DNA of 64,000 bases from Coleofasciculus sp. B1-GNL1-01 (lineage in GTDB: Bacteria > Cyanobacteriota > Cyanobacteriia > Cyanobacteriales > Coleofasciculaceae): the NCBI GenBank assembly GCA_040220235.1, contig JAVJTO010000017.1; one strand, given 5' to 3'. Positions within the stretch are counted from its first letter, which is position 1; every line of letters begins with the position of its first letter. Below the pieces are notes generated by a model. That model was not told the DNA's origin. It saw only the letters and a list, made by a program, of their open reading frames with translations, and made no database searches. A program made the position numbers and the translations under genes. Of this stretch, positions 1-64,000 are shown in pieces.

Positions 1-1
1 G

Positions 2-688
2 AATATCCACCGTGTCCCCCAAATTGTCCCGAATCATCGCCGAACACTCAATATGCCAGCCCGGACGTCCCGCCCCCCACGGCGATTCCCAGGCAGGTTC
101 TCCGGGCTTAGAACCCTTCCACAGGGCAAAATCAAAAGCGTCCTTTTTCTTAGCCGCCTCTGTATCCGCTACCTCAACTCGCCCACTCGCCCCCGCTTGC
201 AACTCCTCTAACTTTCGTCCCGACAACTTGCCATACTCCCCAAAACGACGCACAGCATAGTAAACATCTCCAGCGGCGGGGTAAGCGTAATTTTTCTGTT
301 CTAAATCATAAATGAGTCGCTTAATCCCATCCAGGCAATGCGTCGCCCGAGGATAGGCATCAGCATCCTTCACATTCAGCCGCGCCATATCCTCAAAATA
401 CGCCTGAATGAAGCGTTCCGAGACAGCCTCCATCGAGGTTCCCTCTTGTCGCGCCCGATTCAGGATTTTATCGTCAATATCGGTAAAATTCTGTACGTAG
501 TTCACATCATAGCCACGCCATTGTAAATAACGACGGGCAGTATCCCAGATAATGCAGGTTCTAGCATGACCCAAATGGCAATAGTCATAAGCGGTGATGC
601 CGCAGCAATACATCCGCACCTTACCCGTCTCTACAGGGGAAAACGGTTCTTTACGACGGGTGAGTGTGTTGTACAGGGTTAGGGTCAT
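2..688 (-). CDS. cysS: Cysteinyl-tRNA synthetase, 5' part (runs off left edge; not in ORF track)
   Basis: Manual translation from ATG at 688: [16 protein letters not shown]...[20 protein letters not shown] (HIGH motif) and [12 protein letters not shown] near the window edge. Confidence 0.95.
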
Positions 689-839
689 GGCACAAGAACA
701 GTAAACTCAGTTGGGAACAGATACGCAATAATGGGAAAGGATTGGCAGATCCAGCGTACAGGTTGATGCTTGGTTTAACCACATCTGTACGTTATCTTCC
801 TATATTCTGACGTTTAAATACAGTTCAACATAGCGCCTT

Positions 840-1946
840 ATGCAATCAGTCACAACTCAGTCTGCATCCGACCCAACCATGGACGCAGCGATACATGGCT
901 TACCTGTCACGATTATTACAGGATTTCTCGGCAGTGGCAAAACGACGCTGCTTAATCATATCTTGAGCAACCAAGACGGTGTCAAGACTGCCGTTTTAGT
1001 CAATGAGTTTGGCGAAATTGGCATTGATAATGAACTCATTGTCACCACCGGGGATGACATGGTGGAACTGAGTAATGGTTGTATTTGCTGCACCATTAAT
1101 GAAGATTTAGTCAATGCTATTTACAAGGTACTGGAACGGGAGGATAAGGTGGATTACCTGGTGGTGGAAACCACAGGATTAGCTGATCCCCTACCCGTCG
1201 CCCTCACGTTTCTAGGAACCGAACTGCGAGACATGACGCGCCTCGATTCCATCGTTACTGTGGTAGACTGCGAGAATTTCAGTTTGGATCTATTCAATAG
1301 CGAAGCGGCATATAGTCAAATTGCTTACGGCGATATCATTCTGCTGAATAAAATCGACTTAGTTGATGAGGCAGATGTAGACGCCTTGGAGGTGAGAATT
1401 CGCGAAATTAAAGAAGGAGCGAGGATTATTCGCACCACTCAATCCCAAGTGCCATTACCATTGATTTTAAGTGTAGGATTGTTTGAGTCAGATCGGTATT
1501 TTGAGGAATCATCGGCTCATGACCATGATCATCACCATGATCATGATCATCACCATGACCACGATTGCGATCATGACCATCACGATCATGAACATCATCA
1601 CGATCATGATCACTCCCATCACTTAGAAAATGATGGATTTACCTCGATTTCCTTCCAGAGTGATAAACCCTTCAACATCCGGAAGTTTCAATATTTCTTA
1701 GACAATCAACTGACAACGAATATTTTCCGGGCTAAGGGAATTCTCTGGTTTGATGAGAGTCCAAACCGCCACATTTTCCACCTCAGTGGTAAGCGGTTTA
1801 ATATCGAAGATGATCAGTGGAAAGGGGACAAGAGAAATCAATTGGTGCTAATTGGTCAAGATTTAGACCATGATAAGTTGTACAAGCAACTTGAGAGTTG
1901 TCTTTGTTTACCCTCGGAAAATCGAGGTAAAGGATTTGGGACTTAA
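840..1946 (+). CDS. COG0523/CobW-family G3E GTPase metallochaperone with His-rich insert
   Basis: GFLGSGKTT, GCICC, ETTGLADP and NKxD motifs; long (HD/HH)n tract; CobW_C-like FRAKG...LVLIG. Confidence 0.92.
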   Translation: MQSVTTQSASDPTMDAAIHGLPVTIITGFLGSGKTTLLNHILSNQDGVKTAVLVNEFGEIGIDNELIVTTGDDMVELSNGCICCTINEDLVNAIYKVLEREDKVDYLVVETTGLADPLPVALTFLGTELRDMTRLDSIVTVVDCENFSLDLFNSEAAYSQIAYGDIILLNKIDLVDEADVDALEVRIREIKEGARIIRTTQSQVPLPLILSVGLFESDRYFEESSAHDHDHHHDHDHHHDHDCDHDHHDHEHHHDHDHSHHLENDGFTSISFQSDKPFNIRKFQYFLDNQLTTNIFRAKGILWFDESPNRHIFHLSGKRFNIEDDQWKGDKRNQLVLIGQDLDHDKLYKQLESCLCLPSENRGKGFGT

Positions 1947-1956
1947 ACGAACTATT

Positions 1957-1984
1957 GTAGAGACGCCCCATGGCGCGTCTCTAC
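1957..1984. repeat. GTAG-type REP-like palindrome, family 1 (GTAGAGACG-N10-CGTCTCTAC)
   Basis: Inverted repeat; related copies at ~25568-25591, 35525-35552, 36198-36225, 37766-37789, 41030-41053 and degenerate ~52280. Confidence 0.8.
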
Positions 1985-2024
1985 GGTTCCCTGTTCCCTG
2001 TTCCCTCCCCTCACCGACTCTATA

Positions 2025-4247
2025 TTAAGGACATTCCGGATGCCGTCCCCCATGATTACAGATATATTGCAACTGATTGGTATCTAAATTTTTAGCCCGG
2101 GCAAAATTCACGCCCTCTACTCGTGCCCCCGACGCGGCGGCTGGAGGTTGGGTGATAAACTGATCTGACTGAACAGGCACGGCTGTGGCAAACATAGCGC
2201 CCAAGAAATCCGTTCCGGTTACATTTGCCCCGCGTAAATCTACCGCACTCAAATTCGTATTCTGTAGCTTGGCATTTTGTAATTGAGCCTGACTCAAATT
2301 CGCCTTAACCAATTTTGTCGAACTCAAATCCGCATCCTGTAACTTCGCCTGAGTAAAATTGGCTCCCGATAAATCAGCCCCTTGCCAATTGGATTGGGTC
2401 AAATCCGCAAAGCTGAAATCTCCGCCAACGGCACTCACTTGACTGAGACTTCCCCCATGTAAATTCACCAGAGATGCCTTTACTTCGCCTAAATTCGCCC
2501 CGGTCAAGCTAGCATTTTCTAATACGGCTCGGCTTAAATCAGCCCCAATCAGTTGAGCGCTGCTGAAGTTCGCGCCAATGAGATAGCTATCCGCTAAATT
2601 TGCCCGATTGAGAATTGCCCGGATCAAATTTGTGCGAGCCATCAAAACATTGTTTAAATTTGCCCCAGTTAAATCCGCTTCCTTGAGTTCAGCCCCGCTT
2701 AAATCTGCAATCCAATCATCAAATGTACCCCAGCGTTGATCCGCACCCGCCCCATAAAAACGGCTGTTTTGGAAACTGCCCCCCGTTAAGATGGCGGAAC
2801 GGAAATTAAGTCCGGCTAGATCGAGGTTATCCAAAACTAAGGTAAATTGAACTGAACGGGTGTCCATTTGACTCAAGTCAGTGCGACTCAAATCCGCCTC
2901 GTGCAGTTCACTGCTGTAGATGGTGAGAATTTTCGCGATCGCCCGATTGGTTGCCCGTTGCCGTAATGCCACCAACTGCTGCTCTCCTGGCGTTCCCCGA
3001 CGGGCTAATGTGTCTCGGTCATTTTGCAGCGCCTGATTTAACCGTTGCAGGGGAGGTAGGGCTTCGGCACCTTTACTCACCAACGCTTGCTGCAGGGTAT
3101 CAATCAGACTTGGCGTGTTTTCCTGTCCCAATAAATCCACCAGAAACGGCACAGCACGGGGATCATCCAGCCTTGCCAGCGCCAGAATTGCCGCCTGTCG
3201 TTCTTCTAGGGCGGTGGCGGAGGTAGAACTTAACTGCTTGACCAGCGCTAGAAAGACTTCGTTATTCTGTTGATTAACTTCTCGCCAATTTGCCTGACGT
3301 TGAATATACACCTGAGTCCCGACAAAAGTCCCCAAAACCGATGCCATTCCCGCAAACGAGAGAATTAGCAAGGTTGCGCCAGGATGACGGCGCATCCACC
3401 CCCACAGATGAGGGACTTGTCGAGATGAGGATTGGGAAGTGAGGACGATGGTGGTGACGGAGGGATGATGAGACTGATCATGGGTTGATGTTTCGCTCTG
3501 TTGACGCCAGCCGTTGTCAAATTCTAGGGTAACGGAGTGATCCCGATCGGTCTGCCAGCCGTTGAATGAGCCGGATGCCAATCCCTGAGACGCATTCACC
3601 ACATAAGTACCTGCCATGCGATCGTGGAAGGTGCGGCGTCGTGAGTGAATCCAGCCACTGCCATGTTCGATGAGTAGCATGACTCCCGCCAGTCCTAATA
3701 AGATGCCAAAGTCGGGAAATGCGCCCGTATACCGCCACAGCAAATAGGCTGTACCCAGAGGTAATCCCCAGCGCCCGACTGCCTCACGCCAAACTGCCCG
3801 GATTAATCCCGGTGGTGTTCCCATTGGTGTCACCACCCGCAGCTTTAACCATTGTTTGGGCGTGGTTTGCCCTGTTTTCCCCAATTGATAAAGCTGCCAA
3901 CTGACCACCACAACAGGCATAACAATTGCCCCACACCAGAACAAATTAGTCAGGGGGGCAACCTGGCGATTTAATCGCGCTCGTGGATATGCCAGGGTTT
4001 TTGCGATCGCCTCTTCCGTTGCTGCGACGACAGGGTTGATAGGAACGGGTTCAGCGGGGGAATGGTCTTTGGCATACTCGCCGATACTGTAAGGAATGAC
4101 CGCACTTGCCGTCACTAACGACACTTCCAGAACCACGGCTGCCAACCGCCGGGTCATTATCGGTAATGCCCGGTTTAGTCGCAGTGAAAATGATCGACTA
4201 ACCGTTTGATTATGGACTTGTTTTATGGTAGGGCTAGTCATGTTCAA
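2025..4247 (-). CDS. hglK: RDD-domain membrane protein with HEAT-like segment and C-terminal pentapeptide repeats (HglK-like)
   Basis: RDD motifs (RRLAA, GQTTPKQWLKLRVV, RRTFHDRMAGTYVV), TM helices and a long A(D/N)LxX pentapeptide run; architecture matches Anabaena HglK. Confidence 0.7.
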   Translation of the reverse strand: MNMTSPTIKQVHNQTVSRSFSLRLNRALPIMTRRLAAVVLEVSLVTASAVIPYSIGEYAKDHSPAEPVPINPVVAATEEAIAKTLAYPRARLNRQVAPLTNLFWCGAIVMPVVVVSWQLYQLGKTGQTTPKQWLKLRVVTPMGTPPGLIRAVWREAVGRWGLPLGTAYLLWRYTGAFPDFGILLGLAGVMLLIEHGSGWIHSRRRTFHDRMAGTYVVNASQGLASGSFNGWQTDRDHSVTLEFDNGWRQQSETSTHDQSHHPSVTTIVLTSQSSSRQVPHLWGWMRRHPGATLLILSFAGMASVLGTFVGTQVYIQRQANWREVNQQNNEVFLALVKQLSSTSATALEERQAAILALARLDDPRAVPFLVDLLGQENTPSLIDTLQQALVSKGAEALPPLQRLNQALQNDRDTLARRGTPGEQQLVALRQRATNRAIAKILTIYSSELHEADLSRTDLSQMDTRSVQFTLVLDNLDLAGLNFRSAILTGGSFQNSRFYGAGADQRWGTFDDWIADLSGAELKEADLTGANLNNVLMARTNLIRAILNRANLADSYLIGANFSSAQLIGADLSRAVLENASLTGANLGEVKASLVNLHGGSLSQVSAVGGDFSFADLTQSNWQGADLSGANFTQAKLQDADLSSTKLVKANLSQAQLQNAKLQNTNLSAVDLRGANVTGTDFLGAMFATAVPVQSDQFITQPPAAASGARVEGVNFARAKNLDTNQLQYICNHGGRHPECP

Positions 4248-4278
4248 TTCTCACGCGACGCGGATAAAGGGTGGGCAA

Positions 4279-4566
4279 CTATTGGGGAGACTTAGGAGTA
4301 ATGAAAAATTTATACACTACATAGAGGATTATTCCCAATAGGGCAAGGCTAATTAACGAGGTAATCAGTTGGAAAACAGTCTTCAAGAGGGATAGACCCA
4401 AGCTGCCGCCAACAATCACCACAATAACTTTACCAACGGTAGGCAGGCTGTTAAACCAAGCACTGATTTGATTGAACCGTTGCTTCATCGGATAGGTGTT
4501 ATAGAAGGGCGGTTGAAAGGGATTGCCCACGGGCGTGGATTGGTCGTCGTCTCGATTCGGTTCCAT
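4279..4566 (-). CDS. Small two-TM hypothetical membrane protein
   Basis: Two hydrophobic helices; co-oriented 32 bp upstream of the RDD gene. Confidence 0.7.
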   Translation of the reverse strand: MEPNRDDDQSTPVGNPFQPPFYNTYPMKQRFNQISAWFNSLPTVGKVIVVIVGGSLGLSLLKTVFQLITSLISLALLGIILYVVYKFFITPKSPQ

Positions 4567-4691
4567 CTGCCAAGAGAATTAAGTTGTAGAAATCAGGTTA
4601 TATGTTTTGATTTTATCGGTTTGAGCAAGGTTTCGGGCAATTCTTATAGGTTAAGTGCTGAGGGAGTGACAAGGGACTTGAGGGTACTACT

Positions 4692-4860
4692 GGGTGTCGG
4701 ATGTCGGGTTTCGGGTGTGGGAAGCTGGGGGAGCAGGGGAAGCTGGGGGAGATTAGGGAGTTCACTCAAAACTCGACCTTACTCTGTTCCCTGTTCCCTG
4801 TTCCCTATTCCCTGACAAATGACAAATGACAAATGACGAATGACGAGTGACAAATAACAA
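4692..4860. repeat. Mixed short tandem repeats (GGGTGTC, GGGGAAGCT, TGTTCCC, TGACAAA); STRR-like
   Basis: Visible heptamer/nonamer runs in the intergenic region. Confidence 0.8.
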
Positions 4861-4903
4861 ACAGGAACAGAGTCAGTTTCGGCGGGTCTATTAATGTACG
4901 ACG

Positions 4904-5371
4904 ATGAGTTTTAGAAAGACTCAAACAATAGTGGAGCCTCAGAGAATGAAACGACTGAAACAGTGGATGATTGTGCCAACCACCTTAGCGATGCTGCTAG
5001 CGAACACAGGTTTGCTCCATAGTCAGACCGTGCAAAGGTTAGCGCCAGGATTTAATGCCCTAGAACTCCAAGGCACTTCCGCTCAAGGGAACAATTGCCA
5101 AGTGGGTAATATCCAACCGCAGTATACGATCACCTTGGAACAAGACTTCGGTTCGTTGAACTTCAGCCTCCAAAGCGCTGGTCAATCGGCTTTGATCATT
5201 GAACCCTTGAATTCAGCAGGCGAACCCGTGGCAAGTGGTAGACAATGTGTGTTAGCCACTGCGCCAGGGCAAACCGTTGAAGCACCGGGATATTGGGAAG
5301 AAGGCACTTACAAGATCTATATTGTCGATAGCGCTGGAGGGCAACGTTATACCCTCTCCATTAGTCAGTAG
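4904..5371 (+). CDS. Secreted hypothetical protein (beta-rich, two Cys)
   Basis: Signal-peptide-like N-terminus (likely start MKRLK); GYWEEGTYKIYI...YTLSIS resembles PPC-like beta sandwiches. Confidence 0.7.
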   Translation: MSFRKTQTIVEPQRMKRLKQWMIVPTTLAMLLANTGLLHSQTVQRLAPGFNALELQGTSAQGNNCQVGNIQPQYTITLEQDFGSLNFSLQSAGQSALIIEPLNSAGEPVASGRQCVLATAPGQTVEAPGYWEEGTYKIYIVDSAGGQRYTLSISQ

Positions 5372-5505
5372 GTGGGACAAATGAAAGTTAACGGCTCTGA
5401 TCGTTATACTCGCTTCCCGAAAAGAAGCAAGCTACGTCTTATGTGAGGGTTTGAGGGACTTTACAGAAACTAATATCGTTGAGTGTATTTCCACTAACCT
5501 ACTGA
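5365..5505. mobile_element. MITE-like element, family B copy 1 (ends AGTAGGT...ACCTACT)
   Basis: Terminal inverted repeats; internal similarity to 23915-24091; overlaps the stop codon of the upstream gene. Confidence 0.7.
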
Positions 5506-5550
5506 GTCGCCATGGCTTGAACCCGCTAAGCCTTATATCTGACAATGGAC

Positions 5551-5931
5551 TTAATCTTCAAGCTGCTTTACTGAAACCTCTACGGCGTCTACATCAATCG
5601 TACCCGGTGGCGTCAAGCGGTTAAACTGACCCTGTTCGACTTTCAACAATTCGCCACAGTTAGGACAGCGGCATTCGGTACGATTAAACCCAGTAAACTC
5701 GTAGGTACAGACGGGACATTTATCCTCAACCAGGTTACGCTGTAACCACCAGCGAAAGCCAATCCAGCCAATAACTGGTGCGAGGATGACTAACCCAATC
5801 AGAATTAAGAATCCGTTGACCAGCCAGCCCAAGCCAACTGTTCCCAATAAGAGAAAGGTGGCTAATAGGGTGAGCCAACAGCCCACGCCTGATAGGTTAA
5901 ACTGAGCAAGTTTAGGATCGTACTGGTTCAC
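5551..5931 (-). CDS. Conserved cyanobacterial membrane protein with zinc ribbon
   Basis: Two TM helices, CPVC...CPNC, C-terminal GTIDVDAVEV. Confidence 0.8.
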   Translation of the reverse strand: MNQYDPKLAQFNLSGVGCWLTLLATFLLLGTVGLGWLVNGFLILIGLVILAPVIGWIGFRWWLQRNLVEDKCPVCTYEFTGFNRTECRCPNCGELLKVEQGQFNRLTPPGTIDVDAVEVSVKQLED

Positions 5932-6018
5932 GGTAGTTGTTGGAAACTGACTATCTCCATCCTAGTTCACATCCGGTCTCACCTGAGAGGGGAAAAGCTA
6001 CACCCTACCAACAACGGT

Positions 6019-6678
6019 TTAACTGCTGATCATTTCCGCTGATGCAGATTGTCCTAAACGGGGTTCAGTTCCAGCGAATAGGCGCTGAATATTGGCTCGA
6101 TGGCGTAATATAACGTATAGCCCCGCCACAACCCCAAATAGCTGATAGGGCAATGGTTGAGCTAAGACTATCATCAAAACAGCCACCGCGATCGCCGCTG
6201 CAATCGAACCCAGAGAAACAATCCGCGAGAAACTGACGACCCCAATAAAGATTATCAATACACTCAATGCGACGAACCAAGACATAGCGAATAAGACACC
6301 TAACCCTGTAGCGGCTGATTTTCCTCCCGTAAAGTTAATCCAAATTGATTTACTGTGACCCAACATAGCCGCCAACGCGACAACAGCCACCAACCAAGGT
6401 TTCCAGGTATCCGGCATCACGGATGATCCCGTTAGGGCAAAGAAGCCATGCACTAAAGCAACAGCACCTACTCCTTTCGCCGCATCAATCAGTAAAACGA
6501 CTAAAGCTGGACCTTTTCCCAGGTTTCTCAAAACATTGGTCGCCCCCGTTGATCCCGAACCGATTTCCCGAATATCAATTCCTTTAACTAGACGTCCTGC
6601 CAAATATCCAGTTGGAATTGAGCCAAGTAAGTAAGCACTGATCAGCAGTAGCCCAATCCAACTCAACTCACGCATCAT
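6019..6678 (-). CDS. plsY: Glycerol-3-phosphate acyltransferase PlsY
   Basis: YLLGSIP, DIRxxGSGSTGATN, GHSxSIW..F.GGK and RHRANIQRL..GTEP motifs. Confidence 0.95.
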   Translation of the reverse strand: MMRELSWIGLLLISAYLLGSIPTGYLAGRLVKGIDIREIGSGSTGATNVLRNLGKGPALVVLLIDAAKGVGAVALVHGFFALTGSSVMPDTWKPWLVAVVALAAMLGHSKSIWINFTGGKSAATGLGVLFAMSWFVALSVLIIFIGVVSFSRIVSLGSIAAAIAVAVLMIVLAQPLPYQLFGVVAGLYVILRHRANIQRLFAGTEPRLGQSASAEMISS

Positions 6679-6908
6679 TGTTTTAAACTCTCCACAATTA
6701 ACAAGCTAGGGGAGATAATTAGACCTTTATTGGTACATCTCCCCAAGCCGATTTTATATGGGAGCGTGTGACACAGGTAAGGGTATGGCAGGAAAATCGT
6801 AACATTTGTTACCTATATCTCCCCAGCTTCCCCTGTTCCCTGTTCTCTGTTCCCTGTTTCCTATTCCCCCATCCCAACCCTCAACTTTAATGTTGTCCGA
6901 CTACGTTA

Positions 6909-8111
6909 TTAGTAATTACTCATTTGCTGAGGATCGGGAGCAAAGGCTAACCAGAGAGGAAATTGCAGGATTGAAAGACTAATCTGGTCTTCTGTTTCAT
7001 CAACAATGATTAAAGGAAGTTGCTTCTGAGTCATTAAGCGATCGGCTTTTTGCACCAGGGCGGATGCTTCCTCAAATAAAACGACCCCCCGTTCTGGACC
7101 AAAATCACTGCGGGCAATACCCAGACAATCCTGCAATCCTCTGCGCCACTCTCCCAGACGTTCAGGGGTATTAGCAAGAACCAAGGTTCGTAGTCTATCA
7201 CCGTAAAGCGTCCGCATAACAGACATCACGGCGGAGGCGACCAAAATATTTTGCAAGCGGCTACCGATAGTGCGAATCGCCCCACGCCCCCCTTGAGTAA
7301 AAAACCAATTAGACACTCGCTCGGCATGAATTGGCTCAAACGTGCGACGTAATTGCCAAGGAGGACCATAATAGTCTGGCATTTTGCGGTATTGGTCAAT
7401 GATGTCGCGAATTTGTCGGATCTGATCTTGAAACGCTTGTTCAGCAAATTTGGGTGTAGGCGAAGAGGCTGGCGGTTGGGGTTCATTCATCCTCGGTTGG
7501 GGCGATTCTGCCATCGGTTCGGCTAATTCCAACTGCTCCGCCGCCACAACCAAGTCTTGTAAACTGCCCACCAAATAGTCTTTAAAACCCTGCACCCGAA
7601 TTGCCAATTCTTGAGACACCCCAGCAAATGTGGTTCGCATTTCCGTGCGAATGCGTTCTCGGCGGCGTTCGAGTTGCTCCACAGAAATTAAAAGGGCTTG
7701 CTTGCGCTGCTCTAATTCGCTTAACCCCTCTTGGAGCATTTGTTGGATAGTGCCTTGGGTTTTGGTGAGCTGGTCAGATAAAATCTGATTTTGGCTGGCT
7801 TGTAGCTGGGCAATTTTTTGCCTCAACTGTTGTTCTTGGCGTTCAAGGTCAGCGATCGTTTGAGTTAAATTCGCTACGGTTTCCTGTTGATCTCTTGATG
7901 GCGTCATCTGATTATCATCTGGCGCAGGTAAGTCTACAGCATTTGAAGCGTCAGCTTGGGGTTGTATCACGTCAGATTGGTCAGATAAATCGGTTAACGG
8001 CTCAGAGCGTTCTGTTTCGGGTTTTGGCTCTAGAGAGTTTTCCTCAAATCCCTCCAGGATTGGTTGTTGTTCTAAATTGGATTCTTGGGTTTGTGGTTCG
8101 TCTGAATTCAT
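6909..8111 (-). CDS. DUF3086-family coiled-coil protein (likely start MNSDEP at 8111)
   Basis: Coiled coil; PDYYGPPWQLRRTFE and RLGEWRRGLQDCLG motifs; conserved position next to plsY. Confidence 0.85.
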   Translation of the reverse strand: MNSDEPQTQESNLEQQPILEGFEENSLEPKPETERSEPLTDLSDQSDVIQPQADASNAVDLPAPDDNQMTPSRDQQETVANLTQTIADLERQEQQLRQKIAQLQASQNQILSDQLTKTQGTIQQMLQEGLSELEQRKQALLISVEQLERRRERIRTEMRTTFAGVSQELAIRVQGFKDYLVGSLQDLVVAAEQLELAEPMAESPQPRMNEPQPPASSPTPKFAEQAFQDQIRQIRDIIDQYRKMPDYYGPPWQLRRTFEPIHAERVSNWFFTQGGRGAIRTIGSRLQNILVASAVMSVMRTLYGDRLRTLVLANTPERLGEWRRGLQDCLGIARSDFGPERGVVLFEEASALVQKADRLMTQKQLPLIIVDETEDQISLSILQFPLWLAFAPDPQQMSNY

Positions 8112-8262
8112 TGAATAATTAATATCTGATAATGATTTACATTCCCAACCTCTAAACGGGGGGACTATTCTCAAGGGCGAGTTACCGGGCAAGAGAGCCT
8201 TTAGTACAAGGTGTTCTCAAGCCTAAACGTTAAATTTCAGCAAGGCATATCGGAAAGTAGTT

Positions 8263-8652
8263 TCAACTCTGGGGACAGCGCTCCTCTAAGCAAAGTTTAA
8301 GCTGTTTGGGATCAAATAAAATTGGCAAAAAGTGGATGCTATTAACTTCCTTAAAATAGAAAAGGATTGGAAACGATGACCAGAAAATTCGCCAATTTGA
8401 CCAGTCTTTATAAGGAAAACGGCGAATTAAAGTCTGGGAGCGATAGACATCCAATGCGGTTTCGGTAAATTGTAGACGGATAGTTACCGCTTGAATCATT
8501 AAAAATAACCCGAAAAGAGCGAGGAGTAAACCGACCCAAATTTGGAGTAGCACAATCGGTATACTCGCCAGAACCAATACCAAAGGAATGACGTAGCTAG
8601 GGGCAAGTTCGATGGTTTGGGTTGATGAAGATGAAGAAGTAGCAGAGGTCAC
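8263..8652 (-). CDS. DUF3119-family membrane protein
   Basis: Two TM helices then RRFPYKDWSNWRIFW...YFKEVNSIHFLPILFD. Confidence 0.85.
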   Translation of the reverse strand: MTSATSSSSSTQTIELAPSYVIPLVLVLASIPIVLLQIWVGLLLALFGLFLMIQAVTIRLQFTETALDVYRSQTLIRRFPYKDWSNWRIFWSSFPILFYFKEVNSIHFLPILFDPKQLKLCLEERCPQS

Positions 8653-8708
8653 TAGACTAAATTCCTGTTGTTTATCGACACAAATGATCTATTTTAATAT
8701 ACCTCTGA

Positions 8709-9494
8709 CTACAGAACTGCACTGCCTGTGCCTTGGAACATCAGCCACGACATAAAAAAGTTAGTGATAAAAATGGCAAGTAAAGCCGTGACGACTGCCG
8801 TTGTCGTGGATTGACCGACTCCTTTGGCACCACCTGTTGTGGTTAATCCCCAGCTACAGCCAATGACGGCTATCAGCATCCCAAACACAGCGGCTTTAAT
8901 CATCGCCGTAAACAAATCCCAGATTCCCAGGAAATTCCGGGCGGAATCCAGAAAGACAGATTGAGGAATATTGTACAGATTAACAGCAATCAATACACCG
9001 CCCGTCATGCCGAGAATAATTGAGAGAATTGTCAATAACGGCAGCATTAGACAGCAGGCAATGACACGAGGGATGACCAAATAATCAATGGGATCGGTTT
9101 TAAGCATATAAAGTGCATCAATTTGTTCGGTCACGCGCATTGTGCCAATCTCAGCCGCAAATGCTGAACCCACTCGTCCGGCAATCACCACAGCCGTTAA
9201 TACAGGCGCAAGTTCCCGGCTCAATGCCAGTGCCAAAACCCCTCCAATGGCTGTAGTTGCCCCAAAGTTAATAAATTCTCGCGTTACCTGAATGGTAAAC
9301 ACGGCACCGATAAAAGTAGCCGTGATCATGGCAATGGTCAGTGAATCCGGACCAACAACTGCCATTTGCTCCAGGGTATTGCGTCGGTAGATTTTGCCTC
9401 CCAGAAGATGAACGATGACTTGACCGCCTAATAAAACGGCAGCTAGCAAGCGCTGGAGCCACAATCCTAAGCTAGAGGAGGAGGTTTCATTCAT
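8709..9494 (-). CDS. mlaE: MlaE-family lipid ABC permease (Ycf63/TGD1-like)
   Basis: RELAPVLTAVVIAGRVGSAFAAEIGTMRVTEQIDAL signature. Confidence 0.93.
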   Translation of the reverse strand: MNETSSSSLGLWLQRLLAAVLLGGQVIVHLLGGKIYRRNTLEQMAVVGPDSLTIAMITATFIGAVFTIQVTREFINFGATTAIGGVLALALSRELAPVLTAVVIAGRVGSAFAAEIGTMRVTEQIDALYMLKTDPIDYLVIPRVIACCLMLPLLTILSIILGMTGGVLIAVNLYNIPQSVFLDSARNFLGIWDLFTAMIKAAVFGMLIAVIGCSWGLTTTGGAKGVGQSTTTAVVTALLAIFITNFFMSWLMFQGTGSAVL

Positions 9495-9670
9495 TCGTCA
9501 TTTTTGTCATTTGTCATTTGTCATTTGTCATTCGTCATTTGTCATTCGTCATTTGTCATTCGTCCTTGTTCACTGTTCACTGTTCACTGTCCACTGTTCA
9601 CTGTTCACTGTTCACTGTTCACTGTCCACTGTTCACTGTCCACTGTTCACTGTTCACTGTTCACTGTCCA
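9494..9670. repeat. Adjacent heptamer arrays: ~10x TT(T/C)GTCA then ~15x TGT(T/C)CAC
   Basis: Directly visible tandem repeats between pilJ and mlaE. Confidence 0.95.
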
Positions 9671-9674
9671 AGGA

Positions 9675-12600
9675 CTATCTGCTCTCATTTGATTCCACAC
9701 GGAAACGTTCTACAGAATTGAGTAGATCTCGTGCTACACCAACTAAGTTTTGTAAGGCACTGGATACCCGTTGTGCTTCCTGAGAGGTTTCTTGGGCAGT
9801 TAGTTCAACCGATTGCATGACTTGGGCAACAGCACGGGATGTTTCGGTTTGCTCCACTGTATCCGCTTTAATTGCCCGCACCAGCGCATCAATCCGATTG
9901 GACACTTGAATAATATCTTCCAATGCTTGTTTGGCTTGCTCTGCCCGTTTGGTTCCATCAATAACCTGCTGGGTACCTTCTTCCATCGCCGTCATCACCG
10001 ACCCAGTTTCACTTTGAATCTGCATGACGATTTGCTCAATTTCTTTGAGTGCCTTGGCTGAACGGTCTGCCAGTTGCCGTACTTCATCGGCAACGACGGC
10101 AAACCCTCGACCCGCCTCTCCCGCTCGAGCTGCCTCGATACTGGCATTGAGCGCTAACAGGTTGGTTCGGGATGCAATTGTGGAAATTACGGCAACAATT
10201 TTGGAAATTTCCTGGGAAGACTCAGCCAATCGCTTGACTTTTCGCGTAGTTTCTGCTACGGTTTCCCGAATTTGCAAGATGCCTGCCACCGTATGTTCTA
10301 CCGCGTGACCACCTCTGTGGGCGACATCCGCAGCGGTGTGGGCAACTTCCTCGGCTTCCCGTGCGGCTTCAGCGACTCGCTGAATGGAGTCGGTCATCAC
10401 CTGAACGGAGTTGAGGGTAACGGCTAGTTCCTCAGCTTGGCGCAAGGCGTCATTGGATAAACTTCCGGCAAATGCCGCGCTTTCAGTCGAACCCTTGGTC
10501 ACTTTACGGGCGGCATCTTTTACTTGTTGAACGATTTCCCGTAGATTTTGAATGGTTAGGTTAAAGGAGTCAGCCACTGCCCCCAAAACGTCGGCTGTTA
10601 CTTCAGCTTGTACCGTTAAGTCCCCGCGTGCAGCTCCTTCAACATCATCTAGCAATCGAATTACCTGGCGTTGCAGGTCTTCTTTGGCTTGTTCTTGTTC
10701 TTCGGCTTTGCGGGTGGCTTCGCTGGTGGTGGTGAGGATCACTCGCGCCATCTGGTTGAACCCTGAAGCCAGTTGACCCAGTTCTCCCTCGGAGTAGATC
10801 GGGACACTGACATTAAGATTTCCCTGAGCAACGGCATCAAACTGGGTTTGTAAATCCACTGTGACTTGTTGAATCTGGCGAGTGGTGATCCGACCCAGAA
10901 ACAGTGTAATGCCAAAACTAGCCGCAAATGCTGCACCACTGGCTAAAGCATGGGCAAATTTGAGATTCGCGATCGCGGGTTGAGCTTGCCCTTCTGGTAC
11001 TGAACTTCGCGCAGCAATACTTTGTGCCGAAAAACTGACTAAGGCAACGACAAAAGCGGAGGCAATCCCAGCCGCAAACGCCATAATCCACTGTTTATGA
11101 TGGAGAGAAGCATTTTCAAAGGGAGCCAGCCACCCTTGATCAACATTAACGATAGGTTCATGTCCCCCCTCTTTGGCTTGACTAAAAACTGGGAGTTGTT
11201 CAGTTGAGCTACCAATACTGAAAATTTCTTCATCACTATCAACTGAGCGATACTCTTGAGCCGATTGCTGGTGAGCCGCTACACTATCTCGATCTCGGAC
11301 GGCATCGCCGTTTTCGCTAACTCCCTCACTTTCGCCACCTGCTGGTATGACTCCACTGTTACTTAAAACATCAAAATCTGATTCACTCGCGCCCGACTCA
11401 GCTAATTCATCCTGATCGTCTATGGCAAAATCGGGAAGAGAGCCTAAATCATCTTCAAATACATCGAAAGCGTCTAAAAAGTCTTTGTCCGTTTCAAGTT
11501 CTGAGAAGTTCTCAGCATCAGCCTCAGCAACTTCATCCATAGTGAATGAGTCATTGCCAAAAGCATCGTCAAAGCTCTCAAAGTCAAAGTGATCATCGGG
11601 AGCGTTAAATCCATTTTTATCGAAGTCTGATTCATCCTGAGTGTAGTCCTGGCTTTCAAATGCTTCAATCGCCTCATCCGTCTCCTCAGCCGAATAGTCA
11701 AACTCATCGGTATCTGTTGGTAAACTTTCCCCCAACTCCCCTGAATCCATTAGTAGGGTTTCGTCTTCGTAAACGGGATGGTCTGGATATGACTCATCAA
11801 TCGATTCATCATGCCAATCCTCCATTTCCTGATCAACGTCCGATAAGTCTTCATCGAAATGGGATTCTGACTCATAAGAGGGTAAACTCTGCTCCTGAGC
11901 ATCTTCAAATTCAGGGGCGCTACCGGGAGGCATGACAAATGTTGCCGCCGTATCATCCTCAGACTCCGCTGAAAAGTCCTCAAAATTTTCCTGGTAATCT
12001 GCCTCACTAAAGGAGGTGTCATTTAAATCAAAATCACTCGCTGTTTCCTCAAAATTTTCCTGATAATCTGTCTCACTAAAGGGAGTATCATTTAAATCGA
12101 AATCACTGGCTGTTTCCTCAAAATTCTCCTGGTAATCTGCTTCACTAAAGGGAGTGTCATTTAGATCGAAATTATTCCCTGTTTCCTCAACGTTTTCCTG
12201 GTAATCTGCCTCGCTAAAGGGGGTGTCATTTAGATCAAAATCACTCGATGACTCATAATCTTCATAGTCTACCTCAGCAAAGGGGTTGTCATTTAGATCA
12301 AAATCACTCGATGACTCATAAAGATTGTCAACATCACCATTCTCTTCGTCCAAACCGGACAAGGCAAATGGATTGGATTCATCTACAGAACTTGGCTCGT
12401 CCGTCGTCTCTGATTCAAGAGCTGAACTATCCAGGGGTTCGGCAAAGGGCGAAGATGAGGTTGATTCAAAATCATCTCCTATTCCCGCTTCATCGAAATC
12501 TAAAGCCCCTAAATCGAAATCCTCAGACTCATCAATAGACTCATCAATCGCTTCCGAGTCTTGCCAGGTTTCTAATGTAGGTATCTCATTTAAATCGTCG

Positions 12601-12950
12601 GTTTCATCAATATCGTGGAAATTGTTATCGAAGTCCTCTGTGGATGGGGGTGAATCGGCAGAATCGAATTCACTGGACAATTGATTAGCATCTTCTAGAC
12701 CTTTATGGGCATATTCGATAAAATCAGGTTCAGACGTTAAATTAAGAACTTGCTCATAGTGTTCCCGTGCTTGATCGTACTGCTGTAGACCATAGCAACA
12801 GATATGACCCTTAAGTAACAAAGCACTTGGATCATCGGGATACTCTTCAATCAACCGACTAATAAGATCGGCGGCTTCTTGGTATTTACCTTGTGCGTAA
12901 GCCGTTTGTGCTTGTGTATATTCCTGAACGTAATCTGTACTTGATGCCAT
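9675..12950 (-). CDS. pilJ: Methyl-accepting chemotaxis protein PilJ/HmpD (N-terminal TPR, long acidic linker, 2 TM, HAMP, MCP signalling domain)
   Basis: [30 protein letters not shown] hairpin; start MASS at 12950 after GAGGAGG. Confidence 0.92.
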
Positions 12951-13027
12951 TGACCTCCTCCCTTTGCTCACCAGGAAAAAGTAACAAACAAAAGGTTGCT
13001 CTCTTTTTCCTTTCTTTTACTATTCAT

Positions 13028-13558
13028 TCATGCTGCCCACCGTGCTGCTCGTAGAATTGCCACCTGATCGAGAAGTCGTAAAAATTGATTAGATTCTGGA
13101 TCTAATAACCATTCTCCTTTTAAAAAAGGTGCCATCGTATCAGGAACATTCATTGCCATTTGTAATTGCTCCACATCTAACCAATCCATGTCCACAATTC
13201 GCTCCACTGCTAAACCGAGCATTGTATCTTGATCTTCGATGGCAATGACGGGAATTTCTGATCGGTCTGTATTGACAGGGATCGCATCTCCCAGAAATTG
13301 ACCCAGATCACCAACCCATATAACCCGACCTCGCATATTGATTGTCCCCAATAATAAGGGGGAAGCATTAGGGATGGGGGTGATCTGGTTGGGAGATGGC
13401 TCAAGCACTTCTTTGATCCCAGTCGCTGGTAAAGCAAATTCAATACCAGAAGGGACGTAAAATCGCAAGTGTAATTCACCCTCAGGACTTTCTAGTTCTT
13501 GCAATTCTGGGGCTTGATCTTGACCAGTATCTGTTAAAAAATCCGGATTTCCAACCAT
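13028..13558 (-). CDS. pilI: CheW-like coupling protein PilI/HmpC
   Basis: ITPIPNASPLLLGTINMRGRVIWVGDLGQFLG CheW motif; operon position. Confidence 0.9.
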   Translation of the reverse strand: MVGNPDFLTDTGQDQAPELQELESPEGELHLRFYVPSGIEFALPATGIKEVLEPSPNQITPIPNASPLLLGTINMRGRVIWVGDLGQFLGDAIPVNTDRSEIPVIAIEDQDTMLGLAVERIVDMDWLDVEQLQMAMNVPDTMAPFLKGEWLLDPESNQFLRLLDQVAILRAARWAA

Positions 13559-13583
13559 TCGCAGCTAGAGTCTTAACTATAAT

Positions 13584-13949
13584 TTATGACCTGAGTAGCT
13601 GTTTGACTGTGCCAATCAACTCGGTGGGCTGAAAGGGCTTAGCGATGTAAGCATCTGCCCCTTGCTTCATTCCCCAATATCGATCAAATTCTTCGCCTTT
13701 TGAAGAACACATGACCACGGGTACATTTTGGGTTTTGGGATCAGCCTTTAAACGACGACAGACCTCGTACCCATTCATACGAGGCATAACAATATCCAAT
13801 ACCACTACATCAGGACGAGACTGCAGAATATGTTCTAAGGCTTCCACTCCATCGCTTGCCACAGAGACCGTCAACCCACTGCCTTTGAGGAGGTCTGAGA
13901 TCATCTGTCGCTGTGCCAAACTGTCTTCTACAACCAAAACTGTACTCAT
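13584..13949 (-). CDS. pilH: CheY-like response regulator PilH/HmpB
   Basis: Single REC domain: VVED, LDIVMP, KPF. Confidence 0.9.
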   Translation of the reverse strand: MSTVLVVEDSLAQRQMISDLLKGSGLTVSVASDGVEALEHILQSRPDVVVLDIVMPRMNGYEVCRRLKADPKTQNVPVVMCSSKGEEFDRYWGMKQGADAYIAKPFQPTELIGTVKQLLRS

Positions 13950-14203
13950 AACCCCCTACCTGACTTGCCAATAAGCGCACGAATTTTGAACGTGAACTGA
14001 GCTGTATCGTTGAGCTATACCTTTAAACATAGATAGAGTAATGATTAATGTATCCTTTATGGTAGCTTCATCCTGAACTGATCCCTTTCTCTATTGTGAC
14101 AGGCTTAACTGCGAAATAGAGCAGGGCGTATCGCTGTATGAGTCTATGAGGTGATTGTAGCGGAAGAATTACCTTCCTGGGTGTTACATGATGATCGCTG
14201 TGG

Positions 14204-15502
14204 TTAAGCCGATGCTGATTTAGTAATATCGGTTGCCTTGACTTCCTCCTCTAGGACTTGGCGGGAACTATCGAAACTCATTTTTTCCGGATCTCCCGGA
14301 CCTACGTATTTCTCCAATAACATTAACAGCTCACTGGCTCCAAACGGTTTAGTCAAATAGTCCGTTGAGCCTACCATGCGAGCTCTCACACGGTCAATAA
14401 AGCCATCTTTGCCCGTCAGCATAATGATTGGAGTTTGTCGAAATGTCGTCGATTGTCGCAACATGCCACACAGTTCATATCCATCGAGTTGGGGCATGAC
14501 TAAATCACAGAGAATTAGAGCCGGTTTAATTTGGAAGAGTAAGCTGAGAGCTTTGAGGGGATTTTGAATTGCCGTTACTTCATATCCTTGGGCTTGCAGC
14601 ATATACTCGACGGTTTTGCCAACTGCCTTGTCATCATCAATACAGACTACAGAGGGTGCATGATCTGCCCGGGTGGATTCCCAAGGTTGTCGAACAGCGA
14701 GGGTTTGTTGAGGTACTGACGTCAGCAATTGAATCCAACCCCGCTGGATATAGGGGTAAATGGCTCGGGTGACAGTCAGGATGTCACGATTGAGATAGCG
14801 AGCCATCTGTCGCAGAGAATTCTTGCCATTTGCCCACCGTTGGAGGGTTCTAAATGCATTCTCCGGTAATGCTGACTTTAATTTAGTTTCATCCGTAATC
14901 AGTGGGCATTGATTGGGGGATTGGATATGGGGATGAAACTGCTTCCACTCCTGGACTTGCTTCATAATCTTGGTCACTAGGGGGGCAATTTCTAAGGTGG
15001 TGAGTTGGGGCGCTAAGGCTGGACCCACCTCGAAGACAAAGTATCCATTGTGGAGGCTCAATAGGTCAAATAGGGTTTCATGCACCATACTGTGGAGAAT
15101 GCTGCGCCCTTGAGCTGGCGTGATAATATGCTTTTCTAGCAACGCCCAAAGATAGCCATATTCGGGAGCATTGGTCGAAGCAATCGACGGTTCTTCGATG
15201 TCATCCAAAGCGGCTTCAGCTCGATAGCGACGCAGGTAATCGCGCAGTCGTGACAAACTGTGATCACTGTTTGCCGCATAAGCAATTTGTCCGTTGAGAA
15301 AAAAAACAAACCAAAATGGTCCAGGGCAACGGGGTGGGGTCGCCAGGTGAGAGCGTCCCTGGATAAATTTATGAGTCACATCACTACCAGGGTTATTGGT
15401 GTGGGAGCTTTGCGCCTCAACTAAAAGTTCTCCTGTGCGCTGACCCAGTTCGATCAGTTGCAGGATACTGCGGATATCAATTTCATTTAACGTTCCCTGC
15501 AT
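14204..15502 (-). CDS. pilG: PatA-family response regulator PilG (PATAN/DUF4388 + REC)
   Basis: MQGTLNEIDIRSILQLIELGQRTGEL N-terminus; C-terminal REC domain. Confidence 0.88.
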   Translation of the reverse strand: MQGTLNEIDIRSILQLIELGQRTGELLVEAQSSHTNNPGSDVTHKFIQGRSHLATPPRCPGPFWFVFFLNGQIAYAANSDHSLSRLRDYLRRYRAEAALDDIEEPSIASTNAPEYGYLWALLEKHIITPAQGRSILHSMVHETLFDLLSLHNGYFVFEVGPALAPQLTTLEIAPLVTKIMKQVQEWKQFHPHIQSPNQCPLITDETKLKSALPENAFRTLQRWANGKNSLRQMARYLNRDILTVTRAIYPYIQRGWIQLLTSVPQQTLAVRQPWESTRADHAPSVVCIDDDKAVGKTVEYMLQAQGYEVTAIQNPLKALSLLFQIKPALILCDLVMPQLDGYELCGMLRQSTTFRQTPIIMLTGKDGFIDRVRARMVGSTDYLTKPFGASELLMLLEKYVGPGDPEKMSFDSSRQVLEEEVKATDITKSASA

Positions 15503-16285
15503 TTTAAGGAAAATGTACTCCTAAAACCTTGCGTTCAATGCTGAGGCGCGAATGGTCTGTTGGGTTACCAAGTTGCCTGCCATCTTAACCTCAACCCCAA
15601 CTTGATGCTTTACCACCACCGCTGACTGACCATGTTAAGATAACATCCAATTAGGTGGGAATGGATCGTTTAACAGATGTGTTTCAACAGAGCAATTTAA
15701 ACTTTAAATTTAACTTTGCTCAATAGAGCCATTGAAATTTATAGAAGAAGAGTCCATCAAAACCTCCATGTACTCAGTATAATTGAGGATTCGACTTGCT
15801 GTAACACCTCCTGATCAGGCGGGTTGGACGGCGGTGAGCGATCGCTGGCGTTAATTACCAATTAGCAGGGTTGGCTAGGATACAGGGACAAGGCAATGGC
15901 TTCGTTAAATAAACTTCAACTACCCCGCGCTACTGACATAGAGCGCGAAGATGTTGAGGAACAGGGGTTCAATCAGCCAAGGCGACTCTGTTCCTGGCTT
16001 ACCTAAACTTGCCCTTTAAGGAGGGTTAAGTTGGAGATATGTAGCATTTTCTCGATCCGTCAGGACTATCCGGTGGTAGCTTAGATTCAGGACAATAATC
16101 CAAGACACGGCTACCTCTGTCACTTCCTAAAAGCTAGCATTGTAGACAAAGCTGCTCGGTCTATAAATCAGGGTTAGCTCTGAGAACATCAGGAGCAGTG
16201 CGACCAGCAACCCAATCAACTAAGATTTAGTTCAGGTTGGCTTAGTCAAGAATTGGGCACAAGACAAGTAAAGAGGACGATCAGT

Positions 16286-18046
16286 GTGCTGTATCTAGCA
16301 GAAGTCAAAAAGCAGAAAACTGGCCCTTTTGGCGGCAGTAAGACCGAACTCAAACTGCTGGCTTGTCAGCGGAATGATCAGAGTTGGAGCGCTGTCCCAG
16401 GTGATGAAATCATCCCAGGAGACGAAGCCGGTGGCATGAGCGATGGGGCTTTGGCAATTGTCAATGTCAGTAACAATCGGATTCAAGGCGAAGTTGAGCC
16501 AGCCGGGACGAGACTGGCGAGCATCTTACAAAATTTTTCTCGTCTGTTGGACAAGGCGAAAAGTCAAGAAGAAGAAATTGAACAGTGGAAGCAGTCCTTG
16601 ACGTATCAAAGTCAAGAACTCAACCGTCGCGAGATGGAAATGGAAGCGCGGTTGGAACAGATGCAAGCCATGGAGGAAGAGGCTGAACAAATTGATCAGC
16701 AGCGTCAAGACCTGGAAAGTACGAAAGAGGAAACTGAACGCCTCAGAGAGGAGTTTGATCGCAAACAACAGGAACTTGAAGGCGCTTGGGAACATCTGCG
16801 CGGTGAACAGCGGCGTTGGGATGAGCAAAAAGAACAGCTGCAACAAACTTCGGGTTTAAGTGAGGACGATGTTGCGGCGATGCAGGAGTTGCTCGATCGC
16901 CTATCGACGGCTGTCGCTCCTACGGATACTGTGCGGGAACAGTTGAATCAAGCGTTTGACATCATTGATCAACAGCAGTCAGAACTAGATAGTGATTGGC
17001 AAAAACTAGACAATCAGCGCCAACAAGCAGAGCAACGCCAAACCGAAATTGACGAGCAAGCTGAGGACATTCACCAGCGTCAGCAAGAGTTAGAGCAGGT
17101 TCAAACCTCTTATGAAGAGGCACAAGCGGAATTGAAGGTGCAGCGGAATGCTTTGGAGATGAAGCAGGAATCTGTACATCTACTCAGCCTGCAACTTCAA
17201 ACTCAGCAAGAGTTACATCAAGAACTTGCTCGTTTAGCGACCAGTTCAGCCGATGTCAAAATTAGTCAAGAGGTTGACATTCAATCGCTGGAAAATATGC
17301 CCCTAGGTGAACTCCAGGAAATCGTGCAAAATTTACAGCAAGATTTGGAGAGAGTGGTACGCTTTGTCAACGACCAGGAAGAGGAACTCACATTCCAACG
17401 CCAAGCGGTTGAAGAACTCCAAGATAAAATTAATAATGCGAGTGAGTACGATCGCATTAGTTTGGAAAGTGAGCTAGCCGACGAGCAAGACCGCTACCAA
17501 ATGTTGGATGAAACCCTCGTCGGTCAACGCCGCAACCTGCGGGAGAGGGAAGAGATTTTCAATCAGCATAATCGAGTCTTACGCCGTCGCCAGGGTATTA
17601 GTGAAGGGAGTAGCGCCGATACCCATAAAATCGACCTCGGTCCGGTCTTAAACCAGCTCGAGGAACAGCGACAACAGCAAGAAGGCGAACTGGAAAAACT
17701 GGAAAACCAAGTTGAGCAAATGCGCCAAAGCATTAGCCAAGCCGAGGAAATGCTGACTCAGCAAGAAAGTGATCAAGAAGCCAAACGCTCTGAGTTACAA
17801 GGTTTGGAAGAAAACTGGCACTCGATGAAACAGGAAGTCGCTGAACTGTGGAGTCAAGTGAATTTGTATCAAGAACTCTTACCGCCCAAGCAAGAGGCTC
17901 TGAATCAAATTCGCCAGATCCTCGACGCGATCGCCCAAGCCCTGAATCAAATTCAGGAAGTTGGCGATTATCAACTCCAAGCAATTTCCGAAATGCGGCA
18001 AACGGTTGATAGCATGGTGGAATCGCCGGAACTGGCGGCTTCCTAG
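16286..18046 (+). CDS. hmpF: Pilus motility/taxis coiled-coil protein HmpF (GTG start at 16286)
   Basis: MLYLAEVKKQ...LKLLACQRNDQSW N-terminus, long coiled coil, divergent from pilG as in the Nostoc hmp locus. Confidence 0.88.
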   Translation: MLYLAEVKKQKTGPFGGSKTELKLLACQRNDQSWSAVPGDEIIPGDEAGGMSDGALAIVNVSNNRIQGEVEPAGTRLASILQNFSRLLDKAKSQEEEIEQWKQSLTYQSQELNRREMEMEARLEQMQAMEEEAEQIDQQRQDLESTKEETERLREEFDRKQQELEGAWEHLRGEQRRWDEQKEQLQQTSGLSEDDVAAMQELLDRLSTAVAPTDTVREQLNQAFDIIDQQQSELDSDWQKLDNQRQQAEQRQTEIDEQAEDIHQRQQELEQVQTSYEEAQAELKVQRNALEMKQESVHLLSLQLQTQQELHQELARLATSSADVKISQEVDIQSLENMPLGELQEIVQNLQQDLERVVRFVNDQEEELTFQRQAVEELQDKINNASEYDRISLESELADEQDRYQMLDETLVGQRRNLREREEIFNQHNRVLRRRQGISEGSSADTHKIDLGPVLNQLEEQRQQQEGELEKLENQVEQMRQSISQAEEMLTQQESDQEAKRSELQGLEENWHSMKQEVAELWSQVNLYQELLPPKQEALNQIRQILDAIAQALNQIQEVGDYQLQAISEMRQTVDSMVESPELAAS

Positions 18047-18057
18047 AGCTGAGGGGG

Positions 18058-18122
18058 CGGGGTGTAGGGTGTGGGGTGTCGGATGTCGGGTGTCGGGTGT
18101 CGGATGTCGGGTGTCGGGTGTA
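18058..18122. repeat. GG(G/A)TGT(C/A/G) heptamer tandem array
   Basis: ~9 units between convergent hmpF and tilS. Confidence 0.85.
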
Positions 18123-18138
18123 GAGAAAGCGTGACAGC

Positions 18139-19149
18139 TTAGTCCCCTTGACTATTTCGCCAAATAATCCAATCCCCTTCGACTTGAGCGCTTGCCCCTC
18201 CGGGAAAGGATGAGGTGCGAGAGCGATTGGGTGCGTTAATTAAAGCGGTAATTGCTTCAATTTGCTCAAAATTGGCAGCCGTCGGTTGGACAATCGTCAG
18301 AAACTGCCGAATCGCACGACGTTGTAGGGCGAGATCAGCTTGTCGCAAGACTACGCGATTGAGTTTAAGCGTCGTAGTGGGTTCATGCTCACTCGTAGAA
18401 CCCATAGCTTGTTCTCGTAGCGATCGCGCCGCTGTCTCTAAATACTCAACATCAGCCCGTAACAGTTCCGCTGTATGACCCAGAGCAGTTTCCACCCTCG
18501 GATTAAAATGAGTTTTGAGATAAGGCAGTACCTCTTGGCGAATGCGATTACGAGCATAGCGGAGGTCTTGATTATAGGCATCCAACCAAACCGGGAGGTG
18601 CTGTTGCTCCACAAACTCCCCCGTTTCCCCACGGGTAACGTTCAGTAATGGGCGTACAAGCTGTACCCCGGCTACTAGAGGACGTTGCCAGGTCAGGGAT
18701 TGGAGACCATCAACCCCCGTCCCTCGAATCAGATTATACAAAACCGTTTCCGCGCGATCGCTCTGAGTGTGAGCCGTGACTACATATTGAAATTGATAGG
18801 TTTGGGCAATCTTACCGAGTGCCTGATAACGCCATTGTCGAGCCGTTCCCTCACTTTTAGTCACTTGATCCGCAACTTCCAGATAAAAAGGAATCGCCCA
18901 ACTCTGAGCCACCTGTTCAATGTGAGCCGCCAACCCTTGATCAGCAAGCCAACGGTGATCACAATGGGCGATCGCTAATTGCCATTTCCACTTCGGCTGC
19001 AAATCTAAAAGCAGTTTCATTAAACAGAGGGAATCTTGTCCCCCCGATACCGCCACCAAAACAGGACGACTTGGCGCTAATAGCTGCCTTTGCCGTAGCG
19101 TTTGATGAAGACGGGCGTGAAGTAGCGTCCAATCTGAACGTTGAGACAT
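18139..19149 (-). CDS. tilS: tRNA(Ile)-lysidine synthetase
   Basis: VAVSGGQDS PP-loop, TAHTQSDRAET, RPLL and RNRIR motifs. Confidence 0.95.
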   Translation of the reverse strand: MSQRSDWTLLHARLHQTLRQRQLLAPSRPVLVAVSGGQDSLCLMKLLLDLQPKWKWQLAIAHCDHRWLADQGLAAHIEQVAQSWAIPFYLEVADQVTKSEGTARQWRYQALGKIAQTYQFQYVVTAHTQSDRAETVLYNLIRGTGVDGLQSLTWQRPLVAGVQLVRPLLNVTRGETGEFVEQQHLPVWLDAYNQDLRYARNRIRQEVLPYLKTHFNPRVETALGHTAELLRADVEYLETAARSLREQAMGSTSEHEPTTTLKLNRVVLRQADLALQRRAIRQFLTIVQPTAANFEQIEAITALINAPNRSRTSSFPGGASAQVEGDWIIWRNSQGD

Positions 19150-19314
19150 TCGTCATTTGTCATTTGTCATTCGTGAGCGAATAGAGAAAAGGGTGGTGTA
19201 GAGTTTTGAGCTAAAATCATAACGGCTCCATCGTCCCCCGCTTCCCCCGCTTTCCCCGCTTCCCCAGCTTCCCAAACTCCCCCTGCTCCCTCATTTCCAC
19301 CAACCTACTGAACG

Positions 19315-20409
19315 TTACTGATTACTTTGCCAACCTTCTTGACTCATTTCTTGCCAAACATCATCGAGAAGGGAGTCTGTCTCATTATCCTCCTCTTCCT
19401 CTTCCTCTAAGGAGGAAAAATCACCTAAATCAAACTCATCGTCATCACTAGCAGAGGTTTCATCAAAATCGAGTTCTTCGTCACTTTCTGTGGCAATCGA
19501 TCCCAAATCTAGCAACTCCTCGTCGTTGCTGGTGCTTTCCTCTTCCATCTCCAACTCTTCTTCGATGCTGCTGGAGAGTTCATCAAATTCATCATCAAAG
19601 CTAGCTGATTTATCTTCCTCCTCCTCGACAGAGAGTTCATCGAAGTCACTCTCAAAGCTGACGGGTGACTCTTCCTCCTCCTCGACAGAGAGTTCATCGA
19701 AGTCATCACCAAAGCTGACGGGTGACTCTTCCTCCTCACCGGGAGGCATTTCATCTAAATCACTCTCAAAGCTGACAAGTGGCTCTTCCTGCTCACCGGG
19801 AGACATTTCCTCAAAGTCGCTCTCAAAGCTGACGGATGGCTCTTCCTCCTCCTCAGTAGAGAGTTCATCGAAGTCGCTTTCAAAGCTAACAGGTGGCTCC
19901 TCTTCTTCTAGCCCCTCCATAGAAAAGCTTGGCGCCTCATCCATGAAGTCACCGAGGCTGTCTTGCTGTTGATCCTCAGCAGATAATTCATACTCATGAT
20001 CCGCCTCATCCAGACTCATCGACGGCTGTTCTACATCAAAGTCCTCATCCATGCTGATTGAGGACTCTTCCTCAGCCAACTCATCCTCAGTCTCAGTGTC
20101 TCCACTGATAGGTTCTAATGGTGTCTCCTCCTCAGCCACCTGAGGACAAAATTCCAGATTGATTCTCACCTTGCCTTTTTGCCAGCCACCGGAACTAAAT
20201 CGCAAGACTTCACAGGAGATACCCTCGTCACTAAACCAGGCATTTTTGTCTTGAGTCCATTCACTCAACCCATGCTCAAGCTGCGTTTTGATCGCGTCCG
20301 CCAATTCGCTTACTCGAAAGGTACGATGCCCAATTAAGATTTGCGCTGATTCGTCAACGGATAAGACTTCACCACTAGCGAGTGGCTCAAACTGATTATC
20401 TACGCCCAT
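19315..20409 (-). CDS. KGK-domain protein with long acidic repeat tail
   Basis: WFSDEGISCEVLRF..GGWQKGKVRINLEFCP KGK motif; 19-aa acidic repeats. Confidence 0.85.
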   Translation of the reverse strand: MGVDNQFEPLASGEVLSVDESAQILIGHRTFRVSELADAIKTQLEHGLSEWTQDKNAWFSDEGISCEVLRFSSGGWQKGKVRINLEFCPQVAEEETPLEPISGDTETEDELAEEESSISMDEDFDVEQPSMSLDEADHEYELSAEDQQQDSLGDFMDEAPSFSMEGLEEEEPPVSFESDFDELSTEEEEEPSVSFESDFEEMSPGEQEEPLVSFESDLDEMPPGEEEESPVSFGDDFDELSVEEEEESPVSFESDFDELSVEEEEDKSASFDDEFDELSSSIEEELEMEEESTSNDEELLDLGSIATESDEELDFDETSASDDDEFDLGDFSSLEEEEEEDNETDSLLDDVWQEMSQEGWQSNQ

Positions 20410-20531
20410 TTTCCCCGATTAACGTTCTACTTTTGTGCTTAATCATGATGTACAAATTGGGTCATTCCCTGGATCACCTGGATCACTAGGAGTAAGCGAT
20501 TTGGTCGTCGCCTTGATCAGTCCTGGAAGTC

Positions 20532-21593
20532 CTAGAAGAACCAGCCGTAGGAATGCAATCCTTTACCCAATAGATTCACCCCAAGATAACAAATCCAGAC
20601 TACAACAAATCCTGTTGCCGCTAAAATTGCTGGTCGGCGTCCTTGCCACCCTCGGGTAATGCGAGCATGAAGGTACGCGGCAAAGACTAGCCAGGTAATT
20701 AATGCCCAGGTTTCTTTTGGGTCCCAACTCCAATAGGAACCCCATGCCTCATTTGCCCAAACTGCACCAGCAATAATGCCAATTGTCAGCAATGGAAATC
20801 CTAGCCCGATAATCCGATAGCTAATATTATCTAACGTATCTGCTAAGTTGAGGCGTTGGGGAGAAAGGGTGGGAAGGCTAGCCAATTCAGGTGTGGAGGT
20901 AACAGCATCTAGAACGGCTGTACTTGTCGAACCTGAGGTGTCTTGCCAACTCATTGCCATTGCTCCATTATCGCCACCCTGGGGCTGGAGGTTATCCTGA
21001 TTCCGTTTAAGCTGATAGGAAGCCGTCCCTGTGGAGTCTTGTTTACGGCGAAAGCCACCTGTACCCACGGAACTCCCTCGCAGTTCAACATTTTGACCCC
21101 GAGTCACCACTAAAAAGGCGATCGCTAACAGTGATCCCACCATTAATGTGGCGTAACTGAGCATCATCACGCTGACGTGCATCATCAACCAGTTGGATTT
21201 CAGCGCCGGAACTAACGGTTCCGCCTGTTGCATATCAGATGGTAGTGACAGGGCGGCAAAGGCGGTAATCCCCATGGCAACTGGAGATGTAACCACGCCC
21301 ACCCAACGACTCGCGCTCATTTTCTCGGCTACCAGATGCATCGCGGTGATGCCCCAGGCTAAGAAAAATAGGGATTCATAGAGATTACTTAATGGGAAAT
21401 ATCCAGCACTTAGCCAACGGGCACCGAGTAAGGCTGCAATACACAGGTTGGCGATGATCATACCCGTTCCGCCTAAGGTGGGCAGATAGGGGATGTTCTT
21501 GAAGGCTGCACCAACCCAATACAGGAGCATGGTGACTAGGAGAACTGCAAATGAAATATTATCTAAGCTGTTTTGGAGTGAAACTAAATCCAT
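20532..21593 (-). CDS. ccsA: Cytochrome c biogenesis protein CcsA (system II)
   Basis: WWD motif [22 protein letters not shown]; conserved His in WLMMHV and GLHSYG. Confidence 0.95.
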
Positions 21594-21756
21594 AAATGCG
21601 CTTCTCGACTTGATCGTTTCGACATGAATTGCCGCGTTTCTATTATCCTATCGGGATTGATGCCCTCGACGAGAGGCGAAAAAGATAATGATAACGATTT
21701 TTTGGATTATTAGTCATTTGTCATTTGTCAGGGAATGGGGAATGGGGAATGGGGAA

Positions 21757-21870
21757 TAGGCTGTCATGCATTTAAATTGGGAATGGGTAGCGAGCAAGAT
21801 GCTCGCACTACCTCGCACTACAAGGATGAGAGCCATTATTGACATTAAGGTTTAAATGCCGAACAGCTTA
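21757..21870 (-). mobile_element. MITE family A copy 1 (TA-flanked, ~20-bp imperfect TIRs)
   Basis: TIRs TA(A/G)GCTGT..GCATTTAAA / TTTAAATGC..ACAGCTTA; inserted in a GGGAATA heptamer array. Confidence 0.85.
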
Positions 21871-21935
21871 GGCAATAGGGAACAGGTAAGGTAGAGTTTT
21901 GAGTTAACTTCCTCATCTCCCCCATCTCCCCCGAA

Positions 21936-23672
21936 TCAAGGGGAGGGTATCGGAGAAGAAGGAACCGGAACTGGATTGGACGGTAGTATCGTTTTTAGCT
22001 TGACAAATAAGTCAAAGCGTGTATTTCGCTGATCTTCGACGGCTGTCGTCAAACCGATCGCGCGGATTGCCTGCATCATCTCATCAAGTTGAGAGGGAAG
22101 TTGAGGCAAATTTAAATTATCTCGATTTAAGAGACGCTCAACCTCAATGAAAACTTGACCATTGTGGGGACTGGGTTTGGTGGGTACGATTTGCTGAAAC
22201 AGTGGTGTTTGAGTCAAGGGGGCTTGGGGTTGAGGAACAATGGCATCAGCAATGGGTGCGCCGAAGGTGAGAAATGCGATATTTCCTTCTAACCAGCCGT
22301 GGGTAGCGGTAATGCCTCCTAGGGGAGATGTCCACCGTACCACTGGTTGATTATTAAGTTGGGTGTTTTCCACCGTCAACTGATAGCGAGTTTCCATCAC
22401 TTGATCAAGCTGCTGGAATGCTTTTTCTGTAGCCGCGCGATCGCTCGATAGAATCATTACGGTGATACCTGCGCCTAGCATGGGTGGCGGCTGGTTTTCT
22501 GGGGGGGTGAGCAAATCCTCAGTCGCGGGAATCAGGGCGATTACCCATTCCCCTGCCATCCAGGGTAATAAATCCTCTGGTACATCTACGCCCAGAGTTG
22601 TCTGTATTCCGGCACTCAGATTCGTGGGAGGAATGGGGATCAGGGGATTAGAGGGGGCGTTTTGGGCGTAACTCTTCCACAATTGGGCGAAATTACTACC
22701 ACTCAGCATTAATCGGGTATTGGCAGGGAGGCGTCTGGGTAAACGACTACTGGTATTTTCGATGGGATAGGCGTTTTGGCTATTCGGTTTCAGCCAAGAC
22801 ATGCCGCGAAACCGTATCCCATCTGACTCCAAGGAAATACTCGTCACCAGCCCTTGCTGGGGTTGCCTTTGAGCCAACTGTTCCGGCGGGAGCGATCGCG
22901 CGGAGTTGGCGGCGGCGGTGGCGGTAAATGTGGGTAGGTTTAAGTACACTTGAGCAAACGCCTGGGTGGTGTCAATTGTTGCTAAAGCCTCGATATATCC
23001 CGGCGTAGATGCCACAGATTTCACCCCTTTATAGGTGTCAATCACTTGTTCCATGGTTTGGGGATTTGACGTAACCACGACAAACCGTTCCAAAACAGTA
23101 ACCGAATAGTTTTGGCTATTAGGCTTTTGGGTTTCGCGAATCTCAACCCCGCGATAGGTTCTCTCGCCAAACTGAGTCACTTTCTGAGACGTGGTTTTAG
23201 CCACAATTTCTTTAGCTTGGGCGGGGTTATTAATGGGTAAGATGATTAAGTCGGGGAGTTTGATAAACGGTAGCGTGACAGGGGACATTTGCTCTGATTC
23301 CGTTTCTGGTGCAGATGTACTATCCCCCTGATAGGCAATCATCACCGTTTCATCCAACCACGGCTGGATATCATCCTCGTAGTCGTAGCCATTTTCCGTT
23401 AGCAGGCTTTCCTCGAGTTGGGCAAGTTGTCTGACGAACGCCGCTAGAGTGTTGGGTGTACCATATCGCTCCAATTGCCGCCATTTACCGCTATCTGTAG
23501 ACACTAAGGCTGTGATCAGGGTATCTTGAGGAACGAGTTTTGCCCCCACTGGTGCTTTTGCCAGCCAGAGATTGTGTTGTACGAACAGAGAATAGGCGAT
23601 GACACTCCCACTCATCAGGATAACAATTAGGGCTAATGTTACCCGTAGAACCAGTTTATTTTTTCTCAGCAT
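21936..23672 (-). CDS. DUF3352-domain membrane-anchored/exported protein
   Basis: N-terminal TM; GAKLVPQD, DYEDDIQPWL and EDLLPWMAGEW motifs typical of cyanobacterial DUF3352. Confidence 0.75.
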   Translation of the reverse strand: MLRKNKLVLRVTLALIVILMSGSVIAYSLFVQHNLWLAKAPVGAKLVPQDTLITALVSTDSGKWRQLERYGTPNTLAAFVRQLAQLEESLLTENGYDYEDDIQPWLDETVMIAYQGDSTSAPETESEQMSPVTLPFIKLPDLIILPINNPAQAKEIVAKTTSQKVTQFGERTYRGVEIRETQKPNSQNYSVTVLERFVVVTSNPQTMEQVIDTYKGVKSVASTPGYIEALATIDTTQAFAQVYLNLPTFTATAAANSARSLPPEQLAQRQPQQGLVTSISLESDGIRFRGMSWLKPNSQNAYPIENTSSRLPRRLPANTRLMLSGSNFAQLWKSYAQNAPSNPLIPIPPTNLSAGIQTTLGVDVPEDLLPWMAGEWVIALIPATEDLLTPPENQPPPMLGAGITVMILSSDRAATEKAFQQLDQVMETRYQLTVENTQLNNQPVVRWTSPLGGITATHGWLEGNIAFLTFGAPIADAIVPQPQAPLTQTPLFQQIVPTKPSPHNGQVFIEVERLLNRDNLNLPQLPSQLDEMMQAIRAIGLTTAVEDQRNTRFDLFVKLKTILPSNPVPVPSSPIPSP

Positions 23673-23914
23673 GAATATTCGTTATTTGTCATTCGTCAAG
23701 AGTTGAGGAGTAGTAGCACAACTATAAAGGCTGGGATTTTATGCAGCAAGCCCTTAATAAATTAATCGTATTAGTTGTGAGCAAGATGCAAAGCCTGCGG
23801 CATGGCTTCGCTTAACGCACTACAATAATTTTGCTGGGATTGACAATAACCTTTAAATGACGAACAACTTAACTTTGGGAAAATACCAATAATTCGACTA
23901 AACTCATTCTGTCT

Positions 23915-24091
23915 TAAGTAGGTAGGGACAATTAAAGTTAACGGTGGGGAACTCGCTTTCGCGAGAAGCAAGCTACGTCATTCGTCATACTCGCTTTCGC
24001 GAGAAGCAAGCTACGTCATTCGTTTATGTAAGGGTTTGATGCTTGTTAACATAACTTCATAAGGTTGAGTTTATTTTCACCAACCTACTTA
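23915..24091. mobile_element. MITE-like element, family B copy 2
   Basis: TAAGTAGGT...ACCTACTTA ends; internal duplicated ACTCGCTTTCGCGAGAAGCAAGCTACGTCATTCGT (period 38). Confidence 0.75.
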
Positions 24092-24127
24092 GAAAATTCA
24101 GGCTTTTCCGACTATTTTATTTCACCC

Positions 24128-24215
24128 AATCCCCTATCCCCCATGTTTCCCCAGCTCCCCCAGCTCCCCCATCTCCCCCAGCTCCCCCAGCTCCCCCATC
24201 TCCCCCATCTCCCCT
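24128..24215. repeat. CTCCCCCA(G/T) nonamer tandem repeats
   Basis: Visible array downstream of moeZ. Confidence 0.8.
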
Positions 24216-24244
24216 TACCTTTCAGCTTAAGTTGACACTAATGT

Positions 24245-25417
24245 TTAATACTCCGGTACTGATGGGTCAATTTCCCGACTCCAAGCGGTAATGCCTCCTT
24301 TGACATTGATTCCTTCGATTCCGGATTCTTTGAGAATACCCAAGGCTTTAGCCGAACGTCCTCCCATCTTACAATGGGCAATTAAGCGGTGACCATTCAG
24401 GAGTTGCTTAACTTTTTCGACACCTGAACCCTGTTCAATATCCGGTAATGGGACTAAAACAGCACCGGGAATGTTAGCAATCTCGTATTCATTGGGATTG
24501 CGGACATCAACGAGGACAAAATCCTTGGTTCCACTATCCAACAATTGCTTGAGTTCTTGAACGGTCATTTCTTGAATTGCCATTAACCGTTGCGCCTCCT
24601 GTTCTTTTGCTTGGGGAATGCCACAGAATTGTTCGTAGTCTACTAATTTTTCGATAACTGGGCGTACTGGATTGGGTCGCAGTTTCAGTTCCCGGAATTT
24701 CATATCCAGGGCATTGTACAGTAACAACCGTCCGCTGAGGGTTGTTCCCTTACCCAGGATAATTTTAACGGCTTCCGTGGCTTGGATGAGTCCAATAATT
24801 CCGGGCAAAATGCCTAAAACGCCACCTTCAGCACAGGAAGGAACCATTCCAGGAGGTGGGGGTTCGGGGAACAAGTCGCGGTAATTGGGTCCATCTTCGT
24901 AGTTAAAGACGCTGGCTTGTCCTTCAAACCGCAAGATGGAACCGTAGACATTAGGTTTACCCAGGATTACACAGGCGTCATTGACGAGGTAACGGGTGGG
25001 AAAGTTATCGGTTCCATCGACAACAACATCATAAGGTTTCACGATATCCAGCGCATTCTCGGATGTCAGACGGGTTTCGTAGAGATCAACTTGACAATAG
25101 GGGTTAATCTCTAGAATCCGGGTTTTTGCCGATTGAATTTTCGGTTTCCCTACCCAGGATGTCCCGTGAATTACCTGACGTTGTAAGTTGGAACTATCAA
25201 CGATATCAAAATCTACGATTCCGATACGTCCGATACCTGCGGCGGCTAAGTACAGTAAGAGGGGTGAACCGAGTCCTCCGGTACCGATACAGAGAACACT
25301 CGCCGCTTTGAGGCGTTTTTGTCCCTCTAGTCCAACTTCCGGCAAGATTAGGTGTCGAGAATATCGTTCGTATTCTTCTTTGGTTAGCTGGATTTCTTCC
25401 AGATTGGGATTTAACAT
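24245..25417 (-). CDS. moeB: MoeB/MoeZ E1-like adenylyltransferase with C-terminal rhodanese
   Basis: RYSRH, GTGGLG, SNLQRQ, DGTDNF and PSCAEGG motifs; rhodanese CKMGGRS. Confidence 0.93.
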   Translation of the reverse strand: MLNPNLEEIQLTKEEYERYSRHLILPEVGLEGQKRLKAASVLCIGTGGLGSPLLLYLAAAGIGRIGIVDFDIVDSSNLQRQVIHGTSWVGKPKIQSAKTRILEINPYCQVDLYETRLTSENALDIVKPYDVVVDGTDNFPTRYLVNDACVILGKPNVYGSILRFEGQASVFNYEDGPNYRDLFPEPPPPGMVPSCAEGGVLGILPGIIGLIQATEAVKIILGKGTTLSGRLLLYNALDMKFRELKLRPNPVRPVIEKLVDYEQFCGIPQAKEQEAQRLMAIQEMTVQELKQLLDSGTKDFVLVDVRNPNEYEIANIPGAVLVPLPDIEQGSGVEKVKQLLNGHRLIAHCKMGGRSAKALGILKESGIEGINVKGGITAWSREIDPSVPEY

Positions 25418-25587
25418 GGCAATTTGGTATGATTAGCGATTCGCGATTGGGGAAGTTTTGACCCTTCACTGTATTCGAGGGCATGGCGCGTGACCCTTAG
25501 CTTCGTTCAAGGGCATGGCATGGTGCGTGAGTTAACCTCCCCAGCTTACTCAGCTTCCCCAGCTCCCAGACGCGCCATGGCACGTCT

Positions 25588-26121
25588 CTACATTGCTCCC
25601 TCAGCTCCCCCTTTCCCCGGTTCCTTTACCGTGATAATTTCTTCAGGCTGAAACTGGTGATGGGGATCAAGAGTCCAGCTTCTGAGGTCAGAAGCTATAC
25701 CCTGTTGAACGGAAATTATAATATACGAATAACGCTGCCATGCGATCGCCCGATCAAATTCTGAGGGAATGGCTGGATGGTCAGGATGAGAGTGATAGAT
25801 CCCAATGATATCTAATTCGCGATCGCGTGCCTGCTTCTGAACCTTCAACATCACCTCTGGGGCAATGCTAAACTGATTCCGTTTCGTCCCTGACTGACGC
25901 GCTGAACCGTTTACCCCTTGAAAGGCTTCAGCCGCCTGAGTATCCCAAGCGTTTTTTGTGGGGATGACTTCCACTAGGGTTTTTACGTCTCCCTTAATAT
26001 GACCGACTAATAATCCACAACATTCTTCTGGGTAGGTGTTTTCGGCGTGAGTTTGCATCGCCTGAATCTGAGCAGGGTTAAGGTTGACGATATGGGTTGG
26101 GGAATGATCTGAGTTTGACAT
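25588..26121 (-). CDS. JAB/MPN (M67-family) metallopeptidase
   Basis: YPEECCG and YHSHPDHPAIPSEFD JAMM motif. Confidence 0.92.
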   Translation of the reverse strand: MSNSDHSPTHIVNLNPAQIQAMQTHAENTYPEECCGLLVGHIKGDVKTLVEVIPTKNAWDTQAAEAFQGVNGSARQSGTKRNQFSIAPEVMLKVQKQARDRELDIIGIYHSHPDHPAIPSEFDRAIAWQRYSYIIISVQQGIASDLRSWTLDPHHQFQPEEIITVKEPGKGGAEGAM

Positions 26122-26447
26122 TAATCTCAGGGGAGAGGGAATGGGGAATGGGGAATAGGGAACAAGTATAATCTACTGGTTCTTAAAAAGGGGGAAGCCA
26201 AAGGATGCTTCGCTTTTTTTGGACGGGAGAGGGGAGCAAGAGAGTCCGGTTCCCCTTCTCCCCACGGTGGGAGAAGGGGTTAGGGGATGAGGGGATTCAC
26301 CTTAAGTTGACACCAATGACCCTAATCCATTGTGATGGAGGACGCTTAGAGCGTCGTGGCACAGATTCCCCACACCCCACACCCCTTAATCGGTGACTCG
26401 TCTCAACTATAATCAGGATTCAGGCGATCGCTATTTTCTCAACTCTG

Positions 26448-27515
26448 ATGACTCAATCTGATTATCCCCGCGCCAATACCCTGAAATCTGCGTTTAAAGC
26501 CTGTGATTTAGCGCCCCTGGAACCCGCAGAAATGGAGCGCTATTATGTCGATTTATCCCCGGTGCGGAAATCCTCTGCTGTTGATAGCGTTAGCACTATC
26601 CTAGACTTCCAAGAACCTGGAGACAATACCACGATTCTGTTCACTGGACATCGTGGCTGTGGCAAAAGTACGGAATTGAAACGGATTCAACAGCGCTGGC
26701 GGGATGATTATTATGTTATCTATCTGGAAGTTAATGAGGAAACCGATATTAATGATGTTCGCTACACGGATTTATATTTAATTGTGATTAAGCAAGTCGA
26801 ATTTGAACTCCGCAAACACGGCTTGTCTTTTGATGCTCAACTTTACATTGAATTTAGCGATCGCTTCTCTCAAGCTCGCACCTATCACGGGTTAGGAAAT
26901 GTTGCTCTACAGTTAAGGGAGTATGAGCAGGCAAAGCAATACTATCACCAGGCTCTGGATATTTTTATTAAATTTAGCGAGCACTACAATCAAGCCAAAA
27001 CCTATCACCAGTTAGGAAGGGTTGCCGAAGAGTTAGGGGAGTATGAGCAGGCAAAGCAATACTATCACCAGGTTCTAGATATTAAAATTGAATTTAGCGA
27101 TCGCTATTCTCAAGCTGGCACCTATCACCAGTTAGGAATGGTTGCCAAAGAGTTACGGGAGTATGAGCAGGCAAAGCAATACTATCACCAGGCTCTGGAT
27201 ATTTGTATTGAATTTGGTGATCGCTACGAACAAGCTGACACCTATCACGAGTTAGGAATGGTTGCCGAAGAGTTACGGGAGTATGAGCAGGCAAAGCAAT
27301 ACTATCACCAGGCTCTCGATATTTATATTGAATTTGGCGATCGCTATTCTCAAGCTCGCACTTATGGACAATTAGGATTACTAGCAGAAGCCCAGGAAAA
27401 CTACACCGAAGCGAGGGTGAATTTACAGACAGCCTTAGACATATTTATAGAGTATCAGGATGACTATTGGGCTGATGTGACGCGAGAAAACTTAGAACGA
27501 ATATCACAGAATTAA
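26448..27515 (+). CDS. Truncated P-loop ATPase N-terminus fused in frame to TPR repeats (probable deletion product)
   Basis: Walker A GHRGCGKST with no Walker B; abrupt switch at FDAQ|LYIEFSDR into 40-aa TPR units. Confidence 0.75.
   Translation: MTQSDYPRANTLKSAFKACDLAPLEPAEMERYYVDLSPVRKSSAVDSVSTILDFQEPGDNTTILFTGHRGCGKSTELKRIQQRWRDDYYVIYLEVNEETDINDVRYTDLYLIVIKQVEFELRKHGLSFDAQLYIEFSDRFSQARTYHGLGNVALQLREYEQAKQYYHQALDIFIKFSEHYNQAKTYHQLGRVAEELGEYEQAKQYYHQVLDIKIEFSDRYSQAGTYHQLGMVAKELREYEQAKQYYHQALDICIEFGDRYEQADTYHELGMVAEELREYEQAKQYYHQALDIYIEFGDRYSQARTYGQLGLLAEAQENYTEARVNLQTALDIFIEYQDDYWADVTRENLERISQN
26841..27380 (+). repeat. 120-bp coding tandem repeat (4.5 TPR units)
   Basis: Units start at 26841, 26961, 27081, 27201, 27321; 36-bp core identical in four copies. 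Confidence 0.95.
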
Positions 27516-27698
27516 GGCTGGTGGGTTTCGACTTCGCTCAACCCACGATGGCGGACTGACACAGCTAAAATAGGACTTTGCTTGTAGTAAGCACTTTAGT
27601 GCTTTAACGCATAGCTAGAGAGGGCTAAAGTTCCCCTACTACGAACCCAATCTATCCCACAATTTGAGCTGTGCCGAGCCACTACGCTAAACTCAATC

Positions 27699-28886
27699 TT
27701 GAGCAACACGAATCATAACACCATTGTTGACGGCTCTTGCATCATGACCAAACCTTTCTCCCCAAACAACCCCGCCCATACCACTTTTCTGGAAGAGTTT
27801 ACCAGCCACACCGCTGATGCCTTACACCATCAAAACCAGGCAGTTAGTGAATCATTGAACCGCAGGCAGATTCCGTCAAGCCAAGTCCGTCCTCTAGAGG
27901 AAGCCTATCACGTTTCCTTAAAACTCGGTGATAACTTACCACTTAATCCCATCAAAAAACAAATCTTACAGCAACTTGATGCCGTTGTCTATTTTCTCCG
28001 AGATTTTCACATCGGGGTACTCGGTCAGCATACCAGTATTTTTCATCTTTATGACGTTGAGATTCAAGTCGAATCTAATCTACGCTATCAAGTCACCTTT
28101 GAATCAGGCAAACTGTTGATCCAAATTCCCTACTGGCAGATGGCAGTTTTGGATCGCTATCTACCTTACCAGACGTTAAAATACTACTGGCGTCGGGGCA
28201 AACATTTACCCCGATTTTCGCCCATTCGCAAAGTGTGGTGGTTAGTTGATCCGATTGGCGAATTACGCTCTAACCTTCGTTCCACGCTATTGGTGGCGAT
28301 TCAAAAGCAAATCTTAGGAATTGATCAACTGTTTGTTAAATTTAACTTACTGGATAACAGCCAACAAACCCACCGAGATGCTCAAGGGAATAATCCGGAT
28401 AAAACGGGACTCAAAAATAACGCGATCGCCTTCCTGAAGGGAACGGTAAAAGAAGAAAAATTGGGCGTGAATCTCGAACTCATCCTTAAAAATCAGGACG
28501 ATGGCACAATTGCCCAGTTATTGGCAGTCTATAAGAAAAACTTGGCAGATCTAGATCAACTGGAAGAATTGGTGGAAACAGGGGCATTTATATTACAAGA
28601 AAAACTAAATGAAGAAGAATCACAAGTCGATGTCAAGATGTTTGGCTTTGTCAATGTCGGGAATTATCATCGGATTGATGTAACAGTCAATGTCAGTAAA
28701 GGTTATCTAAAAAAATATGTAGATGTGATTCCGCGCAAGAGTAAGATTAAAGCGAGACAATTTGGCTTTGTCAATGTTTATACGATAGATGACATTACCG
28801 TAAAACCCAATTTTCATGGGGCGCTGACGCTCAACTTTGAAACAGCCGCGTTAGAAAAGGCATTAAAGGAGTTAGACTTAGTATAG
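27699..28886 (+). CDS. Hypothetical protein (likely start MTKPF) with duplicated C-terminal FGFVNV motif
   Basis: 395-codon ORF; no family recognised. Confidence 0.75.
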   Translation: MSNTNHNTIVDGSCIMTKPFSPNNPAHTTFLEEFTSHTADALHHQNQAVSESLNRRQIPSSQVRPLEEAYHVSLKLGDNLPLNPIKKQILQQLDAVVYFLRDFHIGVLGQHTSIFHLYDVEIQVESNLRYQVTFESGKLLIQIPYWQMAVLDRYLPYQTLKYYWRRGKHLPRFSPIRKVWWLVDPIGELRSNLRSTLLVAIQKQILGIDQLFVKFNLLDNSQQTHRDAQGNNPDKTGLKNNAIAFLKGTVKEEKLGVNLELILKNQDDGTIAQLLAVYKKNLADLDQLEELVETGAFILQEKLNEEESQVDVKMFGFVNVGNYHRIDVTVNVSKGYLKKYVDVIPRKSKIKARQFGFVNVYTIDDITVKPNFHGALTLNFETAALEKALKELDLV

Positions 28887-28992
28887 TAAGCTGCTCGGCA
28901 TATAAACTTTAATGTCAATAATGGCGCAATCCTTGTCGTATTGCAAGCATATTGCTAGCTACTAATACCCAATTTAAATGCATAACAGCTTA
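28887..28992 (+). mobile_element. MITE family A copy 2 (most diverged)
   Basis: TAAGCTGCTCGGCATATAAA...TTTAAATGCATAACAGCTTA directly after a stop codon. Confidence 0.85.
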
Positions 28993-29103
28993 GTGGATAA
29001 TGTAGGGGCGGGTTTCACTATTATCATCTATGACTTCATCCAAATGCGACTAAAACTGCCCCGATTAAGTGACAGAGTTTGTAAAATATAGAACAAAAAT
29101 AAA

Positions 29104-29505
29104 ATGGAACGTGGTTTACTTTGGTTACCCTTACTCGCTGTCTTTATTTGGTTAGCCTGGTCAGGTTGGAATGAATATCAAAAAGTTGAGGCGTATCGTG
29201 TATGGGCAGAACAATTTGAACGAGCAAAATATGATATTTATGCCGTACTGGGACAAAAGGAAAAAAATCTGACCTGGGGAAAACCGACTCGTTCGGGTCC
29301 GGTGGATTTAGAAACCTTTTCTCTAAATGATGTCCAAAGCATTAAACTGGTCGTTGATGGGCAAGATGTTGGCTTAGAGAATCCACCCAAAAAAGGACGC
29401 GCGATCGCACTAGAGTTTCTCCTCCCAGAATCCACAGTTCAGGTTCCGTTTACCGAAATTCCTCTGGCGGTGGAGTGGGGCAATTTTCTCCGTAATTATA
29501 AATGA
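29104..29505 (+). CDS. Conserved cyanobacterial membrane-anchored hypothetical protein
   Basis: MERGLLWLPLL TM, AKYDIYAVLG and PFTEIPLA motifs. Confidence 0.8.
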   Translation: MERGLLWLPLLAVFIWLAWSGWNEYQKVEAYRVWAEQFERAKYDIYAVLGQKEKNLTWGKPTRSGPVDLETFSLNDVQSIKLVVDGQDVGLENPPKKGRAIALEFLLPESTVQVPFTEIPLAVEWGNFLRNYK

Positions 29506-29562
29506 AATGGCTTTTATCGGGGCAAATTGAACCAAGTAGCGATTAAGACTAAGTAGGGTAAA

Positions 29563-29592
29563 GGTGCGTTACGCTTCGCTAACGCACCCTAC
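29563..29592. repeat. REP-like palindrome, family 3 (GGTGCGTTACGCT.CGCTAACGCACCCTAC)
   Basis: Copies also at ~43664-43693 (reverse) and ~47208-47236. Confidence 0.8.
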
Positions 29593-29733
29593 AAATAGGT
29601 TGCCCATTTCCTGTCTCGTGACGTAGTTTGATTGAAACTTCGCGAGGAAGACAAATGACCAATGACCAATGACAAAAAGGAACGTTAATCCCTAAAATTC
29701 GTCTTAAGGAATAATAGTTCTGGTATTTTTTCT

Positions 29734-31326
29734 ATGAAACCTATCTTACCTATTTTTGCGATTATCGGATTACTCCAGAGTTGCACCGCCCCGGTGAACA
29801 TTTCCTCTCAAGCCATCAGGAATCCCGCTAATTGCCCTAGCCAAACTGAACCCGTACCGATCGCGTCGGCTAATGATCAGGGACTGTATCGGCAATTTGA
29901 CTATCACATTCGCGATATTATTACAGATGCTGATACGATTACCTTCCAGACGCAGCAGTATGATATTGTCTTTTGCCGATTTGATCGCACTTGGACAGTA
30001 GAACCGGGAACGTTAGCCGATGAAGTCCAGACAGCTAATAATCCTGAACAATACTCAGAAAATCTCCAGAACCCCCCCTATCAAACTATTAAACTTAACG
30101 GAAAACCTTATCAATATCGCGTCATTCTCGAACCGAATCCCTTTGGCAATGAAGCCCAAGGAATTGAACCCGAAACAGTTGTCTTTGAACTGATTACTCC
30201 CAATAGCGAACAACCCCAACGTCACTCCCTCTATACCTTAGACCAGGTAAGGCAGGCTGAAGTCGGATTTTCCTTGGGAGTTCCGCGAATTACCTCCGCC
30301 CTCAGTTATGCCGATCGCCTATTTTGGTCAGTCGCATCGGAACAAGGGGAAGGATTTAGTGGTATTGCCACGATGGTGGGTTACAATCCCGACATGAATA
30401 AGTTGGTGGTGATTCAACCTGAAGAAATTCAAGGGCAACAAATTACTGATTTTGTCATCGCCGGAGATCCTAGCAATCCAGTCTTTTGGCTGGGAACTCA
30501 AATCAGTGGTGAAGGGAATCCCTATTTATCTGGAATGGGATTAGTCGCCTATCGTCCTTCTCCCCCTAGTCTCAAATCCGGAACCATTACCTCCTACACC
30601 GTCCGCAATAGTCCAATTATTGGGGCAATTCCTGATCAACTACACTTAGAAGGCGATCGCCTCTGGGTGGGAACCGGAAACGGGGTTTGCCAGGTTCGTT
30701 GGCAAAGGGCAGATAATCGTGGAAATTGGTCGTGTTGGCGATTTGCAGCAAAGGCGAAACTGCCGAGTCAGGGATTGCCGATTTACCCCCGTTTGTTAGC
30801 AGAAACTCCAGCCGTTACTCTGGAGGCGGATCAGGTGGGAGACACGGTAGAGGTGTTATGGTGGTCTCCGTTGGACTACCAAACCCAAAAAGGGCGGTAT
30901 GAAGTTCGGTATGAGGATGGCTTTACCGTCACCTTAGACGAGGGGACGAGTTCTTGGTCTGAGAAATATGGGTCATCATGGCAACCTCGTCCCTGGCAAC
31001 CGCCTCTATACTGGGCGGGACACGAATGGCATTGGAATGGCGATCGCTTTGTGCGCGGTTTTGATCAAGTCGCCCTAAATTTCTTTGGTGGTGGACCTCT
31101 GGGAATTGTATCCGATCAGGATCAATGGACAGGGGAAAAGCCTGCCAATATGAACGCCTTGCGGGGTGATCTGGAAGTATTGGAATTAACAGAGACGACC
31201 ACTAAGCTGAATTACCATTCAGGTTGGGTGGAGGAAGAGTTCCTCAATCCTTATTTCACCGTAGTACCCCAAAATCGTCCCTTCAATCCTCGTCCCAATC
31301 CTTTGGATGAGATGGCACGTTTGTAG
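29734..31326 (+). CDS. Hypothetical lipoprotein
   Basis: Lipobox LLQSC after a hydrophobic signal; beta-rich body. Confidence 0.75.
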   Translation: MKPILPIFAIIGLLQSCTAPVNISSQAIRNPANCPSQTEPVPIASANDQGLYRQFDYHIRDIITDADTITFQTQQYDIVFCRFDRTWTVEPGTLADEVQTANNPEQYSENLQNPPYQTIKLNGKPYQYRVILEPNPFGNEAQGIEPETVVFELITPNSEQPQRHSLYTLDQVRQAEVGFSLGVPRITSALSYADRLFWSVASEQGEGFSGIATMVGYNPDMNKLVVIQPEEIQGQQITDFVIAGDPSNPVFWLGTQISGEGNPYLSGMGLVAYRPSPPSLKSGTITSYTVRNSPIIGAIPDQLHLEGDRLWVGTGNGVCQVRWQRADNRGNWSCWRFAAKAKLPSQGLPIYPRLLAETPAVTLEADQVGDTVEVLWWSPLDYQTQKGRYEVRYEDGFTVTLDEGTSSWSEKYGSSWQPRPWQPPLYWAGHEWHWNGDRFVRGFDQVALNFFGGGPLGIVSDQDQWTGEKPANMNALRGDLEVLELTETTTKLNYHSGWVEEEFLNPYFTVVPQNRPFNPRPNPLDEMARL

Positions 31327-31389
31327 AAACGTTACCCCACCGAGTAGGGGTTTGGTTTCCAAACCCCTTTGGTTCCCACACCCCTACAT

Positions 31390-32175
31390 CTAATCATCCC
31401 CAAAATTCGCAATAACTGGGAAATGATCAGAGGGAAAAATTCCTTGCCATTTCCTATTATCAACCGTCACAGTTTCTCGTCTCAGGCGACTATCGTAATA
31501 AATCGTATCAACAGCCGCAAACGCTTCACCTGTAAACCCATGAATACTCTGCTGTTTTTCCAATTCAACACCCGCCAAGGCATCATGGAGAGTCATAGAA
31601 TTCGCTGATGACTGAGATAAGATTTCCCGTGGCAAGCTATCGGGTTCAGCGTTAAAATCACCTGTAAGGAAGAGATAGGTTGTGTCAGGATTGCAGTGAA
31701 TCATGCGATCGCGGATCAGCCTTGCCCCCAGTTCCCGTGCTTTGGCACTGGTATAATCCAGATGGGTATTAAAACAGGTAATCGTTTTAGACACCTGCGC
31801 TACGCTAAAGACTGCCCAAGTTGCCATTCGCGGTGCAGGATTTCCCCACTCAGGACTGATACTCCCAGCACTATCAGGCGTATCGCTTAAGTAAAAATCG
31901 CCATTATCCAGGCATTTAAGACGGTCTTGGTTATAGAAAATCGCACAATGTTCTCCTGTCCCTGTCCCCGTGCGATCGCCCCCAATACTTTGATAATTAG
32001 GGAGACGGCGATGTAAGTCAAGTAGCTGGTGGGCTTTTCCTTCTTGGGTGCCAATAATATCCGGATGATACTCCTGAATCAGCGCCGCGATCGCATCACG
32101 CCGAATTCTCCAATCTTGGTTATCTGGATCAGGCTTATCGTAACGGATATTAAACGTTATGATTCTAATGTTCAT
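31390..32175 (-). CDS. Endonuclease/exonuclease/phosphatase (EEP) family protein (start MNIRII)
   Basis: TFNIR, GTQE, NTHLD, GDFN and SDHFPV motifs. Confidence 0.9.
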   Translation of the reverse strand: MNIRIITFNIRYDKPDPDNQDWRIRRDAIAALIQEYHPDIIGTQEGKAHQLLDLHRRLPNYQSIGGDRTGTGTGEHCAIFYNQDRLKCLDNGDFYLSDTPDSAGSISPEWGNPAPRMATWAVFSVAQVSKTITCFNTHLDYTSAKARELGARLIRDRMIHCNPDTTYLFLTGDFNAEPDSLPREILSQSSANSMTLHDALAGVELEKQQSIHGFTGEAFAAVDTIYYDSRLRRETVTVDNRKWQGIFPSDHFPVIANFGDD

Positions 32176-32340
32176 AGGTGATTCGTCTTTTGTCATTTGT
32201 CATACTCAAGGAAGCGAGAAGCAAGCGACATAATTTGTTCCCCGGTCTCTATTCCCTATTGCCTATTCCCTATTGCCTATTCCCTATTTCCTTTCCTCAT
32301 CCCTATGTTCATAACTCAAATCGAAACATTATATAACATT

Positions 32341-32381
32341 TAGTTAACTTATAGTTAAGGCAAGGTTAAGTATTTGTTAAT
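32341..32381 (-). promoter_or_regulatory. Putative Pho box (SphR site): four 8-mers at 11-bp period
   Basis: Minus strand ATTAACAA, CTTAACCT, CTTAACTA, GTTAACTA; TATAAT on the minus strand at 32328-32333 and on the plus strand at 32381-32386. Confidence 0.6.
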
Positions 32382-32420
32382 ATAATGGAAAGTAAGAGAT
32401 TATGAGACAGGAGGTAAGAT

Positions 32421-32696
32421 ATGGCACAGTCCACATCATCCGATTCCGCACAGGTCAGTAAACAAAACTTTCTTTACCCTAGATGCCGCTATTACGGCAA
32501 GTTTACCCCAGAGGATCTAGCCTTTAATGCCAACTTGCAAGAGTTTGCCCAGAAGGTGTCCTATATTTCTGCCCTAGAAACTGGCGGCAAGATTTCCTCT
32601 GAACGAGCCTATCAGCAAGTACAGTCACTCTGGAAGCAGTTGAAACATAGTAAGGAATCTTTGGGTATTGGTCAAGCTAAACCCCCCAAAACCTAA
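32421..32696 (+). CDS. Small conserved cyanobacterial protein (DUF7219-like)
   Basis: FLYP...YYGKFTPEDLAFNANLQEFAQKVSYISALETGGK motif; GGAGG RBS. Confidence 0.85.
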   Translation: MAQSTSSDSAQVSKQNFLYPRCRYYGKFTPEDLAFNANLQEFAQKVSYISALETGGKISSERAYQQVQSLWKQLKHSKESLGIGQAKPPKT

Positions 32697-32719
32697 TAGA
32701 TTTTGTATAAGACGGTCGT

Positions 32720-33112
32720 TTGAGAAAAACTGTGACACACGATGCTGCAATTTTAGTCATTGAAGATGAAGAAATTTTGCGGGACATTATCCTTAATGTC
32801 TTACAGGAAAAAGGGTATCAGGCAATTGGTACGGGGGATTCTGGCAGGGGCTTACTCTTAGCCAAAGAGTTAGTCCCTGATTTGATTTTGTGCGATATTC
32901 GGATGCCAAAGTTAGATGGCTATGAAGTTCTCAAAGCTTTACGTCAATATTCAAGGACTAGAACTATACCCTTTATCTTTATTTCAGCAGAAAAAAGCCA
33001 AACTGTTAGAAACCGAGGGCAGCAGTTTGGGGCAAATGGTTATCTCGCAAAACCTTTTACAACTGATGAACTTTTAAAGGTAATCGCTAATCATATTAAC
33101 TTTTATCAGTAA
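32720..33112 (+). CDS. Single-domain response regulator
   Basis: IEDE, LCDIRMP and KPF REC motifs. Confidence 0.9.
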   Translation: MRKTVTHDAAILVIEDEEILRDIILNVLQEKGYQAIGTGDSGRGLLLAKELVPDLILCDIRMPKLDGYEVLKALRQYSRTRTIPFIFISAEKSQTVRNRGQQFGANGYLAKPFTTDELLKVIANHINFYQ

Positions 33113-33190
33113 ACGATGTTTTTTTTATATCTATATTTATTGCCGATAACAGCAATTTATAAGTATGAATAAAGGTAGGTTATGTTGCTT

Positions 33191-33524
33191 ATTTATTGGC
33201 GAATAGGGGGAATTTTGTTGTTTATTTATTGGTGAAGAGGGTGGGTTCTGTTGTCCATTTATTGGTGAGGAGGGCGGGTTCTGTTGTCCATTTATTGGTG
33301 AGGAGGGCGGGTTTTGTTGTTCATTTATCGGTGGGGAGGGCGGGTTTTGTTGTTCATTTATCGGTGGGGAGGGCGGGTTTTGTTGTTCCGTTATTTCAAC
33401 AATAGCTGACCTTAGTCCCTAAACCCGCCCCTACAGTCCCTAAACCCGCCCCTACAGTCCCTAAACCCGCGACAGTCCCTAAACCTAAACCCGCCCCTAC
33501 GATTGTGGCTAAACCCGTCCCTAC
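33191..33524. repeat. Compound array: 6x 33-bp units containing GGGCGGGTT followed by ~5 complementary AAACCCGCCCCTAC units
   Basis: Units at 33191+33n; 21-bp units from 33414; arms match REP family 2 seen at 29002-29063 and 37682-37748. Confidence 0.9.
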
Positions 33525-33578
33525 AATGGATCAGGATCTACACTGCGTAGTAGTGCTGGAAAATGTCTACCAGAAACA

Positions 33579-35420
33579 ATGAACCGACGCAAGAAACGCT
33601 ACTCGCTGAGATTTCTAATCCGAAATATTCGTCAATCGCTTTCAGTATTCCGTTATAGTGGACGCGCCTTGAAGTTAGTGTGGACAACCAGTCACAGACT
33701 AACCCTGGTGCTAGCGATTTTAACTGTTATTGCGGGATTATTACCTGCTGCGATCGCATATTTGGGCAAATTGATTGTCGATACCGTGGTATTGGCGTCT
33801 CAGTCAGGGGTAGCCGCCCATCGGTGGCTGGCGTTAGGCTATGTCGGATTAGAAGCGATCGCAGTAATGCTACTAGCAGGAAGTCAGCGCGGTCAAACGG
33901 TTTGCCAGTCGCTATTGCGGGTATTATTAGCCCAACGGGTCAATGTGTTAATTCTAGAAAAAGCCTTAACCTTAGACTTACCCCACTTCGAGGACTCCGA
34001 ATTTTACGACAAAATGACTCAGGCGCGGCGAGAAGCTTCTAGTCGTCCTCTGGCGCTAGTGACGCGAACCTTTGGACTGGTTCGGGATAGTTTGTCGCTA
34101 CTCACCTTTGGCGGACTACTGCTGCAATTCTCAACCTGGGCGGTGGCAATATTAATTATTGCTGCAATTCCGCCCTTTATCGCCGAAACTCGCTTTGCTG
34201 GCGTCGCCTTTCGCTTATTCCGGTGGCGTTCCCCAGAAACCCGCCAGCAGCATTACTTAGAAACCTTAATTGCCAGAGAAGATTACGCCAAGGAAATTCA
34301 GCTATACCAGCTTGGCGCAACCATGCTACAACGCTACCGCAATACTTTCAGACGCCTTTACCGAGAAGATAGAGATTTGACCATTCGGCGGGGATTTTGG
34401 GGTTATTTGTTAGGCTTGCTGAGTACGCTGACATTTTATGGGGCGTATGCGTGGATTGTCATCGAAACCATCTTTGGTCGAATTTCCTTGGGCGACATGA
34501 CCATGTATTTGACCGTATTTCGCCAAGGACAATCTACCTTTTCCGCCATACTCACCTCAATTGGCGGGATGTATGAAGATAACCTCTATATTTCCAACCT
34601 CTACGAATTTCTGGAACAAGAGGTTCCCCAATCTCAGGGGACAGCCACTCAGGGGATAAAACCGGGAGATGGGATTCGGTTTGAGACTGTATTTTTTACC
34701 TATCCCGGAAGTCAAACCCCGGCACTAAAAGGGGTTGACCTGCACCTGAAACCAGGAGAAAAGTTAGCCATTGTCGGCGAAAATGGGTCAGGAAAGACAA
34801 CATTAATTAAACTCTTAACTCGTCTCTATACACCCGATTCCGGGCGCATTCTCTTAGATGGGTTAGATTTACAGGACTGGAAACTTGATACCCTACGCCG
34901 CCGGATTGGGGTAATATTCCAGAACTTTGTCCGCTATCAATTTACCGTAGGCGAGAATGTTGGCGTCGGGGATGTAGACTATTTGCAAGACGAAAATCGC
35001 TGGGAAAATGCCGCAGAGAAAGGCATGGCGAAACCCTTTATTGAATTAATGCCAGACGGATTTAGCACCCAGTTAGGACGATGGTTTAAAGGGGGACAGG
35101 AACTCTCTGGGGGTCAATGGCAGAAAATCGCCCTATCTCGCGCTTTTATGCGAACTGGTGCAGATATTTTAGTCTTAGATGAACCCACAGCCGCCATGGA
35201 TGCAGAGGCGGAGGTGCGAGTCTTTGACCATTTCCGCACGATTACCCAGAATCAAATGGTGGTGTTGATTTCTCATCGCTTCTCCACAGTACGCATGGCA
35301 GATAAGATTGTGGTGATGGCGGGGGGAGAAATCATTGAACAGGGAACTCATGAGGAATTGGTGCAGCTTGGCGGACGTTATGCGCGGTTATTTGCGCTAC
35401 AGGCGGCGGGATATCAATAA
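33579..35420 (+). CDS. ABC exporter, fused permease/ATPase (MsbA/MdlB-like)
   Basis: TM domain; GENGSGKT, LSGGQWQK, LDEPT and SHR motifs. Confidence 0.93.
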   Translation: MNRRKKRYSLRFLIRNIRQSLSVFRYSGRALKLVWTTSHRLTLVLAILTVIAGLLPAAIAYLGKLIVDTVVLASQSGVAAHRWLALGYVGLEAIAVMLLAGSQRGQTVCQSLLRVLLAQRVNVLILEKALTLDLPHFEDSEFYDKMTQARREASSRPLALVTRTFGLVRDSLSLLTFGGLLLQFSTWAVAILIIAAIPPFIAETRFAGVAFRLFRWRSPETRQQHYLETLIAREDYAKEIQLYQLGATMLQRYRNTFRRLYREDRDLTIRRGFWGYLLGLLSTLTFYGAYAWIVIETIFGRISLGDMTMYLTVFRQGQSTFSAILTSIGGMYEDNLYISNLYEFLEQEVPQSQGTATQGIKPGDGIRFETVFFTYPGSQTPALKGVDLHLKPGEKLAIVGENGSGKTTLIKLLTRLYTPDSGRILLDGLDLQDWKLDTLRRRIGVIFQNFVRYQFTVGENVGVGDVDYLQDENRWENAAEKGMAKPFIELMPDGFSTQLGRWFKGGQELSGGQWQKIALSRAFMRTGADILVLDEPTAAMDAEAEVRVFDHFRTITQNQMVVLISHRFSTVRMADKIVVMAGGEIIEQGTHEELVQLGGRYARLFALQAAGYQ

Positions 35421-35627
35421 TTTGTCATTCGTTATTTGTTCTTTGTTGCTTTGTTGCAACGTACATTTCGCACTTTTGCTGAATTTTTACAACAGACGCA
35501 TCAGTGAGATATAGCAGCACCATTGTCGAGACGTGCTATGGCGCGTCTCTACATAAATGTTGTGTCCTAACCGCTATGGCGGTTGCTATACTTCATCAAC
35601 CATCAATATGCTGTAAGCGATGGGGAC

Positions 35628-36044
35628 TCACGACTTTTTCATGTCACGAGCCATTTTGCGGAACATATCCATGCTGGAATCGCTAGAATCAGCGCGGCGG
35701 CGCTCAAAACTGTTTGGCTGTGACTCACTCACTGGCGGGTTTTGAGGAGTTGGTAGCGGTTCAGGAGTGGCGCTGATTTGCTTGTTGGAACGGATAACTT
35801 GCCCAAAAGCCGAGGTTTCGACCTCCTGCTGTAAGCCCTCCCCTAGGTTGTCTTTTTTCTTCGCAAACCGCTTCTTCACAGATTTGGGCGATCGCATATA
35901 GTTAATATCACCGAAGGTCTTGGCGTCGTCTGGCTCCAAGAAGTAGGCTCGCCGCTTTTGGGCTTCTGCTGCTTGTTCGGCTTCGTCTGTCTCCTCATCG
36001 ACGTACTTGCTCTTTAACCCAAATAAATCACTCAGAAATCCCAT
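35628..36044 (-). CDS. Conserved cyanobacterial hypothetical protein
   Basis: YFLEPDDAKTFGDINYMR and MDMFRKMARDMK motifs. Confidence 0.8.
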   Translation of the reverse strand: MGFLSDLFGLKSKYVDEETDEAEQAAEAQKRRAYFLEPDDAKTFGDINYMRSPKSVKKRFAKKKDNLGEGLQQEVETSAFGQVIRSNKQISATPEPLPTPQNPPVSESQPNSFERRRADSSDSSMDMFRKMARDMKKS

Positions 36045-36261
36045 CGCGAACTAATCCTGCCCTTAATTGATTATCTTTGTTACTTTATGTTAACAATGAT
36101 GAATAATTATGTAAATGTTGTTCTAAAACTAGCTGAGTGAGGTAGGAAACTGTGTAGTTCTTCTGCACTACATTGGTCAGCGATAGCCTGTCAACCTGTA
36201 GAGACGTTGCCTGCAACGTCTCTACAGGATCTATGTTATGTAGGTTTAAGCCGCAGAAAAG

Positions 36262-36789
36262 TTAGCTCGATGGCACTAGCCGCTTGCGGAGGGATTCAGC
36301 TCGCCGCTTCGCCGTATCATTCTTCGGTTCATGCTTGAGCGCTGTTTCATACGCCTCCAACGCTTGAGCAGTTAACTGCTTGCGCTCGTAAACGTGACCT
36401 AAGTTATTGAAAGCTGTCACATAATCTGGCTCTAGTTTTAAGGCTTCCTTATACTGGCGAATGGCAATATCGTACTGATCCTGGGCAAAGTAGGCAAAAC
36501 CGAGAGCATTATGAACCGGAGCTAGGTTAGTTTCATCAGCATCTGGAGCTTTCAGCGCTTTTTGGAACAGAATAACGGCTTGAGCAAAGAGTTTTTTGTC
36601 CAGATAGATACTACCCAACTCGTAGTAGTCTTGGACTGACCCTCGCTCTTTTTGCAGCTTTTGCTCCAGCTTGGAGAGGGTGCTTTCGATTTTACGGGTT
36701 TTGAATACTTGGCGAATTACTGCCAAAGCTGCAACGCCAAGCAGGACTAACAATATGATTAGATAAATTTGTGGCAGGGTTTCATCCAT
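36262..36789 (-). CDS. ycf37: TPR membrane protein Ycf37 (photosystem I assembly; start MDETL)
   Basis: N-terminal TM plus 3 TPRs; located downstream of rpmI-rplT. Confidence 0.75.
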   Translation of the reverse strand: MDETLPQIYLIILLVLLGVAALAVIRQVFKTRKIESTLSKLEQKLQKERGSVQDYYELGSIYLDKKLFAQAVILFQKALKAPDADETNLAPVHNALGFAYFAQDQYDIAIRQYKEALKLEPDYVTAFNNLGHVYERKQLTAQALEAYETALKHEPKNDTAKRRAESLRKRLVPSS

Positions 36790-36829
36790 AATCCTGTGCA
36801 ACTTATACGGGACGGGTTTCAATCTTTTA

Positions 36830-37612
36830 TCATGGTAAACCCCAAGCGGCAGCACGTTCAGCTAACCACCCTTCGGCGTGCCAACGTTCGATCGCCTGAT
36901 TGACTTGTTGTCGTAGTTCAGTATACTGCAATCCTTTAGGCATTACCACTGCCAAAGCTGCACCAGATAAGCGATAGGGGAGCAATCGATATTCTGGGTA
37001 TTGCTGCACCCATCCAGTCAGAACCGTCTGATCAGCAGCAAAGGCGTTGGCTTCTCCCGCCTCTAGCAAAGATAGCGCTTCTTGGTAGGAATCAACCCCA
37101 ACCAATTGGGCATCGGGTAAAGCATACTTGATTACTGGGATTGTACTCGAACCCTTGAGAACCGCGATGGTTTGGTTATCTAAATCACTCAATAGATTAA
37201 TTGAGGCATCGTTCGTGATAATCCCTGCACCATCCAAATAATAGGGGATACTGAAATCAACCAAGCGGGCGCGGGAGTCGGTTATCGTTACTCTAGCGAT
37301 CGCAATATCAACCCGATCCTCAACTACCACACTCAAGCGATCGCGATTCGTCACTGGCTGCAAAACCACAGCCTCTGGACTTCCCAGCAATTCGGTAGCC
37401 AATCGTCGGGCAATATCAATTTCTAGTCCTTGTAGCCTTCCCGTCGCATCACGAAAGCCCAAGGGACGCACATTATCTTTTACCGCAACGATTAATTGAC
37501 CCCGTTGCTCAATTTCTGCTAATTCAGCCGGATAAGCGGATGGGGGTTGAAAAACAGCCACCCCCATCAATCCAAGTGCCACACTGACATTAAACAATCT
37601 TTGGGCGATCAT
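36830..37612 (-). CDS. Polar amino-acid ABC transporter substrate-binding protein (family 3)
   Basis: Signal peptide; GLEIDIAR, VDIAIARVTIT..R..VDFS motifs. Confidence 0.88.
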   Translation of the reverse strand: MIAQRLFNVSVALGLMGVAVFQPPSAYPAELAEIEQRGQLIVAVKDNVRPLGFRDATGRLQGLEIDIARRLATELLGSPEAVVLQPVTNRDRLSVVVEDRVDIAIARVTITDSRARLVDFSIPYYLDGAGIITNDASINLLSDLDNQTIAVLKGSSTIPVIKYALPDAQLVGVDSYQEALSLLEAGEANAFAADQTVLTGWVQQYPEYRLLPYRLSGAALAVVMPKGLQYTELRQQVNQAIERWHAEGWLAERAAAWGLP

Positions 37613-37828
37613 CTATCTGGGATTAGGGATTGGTGATGGGTGATTGGGGAAACCTTCGCAACACTCGAGATAACCTGGTTTGTAGGGGCGGGTTTAGGAA
37701 CTTTCGTTTCACTATTATTGATGATAACGTTGGTTCAAAACCCGCCCTCATCTCCCCCTGCTCCCAGACGTGCCATGGCACGTCCCTACATTGCCCCCCC
37801 TGCGATCTCAATCAGACACACTCTGAAC

Positions 37829-38185
37829 TTACTTTGCGCCTTGGCTAGCAAGTTCTACAACCTTTTGAAAGCTGGCGGGATCTAACACAGCTAATTGTGC
37901 CAACATCTTGCGATTGATCTGAATATTCGCCTTTTTCATCTGACCCATAAGCTGACTGTAGCTTATGCCATTCTGACGAGCGGCGGCATTAATCCGAGTA
38001 ATCCAGAGGCGGCGAAAATCCCGCTTACGCTTGCGGCGATCGCGATAAGCGTTCCGCAGTGCTTTCATCACCTGTTGATTTGCTGTACGGAAGAGTTTGG
38101 AGTGAGAACCCCGATATCCTTTCGCCAGCTTGAGAACTTTCTTGCGTCGTTTACGGGCGACGTTACCGCGTTTTACTCTTGCCAT
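37829..38185 (-). CDS. rplT: 50S ribosomal protein L20
   Basis: [11 protein letters not shown]...[16 protein letters not shown]. Confidence 0.99.
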
Positions 38186-38230
38186 TGTTCCTAATTGATA
38201 TGAGCTAGATGGTGATTTGTCTAAAGCAGT

Positions 38231-38428
38231 CTAAAAATAGGGAAGCATCAGACGCACATTCTCGGCATCCCGTTCATTGACCAAGTTCAGTTTCGACAGA
38301 CGCCGCTTCCGTCCTGAGTTTTTGCGCTCCAGTAAGTGGCTCTTAAACGCCTTGCGTCGTCTAATTTTACCGCTTCCTGTGGGTCGAAAACGTTTGGCGG
38401 CTGCTTTACGGCTTTTCAGTTTCGGCAT
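38231..38428 (-). CDS. rpmI: 50S ribosomal protein L35 (start MPKLK)
   Basis: [14 protein letters not shown]...KSHLL; upstream of rplT. Confidence 0.98.
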
Positions 38429-38555
38429 AAACAACTTTGAATAAGGACACAATCTACAATTGTACTACTGTTTTGGTCTGTATTGTAAAGATTTAATCTA
38501 CACCGGGCTATGTCAGGGTGAAAGGCAATACGGTTGGGTTAAGGGAAGCAGGACT

Positions 38556-38812
38556 GTAGGGGCGACCCGCCGTACTCAATTGGCATCACCCAACCCTTAA
38601 TTGTATCGGGTCGCCCTGGACAAAAACCGCGATATTTTAATCATAAATGGCAACAATCTCGACAATTCCAGGTCAACACCGCCCGGTGTTTTTAATTGTC
38701 GGATAAGACCGTAGGGTATCAATAATTATCTGACACCGCATACATTAGATGAGGGCGAGTCGAGATACCTTAATTCTCACGCCGCCTACGATATGCAGCG
38801 ACTCGCCCCTAC
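38556..38812. repeat. Two long-loop GTAG REP-like hairpins in opposite orientation
   Basis: GTAGGGGCGACCCG...CGGGTCGCCC (38556-38616) and GGGCGAGTCG...CGACTCGCCCCTAC (38753-38812). Confidence 0.65.
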
Positions 38813-38867
38813 AACCATTGATTATAGTTTCTATCCAAAATAATAAAAACCTTTAAAAGGATCACAC

Positions 38868-40760
38868 TTAGTTTGGCGAGGGAGTCACTCTAGACAGTTG
38901 AGACTGCGCCGCTTCATAACAATCCAGTTTACCTAGATCACGGCAAAGTTGAGCCGCTTGCTGTAAATCGTTGATCGCGGCTAACCGATTTCCCGATTGG
39001 GCTTGGGCTAACCCTCTTTCGTAGTAAGCTAAAGCATAATCAGGATTTCGTTCAATCGCTTGGGTGTAATCCGCGATCGCACCTAGAGTATCTTCAATTT
39101 CCTGACGGGCTACTCCTCGGTTATAGTAAGATTCTGCCGCCTCTGGATTCAATTGAATCGCTACTGTATAATCCGTTATCGCCCCGCGACTATCTCCTCG
39201 ACGCTGACGGGCTAAACCACGGTTTTGATAAGCTAGGGCATTATTGGGTCGTAAATTAATCGCGGTGGTACAGTCGTCAATCGCACCCTTTTGATTACCT
39301 AAATTAGAACGAGAACGACAGCGTTTCCAGTAAGCCGTGACCAGATTGGGTTTAAGTTGAATGGCTTGGGTATAATCGTCAATGGCAGCTTGTTCATCTC
39401 CTAAGTCGGCGTGGATTTGACCTCGATTCACCCAGGCTGGGGTAAAATTCGGGTCACGTTGCAAAACTTGAGTATAATCAGCTTTAGCCCCTTGGCGATC
39501 GCCTAATTCAAAGCGCAGATTTCCTCGTTGATAATAGGCGTCAGCATGTTGGGGATTGAGTTGAATCGCCTGAGTCAAATCAGCCAAGGCGGACTGAGTT
39601 TTTCCCTGATTCGCGTAAATCTTTCCCCGATAATAGTAAGCTGTCGCATTTTGCGGCTGATAGGTAATCGCTTGAGTATAGTAGTCAATCGCCGCCTCAG
39701 ATTGCTGGGCTTGTGCTTGGATTTTTCCTTGATGGAGAAAGTATTGCGCCATTAGGCGTTGCGGGAGGCGCAGGGTATACGCCAGAACTAACGCCGTGAT
39801 TCCCACCAATCCGATCGCCGTGAGGATAACCCAGGGTTTAAACTGACGACTGGGATAGGTAATTGTCGCGATCGCAGGATTGATATCCGGTAACGAGGGT
39901 AGAGAAAATTGAGTAACAGTGTTCCTCTCCGGGATACGACTGAGATCCGCTAGCACTGTTTTAGCGTGGTGATAACGATACTGGCGATCAGAATGCACCA
40001 TTTTCTCCAGAATCGCGGCTAACTCTGGGCTAACTTGGGTGTAAGCTTGCCAAGGGATGGTTGCACGTTGACCATTGTTCACTTGTTTGAGTTCTGCTAA
40101 CTCGCTGACGGATAATCCAGTCATCGCTTGAATGGCGATGATTCCCAAGGCGTACAAGTCACGATTAACGTGGAGGGGTTCGGGAAATGGTTGGGGGAAT
40201 CGATTAACAGAAGTCGGATGACGCGGATTGGGGGCGGATTGGTGGAATGATTGGGCGATTTGGGGACTCAGTTGGTGGATAATTCCCCAGGTTGTTAGCA
40301 CTAATTTGTCATCTCCTTGGCGGCGGATAATTGTGGAAGGTTTGAGGTTTCCCAAAACTGCGCCCTGTTTATGGACAAACACTAAGAGGTTGAGGAGTTC
40401 GTTTAACAGGCTAATTACATGATTTTCGGTCAGCGGATCACCGGGTATGAGTTCGTCAGTTAAAGGATGACCGCGAATAAACTCTTGAACGAGATAAAAC
40501 TGATTTATTTGGGCAAACGAGGTGATCAATCGGGGAATTTGGTCATGTTGACCCAGCTTTTTCAGCAATTCTGAGGTTTTTTCCAGACGGCTGAGAATAG
40601 ATGACCGAGTTGGAGAGGAGTTCGGCGGAAGTCGAATTTGCTTGACCACGCATTTAGGATGCTGGGGAGAGTGAATATCTACCACTAAATAAGTGCGACC
40701 CAATTCATCGGTATCCAGGACTTTAATGAGTTGGTAACGTCTTGCTAAGAGTTTGCCCAT
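38868..40760 (-). CDS. Ser/Thr kinase-like (pseudokinase) - TM - TPR protein (start MGKLL)
   Basis: Kinase fold (RYQLIK, CVVKQ, HDQIPRL, YLVQEFI) with degenerate catalytic motifs; ~8 TPRs after the TM. Confidence 0.85.
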   Translation of the reverse strand: MGKLLARRYQLIKVLDTDELGRTYLVVDIHSPQHPKCVVKQIRLPPNSSPTRSSILSRLEKTSELLKKLGQHDQIPRLITSFAQINQFYLVQEFIRGHPLTDELIPGDPLTENHVISLLNELLNLLVFVHKQGAVLGNLKPSTIIRRQGDDKLVLTTWGIIHQLSPQIAQSFHQSAPNPRHPTSVNRFPQPFPEPLHVNRDLYALGIIAIQAMTGLSVSELAELKQVNNGQRATIPWQAYTQVSPELAAILEKMVHSDRQYRYHHAKTVLADLSRIPERNTVTQFSLPSLPDINPAIATITYPSRQFKPWVILTAIGLVGITALVLAYTLRLPQRLMAQYFLHQGKIQAQAQQSEAAIDYYTQAITYQPQNATAYYYRGKIYANQGKTQSALADLTQAIQLNPQHADAYYQRGNLRFELGDRQGAKADYTQVLQRDPNFTPAWVNRGQIHADLGDEQAAIDDYTQAIQLKPNLVTAYWKRCRSRSNLGNQKGAIDDCTTAINLRPNNALAYQNRGLARQRRGDSRGAITDYTVAIQLNPEAAESYYNRGVARQEIEDTLGAIADYTQAIERNPDYALAYYERGLAQAQSGNRLAAINDLQQAAQLCRDLGKLDCYEAAQSQLSRVTPSPN

Positions 40761-41218
40761 ATTGATGCACGCTGACGCTCTGTGCAAAAATTATGACACG
40801 AAAGGCAAAATCCCCATTTTTGAAAAAAATCTGTTATGATAGCACGACAGAAAAAGCTCCAGAGGCTATCTGGAGCTGTTTTGAACCCGTGAATGTAGAT
40901 GAACCCGTGAATTAAGATTCAGTCGAAAGAGAAATTGTAATACATGTTGGACGAGATTGGCTACACATAAGCAGCCAATCTTTTACTTTTTTGGAAGCAT
41001 TTTGGGTTGAGGGCGGCTGGGGAAGCAATGTAGAGACGTGCCATGGCACGTCTGGAAGCTGGGGAAGATGGGGGAGATGGGGAAGGGATTTCCTAATCAA
41101 CAAAGGACGAATGACAAATGACAAATGACGAACATTTCTGTTAATTTTTCGTAACCTATTAGTGACCCCAAATATTTTATAAAGCTACACTTAAATTATA
41201 CGGTTAAGAAAAAAAGTT

Positions 41219-43654
41219 ATGTTAGCCTCAACCCCTCAGACATCTACTCCAGTCCCTAAAGATCAATCATTGATCCTCTGGTTTGATCAAATCCGACTGG
41301 ATGACCTACCCTTTGTCGGGGGCAAAAATTCCTCTCTGGGTGAAATGATTGGACAACTCACTCCCCAGGGAATCAATGTACCTACTGGGTTTGCGATTAC
41401 GGCGTATGCTTATCGTTACTTTATCGAAAGCGCCGATTTAGAAGTCAAACTGCGCCACCTGTTTGCAGATTTGAATGTAGATGATGTGAGTAATCTGCAA
41501 CAGCATGGGAAAAAAGCGCGACAGTTAATCCTCAGCATGGAGTTTCCCCTAGAACTGACCCAAGCCATTCGGGCAGCCTATCAGGAATTGTGCGATCGCT
41601 ATGGAGAGGGAACGGATGTGGCGGTTCGTTCCTCGGCGACGGCGGAAGACTTGCCAGATGCGAGTTTTGCAGGTCAACAGGAAACCTACTTAAATGTAAA
41701 TAGTTTCAAAGGCGTGCTGGAATTTACTCATAAATGCTTCGCCTCCCTGTTCACTAACCGCGCCATTGCTTATCGGGAACATAACGGATTTGACCACTTT
41801 GATGTGGCGCTTTCGGTGGGAATTCAGAAAATGGTGCGATCTGATTTAGCCTGTTCCGGGGTGATGTTTTCCATTGACCCCGAAACCGGGTTCAAAAATA
41901 CCGCCTTAATTACCGCTGCTTATGGCTTGGGCGAAACGGTGGTTCAAGGTGCGGTTAATCCCGATGAATACGTGGTCTTTAAACCGACATTAAAACAGGG
42001 ATGTCGCCCGATTCTGGAGAAACGCCTGGGAACCAAAGAAATTGAAATGATCTATGACGAAGGGGGTTCCAGACTGACGCGCAACGTGCGAGTCGCCCCC
42101 TGTGATCAAAAGAAATTCTGTCTTAAAGACGAAGAAGTCTTACAATTAGCGCGTTGGGCGGTACAAATTGAAGACCATTATTCTCAACTGCGGGGACTCT
42201 ATACTCCCATGGATATTGAATGGGCAAAAGATGGCATAACCGGGGATTTATTTATTGTCCAGGCGCGTCCGGAAACCGTACAATCCCAGAAATCAGCACA
42301 AGTTCTCAAAACCTATCAGTTGAATCAACGCAGCGAAGTATTAGTTACGGGACGTAGTGTGGGTGCAGCGATTGGTCAAGGAATCACCCATATTATTATG
42401 GATGCGTCTCACATTCATCTGTTTGAGCCGGGAGAAGTATTAGTAACTAACCGCACTGATCCCGACTGGGAACCGATTATGAAAAAAGCCAGCGCCATTG
42501 TCACCAACCAAGGGGGACGTACTTGCCATGCGGCAATTATTGCGCGAGAAATGGGAATTCCGGCAATTGTCGGCTGTGGGAATGCAACCGAGGTATTAAC
42601 CACGGGTCAAGGGGTGACAATTTCCTGTGCAGAGGGGGATGAAGGACGAGTTTATGATGGATTATTGCCTTTTGAAGTGCAAGAAACTCCTTTAAATAAT
42701 TTACCCCGCACCCGAACCCAAATTTTAATGAATGTAGGTAATCCAGATCAGGCTTTTGGTTTAGCCGCAATTCCCTGTGATGGTGTGGGTTTAGCACGGT
42801 TGGAGTTTATTATTGCCAATCATATTGAAGTTCATCCTCTGGCGTTGATTCATTATCATCAATTGCGGGATGAATCAGTGAAAGCGAAAATTACCCAGAA
42901 AACGAAGAATTATGCCGATAAACCCCAGTTCTTTGTCGATAAATTGGCGCGTGGAGTGGGGATTATTGCAGCGGCGTTTTATCCCAAGCCTGTAATTGTG
43001 CGGATGTCGGATTTTAAGAGTAATGAATACGCGAACCTTTTAGGCGGTCAGAGTTTTGAACCCAAAGAAGATAATCCCATGTTGGGGTGGCGAGGGGCGT
43101 CGCGGTATTGTGATCCGAAGTATCGGGAAGCCTTCGCGTTGGAATGTCAGGCGATACAGCGGGTAAGGGATGAGATGGGATTAACTAATGTAATTCCGAT
43201 GATTCCCTTCTGTCGCACGCCAGATGAGGGGCGTCAGGTGGTAGCAGAGATGGCGAAAAATGGTTTACCCCGTGGGGTAAATGGGTTGCAGGTGTATGTG
43301 ATGTGTGAGTTACCGAGTAATGTGATGGAGGCGGATGAGTTTGCTGAAGTGTTTGATGGGTTTTCCATTGGGTCAAATGATTTGACCCAATTGACGTTAG
43401 GATTAGACCGAGATTCAGCGTTAGTGGCGCATATTTTTGACGAACGAAATCGCGGTGTGAAACGGATGGTGAAGTTGGCGATACAAACGGCGAAAGAGTG
43501 TGGGCGTAAGATTGGTATTTGCGGTCAAGCGCCTAGCGATTATCCAGAGTTTGCCCAGTTTTTAGTGGAGGAGGGGATTGATTCGATCAGTTTGAATCCC
43601 GATTCAGTGTTAAAAACGCTGTTGATGGTGGCTGAAGTGGAAAGTCATTTGTAG
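41219..43654 (+). CDS. ppsA: Phosphoenolpyruvate synthase
   Basis: VGGKN, AVRSSATAED, GGRTCHAAIIARE (phospho-His), FSIGSNDLTQ and GICGQAPSD motifs. Confidence 0.97.
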   Translation: MLASTPQTSTPVPKDQSLILWFDQIRLDDLPFVGGKNSSLGEMIGQLTPQGINVPTGFAITAYAYRYFIESADLEVKLRHLFADLNVDDVSNLQQHGKKARQLILSMEFPLELTQAIRAAYQELCDRYGEGTDVAVRSSATAEDLPDASFAGQQETYLNVNSFKGVLEFTHKCFASLFTNRAIAYREHNGFDHFDVALSVGIQKMVRSDLACSGVMFSIDPETGFKNTALITAAYGLGETVVQGAVNPDEYVVFKPTLKQGCRPILEKRLGTKEIEMIYDEGGSRLTRNVRVAPCDQKKFCLKDEEVLQLARWAVQIEDHYSQLRGLYTPMDIEWAKDGITGDLFIVQARPETVQSQKSAQVLKTYQLNQRSEVLVTGRSVGAAIGQGITHIIMDASHIHLFEPGEVLVTNRTDPDWEPIMKKASAIVTNQGGRTCHAAIIAREMGIPAIVGCGNATEVLTTGQGVTISCAEGDEGRVYDGLLPFEVQETPLNNLPRTRTQILMNVGNPDQAFGLAAIPCDGVGLARLEFIIANHIEVHPLALIHYHQLRDESVKAKITQKTKNYADKPQFFVDKLARGVGIIAAAFYPKPVIVRMSDFKSNEYANLLGGQSFEPKEDNPMLGWRGASRYCDPKYREAFALECQAIQRVRDEMGLTNVIPMIPFCRTPDEGRQVVAEMAKNGLPRGVNGLQVYVMCELPSNVMEADEFAEVFDGFSIGSNDLTQLTLGLDRDSALVAHIFDERNRGVKRMVKLAIQTAKECGRKIGICGQAPSDYPEFAQFLVEEGIDSISLNPDSVLKTLLMVAEVESHL

Positions 43655-43814
43655 GGTGAATTTGTAGGGTGCGTTAGCGCAGCGTAACGCACCGACTTAC
43701 AGCAGTTTGCTCTGCTATGCGGTACATTGTCGATCCCCTAAATCCCCCTTAAAAAGGGGGACTTTGATTGTAGACGATCTTCGCTCTTCCTAGACATGAT
43801 AGAACGCAACTTGG

Positions 43815-43920
43815 TAAGCTGTTCGGCATTTAAACCATAATGTCAAGAATTGCGAGATCCTTGCCGTAGTGCGAGCATCTTGCTCGCTACTAATACCCAA
43901 TTTAAATGCATTACAGCTTA
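43815..43920 (+). mobile_element. MITE family A copy 3
   Basis: TAAGCTGTTCGGCATTTAAA...TTTAAATGCATTACAGCTTA. Confidence 0.88.
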
Positions 43921-44279
43921 TGAGTATCCATGATAGCGCGATCGCACTTTAAATTAAACTTTTTTAGTTCAAGTGTACTATATCAAGCGTCAAGCCCCCC
44001 TCAGTAGTGGATAAAGATAAATTGTAGAAGGGAATTGAAAAAAGTCTCATTAGCAAGCTAATAAGGTTAGCGATAATTAATTCAATTGTTGGTAAGTGTA
44101 AATTAAACAATAAGTAGTGTAATTTTATACAGTTTTCAAATAAAAATGGTTAATATTTGTATAGTCTTGTAAGAGTACGCTTAATAGTTAAGAGACTTGG
44201 CGACACATACAACTATTGAAACAAATTTAGGAGTATAATTTCTAACCAGCTAATCGCTTAACCCGACTAAGGGAAAAAG

Positions 44280-46991
44280 GTGGGAAATATGGCACAAAAA
44301 ACTCATCCGTTGCTGGTACAGGCATCGGAAAGTGAGGAAGCTGGAGAGGTAGAGTCCAGGGGAATACGGGAGATGTTGGGCAGATTGAGCCGCAAAAGTT
44401 GTTCAAAGCTGGCAGGATACACCAGAGTAGGCAGTGTAGCGCTCACCAGTTGTGTCTGGCTGGCTTGGGGTAGCAGCACTGTTGCCCAGATTATCCCCGA
44501 TGAAGCCTGGGGAGACGAACAATCGGTTCGTACCCCTAATGCTCCACTCCTTGACGGAACTCTAGCTGATTTTCTGATTGAGGCGGGAGCGACTCGTGGC
44601 GCGAACCGATTCCACAGTTTTGAACAATTTGATATTGGGGAAGGACAAAGTGTCTATTTTGATTCTCCCCAAGGCATTGAAAACATTTTTAGTCGGGTAA
44701 GGGGAAATGACGCTTCGGATATTCTGGGGACATTGGGTGTCAATGGTGGGGCAAATCTGTTTTTGATTAATCCCAATGGGATTATTTTTGGCGAGAGTGC
44801 CAAGCTAGATGTTAACGGTTCGTTTGTCGCAACGACAGCCAATGGTATTCAGTTTGGGGAACAGGGGTTTTTTAGTACCACACAGTTAGAGGCTCCTTCG
44901 CCATTACTGACAGTGAATCCTTCGGCGTTTCTGTTTAATCAAATCACACTAGGGAGAATTGAATCGCGCTCAGTTGCATTTGCCGGATTTACCCCATTAT
45001 TCCCTCTATTGGGATTGAAAGTCCCTGATGGTCAGAGTCTGCTGCTAGTGGGTGGAGATATCCTCATTGATGGACAATTTAACTTTGGAGGATTGGCTGC
45101 AATAGAAGGTCGATTGGAATTAGCCGCCGTTGCGGGTTCAGGAACAGTAGGACTGACTGTTGATGGCGATAGCCTCTCGTTGAATTTTCCCTCAGAAATA
45201 CCGCGAGGGGATATAGCCTTGACCAATGGCGCTTTTGTCACTACGGCGGGTGAAGGTGGGGGTGATATTCAAGTCTGGGGTAAGGAAATTACCCTAACTA
45301 ACTTTTCTCGACTTTTTTCTGGTTCTTTTGGTACAGGTAAGGGCGGAAATATTGTGGTGAATGCCTCCGAAAGAGTGCAAGCTAGTGGTTTGGAAAGTGG
45401 CTTTTTTGCAAACAACTATGCAACCGGAGACGGAGGAGATGTGATAGTTACAACACCTGTGCTACAGCTAAGGGATGGATCTCAGATTGTCACTGCTACT
45501 TTTGCTCAAGGCAATGCGGGCAATATAGTAGTGAATGCCTCGGAGTCGGTAAAAGTCAGTGGCAGCGTTACAGTTGATGGTACTCCAATTTCCAGTGGTC
45601 TGAGAACGGATGCTCGATTGGATGAGGGGAATGGAGGAGATATAACGATTAACACCCCTGTACTTGAGATGAAAGACGGCGCTGTAATTGCTAGTAGCAG
45701 TTCCCGTGACAGCACAGGTGATGGAGGGGATATAAAAGTATTTGCCTCAGAGTCGGTGCAACTGATGGGCGAGAGCCGTTTAACATCCCAAACAGCAGGG
45801 GAAGGCGATGCGGGTAATCTGAGGATTGATACGCCCTTACTGATGGTGCAAAATCAGGCAGAAATTACAGCAGATACCATTAGGAGGGGAAAGGCGGGAA
45901 TTATAGAAATTAACGCCGCTCAAGTGCAACTCGATGGTGGCGGAATTATTGCAAGTGGTACGTTTGGCGAGGGGGATGCTGGAGACATTTTATTGCAGGT
46001 GGAAGACAGTTTAACCATCTCTGGAGATGGCAGTGGAGTGCTGGCTGAGACAGGAGAAAACTCCAGTGGCAATGGCGGCAGTATCATGATTGATTCGAGA
46101 ACAGTAGTGGTTCGGGATAGAGGGCAAATCACTGTTGAAAGTGAAGGTATTGGAACAGGAGGAAATATTAGCCTTGAAGCCGATTCTCTTATCCTGGATA
46201 CTAATGCTGGTCTTTTGGCAGACACTGATGCTAACACAGGTGGTAATATTGTGCTTACTCTTGATGACCTGTTATTGTTGCGACGTGACAGTCGCATCTC
46301 GACAAATGCTGGTAAGGATGAAGAAAGGGGAAATGGCGGCAACATTATAATTGAAGCTGTTTTCATCGTTGCTGTTCCTAATGAAAACAGCGATATTACT
46401 GCCAACGCTTTTGAAGGACAGGGGGGTAACGTTACTATCACGACTCAAGGTTTGTTTAATCTAGTCATTCGCAGCCGCGAAGAGCTAGAAGCTTTACTGG
46501 GTACGAAGGAGCCTAGTGAATTAGATCCCATGAACTTGCAATCTAATGATGTTACTGCCATTTCACAAACGTCTCCTGAACTGAGTCGTATTCCTATCCT
46601 AATTTTGTTAGAACTAGACCCGTCTCAGGGACTGGTAGAGTTACCCGCAGAACTTGTAGACGTGACGCGGCTGGTTGAACAAAATCTTTGTGCTGCTGCA
46701 CAGGGAAGTGAATTTATCGTAACTGGACGTGGCGGTTTGCCTACGCCTCCGAATCAGATACTTAATGCTGATGCGGCTTGGGAAGATTGGCGGATAAGTA
46801 CTGTGGAGGAATCAACGGAGATGCAGCAATCTAACCGGAACAGTCGCCAAGACGTTACAGGAAATAAGCCAAATAAATTTGTCGAAGCTCAAGGTTGGTT
46901 TAAAGATGCCAATGGTACAATTATTCTTACGACAGAACCAACAGTTGTGACCCCTCACGCAACGGGTTCGCCATCGTTCCCCTGTCAATAG
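44280..46991 (+). CDS. Filamentous haemagglutinin-like (TpsA) exoprotein
   Basis: Signal peptide ending STVA-QIIPD; FHSF, NIFSRV and LINPNGIIFG TPS motifs; GxGGNI beta-helix repeats; C-terminal C...FIVTGRGGLP...EAQGW...C. Confidence 0.9.
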   Translation: MGNMAQKTHPLLVQASESEEAGEVESRGIREMLGRLSRKSCSKLAGYTRVGSVALTSCVWLAWGSSTVAQIIPDEAWGDEQSVRTPNAPLLDGTLADFLIEAGATRGANRFHSFEQFDIGEGQSVYFDSPQGIENIFSRVRGNDASDILGTLGVNGGANLFLINPNGIIFGESAKLDVNGSFVATTANGIQFGEQGFFSTTQLEAPSPLLTVNPSAFLFNQITLGRIESRSVAFAGFTPLFPLLGLKVPDGQSLLLVGGDILIDGQFNFGGLAAIEGRLELAAVAGSGTVGLTVDGDSLSLNFPSEIPRGDIALTNGAFVTTAGEGGGDIQVWGKEITLTNFSRLFSGSFGTGKGGNIVVNASERVQASGLESGFFANNYATGDGGDVIVTTPVLQLRDGSQIVTATFAQGNAGNIVVNASESVKVSGSVTVDGTPISSGLRTDARLDEGNGGDITINTPVLEMKDGAVIASSSSRDSTGDGGDIKVFASESVQLMGESRLTSQTAGEGDAGNLRIDTPLLMVQNQAEITADTIRRGKAGIIEINAAQVQLDGGGIIASGTFGEGDAGDILLQVEDSLTISGDGSGVLAETGENSSGNGGSIMIDSRTVVVRDRGQITVESEGIGTGGNISLEADSLILDTNAGLLADTDANTGGNIVLTLDDLLLLRRDSRISTNAGKDEERGNGGNIIIEAVFIVAVPNENSDITANAFEGQGGNVTITTQGLFNLVIRSREELEALLGTKEPSELDPMNLQSNDVTAISQTSPELSRIPILILLELDPSQGLVELPAELVDVTRLVEQNLCAAAQGSEFIVTGRGGLPTPPNQILNADAAWEDWRISTVEESTEMQQSNRNSRQDVTGNKPNKFVEAQGWFKDANGTIILTTEPTVVTPHATGSPSFPCQ

Positions 46992-47396
46992 TTAAATGGT
47001 TCGTGATACCCAATCCGCCTTTGTAACCTCCCTTTATACCTTGAGTCTTTTTGCCTGTTGCCTGTTGTCTAATTTTAACCGTTAACTTGACTTTTGTCCG
47101 ACTATTTATCAATTGAAAGGGGTTGGAGTTTTGGTGCATCTTGCTTCCTAAAATGTAGGAAGCTTTTCAAGATGGAAGCGGGTAGGATATCTGCACCGCT
47201 ATACAAGGTGCGTTACGCTCCGCTAACGCACCCTACAATTGCCTGAGGTGTTTGTCGTAAGCGCTGAAGCGCTTGTGGCACGCTTTGTGCCTACTACGAA
47301 CGAACATCAATATAGAAGGTTTGATGATATGAAATATCCAGTATCCTTACATGGAAATAAAATATCAAATGTCGGTGTTCCTCGGACGTTTAATGG

Positions 47397-50213
47397 GTGA
47401 GCCAAATGGGTAAATTTACGCCTTTCTTGAATCGCGCGATCGCTCAGGTTTGTAGTCAGCGCTTTAGCGCTTATGGCACTCAAGTGCCTACTAAGAACGG
47501 CGCGATCGCTTCAAGGTTTATAGTCAGCGCTTCAGCGCTTATGGCACTCAAGTGCCTACTACGAACACGAACGGCGCGATCGCTCCTCTTGGCTCTGGTG
47601 GGGTTAAGCTTAAGTCTGGGTATCCATATAGTACCCCAGGTACGGGCAGAACTCCCTGTCGCCACGGACAATCTAGCCTTAGTACAAGTGGGTAAAAATC
47701 ATTACAATGCTGGACAGTTTGCCGCAGGTATACAGGTTTTGCAACAAGCAGCACAGGGGTACGCCGAAACTGGGAATCCCCTCCAGCAAGCCCAAGTCTT
47801 AAGCCTGCTGTCATTAACCTATCAGAAACTGGGACAATGGCAAGCGGCTGAACAAACGATTCAAACCAGTTTATCGTTACTCGACACTGTACCGCAGGTG
47901 AATCCAATTGTTCGCGCTCAAGTATTAAATGCTCAAGGGCGTCTCCAATTAGCCACAGGTAACGCTGAAGCCGCATTAGCGACCTGGGAAGAGGCAGAAA
48001 CCTTTTATCAGCAAGCCGATGATCCTGTGGGTGCGATTGGCAGCAAAATTAATCAAGCCGAGGCAATGCAATCCCTGGGATTCTATCGGCGCACGGCACA
48101 GCTTTATCTGCGGCTGGAACAAGCCCTTTTCGCGTTAGACGATTCACCTGTTAAAGCAGCAGGCTTGCAAAATTTTGGCAATCTTTTGCGACAAGGGGGA
48201 GATTTAGAAAAGTCTCAGGATATGCTCACCCAAAGTTTGGCGTTAACTCGAACCTTAGCCTTATCCGAAAAAGAGAGTCAGATATTATTGAGTTTAGCCA
48301 ATACAGAGCGAACCTTAGCCCAACGCGCCCAAGTGTTTCAGGAACCCGCCGCCAAAGACTATACCCAAGCTGCCTTGACTTACTATCAACAGGCGGCGAT
48401 GAAATCCACGATTCCTATAACCCGCATTCAAGCACAACTTAATCAATTGAGTTTAGTGATCGAGACTGAATCCCTGTCACCGGATCAAGGATTATTATCC
48501 TCAATCGCAGCCGGATTATCAGATTTATCGGCTAGTCGTGCTTCTGTCTATGCCCATGTTAATTTTGCTGAAAGTTTGCTCAAAATGTCCGATTTAATGG
48601 TACAGAAGCAAAGCTCTGATGATATAGTGGCAATCCTAAATACAGCGATTCAACAGGCTGAACGTTTAGCAGACCAACGGGCGATATCTTATAGTTTAGG
48701 TACTTTAGGTAAGTTCTATGAAAAAACCCAAGACTGGACAAATGCCAAAACTGTGACTGAAAAAGCACTTCTGATTGCTCAACAGATGAACGCCCCCGAT
48801 ATCGCCTATCAATGGCAATGGCAAATGGGGCGATTACTGCAAGCACAAAGCCAAGATAATTCTCAAAATCTACCTGTTAATCCAGACGCGATTACTTATT
48901 ATACTCAAGCTGTTAAGACGTTAAACAATTTACGTGGTGATTTAGTCGCCCTCAATCCCGAAATTCAGTTCTCGTTCCGAGAAGCAGTAGAACCCGTTTA
49001 TCGTCAATTTGTTGATTTACTTCTGGGTTCTCCCACTCCCAGCAAAGCTAATCTGAGCCAAGCCCGTAATATCATGGAAGCCCTACAACTGGCTGAACTG
49101 GATAACTTCTTTCGCGATGCTTGTGCCGCACCAGCAGCCGTGGATATTGATAACGTCGATCCCCAAGCCGCGATTGTTTATCCAATTATATTACCTAATC
49201 ACTTGGATGTAATTCTCAAATTACCTGGACAAGATAACCTACGTCACTATGCTCATCAAGGTATCTCAGAAGCTCAAGTTGATCAAGCTGTGGAACAATT
49301 GCGCCTGGATTTAACCAAGCGCAGTACGAGCATCAGTGAAATTAAACAGGATGCGGCACAACTTTACGATTGGTTAATTCGTCCCTTTGAAGCTGATTTA
49401 GATCCCGCCAACTCAGATAACCCCACCGTTAAAACCTTAGTATTTGTCCTCGATGGTTCCTTACGCAATGTTCCGCCCTCTACTCTCTATGACGGAGAAA
49501 AGTATTTAATTGAGCGATATGCAGTGGCGTTAACGCCCGGTTTACAACTCCTAGAACCCAAACCCCTCAGCCGCGAGAATTTCCGAGGGTTGATTGCGGG
49601 AACGACGAATGCACCTAGCTTTGAGCAAGAGGGATTTTCTACTCTAGACAATGTAGCTAATGAGTTAGCCGGAATCCAACAGCAAATCACCCTGAATCAA
49701 ATTCTAGAAAATCAGGACTTTGTTAAAGAAAATATCCGCAATCAGATTAATATGGCATCCTTTAATCTGGTACACATTGCCACTCACGGCAAATTTAGTT
49801 CTAATCCTCAACAAACCTTTCTCTTAGACTGGAGTGGGCGGATTAATGTTCAGGATTTAGATAGTTTATTACGCACCAATGAACCCAATCATACCAGCGC
49901 TATTGAATTACTGGTTTTGAGTGCTTGCGAAACCGCAACTGGGGATAAGCGTGCCGCATTAGGATTAGCCGGAATTGCCGTGCGAGCAGGTGCCCGCAGC
50001 ACATTGGCGACATTGTGGCAAGTTAATGATGCATCCACTGCCGAATTTATGCAACGGTTTTATCAACAGTTAAAAGAGCCTCAACTGAGTAAAGCTGAAG
50101 CTCTGCGGCAAACTCAAATTGCGTTTTTAACCGAGTATCCAGATAATCCCGACAAAGATTACCTACGCCCCTATCACTGGGCACCGTTTATTCTGATTGG
50201 GAATTGGTTATAA
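47397..50213 (+). CDS. Exported TPR + CHAT (caspase-like) protease; start uncertain (47397, 47406 or 47541)
   Basis: TPRs; catalytic HIATHG and VLSACETA motifs; ATLWQVND and HWAPFILIGNWL; h-region LLLALVGLSLSLG..VRA. Confidence 0.92.
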   Translation: MSQMGKFTPFLNRAIAQVCSQRFSAYGTQVPTKNGAIASRFIVSASALMALKCLLRTRTARSLLLALVGLSLSLGIHIVPQVRAELPVATDNLALVQVGKNHYNAGQFAAGIQVLQQAAQGYAETGNPLQQAQVLSLLSLTYQKLGQWQAAEQTIQTSLSLLDTVPQVNPIVRAQVLNAQGRLQLATGNAEAALATWEEAETFYQQADDPVGAIGSKINQAEAMQSLGFYRRTAQLYLRLEQALFALDDSPVKAAGLQNFGNLLRQGGDLEKSQDMLTQSLALTRTLALSEKESQILLSLANTERTLAQRAQVFQEPAAKDYTQAALTYYQQAAMKSTIPITRIQAQLNQLSLVIETESLSPDQGLLSSIAAGLSDLSASRASVYAHVNFAESLLKMSDLMVQKQSSDDIVAILNTAIQQAERLADQRAISYSLGTLGKFYEKTQDWTNAKTVTEKALLIAQQMNAPDIAYQWQWQMGRLLQAQSQDNSQNLPVNPDAITYYTQAVKTLNNLRGDLVALNPEIQFSFREAVEPVYRQFVDLLLGSPTPSKANLSQARNIMEALQLAELDNFFRDACAAPAAVDIDNVDPQAAIVYPIILPNHLDVILKLPGQDNLRHYAHQGISEAQVDQAVEQLRLDLTKRSTSISEIKQDAAQLYDWLIRPFEADLDPANSDNPTVKTLVFVLDGSLRNVPPSTLYDGEKYLIERYAVALTPGLQLLEPKPLSRENFRGLIAGTTNAPSFEQEGFSTLDNVANELAGIQQQITLNQILENQDFVKENIRNQINMASFNLVHIATHGKFSSNPQQTFLLDWSGRINVQDLDSLLRTNEPNHTSAIELLVLSACETATGDKRAALGLAGIAVRAGARSTLATLWQVNDASTAEFMQRFYQQLKEPQLSKAEALRQTQIAFLTEYPDNPDKDYLRPYHWAPFILIGNWL
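47436..47583 (+). repeat. Two tandem REP-like units bounded by three HIP1 sites inside the CHAT 5' region
   Basis: HIP1 at 47436, 47502 and 47576; units GTTT.TAGTCAGCGCTT.AGCGCTTATGGCACTCAAGTGCCTACTA; related copies at ~47250 and ~27582. Confidence 0.85.
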
Positions 50214-51030
50214 CATCGCTCGGTATCACACTACCAACAATGGGTTCTTGCTCAATTTCTTTTAACCCAATGCGTTCATCCCCTAAGAGTTCTAGCCAGA
50301 TACTTTTCAATGTCGAATCGTTAGGGTATTCCAAGCGTAATTGAGCTAATTCCGTGAGCATATCATACCAAACGTCATGACGGGCGTAAGCAGCAACCCG
50401 TTCTAGGGGATTTTGAGTTTGACTTAATTCCGCCTCAAGTTCAGGAAATTGGGGAACTCGTCGCACAAACCCGGTTAGCGATGCTGGTGCCAGTCGAGTT
50501 GCTGATTGCGGGGATTGTGTTGAACGGGGACAACTTATTTCAAAATACCAGCGATAGGTTTTACCTATTTCTAACGGCTTTTCTGTCTTGGGAATCGTGA
50601 CACTGACAATTCCTGGTGTGGCTGGCAGTTTAAAGGTGGTACGATAAATATCATCTTCCCCATGTTGAATAGAAAATTCTCCAGAGGATACTTTGTCTGA
50701 ACCGTAGGGGACATAAACCCAAAAGGTGGGATATTCACTCACGGTTAACTGGAAATTCTTACCACCCGCCATGCGAGTGAGGAAAAGATCTCCTTCGGTG
50801 TATTCGCAGTCACCACGAGTACCGGTGCCATTGTCAGTTGTAGGAGTACCATTACCATCATCACCGGGTAAATTGGGCAAAAGAGAGGGAATCGATATTG
50901 GCTCAAAGATAGTATTCGACGACTCAACCTGTGCCATGGCTGGGGAAAGATGAGTCATTAGACTAAGGATAATACCTATTGCTAGTACGGGTTGGCATCG
51001 AGGGATAAGCCTAAATTGGAAAATGTTCAT
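50188..51030 (-). CDS. DUF928-domain exported protein
   Basis: Signal peptide (PAMA-Q); GTGTRGDC, PTFWVYVPY, LEIGKTYRWYF and YARHDVWYD motifs. Confidence 0.88.
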   Translation of the reverse strand: MNIFQFRLIPRCQPVLAIGIILSLMTHLSPAMAQVESSNTIFEPISIPSLLPNLPGDDGNGTPTTDNGTGTRGDCEYTEGDLFLTRMAGGKNFQLTVSEYPTFWVYVPYGSDKVSSGEFSIQHGEDDIYRTTFKLPATPGIVSVTIPKTEKPLEIGKTYRWYFEISCPRSTQSPQSATRLAPASLTGFVRRVPQFPELEAELSQTQNPLERVAAYARHDVWYDMLTELAQLRLEYPNDSTLKSIWLELLGDERIGLKEIEQEPIVGSVIPSDVITNSQSE

Positions 51031-51050
51031 GTCTCTGTTTGTAATGATAC

Positions 51051-51153
51051 TAAGCTGTTCGGCATTTAAACTTTAATATCAATAACGGCGAAAGCCTTGT
51101 AGTGCGAGCATCTTGCTCGCTACTAATACCCAATTTAAATGCATGACAGCTTA
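51051..51153 (+). mobile_element. MITE family A copy 4, 20 bp upstream of the DUF928 start codon
   Basis: TAAGCTGTTCGGCATTTAAA...TTTAAATGCATGACAGCTTA. Confidence 0.88.
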
Positions 51154-51311
51154 GAGGATAGAACGTAGTTTTATTATCGGTAGGGCAGTTATTTGAGTAG
51201 GAAAGCCGGGAATAATTTAAAGGGCTTTCCTGGAACTTCTCACCCAGACAATATTTTTGCCGCAATATTTAATTATAGATGCACCCGTCACGTTTTCTGT
51301 GATAATTTCCC

Positions 51312-51761
51312 CTATTCTAAATACACTAAATAGTTACTCCAAATATGATATAAGGGAAGATGGGGAGTTGAACCCCAAAATAAATTGGGTTCAAACAATT
51401 GATAAAGATGAAGATACATCGGGATGACAATATCTGTGATTGGAGCTTCCTCTTCTAGTTCATTTTGATTTTCCTGATTGAAAAATGTGAGAATGCTATT
51501 TCTGAAATTGTCTGATTCTGGAAGCCAATTTAGTCCGTTATTAAGAAAGTGGCGACGAGGGGGGGGTTCCGGATCTGGAATAGAAAAACAAGGAAAACCA
51601 AAATTACAGAGAAAGGGAAAAGATTGTGAGAAAGAAGATTGTGAGAAAGAAGATTCAGAGCGAGAAGAGCGACTAAAACTATTTAGCAAAAATCCTGAAT
51701 ACGCCGGATATAACAGTAAAGAAGTATCAGGAGTGTATGAATTCCAAATGCTAAGTCTCAT
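51312..51761 (-). CDS. Hypothetical Ser/Phe/Pro-rich ORFan
   Basis: 149 codons with an AAGGAG Shine-Dalgarno upstream; no recognised domain. Confidence 0.5.
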   Translation of the reverse strand: MRLSIWNSYTPDTSLLLYPAYSGFLLNSFSRSSRSESSFSQSSFSQSFPFLCNFGFPCFSIPDPEPPPRRHFLNNGLNWLPESDNFRNSILTFFNQENQNELEEEAPITDIVIPMYLHLYQLFEPNLFWGSTPHLPLYHIWSNYLVYLE

Positions 51762-51866
51762 CTGTGTACCAATTCTCCTTTTTTAGTAGTTAGGAAGGGG
51801 TTGCTGAGTGAATTTGTTGGCTTTGCCTTCCCTTTTCGGTTTTCATTATCGATGACAATTACCCCA

Positions 51867-51930
51867 AATAAATCGGGAAAATTCAGGACTTGAAAATTCA
51901 GGAAAATTCAGGGTGTTCGGGAAAGTTGAG
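51867..51930. promoter_or_regulatory. Cluster of 10-bp direct repeats GAAAATTCAG (putative operator)
   Basis: Exact copies at 51877, 51892 and 51902; degenerate at 51867 and 51921. Confidence 0.5.
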
Positions 51931-52393
51931 GTTGATTTTCGTAAATATTAGGGATAATTTTATCGTACTTGTATCCTGATAAGTATTAAATTTTACAACT
52001 CAATGTAACGATTAGCTTAATGGTGAGAAACCCGATCGCTATCCTACCCCACAATCCTGAAACTCCTTTACCCTAAAAAGGTTGAGCCATTCTCATCAAC
52101 TAGCTGAACCCTAATTGTATCAAATATTACCTTTTAAATTCTGTCAGTGCTTCCCTGATAATTGTATCAATATGTAAAAAATATCGTCAGTTTGCTATGG
52201 TTAAACTAGAAACTCTCTATGACTCTATTCGGGCTGCCAGAGTCTCGCCAACGGCATTCCCAGCCAAAATGTCGAAAATGTAGAGACGTGGTGTCACCTT
52301 TCTACAGGCGGCAAAACCGAGCTATTGGATAGTGATGATTTAACGATTACACAGCCAGTATTACCCGACAAAATTGCCGTTCAAATCCATCGG

Positions 52394-52414
52394 AATAATT
52401 CAGGAAAATTCAGG
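52394..52414. promoter_or_regulatory. Second direct-repeat pair AATAATTCAG-GAAAATTCAG upstream of the HTH-AAA gene
   Basis: AATTCAGGAAAATTCAGG identical to the sequence at 51895-51912. Confidence 0.5.
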
Positions 52415-52514
52415 TTTATTGGCTTGTGTAATTTTCGCAAAATCTCACTTCATCTCAGGGTGTATTCGTATTTACTAAGATAAGATAAATAGGTTAGTTT
52501 GAGCATCCATACCA

Positions 52515-53852
52515 ATGACATTTGATATCGATGACGCCATTCAAATGGCGAACCAAGCCATATCCCGCAGCGCTCACCGCAGCTTAACTGATGTAGAAGT
52601 CATTGTCCTCAAAGGAGCATGGCAACGTCAGGACTATGATGAAATTGCTGCTAAACATCAATATTCCACCAGCTATATTAGTCAAGATGTTGCCCCGAAG
52701 CTGTGGAGACTCTTGACCAAAGCTTTAGGAGAGAAAGTGAAAAAAAATAACTTTAAGCAAGTATTGGAACGACATTGGAAACAGCAGCACTTTTCCGATG
52801 CTTCTTTGAATTCAAGTTGGCAATCTTCAACCCATTGTCTTTCTCAGCAAAAACCGCCCAAATCATTCGCCCCTGACTATTATGTAGAACGTTCTCCCCT
52901 GGAAACCACCTGTTATCAAACCCTCTTACAAACGGGAGCATTAGTGCGGGTTAAAGCGCCCAGTTTAATGGGCAAAACTTTACTCGTGAATCGGGTATTA
53001 GCTGAATTGGCAACTCAAGGCTACCGCACCGCAAGTTTAAGCTTTAAGCTAGCTGATAGTAAGATTCATTTCACTCATCTGGATAAATTCTTGCGCTGGT
53101 TTTGTATTAATCTCTCGCGTGAACTCGGTTTACCCAATGCCTTAGATGAGTATTGGGATGAAGAGGATATGGGGTCTAAAGTCAGTTGTACTACTTACTT
53201 TGAAGACTATCTCTTAGCTTCAGGGAATAATCCCATCGCTTTGTGCTTAGATGATGTCCATTTACTCTTCGCCTATCCCGAAATTTATGAAGACTTTTTT
53301 GGACTCCTGCGTTCCTGGTATGAAAAAGCTAGAAGTCGCAAACGGTGGCAACTATTGCGCTTAATTATCGTCCATTCCACTGATGTTTACATTCGCCTCA
53401 ATATTAATCAATCACCATTTAATGTTGGCTTACCCATTGAACTTGCTGACTTTACCTTAGAGCAGATACAAGAGTTTGCCCAAAACTATGGACTCAATCC
53501 CGATTTGAGTTACCTTCAACCCTTAATCAACATGATCGGAGGACACCCTTATTTAGTCGAACGCGCCTTTACGCACTTAAAAAATGACCCCAACATGACC
53601 CTTGAACAACTCTTAGCCACTGCGCCAACGGACGCAGGAATTTATGCTAGTCATTTGCGAGAAAATTGGTTGTATTTACAGTCTCATCCTCAACTAGCAG
53701 AGGCGTTTAAAACTGTTGTTACGACTAAAACGCCTGTACAACTTGAACCCATGCAAGCCTATCAACTTCATAGTATAGGTTTAGTCAAACGGTCGGGAAA
53801 TAAAGTCGAACCCCGCTGTGATTTATATCGTCAATATTTCTGCAATCATTAA
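52515..53852 (+). CDS. N-terminal HTH + AAA_35 (STAND-like) NTPase
   Basis: [48 protein letters not shown] and GGHPYL motifs. Confidence 0.85.
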
Positions 53853-53866
53853 GGAGCGAATGCCTA

Positions 53867-56767
53867 ATGGGAGCGGATGAACTCAACAGGGCTGATCGGT
53901 ATCATCTTGGTGGAAGCTTACCCGCTGATGCACCAACTTATGTGGTTAGAAAAGCGGATTCTGAACTCTATAACGGTTTATTAGCCGGGGAATATTGCTA
54001 TGTCCTCAATTCTCGGCAAATGGGAAAATCTTCCCTGCGAATCCGTACCATGTGCAAACTCAAATCCCAAGGAATTGCCTGTGCTGAAATTGAACTGAAT
54101 GGTATTGGTAGTCAACAGATTAGCGCCCAGCAATGGTACGGTGGAATTATCCAAGAATTAATTAGTGGGTTCGATTTACAAGTGAATCGACGGAACTGGT
54201 TACGGGAGTATGAGGATCTCTCCCCGGTGCAGCGTTTGGGCAAATTCCTGGAAACAGTATTGCTGGCACAGATTCCCCAAAACATCGTTATTTTTATCGA
54301 TGAAATTGATAGTGTTTTGGGATTGAGCTTTCCGGCTGATGATTTTTTTGCCTTGATTCGTAACTGTTATGACAAACGGGCAACTAAATTTGACTACAAA
54401 CGCCTTACCTTTGCCTTATTGGGAGTCGCCACCCCATCGGATTTAATTCAAGACAAACATGCGACACCTTTTAATATTGGTCGGGCAATTGAATTGAAGG
54501 GGTTTCAAGTTCACGAAAGCGCGGCTTTAATTCAAGGGTTAGTCGGACGAGTTAGCTGTCCCCAAGCTGTATTAAGAGAGGTATTGTACTGGACAGGAGG
54601 TCAACCGTTTCTCACCCAGAAATTCTGTTGGCTTCTGGTGAATTATTGTCACCAACAAGAAAATGGACTCTGCACAATTCCTGAGAATGAAGCCCCCCGA
54701 TGGGTGGAACAGTTTGTGCAAACGCAGATCATTGAAAATTGGGAAGCCCAAGATGAACCGGAACATCTGAGAACGATTCGCGATCGCCTGTTGGGGCAAC
54801 CTCACTGTTGTCAACAATCACTCCAGATTTATCGAATCATTTTAGAACAGGGAAGTGTTGAGGCGAAAAATAGTCCTGAACATATCGAATTGCGGTTATC
54901 GGGGTTAGTGAATAAACACCAGGGAAACTTAGTGGTTTATAACCCAATCTATCAATCGGTGTTTAATCTGGATTGGATTGAAAAACATTGTCCTAAGGAA
55001 CGGATTCTTGCCATCGTTTTTACCGATGTGGAATCATTTTCGACAAAAATGGCAGCCGATGAGAAGCATACCTTGGCACTTCTTCAAAGGGATTTTCAGC
55101 TAATCCGGGGATGCTGTGAGCAGTTTTCTGGCGAGATACTCAAAGGGTTGGGAGATGGGTGGTTGATCCGCTTTGATAGTGCAGAAAACGCCGTCGATTG
55201 CGCGATCGCGATCCAACAAGCCATCAAAACCGCTGCGGCGAATTTACCCAAGCGTGACATTCTCCGCCATCGCATTGGTATCCACCTGGGGGAAGTATTT
55301 TTCTTGCAAAATGATTTCGGTGTTTCACCCTCCCGTAATTTTATCAACACCTATCAGGATGATGTGATGGGTAATGTGGTGAATGTGGCGGCGCGGCTGC
55401 AAACTGAAGCACCAGCAGGCGGGATTTGTATTTCCCAAACCGTCTATGAAGCCGTTCAGGATCATCTGAATGGAGTGAAGGATCAGCAACAGCTTCAGAT
55501 TACGAAAGCCGGAGAACGCCTGTTAAAGAATATTCCCCGACCTATCCCCGTTTATATTATTACCCTTGATCCATACCTGCAACCCTGGTGGTGGAAAATA
55601 CTCATCCTCTTGATCACAGCCGCGATCGCGACAGGTTTGGTTGTAGGAGTGCGATCGCGCGGTGGGTTGGAGTCTTGGGAACTTCAAGTTTTTGATCACC
55701 TGATGCGGTTACAACCCCCTGAAGAACCCGATGAACGACTCTTAATTGTGGAGATTACCGAAAAAGACGTTCAGGCTCAACCCGCTGAAGAACGAGTGGG
55801 TGCGTCTCTCTCAGATCGCGCCTTGGCTGAACTCCTGGCTAAATTAGAGTCGTATCAACCCCAAACCATTGGCTTAGACATTTATCGCGATCGCCCAGTA
55901 GAGGACAACTATCCAGAGTTAGCCCAAGCCATGGAAACGAGCGATCGCTTGTTTACTATTTGTCATTACGGTAATCCTGGCGTTGTACCGCCACCGGAAG
56001 TGTCAGGGGAACGACAAGGGTTTAATAATGTTGTCCTCGATACCGATGATATTCTGCGTCGTCATCTTCTCGCGGTTTCTGACGCCTCGCCCTGTCAAAA
56101 TCAATACGCTTTTAGTATACAGGTTGCTAGTCATTACCTAGCCGCCCAAGGAATTAAGCCACACCTGAATTCCGACGGGTATCTTCAGCTTGGCTCAACC
56201 GTATTTAAAACCTTAGATACAAACCCTGGCGGCTACTCGACGATCAATTCCAGTGGTCACCAAATCTTACTCAATTACCGCGCCACGAATCAGATTGCTG
56301 AGAAAATTACGCTCACAGACGTTCTAAATGGTCAACTCAATCCTGAACAGGTAAAAAATCGTATTGTTCTAATTGGCACCACGGCTCCCAGTTTTAACGA
56401 TCATCGTTGGTTCACTCCCTATAGTAAAGGACAAGGAACCGTTCAAACCATGACCGGAATAGAAATTCAAGCGCAGATGGTCAGTCAAATTCTCAGTGCT
56501 GTTTTAGATCAGCGACCCCTGATCTGGTGGTGGTCAGAACCCATTGAGATCCTGTGGATTTGCGGCTGGTCTTTAATCGGCGGACTACTCGCCCAAAATT
56601 CTCGTTCACCACGAGGGTTTCTGATCCGAGGCGGAGTCGCGATCGCTATTTTATACGGAAGCGGCTGGGTGCTTTTCCTGCAAGGGGGTTGGATACCCCT
56701 AGTTCCCGCCGCGATCGCTTTGGTGATGAGTGGAGGTATGCTGATAGTTTTCTCTCAGTTTAAATAA
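53867..56767 (+). CDS. AAA_35 NTPase - class III adenylate cyclase - TM - CHASE2 - 3TM receptor
   Basis: [29 protein letters not shown]; cyclase [32 protein letters not shown]2 [24 protein letters not shown]. Confidence 0.9.
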
Positions 56768-56792
56768 CATCTCTGCGCCTCAATCATCCATT

Positions 56793-58736
56793 TTAATTTT
56801 GCCCCCCTACTTCTGACTGATCACTGTTTTCGGATGGTGACGAAGAACCCGCCGGACATTGAATAGTATTCTCCACCACTTCCGGTTGACTGGGAGGGGT
56901 TTTTGACGGTTGATTCGTTTGACAAATTTGATCACTCGTTGAGTCTCCAGTGACAAACACCGCTCCGGTATAACTCCTTAAATCCGGTTTTTTGGCTTGC
57001 GCCGTAACCAGCGCCTGCTGTTGATTCGCGGAGACGATCTGATACTGGTAAGATTCAGGTTGCGATTGCAAGGGAATTGCCAACTCCTCGAAGCTAGAGG
57101 CAAATTGTCCATGTTGTAAATAGAAAATTTGTTGGCTTTTATTCACCGAATTAATAAACGATTTTGCCTCTAATTCTCCCGCTAAATCAATCGGCGGCAA
57201 GGGTGAAGGTGTCAGGACAGTGTGAGTGGGTAAGATTGGTTGAGGTTCATTGGGAGATAGAGTAGATTTTGCCTGTTGATTCTCTGGGGTGGACTCGCTA
57301 TCCTTTGCGGTGTCTGGGGATGGAGAAGAAACCTGATTAGAAAACGGACGCTGTTGCCAATACACATAGAAAGGAGTCACCGCTACTCCAACAATCAGCA
57401 AGCCAACGACTGCTATCCATTTGGCTTTTTTCCCTTTCAGCAGATTGAGCCGATTCGACTGAATCGGTTTTTTGGCTGGAGAGAAGGATTGGGAGGGATT
57501 GGACTTGGACGCAACTGTTCCCCGGGGACTCGTCTGCGATTCATCCTTGATAATCTGCGTTGGTGCGTCCGGAGCATAATCCCATTGCGCCGTAGCATCT
57601 TGGTTATCAAGATTTGTCTCTGATGGGCGATTGTTGACGGCTGAATTTCGAGGATGTTTGCGCGATGTCGCTGCCGAATTTTCTCCGGTTCCGGTCAACG
57701 ATTGGGCAGAATTTCTCATGCCCGACTGACCCGTTGCTCCGCTAGTTTTCCTTAACATGCTAGTGGGCATATCGGTCGATTTTGACTCTGGGGTTTTCCC
57801 CCGTTGCCCAAGGGTTCCTTTGCCTGAAGGGAATGTAATGATACCCGAATTGTAATGACTTAAATTATTCAGATCAGCTAGAACTGCTGTGACGGAACGG
57901 TAACGCTGACGGAAGTCATAGCGCACCATTTTATCAATTACATAACCAAGTCCTGGGCTGATATTGAGTTGATTGCGCCAGCTAAATTCACTGGTTTCAG
58001 GGTCTTGGGGCAATTGTTTTGGGTGTGATCCGGTCAATGCTTGGAGACCAATCATTCCCACCGCATAGATATCACTGCTAAAGCGAGGTTTTCCGGCTAA
58101 TTGTTCGTTGGGCATATACCCGGCTGAACCAATGGCAATCGTCAGCGCCGTTGGTTCATGGGTTTCCACGGGTTGAGTACTGATTTGTTTAACCGCGCCA
58201 AAATCAATTAAAACAATTTTATTATCGGATTTGCGTTTGATGATATTGGCGGGTTTAAGATCCCGGTGAATCACTTGATGCTGGTGAACAAATTCCAGAA
58301 TCTTTAAAATCTCTTGTAATAGCCGAATAACAATTACTTCTTTTAATGGCTTACCCTGGGGTAAGAGTTTAGATAGACTATCACCTTCGATAAATTCTTG
58401 GACTAAATAAAATTCTTGATTTTCTTCAAAGTGAGCAAACAGTCGTGGAATTTGCTCATGGTTTCCTAATTTGTACAGAACCTCAGCTTCGGTATTGAAT
58501 AAACGTCTTGCTGTCTGCAACATCGCCGAATCAGTGGTTTTTGGCTTCAGTTGCTTGACAACACACCAAGGATGACCTGGTAATTGTTGATCTGCTGCGA
58601 GAAAGGTGGTTCCAAACCCACCAGCCCCAAGCTGACGAATAACGCGGTAGCGCCCACTAAGTATAATATCGGTCATGAGAGTTTTATCTAGGTTGTCAGC
58701 GAAAGCCATCTGATCCAACGAGACTACAAATTGCAC
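56793..58736 (-). CDS. Ser/Thr protein kinase - TM - type IV pilin-like (Pilin_GH) domain; start may be 58709 or 58676
   Basis: Intact GAGGFG, VVK, HRDLKPAN and DFG motifs; C-terminal EAKSFINSVNKSQQIFYLQHGQFASSFEEL...SYTGAVF..C...CP. Confidence 0.88.
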   Translation of the reverse strand: MQFVVSLDQMAFADNLDKTLMTDIILSGRYRVIRQLGAGGFGTTFLAADQQLPGHPWCVVKQLKPKTTDSAMLQTARRLFNTEAEVLYKLGNHEQIPRLFAHFEENQEFYLVQEFIEGDSLSKLLPQGKPLKEVIVIRLLQEILKILEFVHQHQVIHRDLKPANIIKRKSDNKIVLIDFGAVKQISTQPVETHEPTALTIAIGSAGYMPNEQLAGKPRFSSDIYAVGMIGLQALTGSHPKQLPQDPETSEFSWRNQLNISPGLGYVIDKMVRYDFRQRYRSVTAVLADLNNLSHYNSGIITFPSGKGTLGQRGKTPESKSTDMPTSMLRKTSGATGQSGMRNSAQSLTGTGENSAATSRKHPRNSAVNNRPSETNLDNQDATAQWDYAPDAPTQIIKDESQTSPRGTVASKSNPSQSFSPAKKPIQSNRLNLLKGKKAKWIAVVGLLIVGVAVTPFYVYWQQRPFSNQVSSPSPDTAKDSESTPENQQAKSTLSPNEPQPILPTHTVLTPSPLPPIDLAGELEAKSFINSVNKSQQIFYLQHGQFASSFEELAIPLQSQPESYQYQIVSANQQQALVTAQAKKPDLRSYTGAVFVTGDSTSDQICQTNQPSKTPPSQPEVVENTIQCPAGSSSPSENSDQSEVGGQN

Positions 58737-59096
58737 ATTAGTCTAACTTCATTGTCGCTGGTGATCCGGCAAGGTAACAATCAATCGGTGTTGAGTGGAT
58801 CACGAATTCCCTCCATGTTCACGCCTTTATTCACTCTATGAAATCCTAGCACCCAGCATCGGTCTAAGCGCTTTGTAAGCCAAGCGATGAGCGCTTCCTT
58901 GCTGACATTGGATTCGATAGAGTCCTGCACCCTTCCTTTTTAGGATAATCGCAATCGGGTGATCATTGAAAGGCTGACTCTATCACCAGGTCTATCACGA
59001 GTACCCGATCGAGTATTCCCAGTTTGAGCGATCGCGGTAGCGATTGGTTTGAGTTCAGCCCTTGGCTGGCAATGATCTGGATCACTGCTTTTCAGT

Positions 59097-59906
59097 TTAT
59101 CCAGAGTAACGGCTAGAGTCAGTCGAAGATTGCTGCTGATAGGCTAGATACACGGCTTCCAGAAAGACATTTGCCGTAACCTTTTGAGGCACATTTTCCA
59201 GGTCAATGATGTCTTTCACCTGACTTGCCAGTTGTCGGCTTAACGCCGTGCGGGATTGTGGTGTCATCCCTCCACGCCGTTGCAAATACTCTCGAATGAC
59301 AGCAAAATCATCGGGTAATAAGCGAGATAAATCAGCTTGAGTCTGGAGTTGATTTGCCAGAGTTGTGGCTGATTCCGATACCGAAACGTTGGCGGCGGTA
59401 AGGGGTTGTTCTTCCTGAATCACTACGGTTCCAGCAACCCAATCTCCAATCCGCTTTTCGCGTTTTCCTAAAGCGATGAAAAATACTCCCAGAAAAAATA
59501 AATCATCAACGGGTCGTAGTAAAGCCCGTAACGTGGCTTGCTGGAGTCTCGCAGGTCTGCCATCATCGCGAATGACGCGAATTTTCACATAGCGCTTTCC
59601 TGGCGTTTGCCCTTGCCATAAGGTTTCAAAGAAAACAAAGTAACCAACATAGATAAAAAATGAAATTAAGAGTTGGATAGAAACCAGCCAAAGCTCTAAT
59701 TGAGTTTCACTGCCGATTACATCTTCAATAACATCAATAAATTGAATGGATAAAAATACCCACGTAATTAGGAAAACAATTAGAATGAATCCCCAGACAA
59801 TATAGTCAATTAACAGGGCATAGGCTCGATTACCGATTCCAGCAAGCGTGAATTCCAGTTCAACACTTTCTGGGGTTTGCAGCGTAATTCGGTTAAAAAA
59901 TCGCAT
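59097..59906 (-). CDS. RDD-family membrane protein
   Basis: TPESVELEFTLAGIGNRAYALLID, GQTPGK and KRIGDWVAGT motifs. Confidence 0.9.
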   Translation of the reverse strand: MRFFNRITLQTPESVELEFTLAGIGNRAYALLIDYIVWGFILIVFLITWVFLSIQFIDVIEDVIGSETQLELWLVSIQLLISFFIYVGYFVFFETLWQGQTPGKRYVKIRVIRDDGRPARLQQATLRALLRPVDDLFFLGVFFIALGKREKRIGDWVAGTVVIQEEQPLTAANVSVSESATTLANQLQTQADLSRLLPDDFAVIREYLQRRGGMTPQSRTALSRQLASQVKDIIDLENVPQKVTANVFLEAVYLAYQQQSSTDSSRYSG

Positions 59907-59926
59907 GGCAGATAGAATTCATAAGT

Positions 59927-60865
59927 TTAGCGTAGCTGCATTCCCAAACCTTCTCGACGACTGCGGAGGTCATAGTAAACCACAGCTTTAATGGCTTGCC
60001 AGAAGGGTAAGAGCAATACACCACTTACTAATCCCAAAACATATCCCACAATCAATGAAAGTATTTGAAACCCCACTGATGTTGGATCTGCCGCTAAAAC
60101 CCTCAATAAAACCCCCTGAAGTATACTGACAATGATTTGAACAATAATATAGATAGGGATTGAAATCAAAAAGGCAACAGTTAACGTCAAGAAAACTCTC
60201 CCCACATGATTTTTAGTCAAACTCCAACTGCGTTGGATAGTTTTACTAGCCGTTATATTTTCTTCTATAGCCAAGGGAACCTCATACATAAACAACCTTG
60301 TGAAAATTCGGACAATTAAACTTAATGCTATACCGAATACTATAATCCCTATTAATCCTAAAACGACTAATATTGCCATATTATCCTGTACAGAAACCGC
60401 CAAAAATCCACCCAGAATACCCAGAACTAAAGCAATGAGATAGAACCCAATCCATATACCAAAACTTAAAAGTAAAAACAGGAGATAAGCCCGCAAAAAA
60501 ATCCAGAGTTTCGGACTGACTTGACGGCGAGCATCTCTAGCGCTTTCGGGTTGATTGGTTAATTCACAAAAGGCTAATCGTGAGATAAGTGCCGAGTTGA
60601 CCATATATTTAGCCATGCCATAAAAAAACAGGACTAAACCCGCCGGAATCAGTAGTCCTAAAATGGCTGGATTTGCCTGCTCATAAATTAACACCAGAGG
60701 AATAGGAATTAGAACAACAAATGGCAATAACGCCCACAACGTTGCTCGGAACGCGATACCAAAATAGACTTTCAGGTGATCGCGATACAGCCGCAAGCCA
60801 GCGCTAACCACATTACCCACACTCAGGGGTCCTATGGATTGGCGGGGGTTGGGATTCTGGGACAT
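59927..60865 (-). CDS. Polytopic membrane protein (GPDPase-membrane/DUF975-like)
   Basis: PLSVGNVVS, RSWSLTK and YYDLRSRREGL motifs; multiple TM helices. Confidence 0.8.
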   Translation of the reverse strand: MSQNPNPRQSIGPLSVGNVVSAGLRLYRDHLKVYFGIAFRATLWALLPFVVLIPIPLVLIYEQANPAILGLLIPAGLVLFFYGMAKYMVNSALISRLAFCELTNQPESARDARRQVSPKLWIFLRAYLLFLLLSFGIWIGFYLIALVLGILGGFLAVSVQDNMAILVVLGLIGIIVFGIALSLIVRIFTRLFMYEVPLAIEENITASKTIQRSWSLTKNHVGRVFLTLTVAFLISIPIYIIVQIIVSILQGVLLRVLAADPTSVGFQILSLIVGYVLGLVSGVLLLPFWQAIKAVVYYDLRSRREGLGMQLR

Positions 60866-60947
60866 TGGCTAAACATCTCCTGATCGGTGAAATGCTGAAT
60901 TTAAAGCTATCTTAAGCTAAGTTAGGCAGAATCTTCAGTGAAATTTC

Positions 60948-61910
60948 ATGAACATTCAACGTTGGATTGCGCGGCGGGAACCCAATTGGAAACGGTTGGA
61001 GACTCTGTTGCGGCAAGTGGAAAAAAAAGGGTTAAAGTCGTTACAGGCGGCGGAAATTCGGGAACTGGCGAGTTTATATCGTTCGGTATCGGCAGATTTA
61101 GCCCGGGCGAGAACGAACCAGGTGGGAACTCTCCTGGTGCAAGATTTACAACGGTTGACCTCTCGCGGCTATAACCAAATTTATCAAGGTTCTCGACGTC
61201 AGGAATGGCAAGCCGTGTGGCAGTTTTGTCGCTGGGGGTTTCCAGAGGTGGTGCAGCGCACTTGGGCTTACACCGCCATCGCCACAGCGATTTTTTTGGG
61301 GGCGGCGCTGGTGGCGTGGTGGTTGGCTTGGACTGATCCGGTGTTTATGTCGCTGGTGGTTCCTGATCATTTGATCGAGAAGGTGCGCGATCGCGGAGAA
61401 TTATGGATGGGTTCGATTGTGGGTATTGAACCCTTAGCCTCTAGTAATATTATGATTAACAATATCCGCGTCTCCTTCGGCGCGGTTGCGGGTGGCATTA
61501 CCGCGGGTGCCTATACAATCTTCTTGATGGCATACAACGGCTTGCATATCGGTGCTGTCGCCACGTTAGTTGGTCAAAATAACTTGGCATATCCCTTCTG
61601 GGCGTTTGTATTCCCTCATGGTTCCCTGGAACTCCCCGCCATTTTCCTCGCTGGGGGTGCCGGCTTGTTAATCGGTCGCGCAATTCTGTTTCCTGGACAA
61701 TATCGTCGGATGGATGCGATTAAAGTGTATGGGGCTCAAGCCGCCCAGTTAGTCTTTGGCATTGTGCCGATGTTAATTATGGCTGGGATTATTGAAGGCT
61801 TTTTCTCGCCGAATCCTCTGGTGCCAGATTTAATTAAATATGTGGCTGGCGTGGGACTGTTTACCCTGTTAGTCCTATACGTTACTCGTCCCTTAAGCCC
61901 TAATCTGTAA
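60948..61910 (+). CDS. SpoIIM-family (DUF95) membrane protein
   Basis: LYRSVSADLARART, IMINNIRV, PHGSLELPAI and AGIIEGFFSP motifs. Confidence 0.9.
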   Translation: MNIQRWIARREPNWKRLETLLRQVEKKGLKSLQAAEIRELASLYRSVSADLARARTNQVGTLLVQDLQRLTSRGYNQIYQGSRRQEWQAVWQFCRWGFPEVVQRTWAYTAIATAIFLGAALVAWWLAWTDPVFMSLVVPDHLIEKVRDRGELWMGSIVGIEPLASSNIMINNIRVSFGAVAGGITAGAYTIFLMAYNGLHIGAVATLVGQNNLAYPFWAFVFPHGSLELPAIFLAGGAGLLIGRAILFPGQYRRMDAIKVYGAQAAQLVFGIVPMLIMAGIIEGFFSPNPLVPDLIKYVAGVGLFTLLVLYVTRPLSPNL

Positions 61911-61945
61911 ACGTCTACCTCTGCCTTATATCGCACTACGCACAG

Positions 61946-63863
61946 TTATAATTTCCTTGCCCCTAGCCGCTGGAGTGTGGCTTTCTGGGCATCGGTTAAA
62001 CCTGTAATCTGAGTAATATTCATTCCTTGATAAGGGGGTTGAGATTTGAGGGTTTTCTGACACTCTCCTGTATTTACATCCCAAATCTTAATCGTTTCGT
62101 CAGAACTGCCAGTCGCTAGGGTTTGACCATTGGCACTCCAGGCGACGAACCCAACCCAATTGCTGTGTCCCAGTAAGGTGTTCAGGCATTCATCGGTGTG
62201 GGTGTCCCATAGCTTGACGGTTTGGTCATGAGACCCTGTAGCTAGGAGGCGTCCATCGGGATTCCACGCCACAGAGGAGATGGAATTGGTATGTCCGGAT
62301 AAGGTTTTCAGGCATTCACCCGTATGAATATCCCATACCTTTATCGTTTGGTCGGAACTGCCAGACGCCAAGGTGCGTCCGTCGGGATTCCAGGTGACTG
62401 ACCAGATGATATGGTGATGCCCAGATAAGGTTTTGAGGCATTCACCCGTATGAATATCCCATACCTTTATCGTTTGGTCGGAACTACAAGATGCTAGGGT
62501 GCGCCCATCGGGACTCCAGGCGACTGACCAGATGATATTGCTATGCCCCCGTAAAGTTTTCAGGCAATTCCCCCTGTCCGTATCCCATAGTTTTATGGTT
62601 TGGTCATAACTCCCCGACGCCACGATGCGTCCATCGGGACTCCACGCCACAGATGAGACGACACTGGAATGCCCCACCAATGTTTTCAGGCATTCACCCT
62701 TGTCCGCGTCCCACAGTTTGATGGTTTGGTCGGCGCTACCGGACGCCAGAATCGGTTTGTTGGGACTCCATACCACTGACCAAACCCAATTATTGTGTCC
62801 CTGGAGGGTTTTCAGGCACTTACCTGTCGTCGTATCCCAGAGTTTCACGGTTTTGTCGTTACTGCTACTGGCAAGGGTTTGCCCATCCTGACTCCAGGCG
62901 ACGGATAAGGCTGAATCAAGGTATCCTTGCCAGGTGTTCCAGCATTGACCCGTGCGGGTATCCCAGAGTTTCACCGTTTGGTCAGCGCTACCGGAGGCGA
63001 GGGTCTGTTTATCGGGACTCCAGGCGACGGACCAAATCCAATTCTTTTGTCCCTGAAGCGTTTTCAGACATTTCCCGGTGTGAGTATCCCACAGTTTCAC
63101 GGTTTGGTCATGAGACCCGGAGGCGAGGAGGCGTCCATCGGGATGCCATGCGATTGACCAAATCCAATCCCGGTGTCCCTGGAGGGTGTTCCGACATTCA
63201 CCGCTGCGGGTATCCCAGAGTTTGATGGTTTGGTCGGAACTGCTAGAGGCGAGGGTATATCCATCGGGATTCCAGGCGACGGACCAAATCCAATCCTGGT
63301 GTCCCTCGAGGGTGTTCAGACAGGCACCGATGTGGGTATCCCAGAGTTTGATGGTTTGGTCAGCGCTACCGGAAGCGAGATGGTGTCCCTGGGGACTCCA
63401 GGCGACTGAGCAGACGATGTGAGTATGTCCCTGCAATGTATTCAGGCATTCACCAGTGTGGGTATCCCAGAGTTTCACGGTTTGGTCATTACTGCTAGAG
63501 GCGAGAATTTGTCCATCGGGATGCCATGCCACGGATAAGACCCAATCCTGGTGTCCCTGGAGCGTTTTTAGACATTTCCCGGTGCGAGTATCCCAGAGTT
63601 TGATGGTTTTGTCGCTACTGCTAGAGGCGAGGGTTTGTCCATCGGGACTCCATGCCACTGACCAGACTAGATTACGATGTCCCTGAAGCGTTAACCAGGG
63701 TTGACCATCGCTGACGCGCCATAGACGCACGTCTGGAGTATTATCGCCTGTGGCTAACTGTTGACCATCGGGACTGAACGCGGCTGAGATAACACCGCCG
63801 AGGGTTTGGGCAAAGAGGGATTTATCCAGATGGCAATAGCTGAAATTGACGCCCGGTAAGGGG
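61946..63863 (-). pseudogene. C-terminal part of a STAND/NB-ARC-type WD40 protein (14 WD40 repeats) truncated by an IS
   Basis: Frame extends upstream of 63730 as PLPGVNFSYCHLDKSLFAQTLGGVISAAFSPDG and then hits TAG inside the IS end; C-terminal PYQGMNIT..TGLTDAQKATL..LGA. Confidence 0.8.
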
Positions 63864-64000
63864 CAGGGCTAATTCATTGTGATGAGAGAAAATTAGGACG
63901 ACCAGAATTTAGCGTAAACTAAATCTTGCAGCCATAGTTTAATCGAGTCATTTGCTTGCTATGAAGGTCAATCTCCTGGAAGCCTTAACCCAAGTGCCAG
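63864..64000 (+). mobile_element. Left end of a probable ISAs1-family IS (transposase start at 63961, runs off edge)
   Basis: Terminal CAGGGCTAATTCATT; ORF start MKVNLLEALTQVP resembles ISAs1 transposase N-termini; interrupts the WD40 frame. Confidence 0.65.

Follow-up and report, generated by a model that had tools for sequence, protein, structure and literature searches.

A conserved five-gene cassette of Coleofasciculus that probably passes a cell-surface signal to gene control

Five neighbouring genes of Coleofasciculus sp. B1-GNL1-01, encoding a TpsA-type exoprotein, an exported TPR-CHAT protease, a DUF928 protein, an HTH-AAA_35 NTPase and an AAA_35-cyclase-CHASE2 receptor, very probably form a single conserved system, as judged from gene neighbourhoods and sequence comparison. 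This cassette probably passes a signal from the cell surface to gene control. It lies in a 64,000-nucleotide stretch of contig JAVJTO010000017.1 (hereafter the window), where the following features were recognised:

44280-46991, + strand: TpsA-type exoprotein, 903 aa (PF05860, E 2e-51; TIGR01901)
47397-50213, + strand: exported TPR-CHAT caspase-like protease (predicted), 938 aa from the first GTG (PF12770, E 4e-56)
50188-51030, - strand: DUF928 exported protein, 280 aa (PF06051, E 2e-50)
51312-51761, - strand: hypervariable ORFan, 149 aa, open in five Coleofasciculus genomes
51865-51912, + strand: distal array of 10-bp direct repeats, candidate operator, in the DUF928/HTH divergent region (repeat families D4/D5)
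52382-52420, + strand: proximal array of the same 10-bp repeat, candidate operator, about 100-130 nt upstream of HTH-AAA_35
52515-53852, + strand: HTH-AAA_35, type a NTPase, 445 aa, cytoplasmic (PF14516, E 1e-138)
53867-56767, + strand: AAA_35-cyclase-CHASE2 receptor, 966 aa (CHASE2, E 1e-71; AAA_35, E 2e-25; Guanylate_cyc, E 2e-12)
56793-58736, - strand: membrane Ser/Thr kinase with C-terminal Pilin_GH

The six recognisable genes of a preliminary description, made from the sequence alone, are contiguous and each was confirmed by profile matches; positions and profiles likewise agree that the receptor, with its AAA_35 and cyclase domains, starts 14 bp behind the HTH-AAA_35 gene on the same strand. 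The DUF928 gene converges on the CHAT gene with a 26-nt overlap. As the strands are mixed, the genes are contiguous without being one operon. Scans of the region for sigma-70 promoters and terminators did no better than chance, and metatranscriptome contigs of four runs match parts of it, a kind of match that cannot reveal transcription or strand. Signal-peptide-like N-termini had been described for three products; judged only from hydropathy and A-x-A-type sites, those of CHAT and DUF928 are clear and that of TpsA is weaker, its h-region preceding Ala69/Gln70 (12-residue mean 1.74, no 19-residue segment above 1.5).

Two genes of the block were set apart. The ORFan lies upstream of the DUF928 gene and co-oriented with it, with 32-43% BLAST identity across the five Coleofasciculus genomes; a survey of the order detected it in 4 of 351 genomes, and all the named ones among its 12 database matches are Coleofasciculus. 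A plus-strand frame (51478-51786) was rejected, as stops interrupt it in all three congeners matching there; the conserved frame is on the minus strand. Seen only in Coleofasciculus, the ORFan is outside the conserved system. The kinase, earlier counted as a possible part of the circuit, occurs at 4 of 41 receptor loci, all of them Coleofasciculus; it is a syntenic neighbour in that genus only, and probably does not belong to the system.

Of 41 related receptor loci, 21 have all five remaining genes together, and the gene order takes at least four forms. Several strains of Nostoc, Calothrix and Fischerella have the five-gene locus. Where the AAA_35b-CHASE2 fusion is present, DUF928, CHAT and the C-terminal module of TpsA (TpsC, described below) follow, at 32, 26 and 27 of these 41 loci compared to 0, 1 and 1 of 37 controls, and the linkage outlasts rearrangement in some nine genus-level groups. 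Within the genome, 19 of 30 DUF928 genes lie within 10 kb of a CHASE2 gene (random mean 1.8, 0 of 1,000 shuffles). The co-occurrence beyond chance that had been proposed is borne out by these neighbourhood counts. They argue against the view that envelope and signalling genes simply pile up in variable regions, with the AAA_35 pair and TpsA/CHAT independent of each other. What speaks for this view is that AAA_35a is not significantly close to DUF928 within the genome (3 of 22; 166 of 1,000 shuffles) or to TPS genes, that AAA_35 pairs mostly stand alongside WD40 and other partners, and that gene order and strand vary; we nevertheless consider it very improbable.

The Coleofasciculus genome holds 11 paralogous four-part cassettes, and 47, 72 and 42 matches to the TpsA, CHAT and AAA_35 families. 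Most of its CHASE2 receptors bear output-type domains (cyclases, SpoIIE phosphatase, TIR, caspase). Among the 11 full cassettes, DUF928 co-diverges with CHAT (r = 0.69) and with TpsC (0.70; 0 of 5,000 permutations), values that, like all correlations reported here, are taken among kin and inflated by shared duplication history. The ties of CHASE2 are looser, at 0.43 with DUF928 and 0.54 with CHAT, and those with the protease TPR (0.24) and TpsC (0.25) are not significant. CHASE2 was detected in 279 of 301 sampled cyanobacterial genomes and Pfam DUF928 in only 101, which indicates that CHASE2 does not generally need DUF928. DUF928 was found on 24 cyanobacterial plasmids, and in none of 14 control genomes outside Cyanobacteriota.

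The TpsA-type protein consists of a TPS secretion domain (PF05860 at 175.6 bits for a cut-off of 33.5; NPNG at 164), a repetitive Gly/Asn-rich passenger and TpsC. In the window copy, TpsC has TGRGG at 815 and the cysteines Cys804 and Cys902. Exactly two cysteines are found in the TpsC of 48 of 49 relatives, and the conserved Arg in 89%. Compared to the closest congener, the passenger is 68% identical, TpsC 97% and the neighbouring genes 97-100%. The absence of a TpsB/FhaC gene from the window, noted previously, extends further: no ShlB/TpsB was found on the contig, and none at the 41 related receptor loci. Eight ShlB genes are present elsewhere in the genome, four of which have a TPS gene within 10 kb.

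For 15 paralogous TpsA+CHAT cassettes of one genome, the co-divergence of the protease TPR with TpsC reached r = 0.84, compared to 0.07 for TPR with TPS and 0.16 for TpsC with TPS; over 39 pairs that include an inverted cassette, TPR-TpsC still stood at 0.87 and TPR-TPS at 0.03. TpsC is missing from all 19 TpsA-CHAT fusions. The module tracks the TPR of the protease and not its own TPS domain, which suggests that it is a docking site for the TPR, and we regard binding of TpsC to TPR-CHAT as likely. The pattern suggests docking of the TpsA C-terminus whether or not it is also a substrate, which, given its conserved Arg, TpsC could be. At one locus that is cut (L052), a TpsA whose TpsC is only 51% identical lies near a 90% identical CHAT, and may be a second, non-cognate TpsA.

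The likely start of CHAT is the ATG at 47541, from which the protein has a clear export-type N-terminus by hydropathy; an N-terminal h-region is present in 41 of 43 cassette-size CHATs, in keeping with the export proposed before. The dyad, His797/Cys844, is intact as had been read, and invariant in the 43. The predicted model (pLDDT 83) matches Csx29 (Foldseek E 6e-13, TM 0.65), DdvA (PDB 8rot, E 3e-7), gingipain R and separase. CHAT is a predicted caspase-like protease of the caspase-haemoglobinase fold. Sequence was less informative: a single-sequence search of the PDB gave spurious hydrolase matches only, and a profile search gave SAVED-CHAT at E 0.67. Separase and MALT1 cleave after Arg by means of acidic S1 residues (PMC10317155, PMC4357240), and Csx29 after Leu or Met. 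The acids E756 and D878, which lie close to the active site of CHAT, are invariant; they are conserved in every CHAT class and were discarded as a cassette-specific sign of Arg cleavage. Arg specificity of CHAT is not established, since D878 stands 34 residues after the Cys and the S1 Asp of human separase 41.

DUF928 has a flexible Gly-rich N-terminus containing Arg72, the cysteines Cys75/Cys167, then, in a low-confidence model, a beta-sandwich and a helical bundle. Over 85 sequences, Arg72 is invariant, Cys75 is kept in 98% and Cys167 in 96%, and 83 have an N-terminal h-region. In one paralogue the Arg motif stands in nine tandem copies, a layout that resembles the design of a peptide precursor. 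Cleavage of DUF928 by CHAT at Arg72 is, on this evidence, possible though a little short of probable. Folding of DUF928 without an alignment (pLDDT 51) returned generic matches only (best Z 7.4, none at 8 or above), sequence searches of the PDB and the ESM Atlas returned nothing firm, and the DUF928 and CHASE2 profiles are unrelated. An insensitive search for longer fusions found one NB-ARC-DUF928 and none to CHAT, CHASE2 or TpsA. In the open literature searched, DUF928 is named in a single paper (PMC5587647) and given no mechanism.

The receptor consists of an AAA_35 domain of type b (1-372), a cyclase (about 380-560), a transmembrane segment (577-595), and a periplasmic CHASE2 domain (PF05226), which lies between this segment and C-terminal transmembrane helices (hydrophobic, after 918). 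No solved relative of CHASE2 was found. Class III adenylyl cyclases use two metal-binding Asp, an adenine-specifying Lys/Asp and a transition-state Asn/Arg. In the receptor, D387, K426, D430, D499, N506 and R510 are all intact, and they are kept, in this order, in 16, 20, 21, 21, 20 and 17 of 23 copies. The cyclase is optional, being present in 22 of 120 homologues and at 6 of 41 receptor loci, which does not sustain the idea of cAMP as the core output. On a quick AAA_35b tree (built without 3 of the 87 rows, which had too many gaps), it needs four changes, at least two of them forced by strong branches.

STAND NTPases have a P-loop with Walker A and B motifs, then a G-x-P helical domain and a winged helix. 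Walker A/B, G-x-P and C-terminal GL motifs are present and conserved in both AAA_35 types, and the Walker A Lys is retained in both (48 and 50 sequences); in HTH-AAA_35 this is Lys154, and cassette copies usually have D-D or D-N at Walker B. In the PDB, a profile built from 31 AAA_35a sequences matched no STAND structure, and 'AAA_35' retrieved only unrelated listings from the literature. The two types co-diverge at r = 0.96, higher than AAA_35b with the CHASE2 domain of its own protein (0.82). Their genes are co-oriented at 38 of 38 loci, and five natural b-a fusions were found. At four congeneric loci, CHASE2 is 89-93% and the kinase 97-99% identical, compared to 61-64% for the HTH, 72-75% for AAA_35a and 69-70% for AAA_35b; by these identities, the two AAA_35 types are swapped as a block. 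The AAA_35-AAA_35 pairing proposed earlier is upheld by genomics in the form of the fusions, co-orientation and block exchange, and we hold with high confidence that the pair is a cognate unit.

The proposed DNA-binding role of the partner also gains support. Its N-terminal 105 residues had no match in the local Pfam copy and gave an ESM Atlas lead, a lead only, to HTH_VMAP-M9 (PF26355; score 0.89, 210 shared features), and a candidate operator is present. In all 5 congeners that were aligned, the distal array is a conserved block. In other genera, repeats of matching type stand upstream of genes with the matching HTH type, and over 19 loci HTH identity tracks the repeat unit (rho 0.80, 0 of 2,000 permutations). 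No repeat was detectable at 30 of 49 HTH-AAA_35 genes, many of them with the HTH type of the window. All told, it is somewhat probable that the 10-bp tandem repeats are the operator of the HTH. The repeat was not found upstream of ECF sigma gene homologues outside the genus.

Our best explanation, which we put forward tentatively, is that the state of the filament would lead CHAT to cut DUF928 at the Arg, the receptor would read the result through CHASE2, and the ATPase pair would regulate transcription; the outside-in direction of the signal is in itself rather probable. TpsA would be exported by a TpsB encoded elsewhere and remain tethered, its C-terminal module lying disulfide-bonded in the periplasm, as family features and the precedent of CdrA suggest. 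TpsC would dock on the TPR of the periplasmic CHAT, as their co-divergence and the fusions without TpsC suggest, and thereby couple protease activity to filament state; that the filament controls CHAT activity is speculation. Activated CHAT would cut DUF928 after the invariant Arg in its flexible Gly-rich N-terminus, and CHASE2 would sense the released peptide or the trimmed protein; this is the weakest step, and an inferred one. The AAA_35b of the receptor would recruit its cognate AAA_35a; the pairing is well supported by genomics, and from it we infer a nucleotide-dependent hetero-oligomer. The HTH would act on its own divergent promoter by binding the 10-bp tandem repeats there, a candidate step, and might do so at an ECF sigma gene too. 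The cyclase would be an optional cAMP branch in the Coleofasciculus lineage. The window cassette would be one of the 11 paralogues, in the version with a paired-NTPase transcription switch as output. Extended to a full protease-activated receptor pathway, with the variable filament as antenna, its periplasmic tail as the switch of CHAT, the Arg-ended DUF928 peptide released by CHAT as CHASE2 ligand, a STAND-type two-subunit switch on the 10-bp repeats, hand-on to an ECF sigma factor, and antenna, peptide and output as exchangeable modules forming a dozen parallel, insulated channels per cell, the scheme is unlikely to hold as a whole.

The same genes could work from the inside out. CHAT would then cut TpsA at the Arg of TGRGG, above a two-cysteine anchor, and free the filament, DUF928 and CHASE2 would hold or free the protease, and the AAA_35 pair or the cyclase would report the internal state or set cassette expression. 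The cysteine pair and Arg of TpsC and its co-divergence with TPR and CHAT agree with this, as does CdrA, a two-partner secretion cargo with a cysteine-hook anchor that is freed by periplasmic LapG (PMC11898600). However, the TGRGG Arg sits between Cys804 and Cys902, so that the cut products would remain disulfide-linked, and the TpsA-CHAT fusions retain the dyad while lacking TpsC. The output-type domains on most receptors of the genome, the HTH partner and the candidate operator point to a transcriptional output instead, and we find adhesin release rather unlikely. We are equally doubtful of a reading in which DUF928 is a pseudosubstrate inhibitor of CHAT, as securin and the prodomain of gingipain are of their proteases, or a CHASE2 ligand that is tethered and left uncut, and the cassette an envelope quality control that monitors TpsA export or folding and tunes expression accordingly. 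An invariant Arg in a flexible loop suits an inhibitor as well as a substrate, and the RgpB prodomain puts an Arg into S1 (PMC4357240). DUF928 stands with CHASE2 without CHAT or TpsA at three loci (C83, C102 and C161) and in a four-gene array (C50), and the candidate operator is autoregulatory. The nine tandem Arg motifs, on the other hand, are easier to read as multiple released peptides, and the fast divergence of the TpsA passenger relative to its neighbours suggests selection from outside more than a housekeeping role.

A further proposal bears on purpose and can stand beside the wiring given in our best explanation: the variable filament would detect phage, predators or non-self filaments, and the STAND-like pair would trigger defence or death. 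Paralogous receptors have TIR, cytoplasmic caspase-like and paired NTPase outputs, domain types linked to conflict (PMC8195603), and DdvA, a periplasmic TPR-CHAT protein, regulates a defence island (PMC11506125). The mosaic, fast-changing alleles and the plasmid copies of DUF928 go in the same direction. Against it, the PADLOC matches of the five core proteins are all of a generic kind (TPR, cyclase, kinase) and specific to no system, the AAA_35 pair has no toxic effector fusion, and ordinary cyclases or phosphatases are what most receptors end in. Such counter-invader or kin recognition seems to us improbable.

The ligands of CHASE2 were called unknown in a 2023 paper (PMC10581220). As candidates, the cassette supplies the DUF928 Arg peptide as the source of ligand and TpsC as the activator of the protease, and it offers the divergent promoter with its defined repeat as a read-out; with these three named, the ligand question becomes testable. 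If true, the scheme would give a role to the expanded TpsA, CHAT and AAA_35 families of mat-forming cyanobacteria, and would couple a membrane receptor to transcription through paired NTPases, without a kinase. New here are the TpsC-TPR co-divergence, the block exchange of AAA_35 a and b, and the 10-bp repeat that tracks HTH type.

Parts of the cassette resemble known systems. The Npun2340/2341 family of the MNS clade, reportedly defined by Leipe and colleagues in 2004, consists of paired cyanobacterial STAND-type NTPases. This family is named in PMC8195603; AAA_35 resembles it by pairing and motifs and may be the same family, and the literature searched gave no link of the family to CHASE2 or TpsA. 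PMC8195603 describes EACC2-caspase-CHASE2 proteins, in which CHASE2 is joined to a conflict-type cytoplasmic module, and adjacent paralogous STAND NTPases (nSTAND2) predicted to form a hetero-multimer; TpsA, DUF928 and exported CHAT are not mentioned in its available text. In nSTAND2 the second NTPase has eroded motifs and the effectors are GT4/HEPN (PMC8195603), whereas the Walker A Lys is retained in both window NTPases, with an HTH as the fusion partner. Unlike EACC2, the window receptor has AAA_35 and cyclase at its N-terminus, and CHAT, which has a signal peptide, is encoded apart from it; four CHAT-CHASE2 fusions in the genome are probably of the EACC2 type. The supplementary gene-neighbourhood lists of Kaur et al. 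2020 and 2021 may include the cassette.

The CdrA/CdrB-LapG system of Pseudomonas aeruginosa resembles the cassette in its two-partner secretion cargo, which has a Cys pair at the C-terminus, and in its periplasmic protease, whose action is near that end (PMC11898600). The pair on the window TpsA is Cys804/Cys902. LapG is under c-di-GMP control (PMC11898600), whereas the window protease is CHAT, and no GGDEF/EAL domain was found in the window receptor. CdrA/LapG works without CHASE2, DUF928 or an NTPase pair, and release of TpsA is only a possibility from the genes. LapG has a transglutaminase-like fold, other than that of CHAT. DdvA-DdvS of Myxococcus xanthus similarly combines a periplasmic TPR-CHAT, a His-Cys dyad and trans-envelope control of transcription, in one membrane-anchored anti-sigma factor (PMC11506125). 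In the window, by contrast, CHAT is apparently exported as a protein of its own, alongside a distinct receptor, a filament and DUF928; ahead of the CHAT TPR there is just a signal-type h-region, with no DdvA-type anti-sigma domain, and no sigma gene was found among the ORFs at 38000-64000. NsrA-CyaD1/CyaD2/CyaK-Clr of Sinorhizobium meliloti offers CHASE2 adenylate cyclases, a protein signal via the outer-membrane NsrA and a transcriptional output, which runs through cAMP-Clr; TpsA, CHAT and DUF928 are not described in the available text (PMC13001267). In the window cassette, the constant output would instead be the AAA_35 pair with its HTH, the cyclase being optional and N-terminal to CHASE2.

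All six recognisable genes of the preliminary description were found in place, and are listed here with their neighbours:

44280-46991, plus strand: TpsA
47397-50213, plus strand: TPR-CHAT protein, dyad His797/Cys844
50188-51030, minus strand: DUF928
52515-53852, plus strand: HTH-AAA_35
53867-56767, plus strand: AAA_35-cyclase-CHASE2 receptor, 14 bp after HTH-AAA_35
56793-58736, minus strand: Ser/Thr kinase with Pilin_GH
38868-40787 (minus), 41219-43654 (plus), 59097-61910 (minus), 61946-63730 (minus), flanks: kinase-like + TM + TPR protein, phosphoenolpyruvate synthase, three membrane-protein genes, WD40-repeat ORF

Because the DUF928 gene converges on CHAT and diverges from the HTH gene, the locus comprises at least three transcription units. 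As had been claimed, the CHAT dyad is intact; the domain, modelled at pLDDT 83, resembles Csx29, DdvA, gingipain R and separase. The receptor shares 97% identity with a Coleofasciculus chthonoplastes PCC 7420 protein, and its cyclase domain keeps six of six residues that we take to be catalytic or adenine-specifying. Export signals of the window proteins were judged by hydropathy as sole criterion. TpsB is absent from the window, as reported, and from its whole contig; eight are encoded in the rest of the genome. The three flanking membrane-protein genes are syntenic within the genus; no tie of the flanking genes (38868-43654, 59097-63730) to the cassette was seen. Copies of a MITE-like element (about 105 nt, 20-nt inverted ends) lie on either side of TpsA-CHAT-DUF928, at 43815-43920 and 51051-51153, and could aid cassette shuffling; mat metatranscriptome contigs hold many relatives of it. 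At 47446-47566, an interspersed repeat in two 53-nt copies overlaps the beginning of the CHAT gene; the second copy contains the probable start codon, ATG 47541.

Genome-wide, we obtained 30 matches for DUF928, 26 for CHASE2, 47 for TPS (the TpsA N-terminal secretion domain), 72 for CHAT and 42 for AAA_35. The suspected co-occurrence beyond chance is borne out: within 10 kb of the 30 DUF928 matches, CHASE2 was found for 19 (random mean 1.8), CHAT for 20 (4.5) and TPS for 15 (2.9), values equalled in 0 of 1000 shuffles each. Eleven loci carry a full set of TpsA, CHAT, DUF928 and CHASE2. Four tandem DUF928 genes, at 21698-25765 of G000 C50, have nothing matching CHASE2, CHAT or TPS within 6 kb. 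The cytoplasmic parts of the 17 CHASE2 receptors scanned are cyclases, SpoIIE phosphatase, TIR, caspase-like CHAT, AAA_35, or unassigned.

When a relative of the receptor was used to search GTDB genomes, 78 loci emerged; they were annotated by profiles made from this genome. At the 41 loci where the receptor-type NTPase domain (AAA_35b) is fused to CHASE2, which include many close kin and thus represent fewer than 41 independent events, the NTPase of the HTH gene (AAA_35a) was found at 37, HTH-AAA_35a at 34, DUF928 at 32, TpsA with the C-terminal TpsC module at 27, large CHAT at 26 and the complete five-gene set at 21, some absences being due to truncation by contig or flank ends. Cyclase was present at 6, kinase-Pilin_GH at 4 and TpsB at none. 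At 37 control loci, with AAA_35b joined to other partners, the counts were 26 for AAA_35a, 0 for DUF928, and 1 each for CHAT and TpsC. Gene order varies among the 21 full loci, which come from Microseira, Fischerella, Anabaena, Calothrix, Nostoc, Dulcicalothrix, Amazonocrinis and two MAGs. Among 301 genomes of the phylum, DUF928 occurs in 101 and CHASE2 in 279; all 101 are on the CHASE2 list (checked by eye), an overlap that is little informative, since CHASE2 is nearly universal. DUF928 was also seen on 24 cyanobacterial plasmids (records H1-H24), 11 predicted conjugative or mobilizable, and in P0121, a 631-aa HTH-NB-ARC protein without signal peptide found on 3 contigs, which may be a natural fusion or read-through.

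Two genes of the block drop out as members. The kinase was found at Coleofasciculus loci only; among 351 genomes of the order, the ORFan, a minus-strand gene of 149 aa, was found in 4. Five congeners keep its frame intact, at 32-43% identity, and it is a local passenger evolving very fast.

Within the single genome, where no species tree can confound the comparison, the 15 TpsA+CHAT cassettes gave a correlation of 0.84 between TPR (the repeat part of the CHAT protein) and TpsC, compared to 0.07 for TPR-TPS and 0.16 for TpsC and its own TPS, although the low TPS values could stem partly from a narrow divergence range. Physical closeness does not explain this result, because the 39 pairs with one of three inverted cassettes, where the TpsA N-terminus is closer to CHAT, gave 0.87 for TPR-TpsC and 0.03 for TPR-TPS. 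If TpsC docking substitutes for a covalent link, TpsC would be expected to be missing from TpsA-CHAT fusions, and it occurs in 0 of 19. Exactly two TpsC Cys are kept in 48 of 49 relatives, and in this the module is like the CdrA cysteine hook, as described in the accessible part of PMC11898600. The closest congener shares 100% identity with the window in TPR, 97% in TpsC, 89% in DUF928 and 68% in the TpsA passenger. One contrary locus (L052) has TpsC at 51% beside CHAT at 90%; there TpsA is inverted and the locus truncated. Across the 11 full cassettes, DUF928 correlates with CHAT (0.69) and TpsC (0.70). CHASE2 is tied less closely, to DUF928 at 0.43 and to CHAT at 0.54; CHASE2 against TPR and against TpsC was not significant.

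Distance matrices of the 21 complete loci fall into an envelope block (CHASE2, DUF928 and CHAT 0.94-0.95, TPR-TpsC 0.92) and a cytoplasmic block (AAA_35a-AAA_35b 0.96, partial 0.86). AAA_35b follows the partner gene more closely than the CHASE2 of its own polypeptide (0.82). Four congeneric loci show module exchange directly: identity with the window is 89-93% for CHASE2 and 97-99% for the kinase, compared to 72-75% for AAA_35a, 69-70% for AAA_35b and 61-64% for HTH (three loci), and the receptor is without cyclase. The claimed AAA_35-AAA_35 pairing gains from the shared orientation of receptor and AAA_35a at 38 of 38 loci (window counted), AAA_35a lying directly upstream at 24. AAA_35 b-a fusions, found in five Nostocales-family genomes, were placed among CHASE2-fused b domains in a quick tree. 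Tandem proteins with two or three AAA_35b before CHASE2 or histidine kinase (P0019, P0020, P0106, P0116) hint that the domain may work as an oligomer. Walker B reads D-E in 50 of 50 receptor AAA_35b. Of 48 AAA_35a, 33 were matched by pattern, and almost all of these read D-D or D-N; the asymmetry does not show inactivity.

Typing by score in this genome gave 22 'a' and 17 'b' domains (three fragmentary rows excluded; one short row counted under 'a' is probably 'b'). Ten of the 22 'a' lie beside a 'b' (random 0.8), and 3 of 22 lie near DUF928, which is not significant. Because a and b adjoin while a is not generally near DUF928, the pair is a general output module; in this genome it is attached to CHASE2 at four loci. 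The cAMP output that had been proposed becomes a side branch, since only 22 of the best 120 receptor homologues have a cyclase and several of these have lost catalytic residues.

Some loci carry further genes. Large genes between HTH-AAA_35a and receptor (L074, L075, L079, L084-L089), presumably lanthipeptide synthetases, peptidase-ABC exporters and HlyD-type adaptors, are candidate switch targets. At L051, L052 and L095, of the cyclase-less allele, a gene of 900-1040 aa lies divergently upstream of HTH-AAA_35a, at the window's ORFan/DUF928 position; we take it to be secreted-protease-like, with a subtilase- or metalloprotease-like N-terminus and a common C-terminus. At L108, L110, L111 and L113-L115, the gene immediately upstream of AAA_35b-WD40, and co-oriented with it, encodes a short TPS-domain protein of 560-640 aa that has a Pro-rich tail and lacks TpsC, and at 5 of the 6 an AAA_35a gene precedes; judged by gene content, these loci form a second apparent tie of AAA_35 pairs to two-partner secretion.

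A 10-bp direct repeat, a candidate operator, forms two arrays (51865-51912 and 52382-52420) in the 1.5-kb divergent region; both are kept in five aligned congeners, at 78-96% intergenic identity. In a motif-free test (score at least 0.8), upstream tandem repeats were found for 14 of 49 HTH-AAA_35a genes, compared to 17 of 293 unrelated genes, 2 of 46 TpsA and 0 of 44 CHAT genes. Against the operator reading, 30 of the 49 have no repeat, and of the 22 paralogues encoded in this genome only 2 passed 0.75, compared to 7 of 593 in the background (p 0.04), the window itself scoring 0.70. The unit varies by HTH type: Limnofasciculus, Anabaena azotica and Amazonocrinis share the window's type, another is found in a Nostoc clade, and a third in two CHASE2-coupled paralogues of this genome. 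HTH identity correlates with unit similarity (rho 0.80, 0 of 2000 permutations, 19 loci selected for having a repeat), part of which shared ancestry by itself would yield. In 8.66 Mb, a strict pattern derived from the window copies has three matches. The third lies about 125 nt before an ECF-type sigma gene (L149:2529-3221, G000 C29:4028-4723; TIGR02937 E 4e-11, slightly below cut-off), a possible second target of the HTH. This copy is kept in 5 of 5 aligned congeners; none was found upstream of sigma-gene homologues in other genera. Genes some 3-7 kb away are presumably the sheath and tubes of a contractile injection system.

All 85 DUF928 sequences have Arg72, which lies in a Gly-rich stretch modelled with low confidence shortly before Cys75; this Cys is probably paired with Cys167. 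In a 449-aa paralogue (L008:4033-5379), a unit of about 22 aa occurs nine times in tandem, every copy with Gly-Gly-x-Arg. The available text of PMC10317155 describes an S1 Asp in separase and cleavage after Arg in unstructured substrates, and that of PMC4357240 acidic S1 residues also in MALT1 and gingipain R. Cassette CHATs have invariant E756, 41 residues before His, and D878, 34 after Cys, a placement resembling MALT1. Arg specificity is no more than plausible, however, since both acids are common to all CHAT classes, the separase Asp lies 41 after Cys, and Csx29, without such an Asp, cuts after Leu (PMC9729208, in the part available).

Gene identities, motifs, linkage, module exchange, co-divergence and repeats are established here. 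Mere clustering of genes with no shared function is very improbable. The chain we tentatively favour runs from outside in: TpsA would be tethered, TpsC would dock on the TPR of CHAT, CHAT would cut DUF928 at Arg72, CHASE2 would do the sensing, AAA_35 b and a would form a hetero-oligomer, and the HTH would bind the 10-bp repeats. Taken entire, it is possible rather than probable. The same TpsC-TPR co-divergence could accompany inside-out release of an adhesin, which we regard as rather unlikely; that DUF928 is an inhibitor or uncut ligand within a quality-control loop seems doubtful to the same degree. Defence as the purpose is distinctly unlikely.

We conclude that the cassette is a real, widespread envelope-signalling system made of known parts, apparently unstudied so far. 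For DUF928 one paper was found outside subscription journals (PMC5587647); its accessible part describes a CHASE2-DUF928-WD40 cluster, and for Synechocystis sll1891 it cites a response to acid stress. Searches for CHAT, CHASE2 and filamentous hemagglutinin in cyanobacteria, likewise outside subscription journals, returned nothing on the cassette by title or abstract, and the main text of Kaur et al. 2020, supplements aside, has no match for CHASE, Npun or MNS. The system is best placed under trans-envelope proteolytic signalling, pending a mechanism. As far as the accessible parts of the sources go, partial precedents are NsrA-CyaK, CdrA-LapG, DdvA, and the EACC2 and nSTAND2 systems, from each of which the cassette departs on a defining feature.
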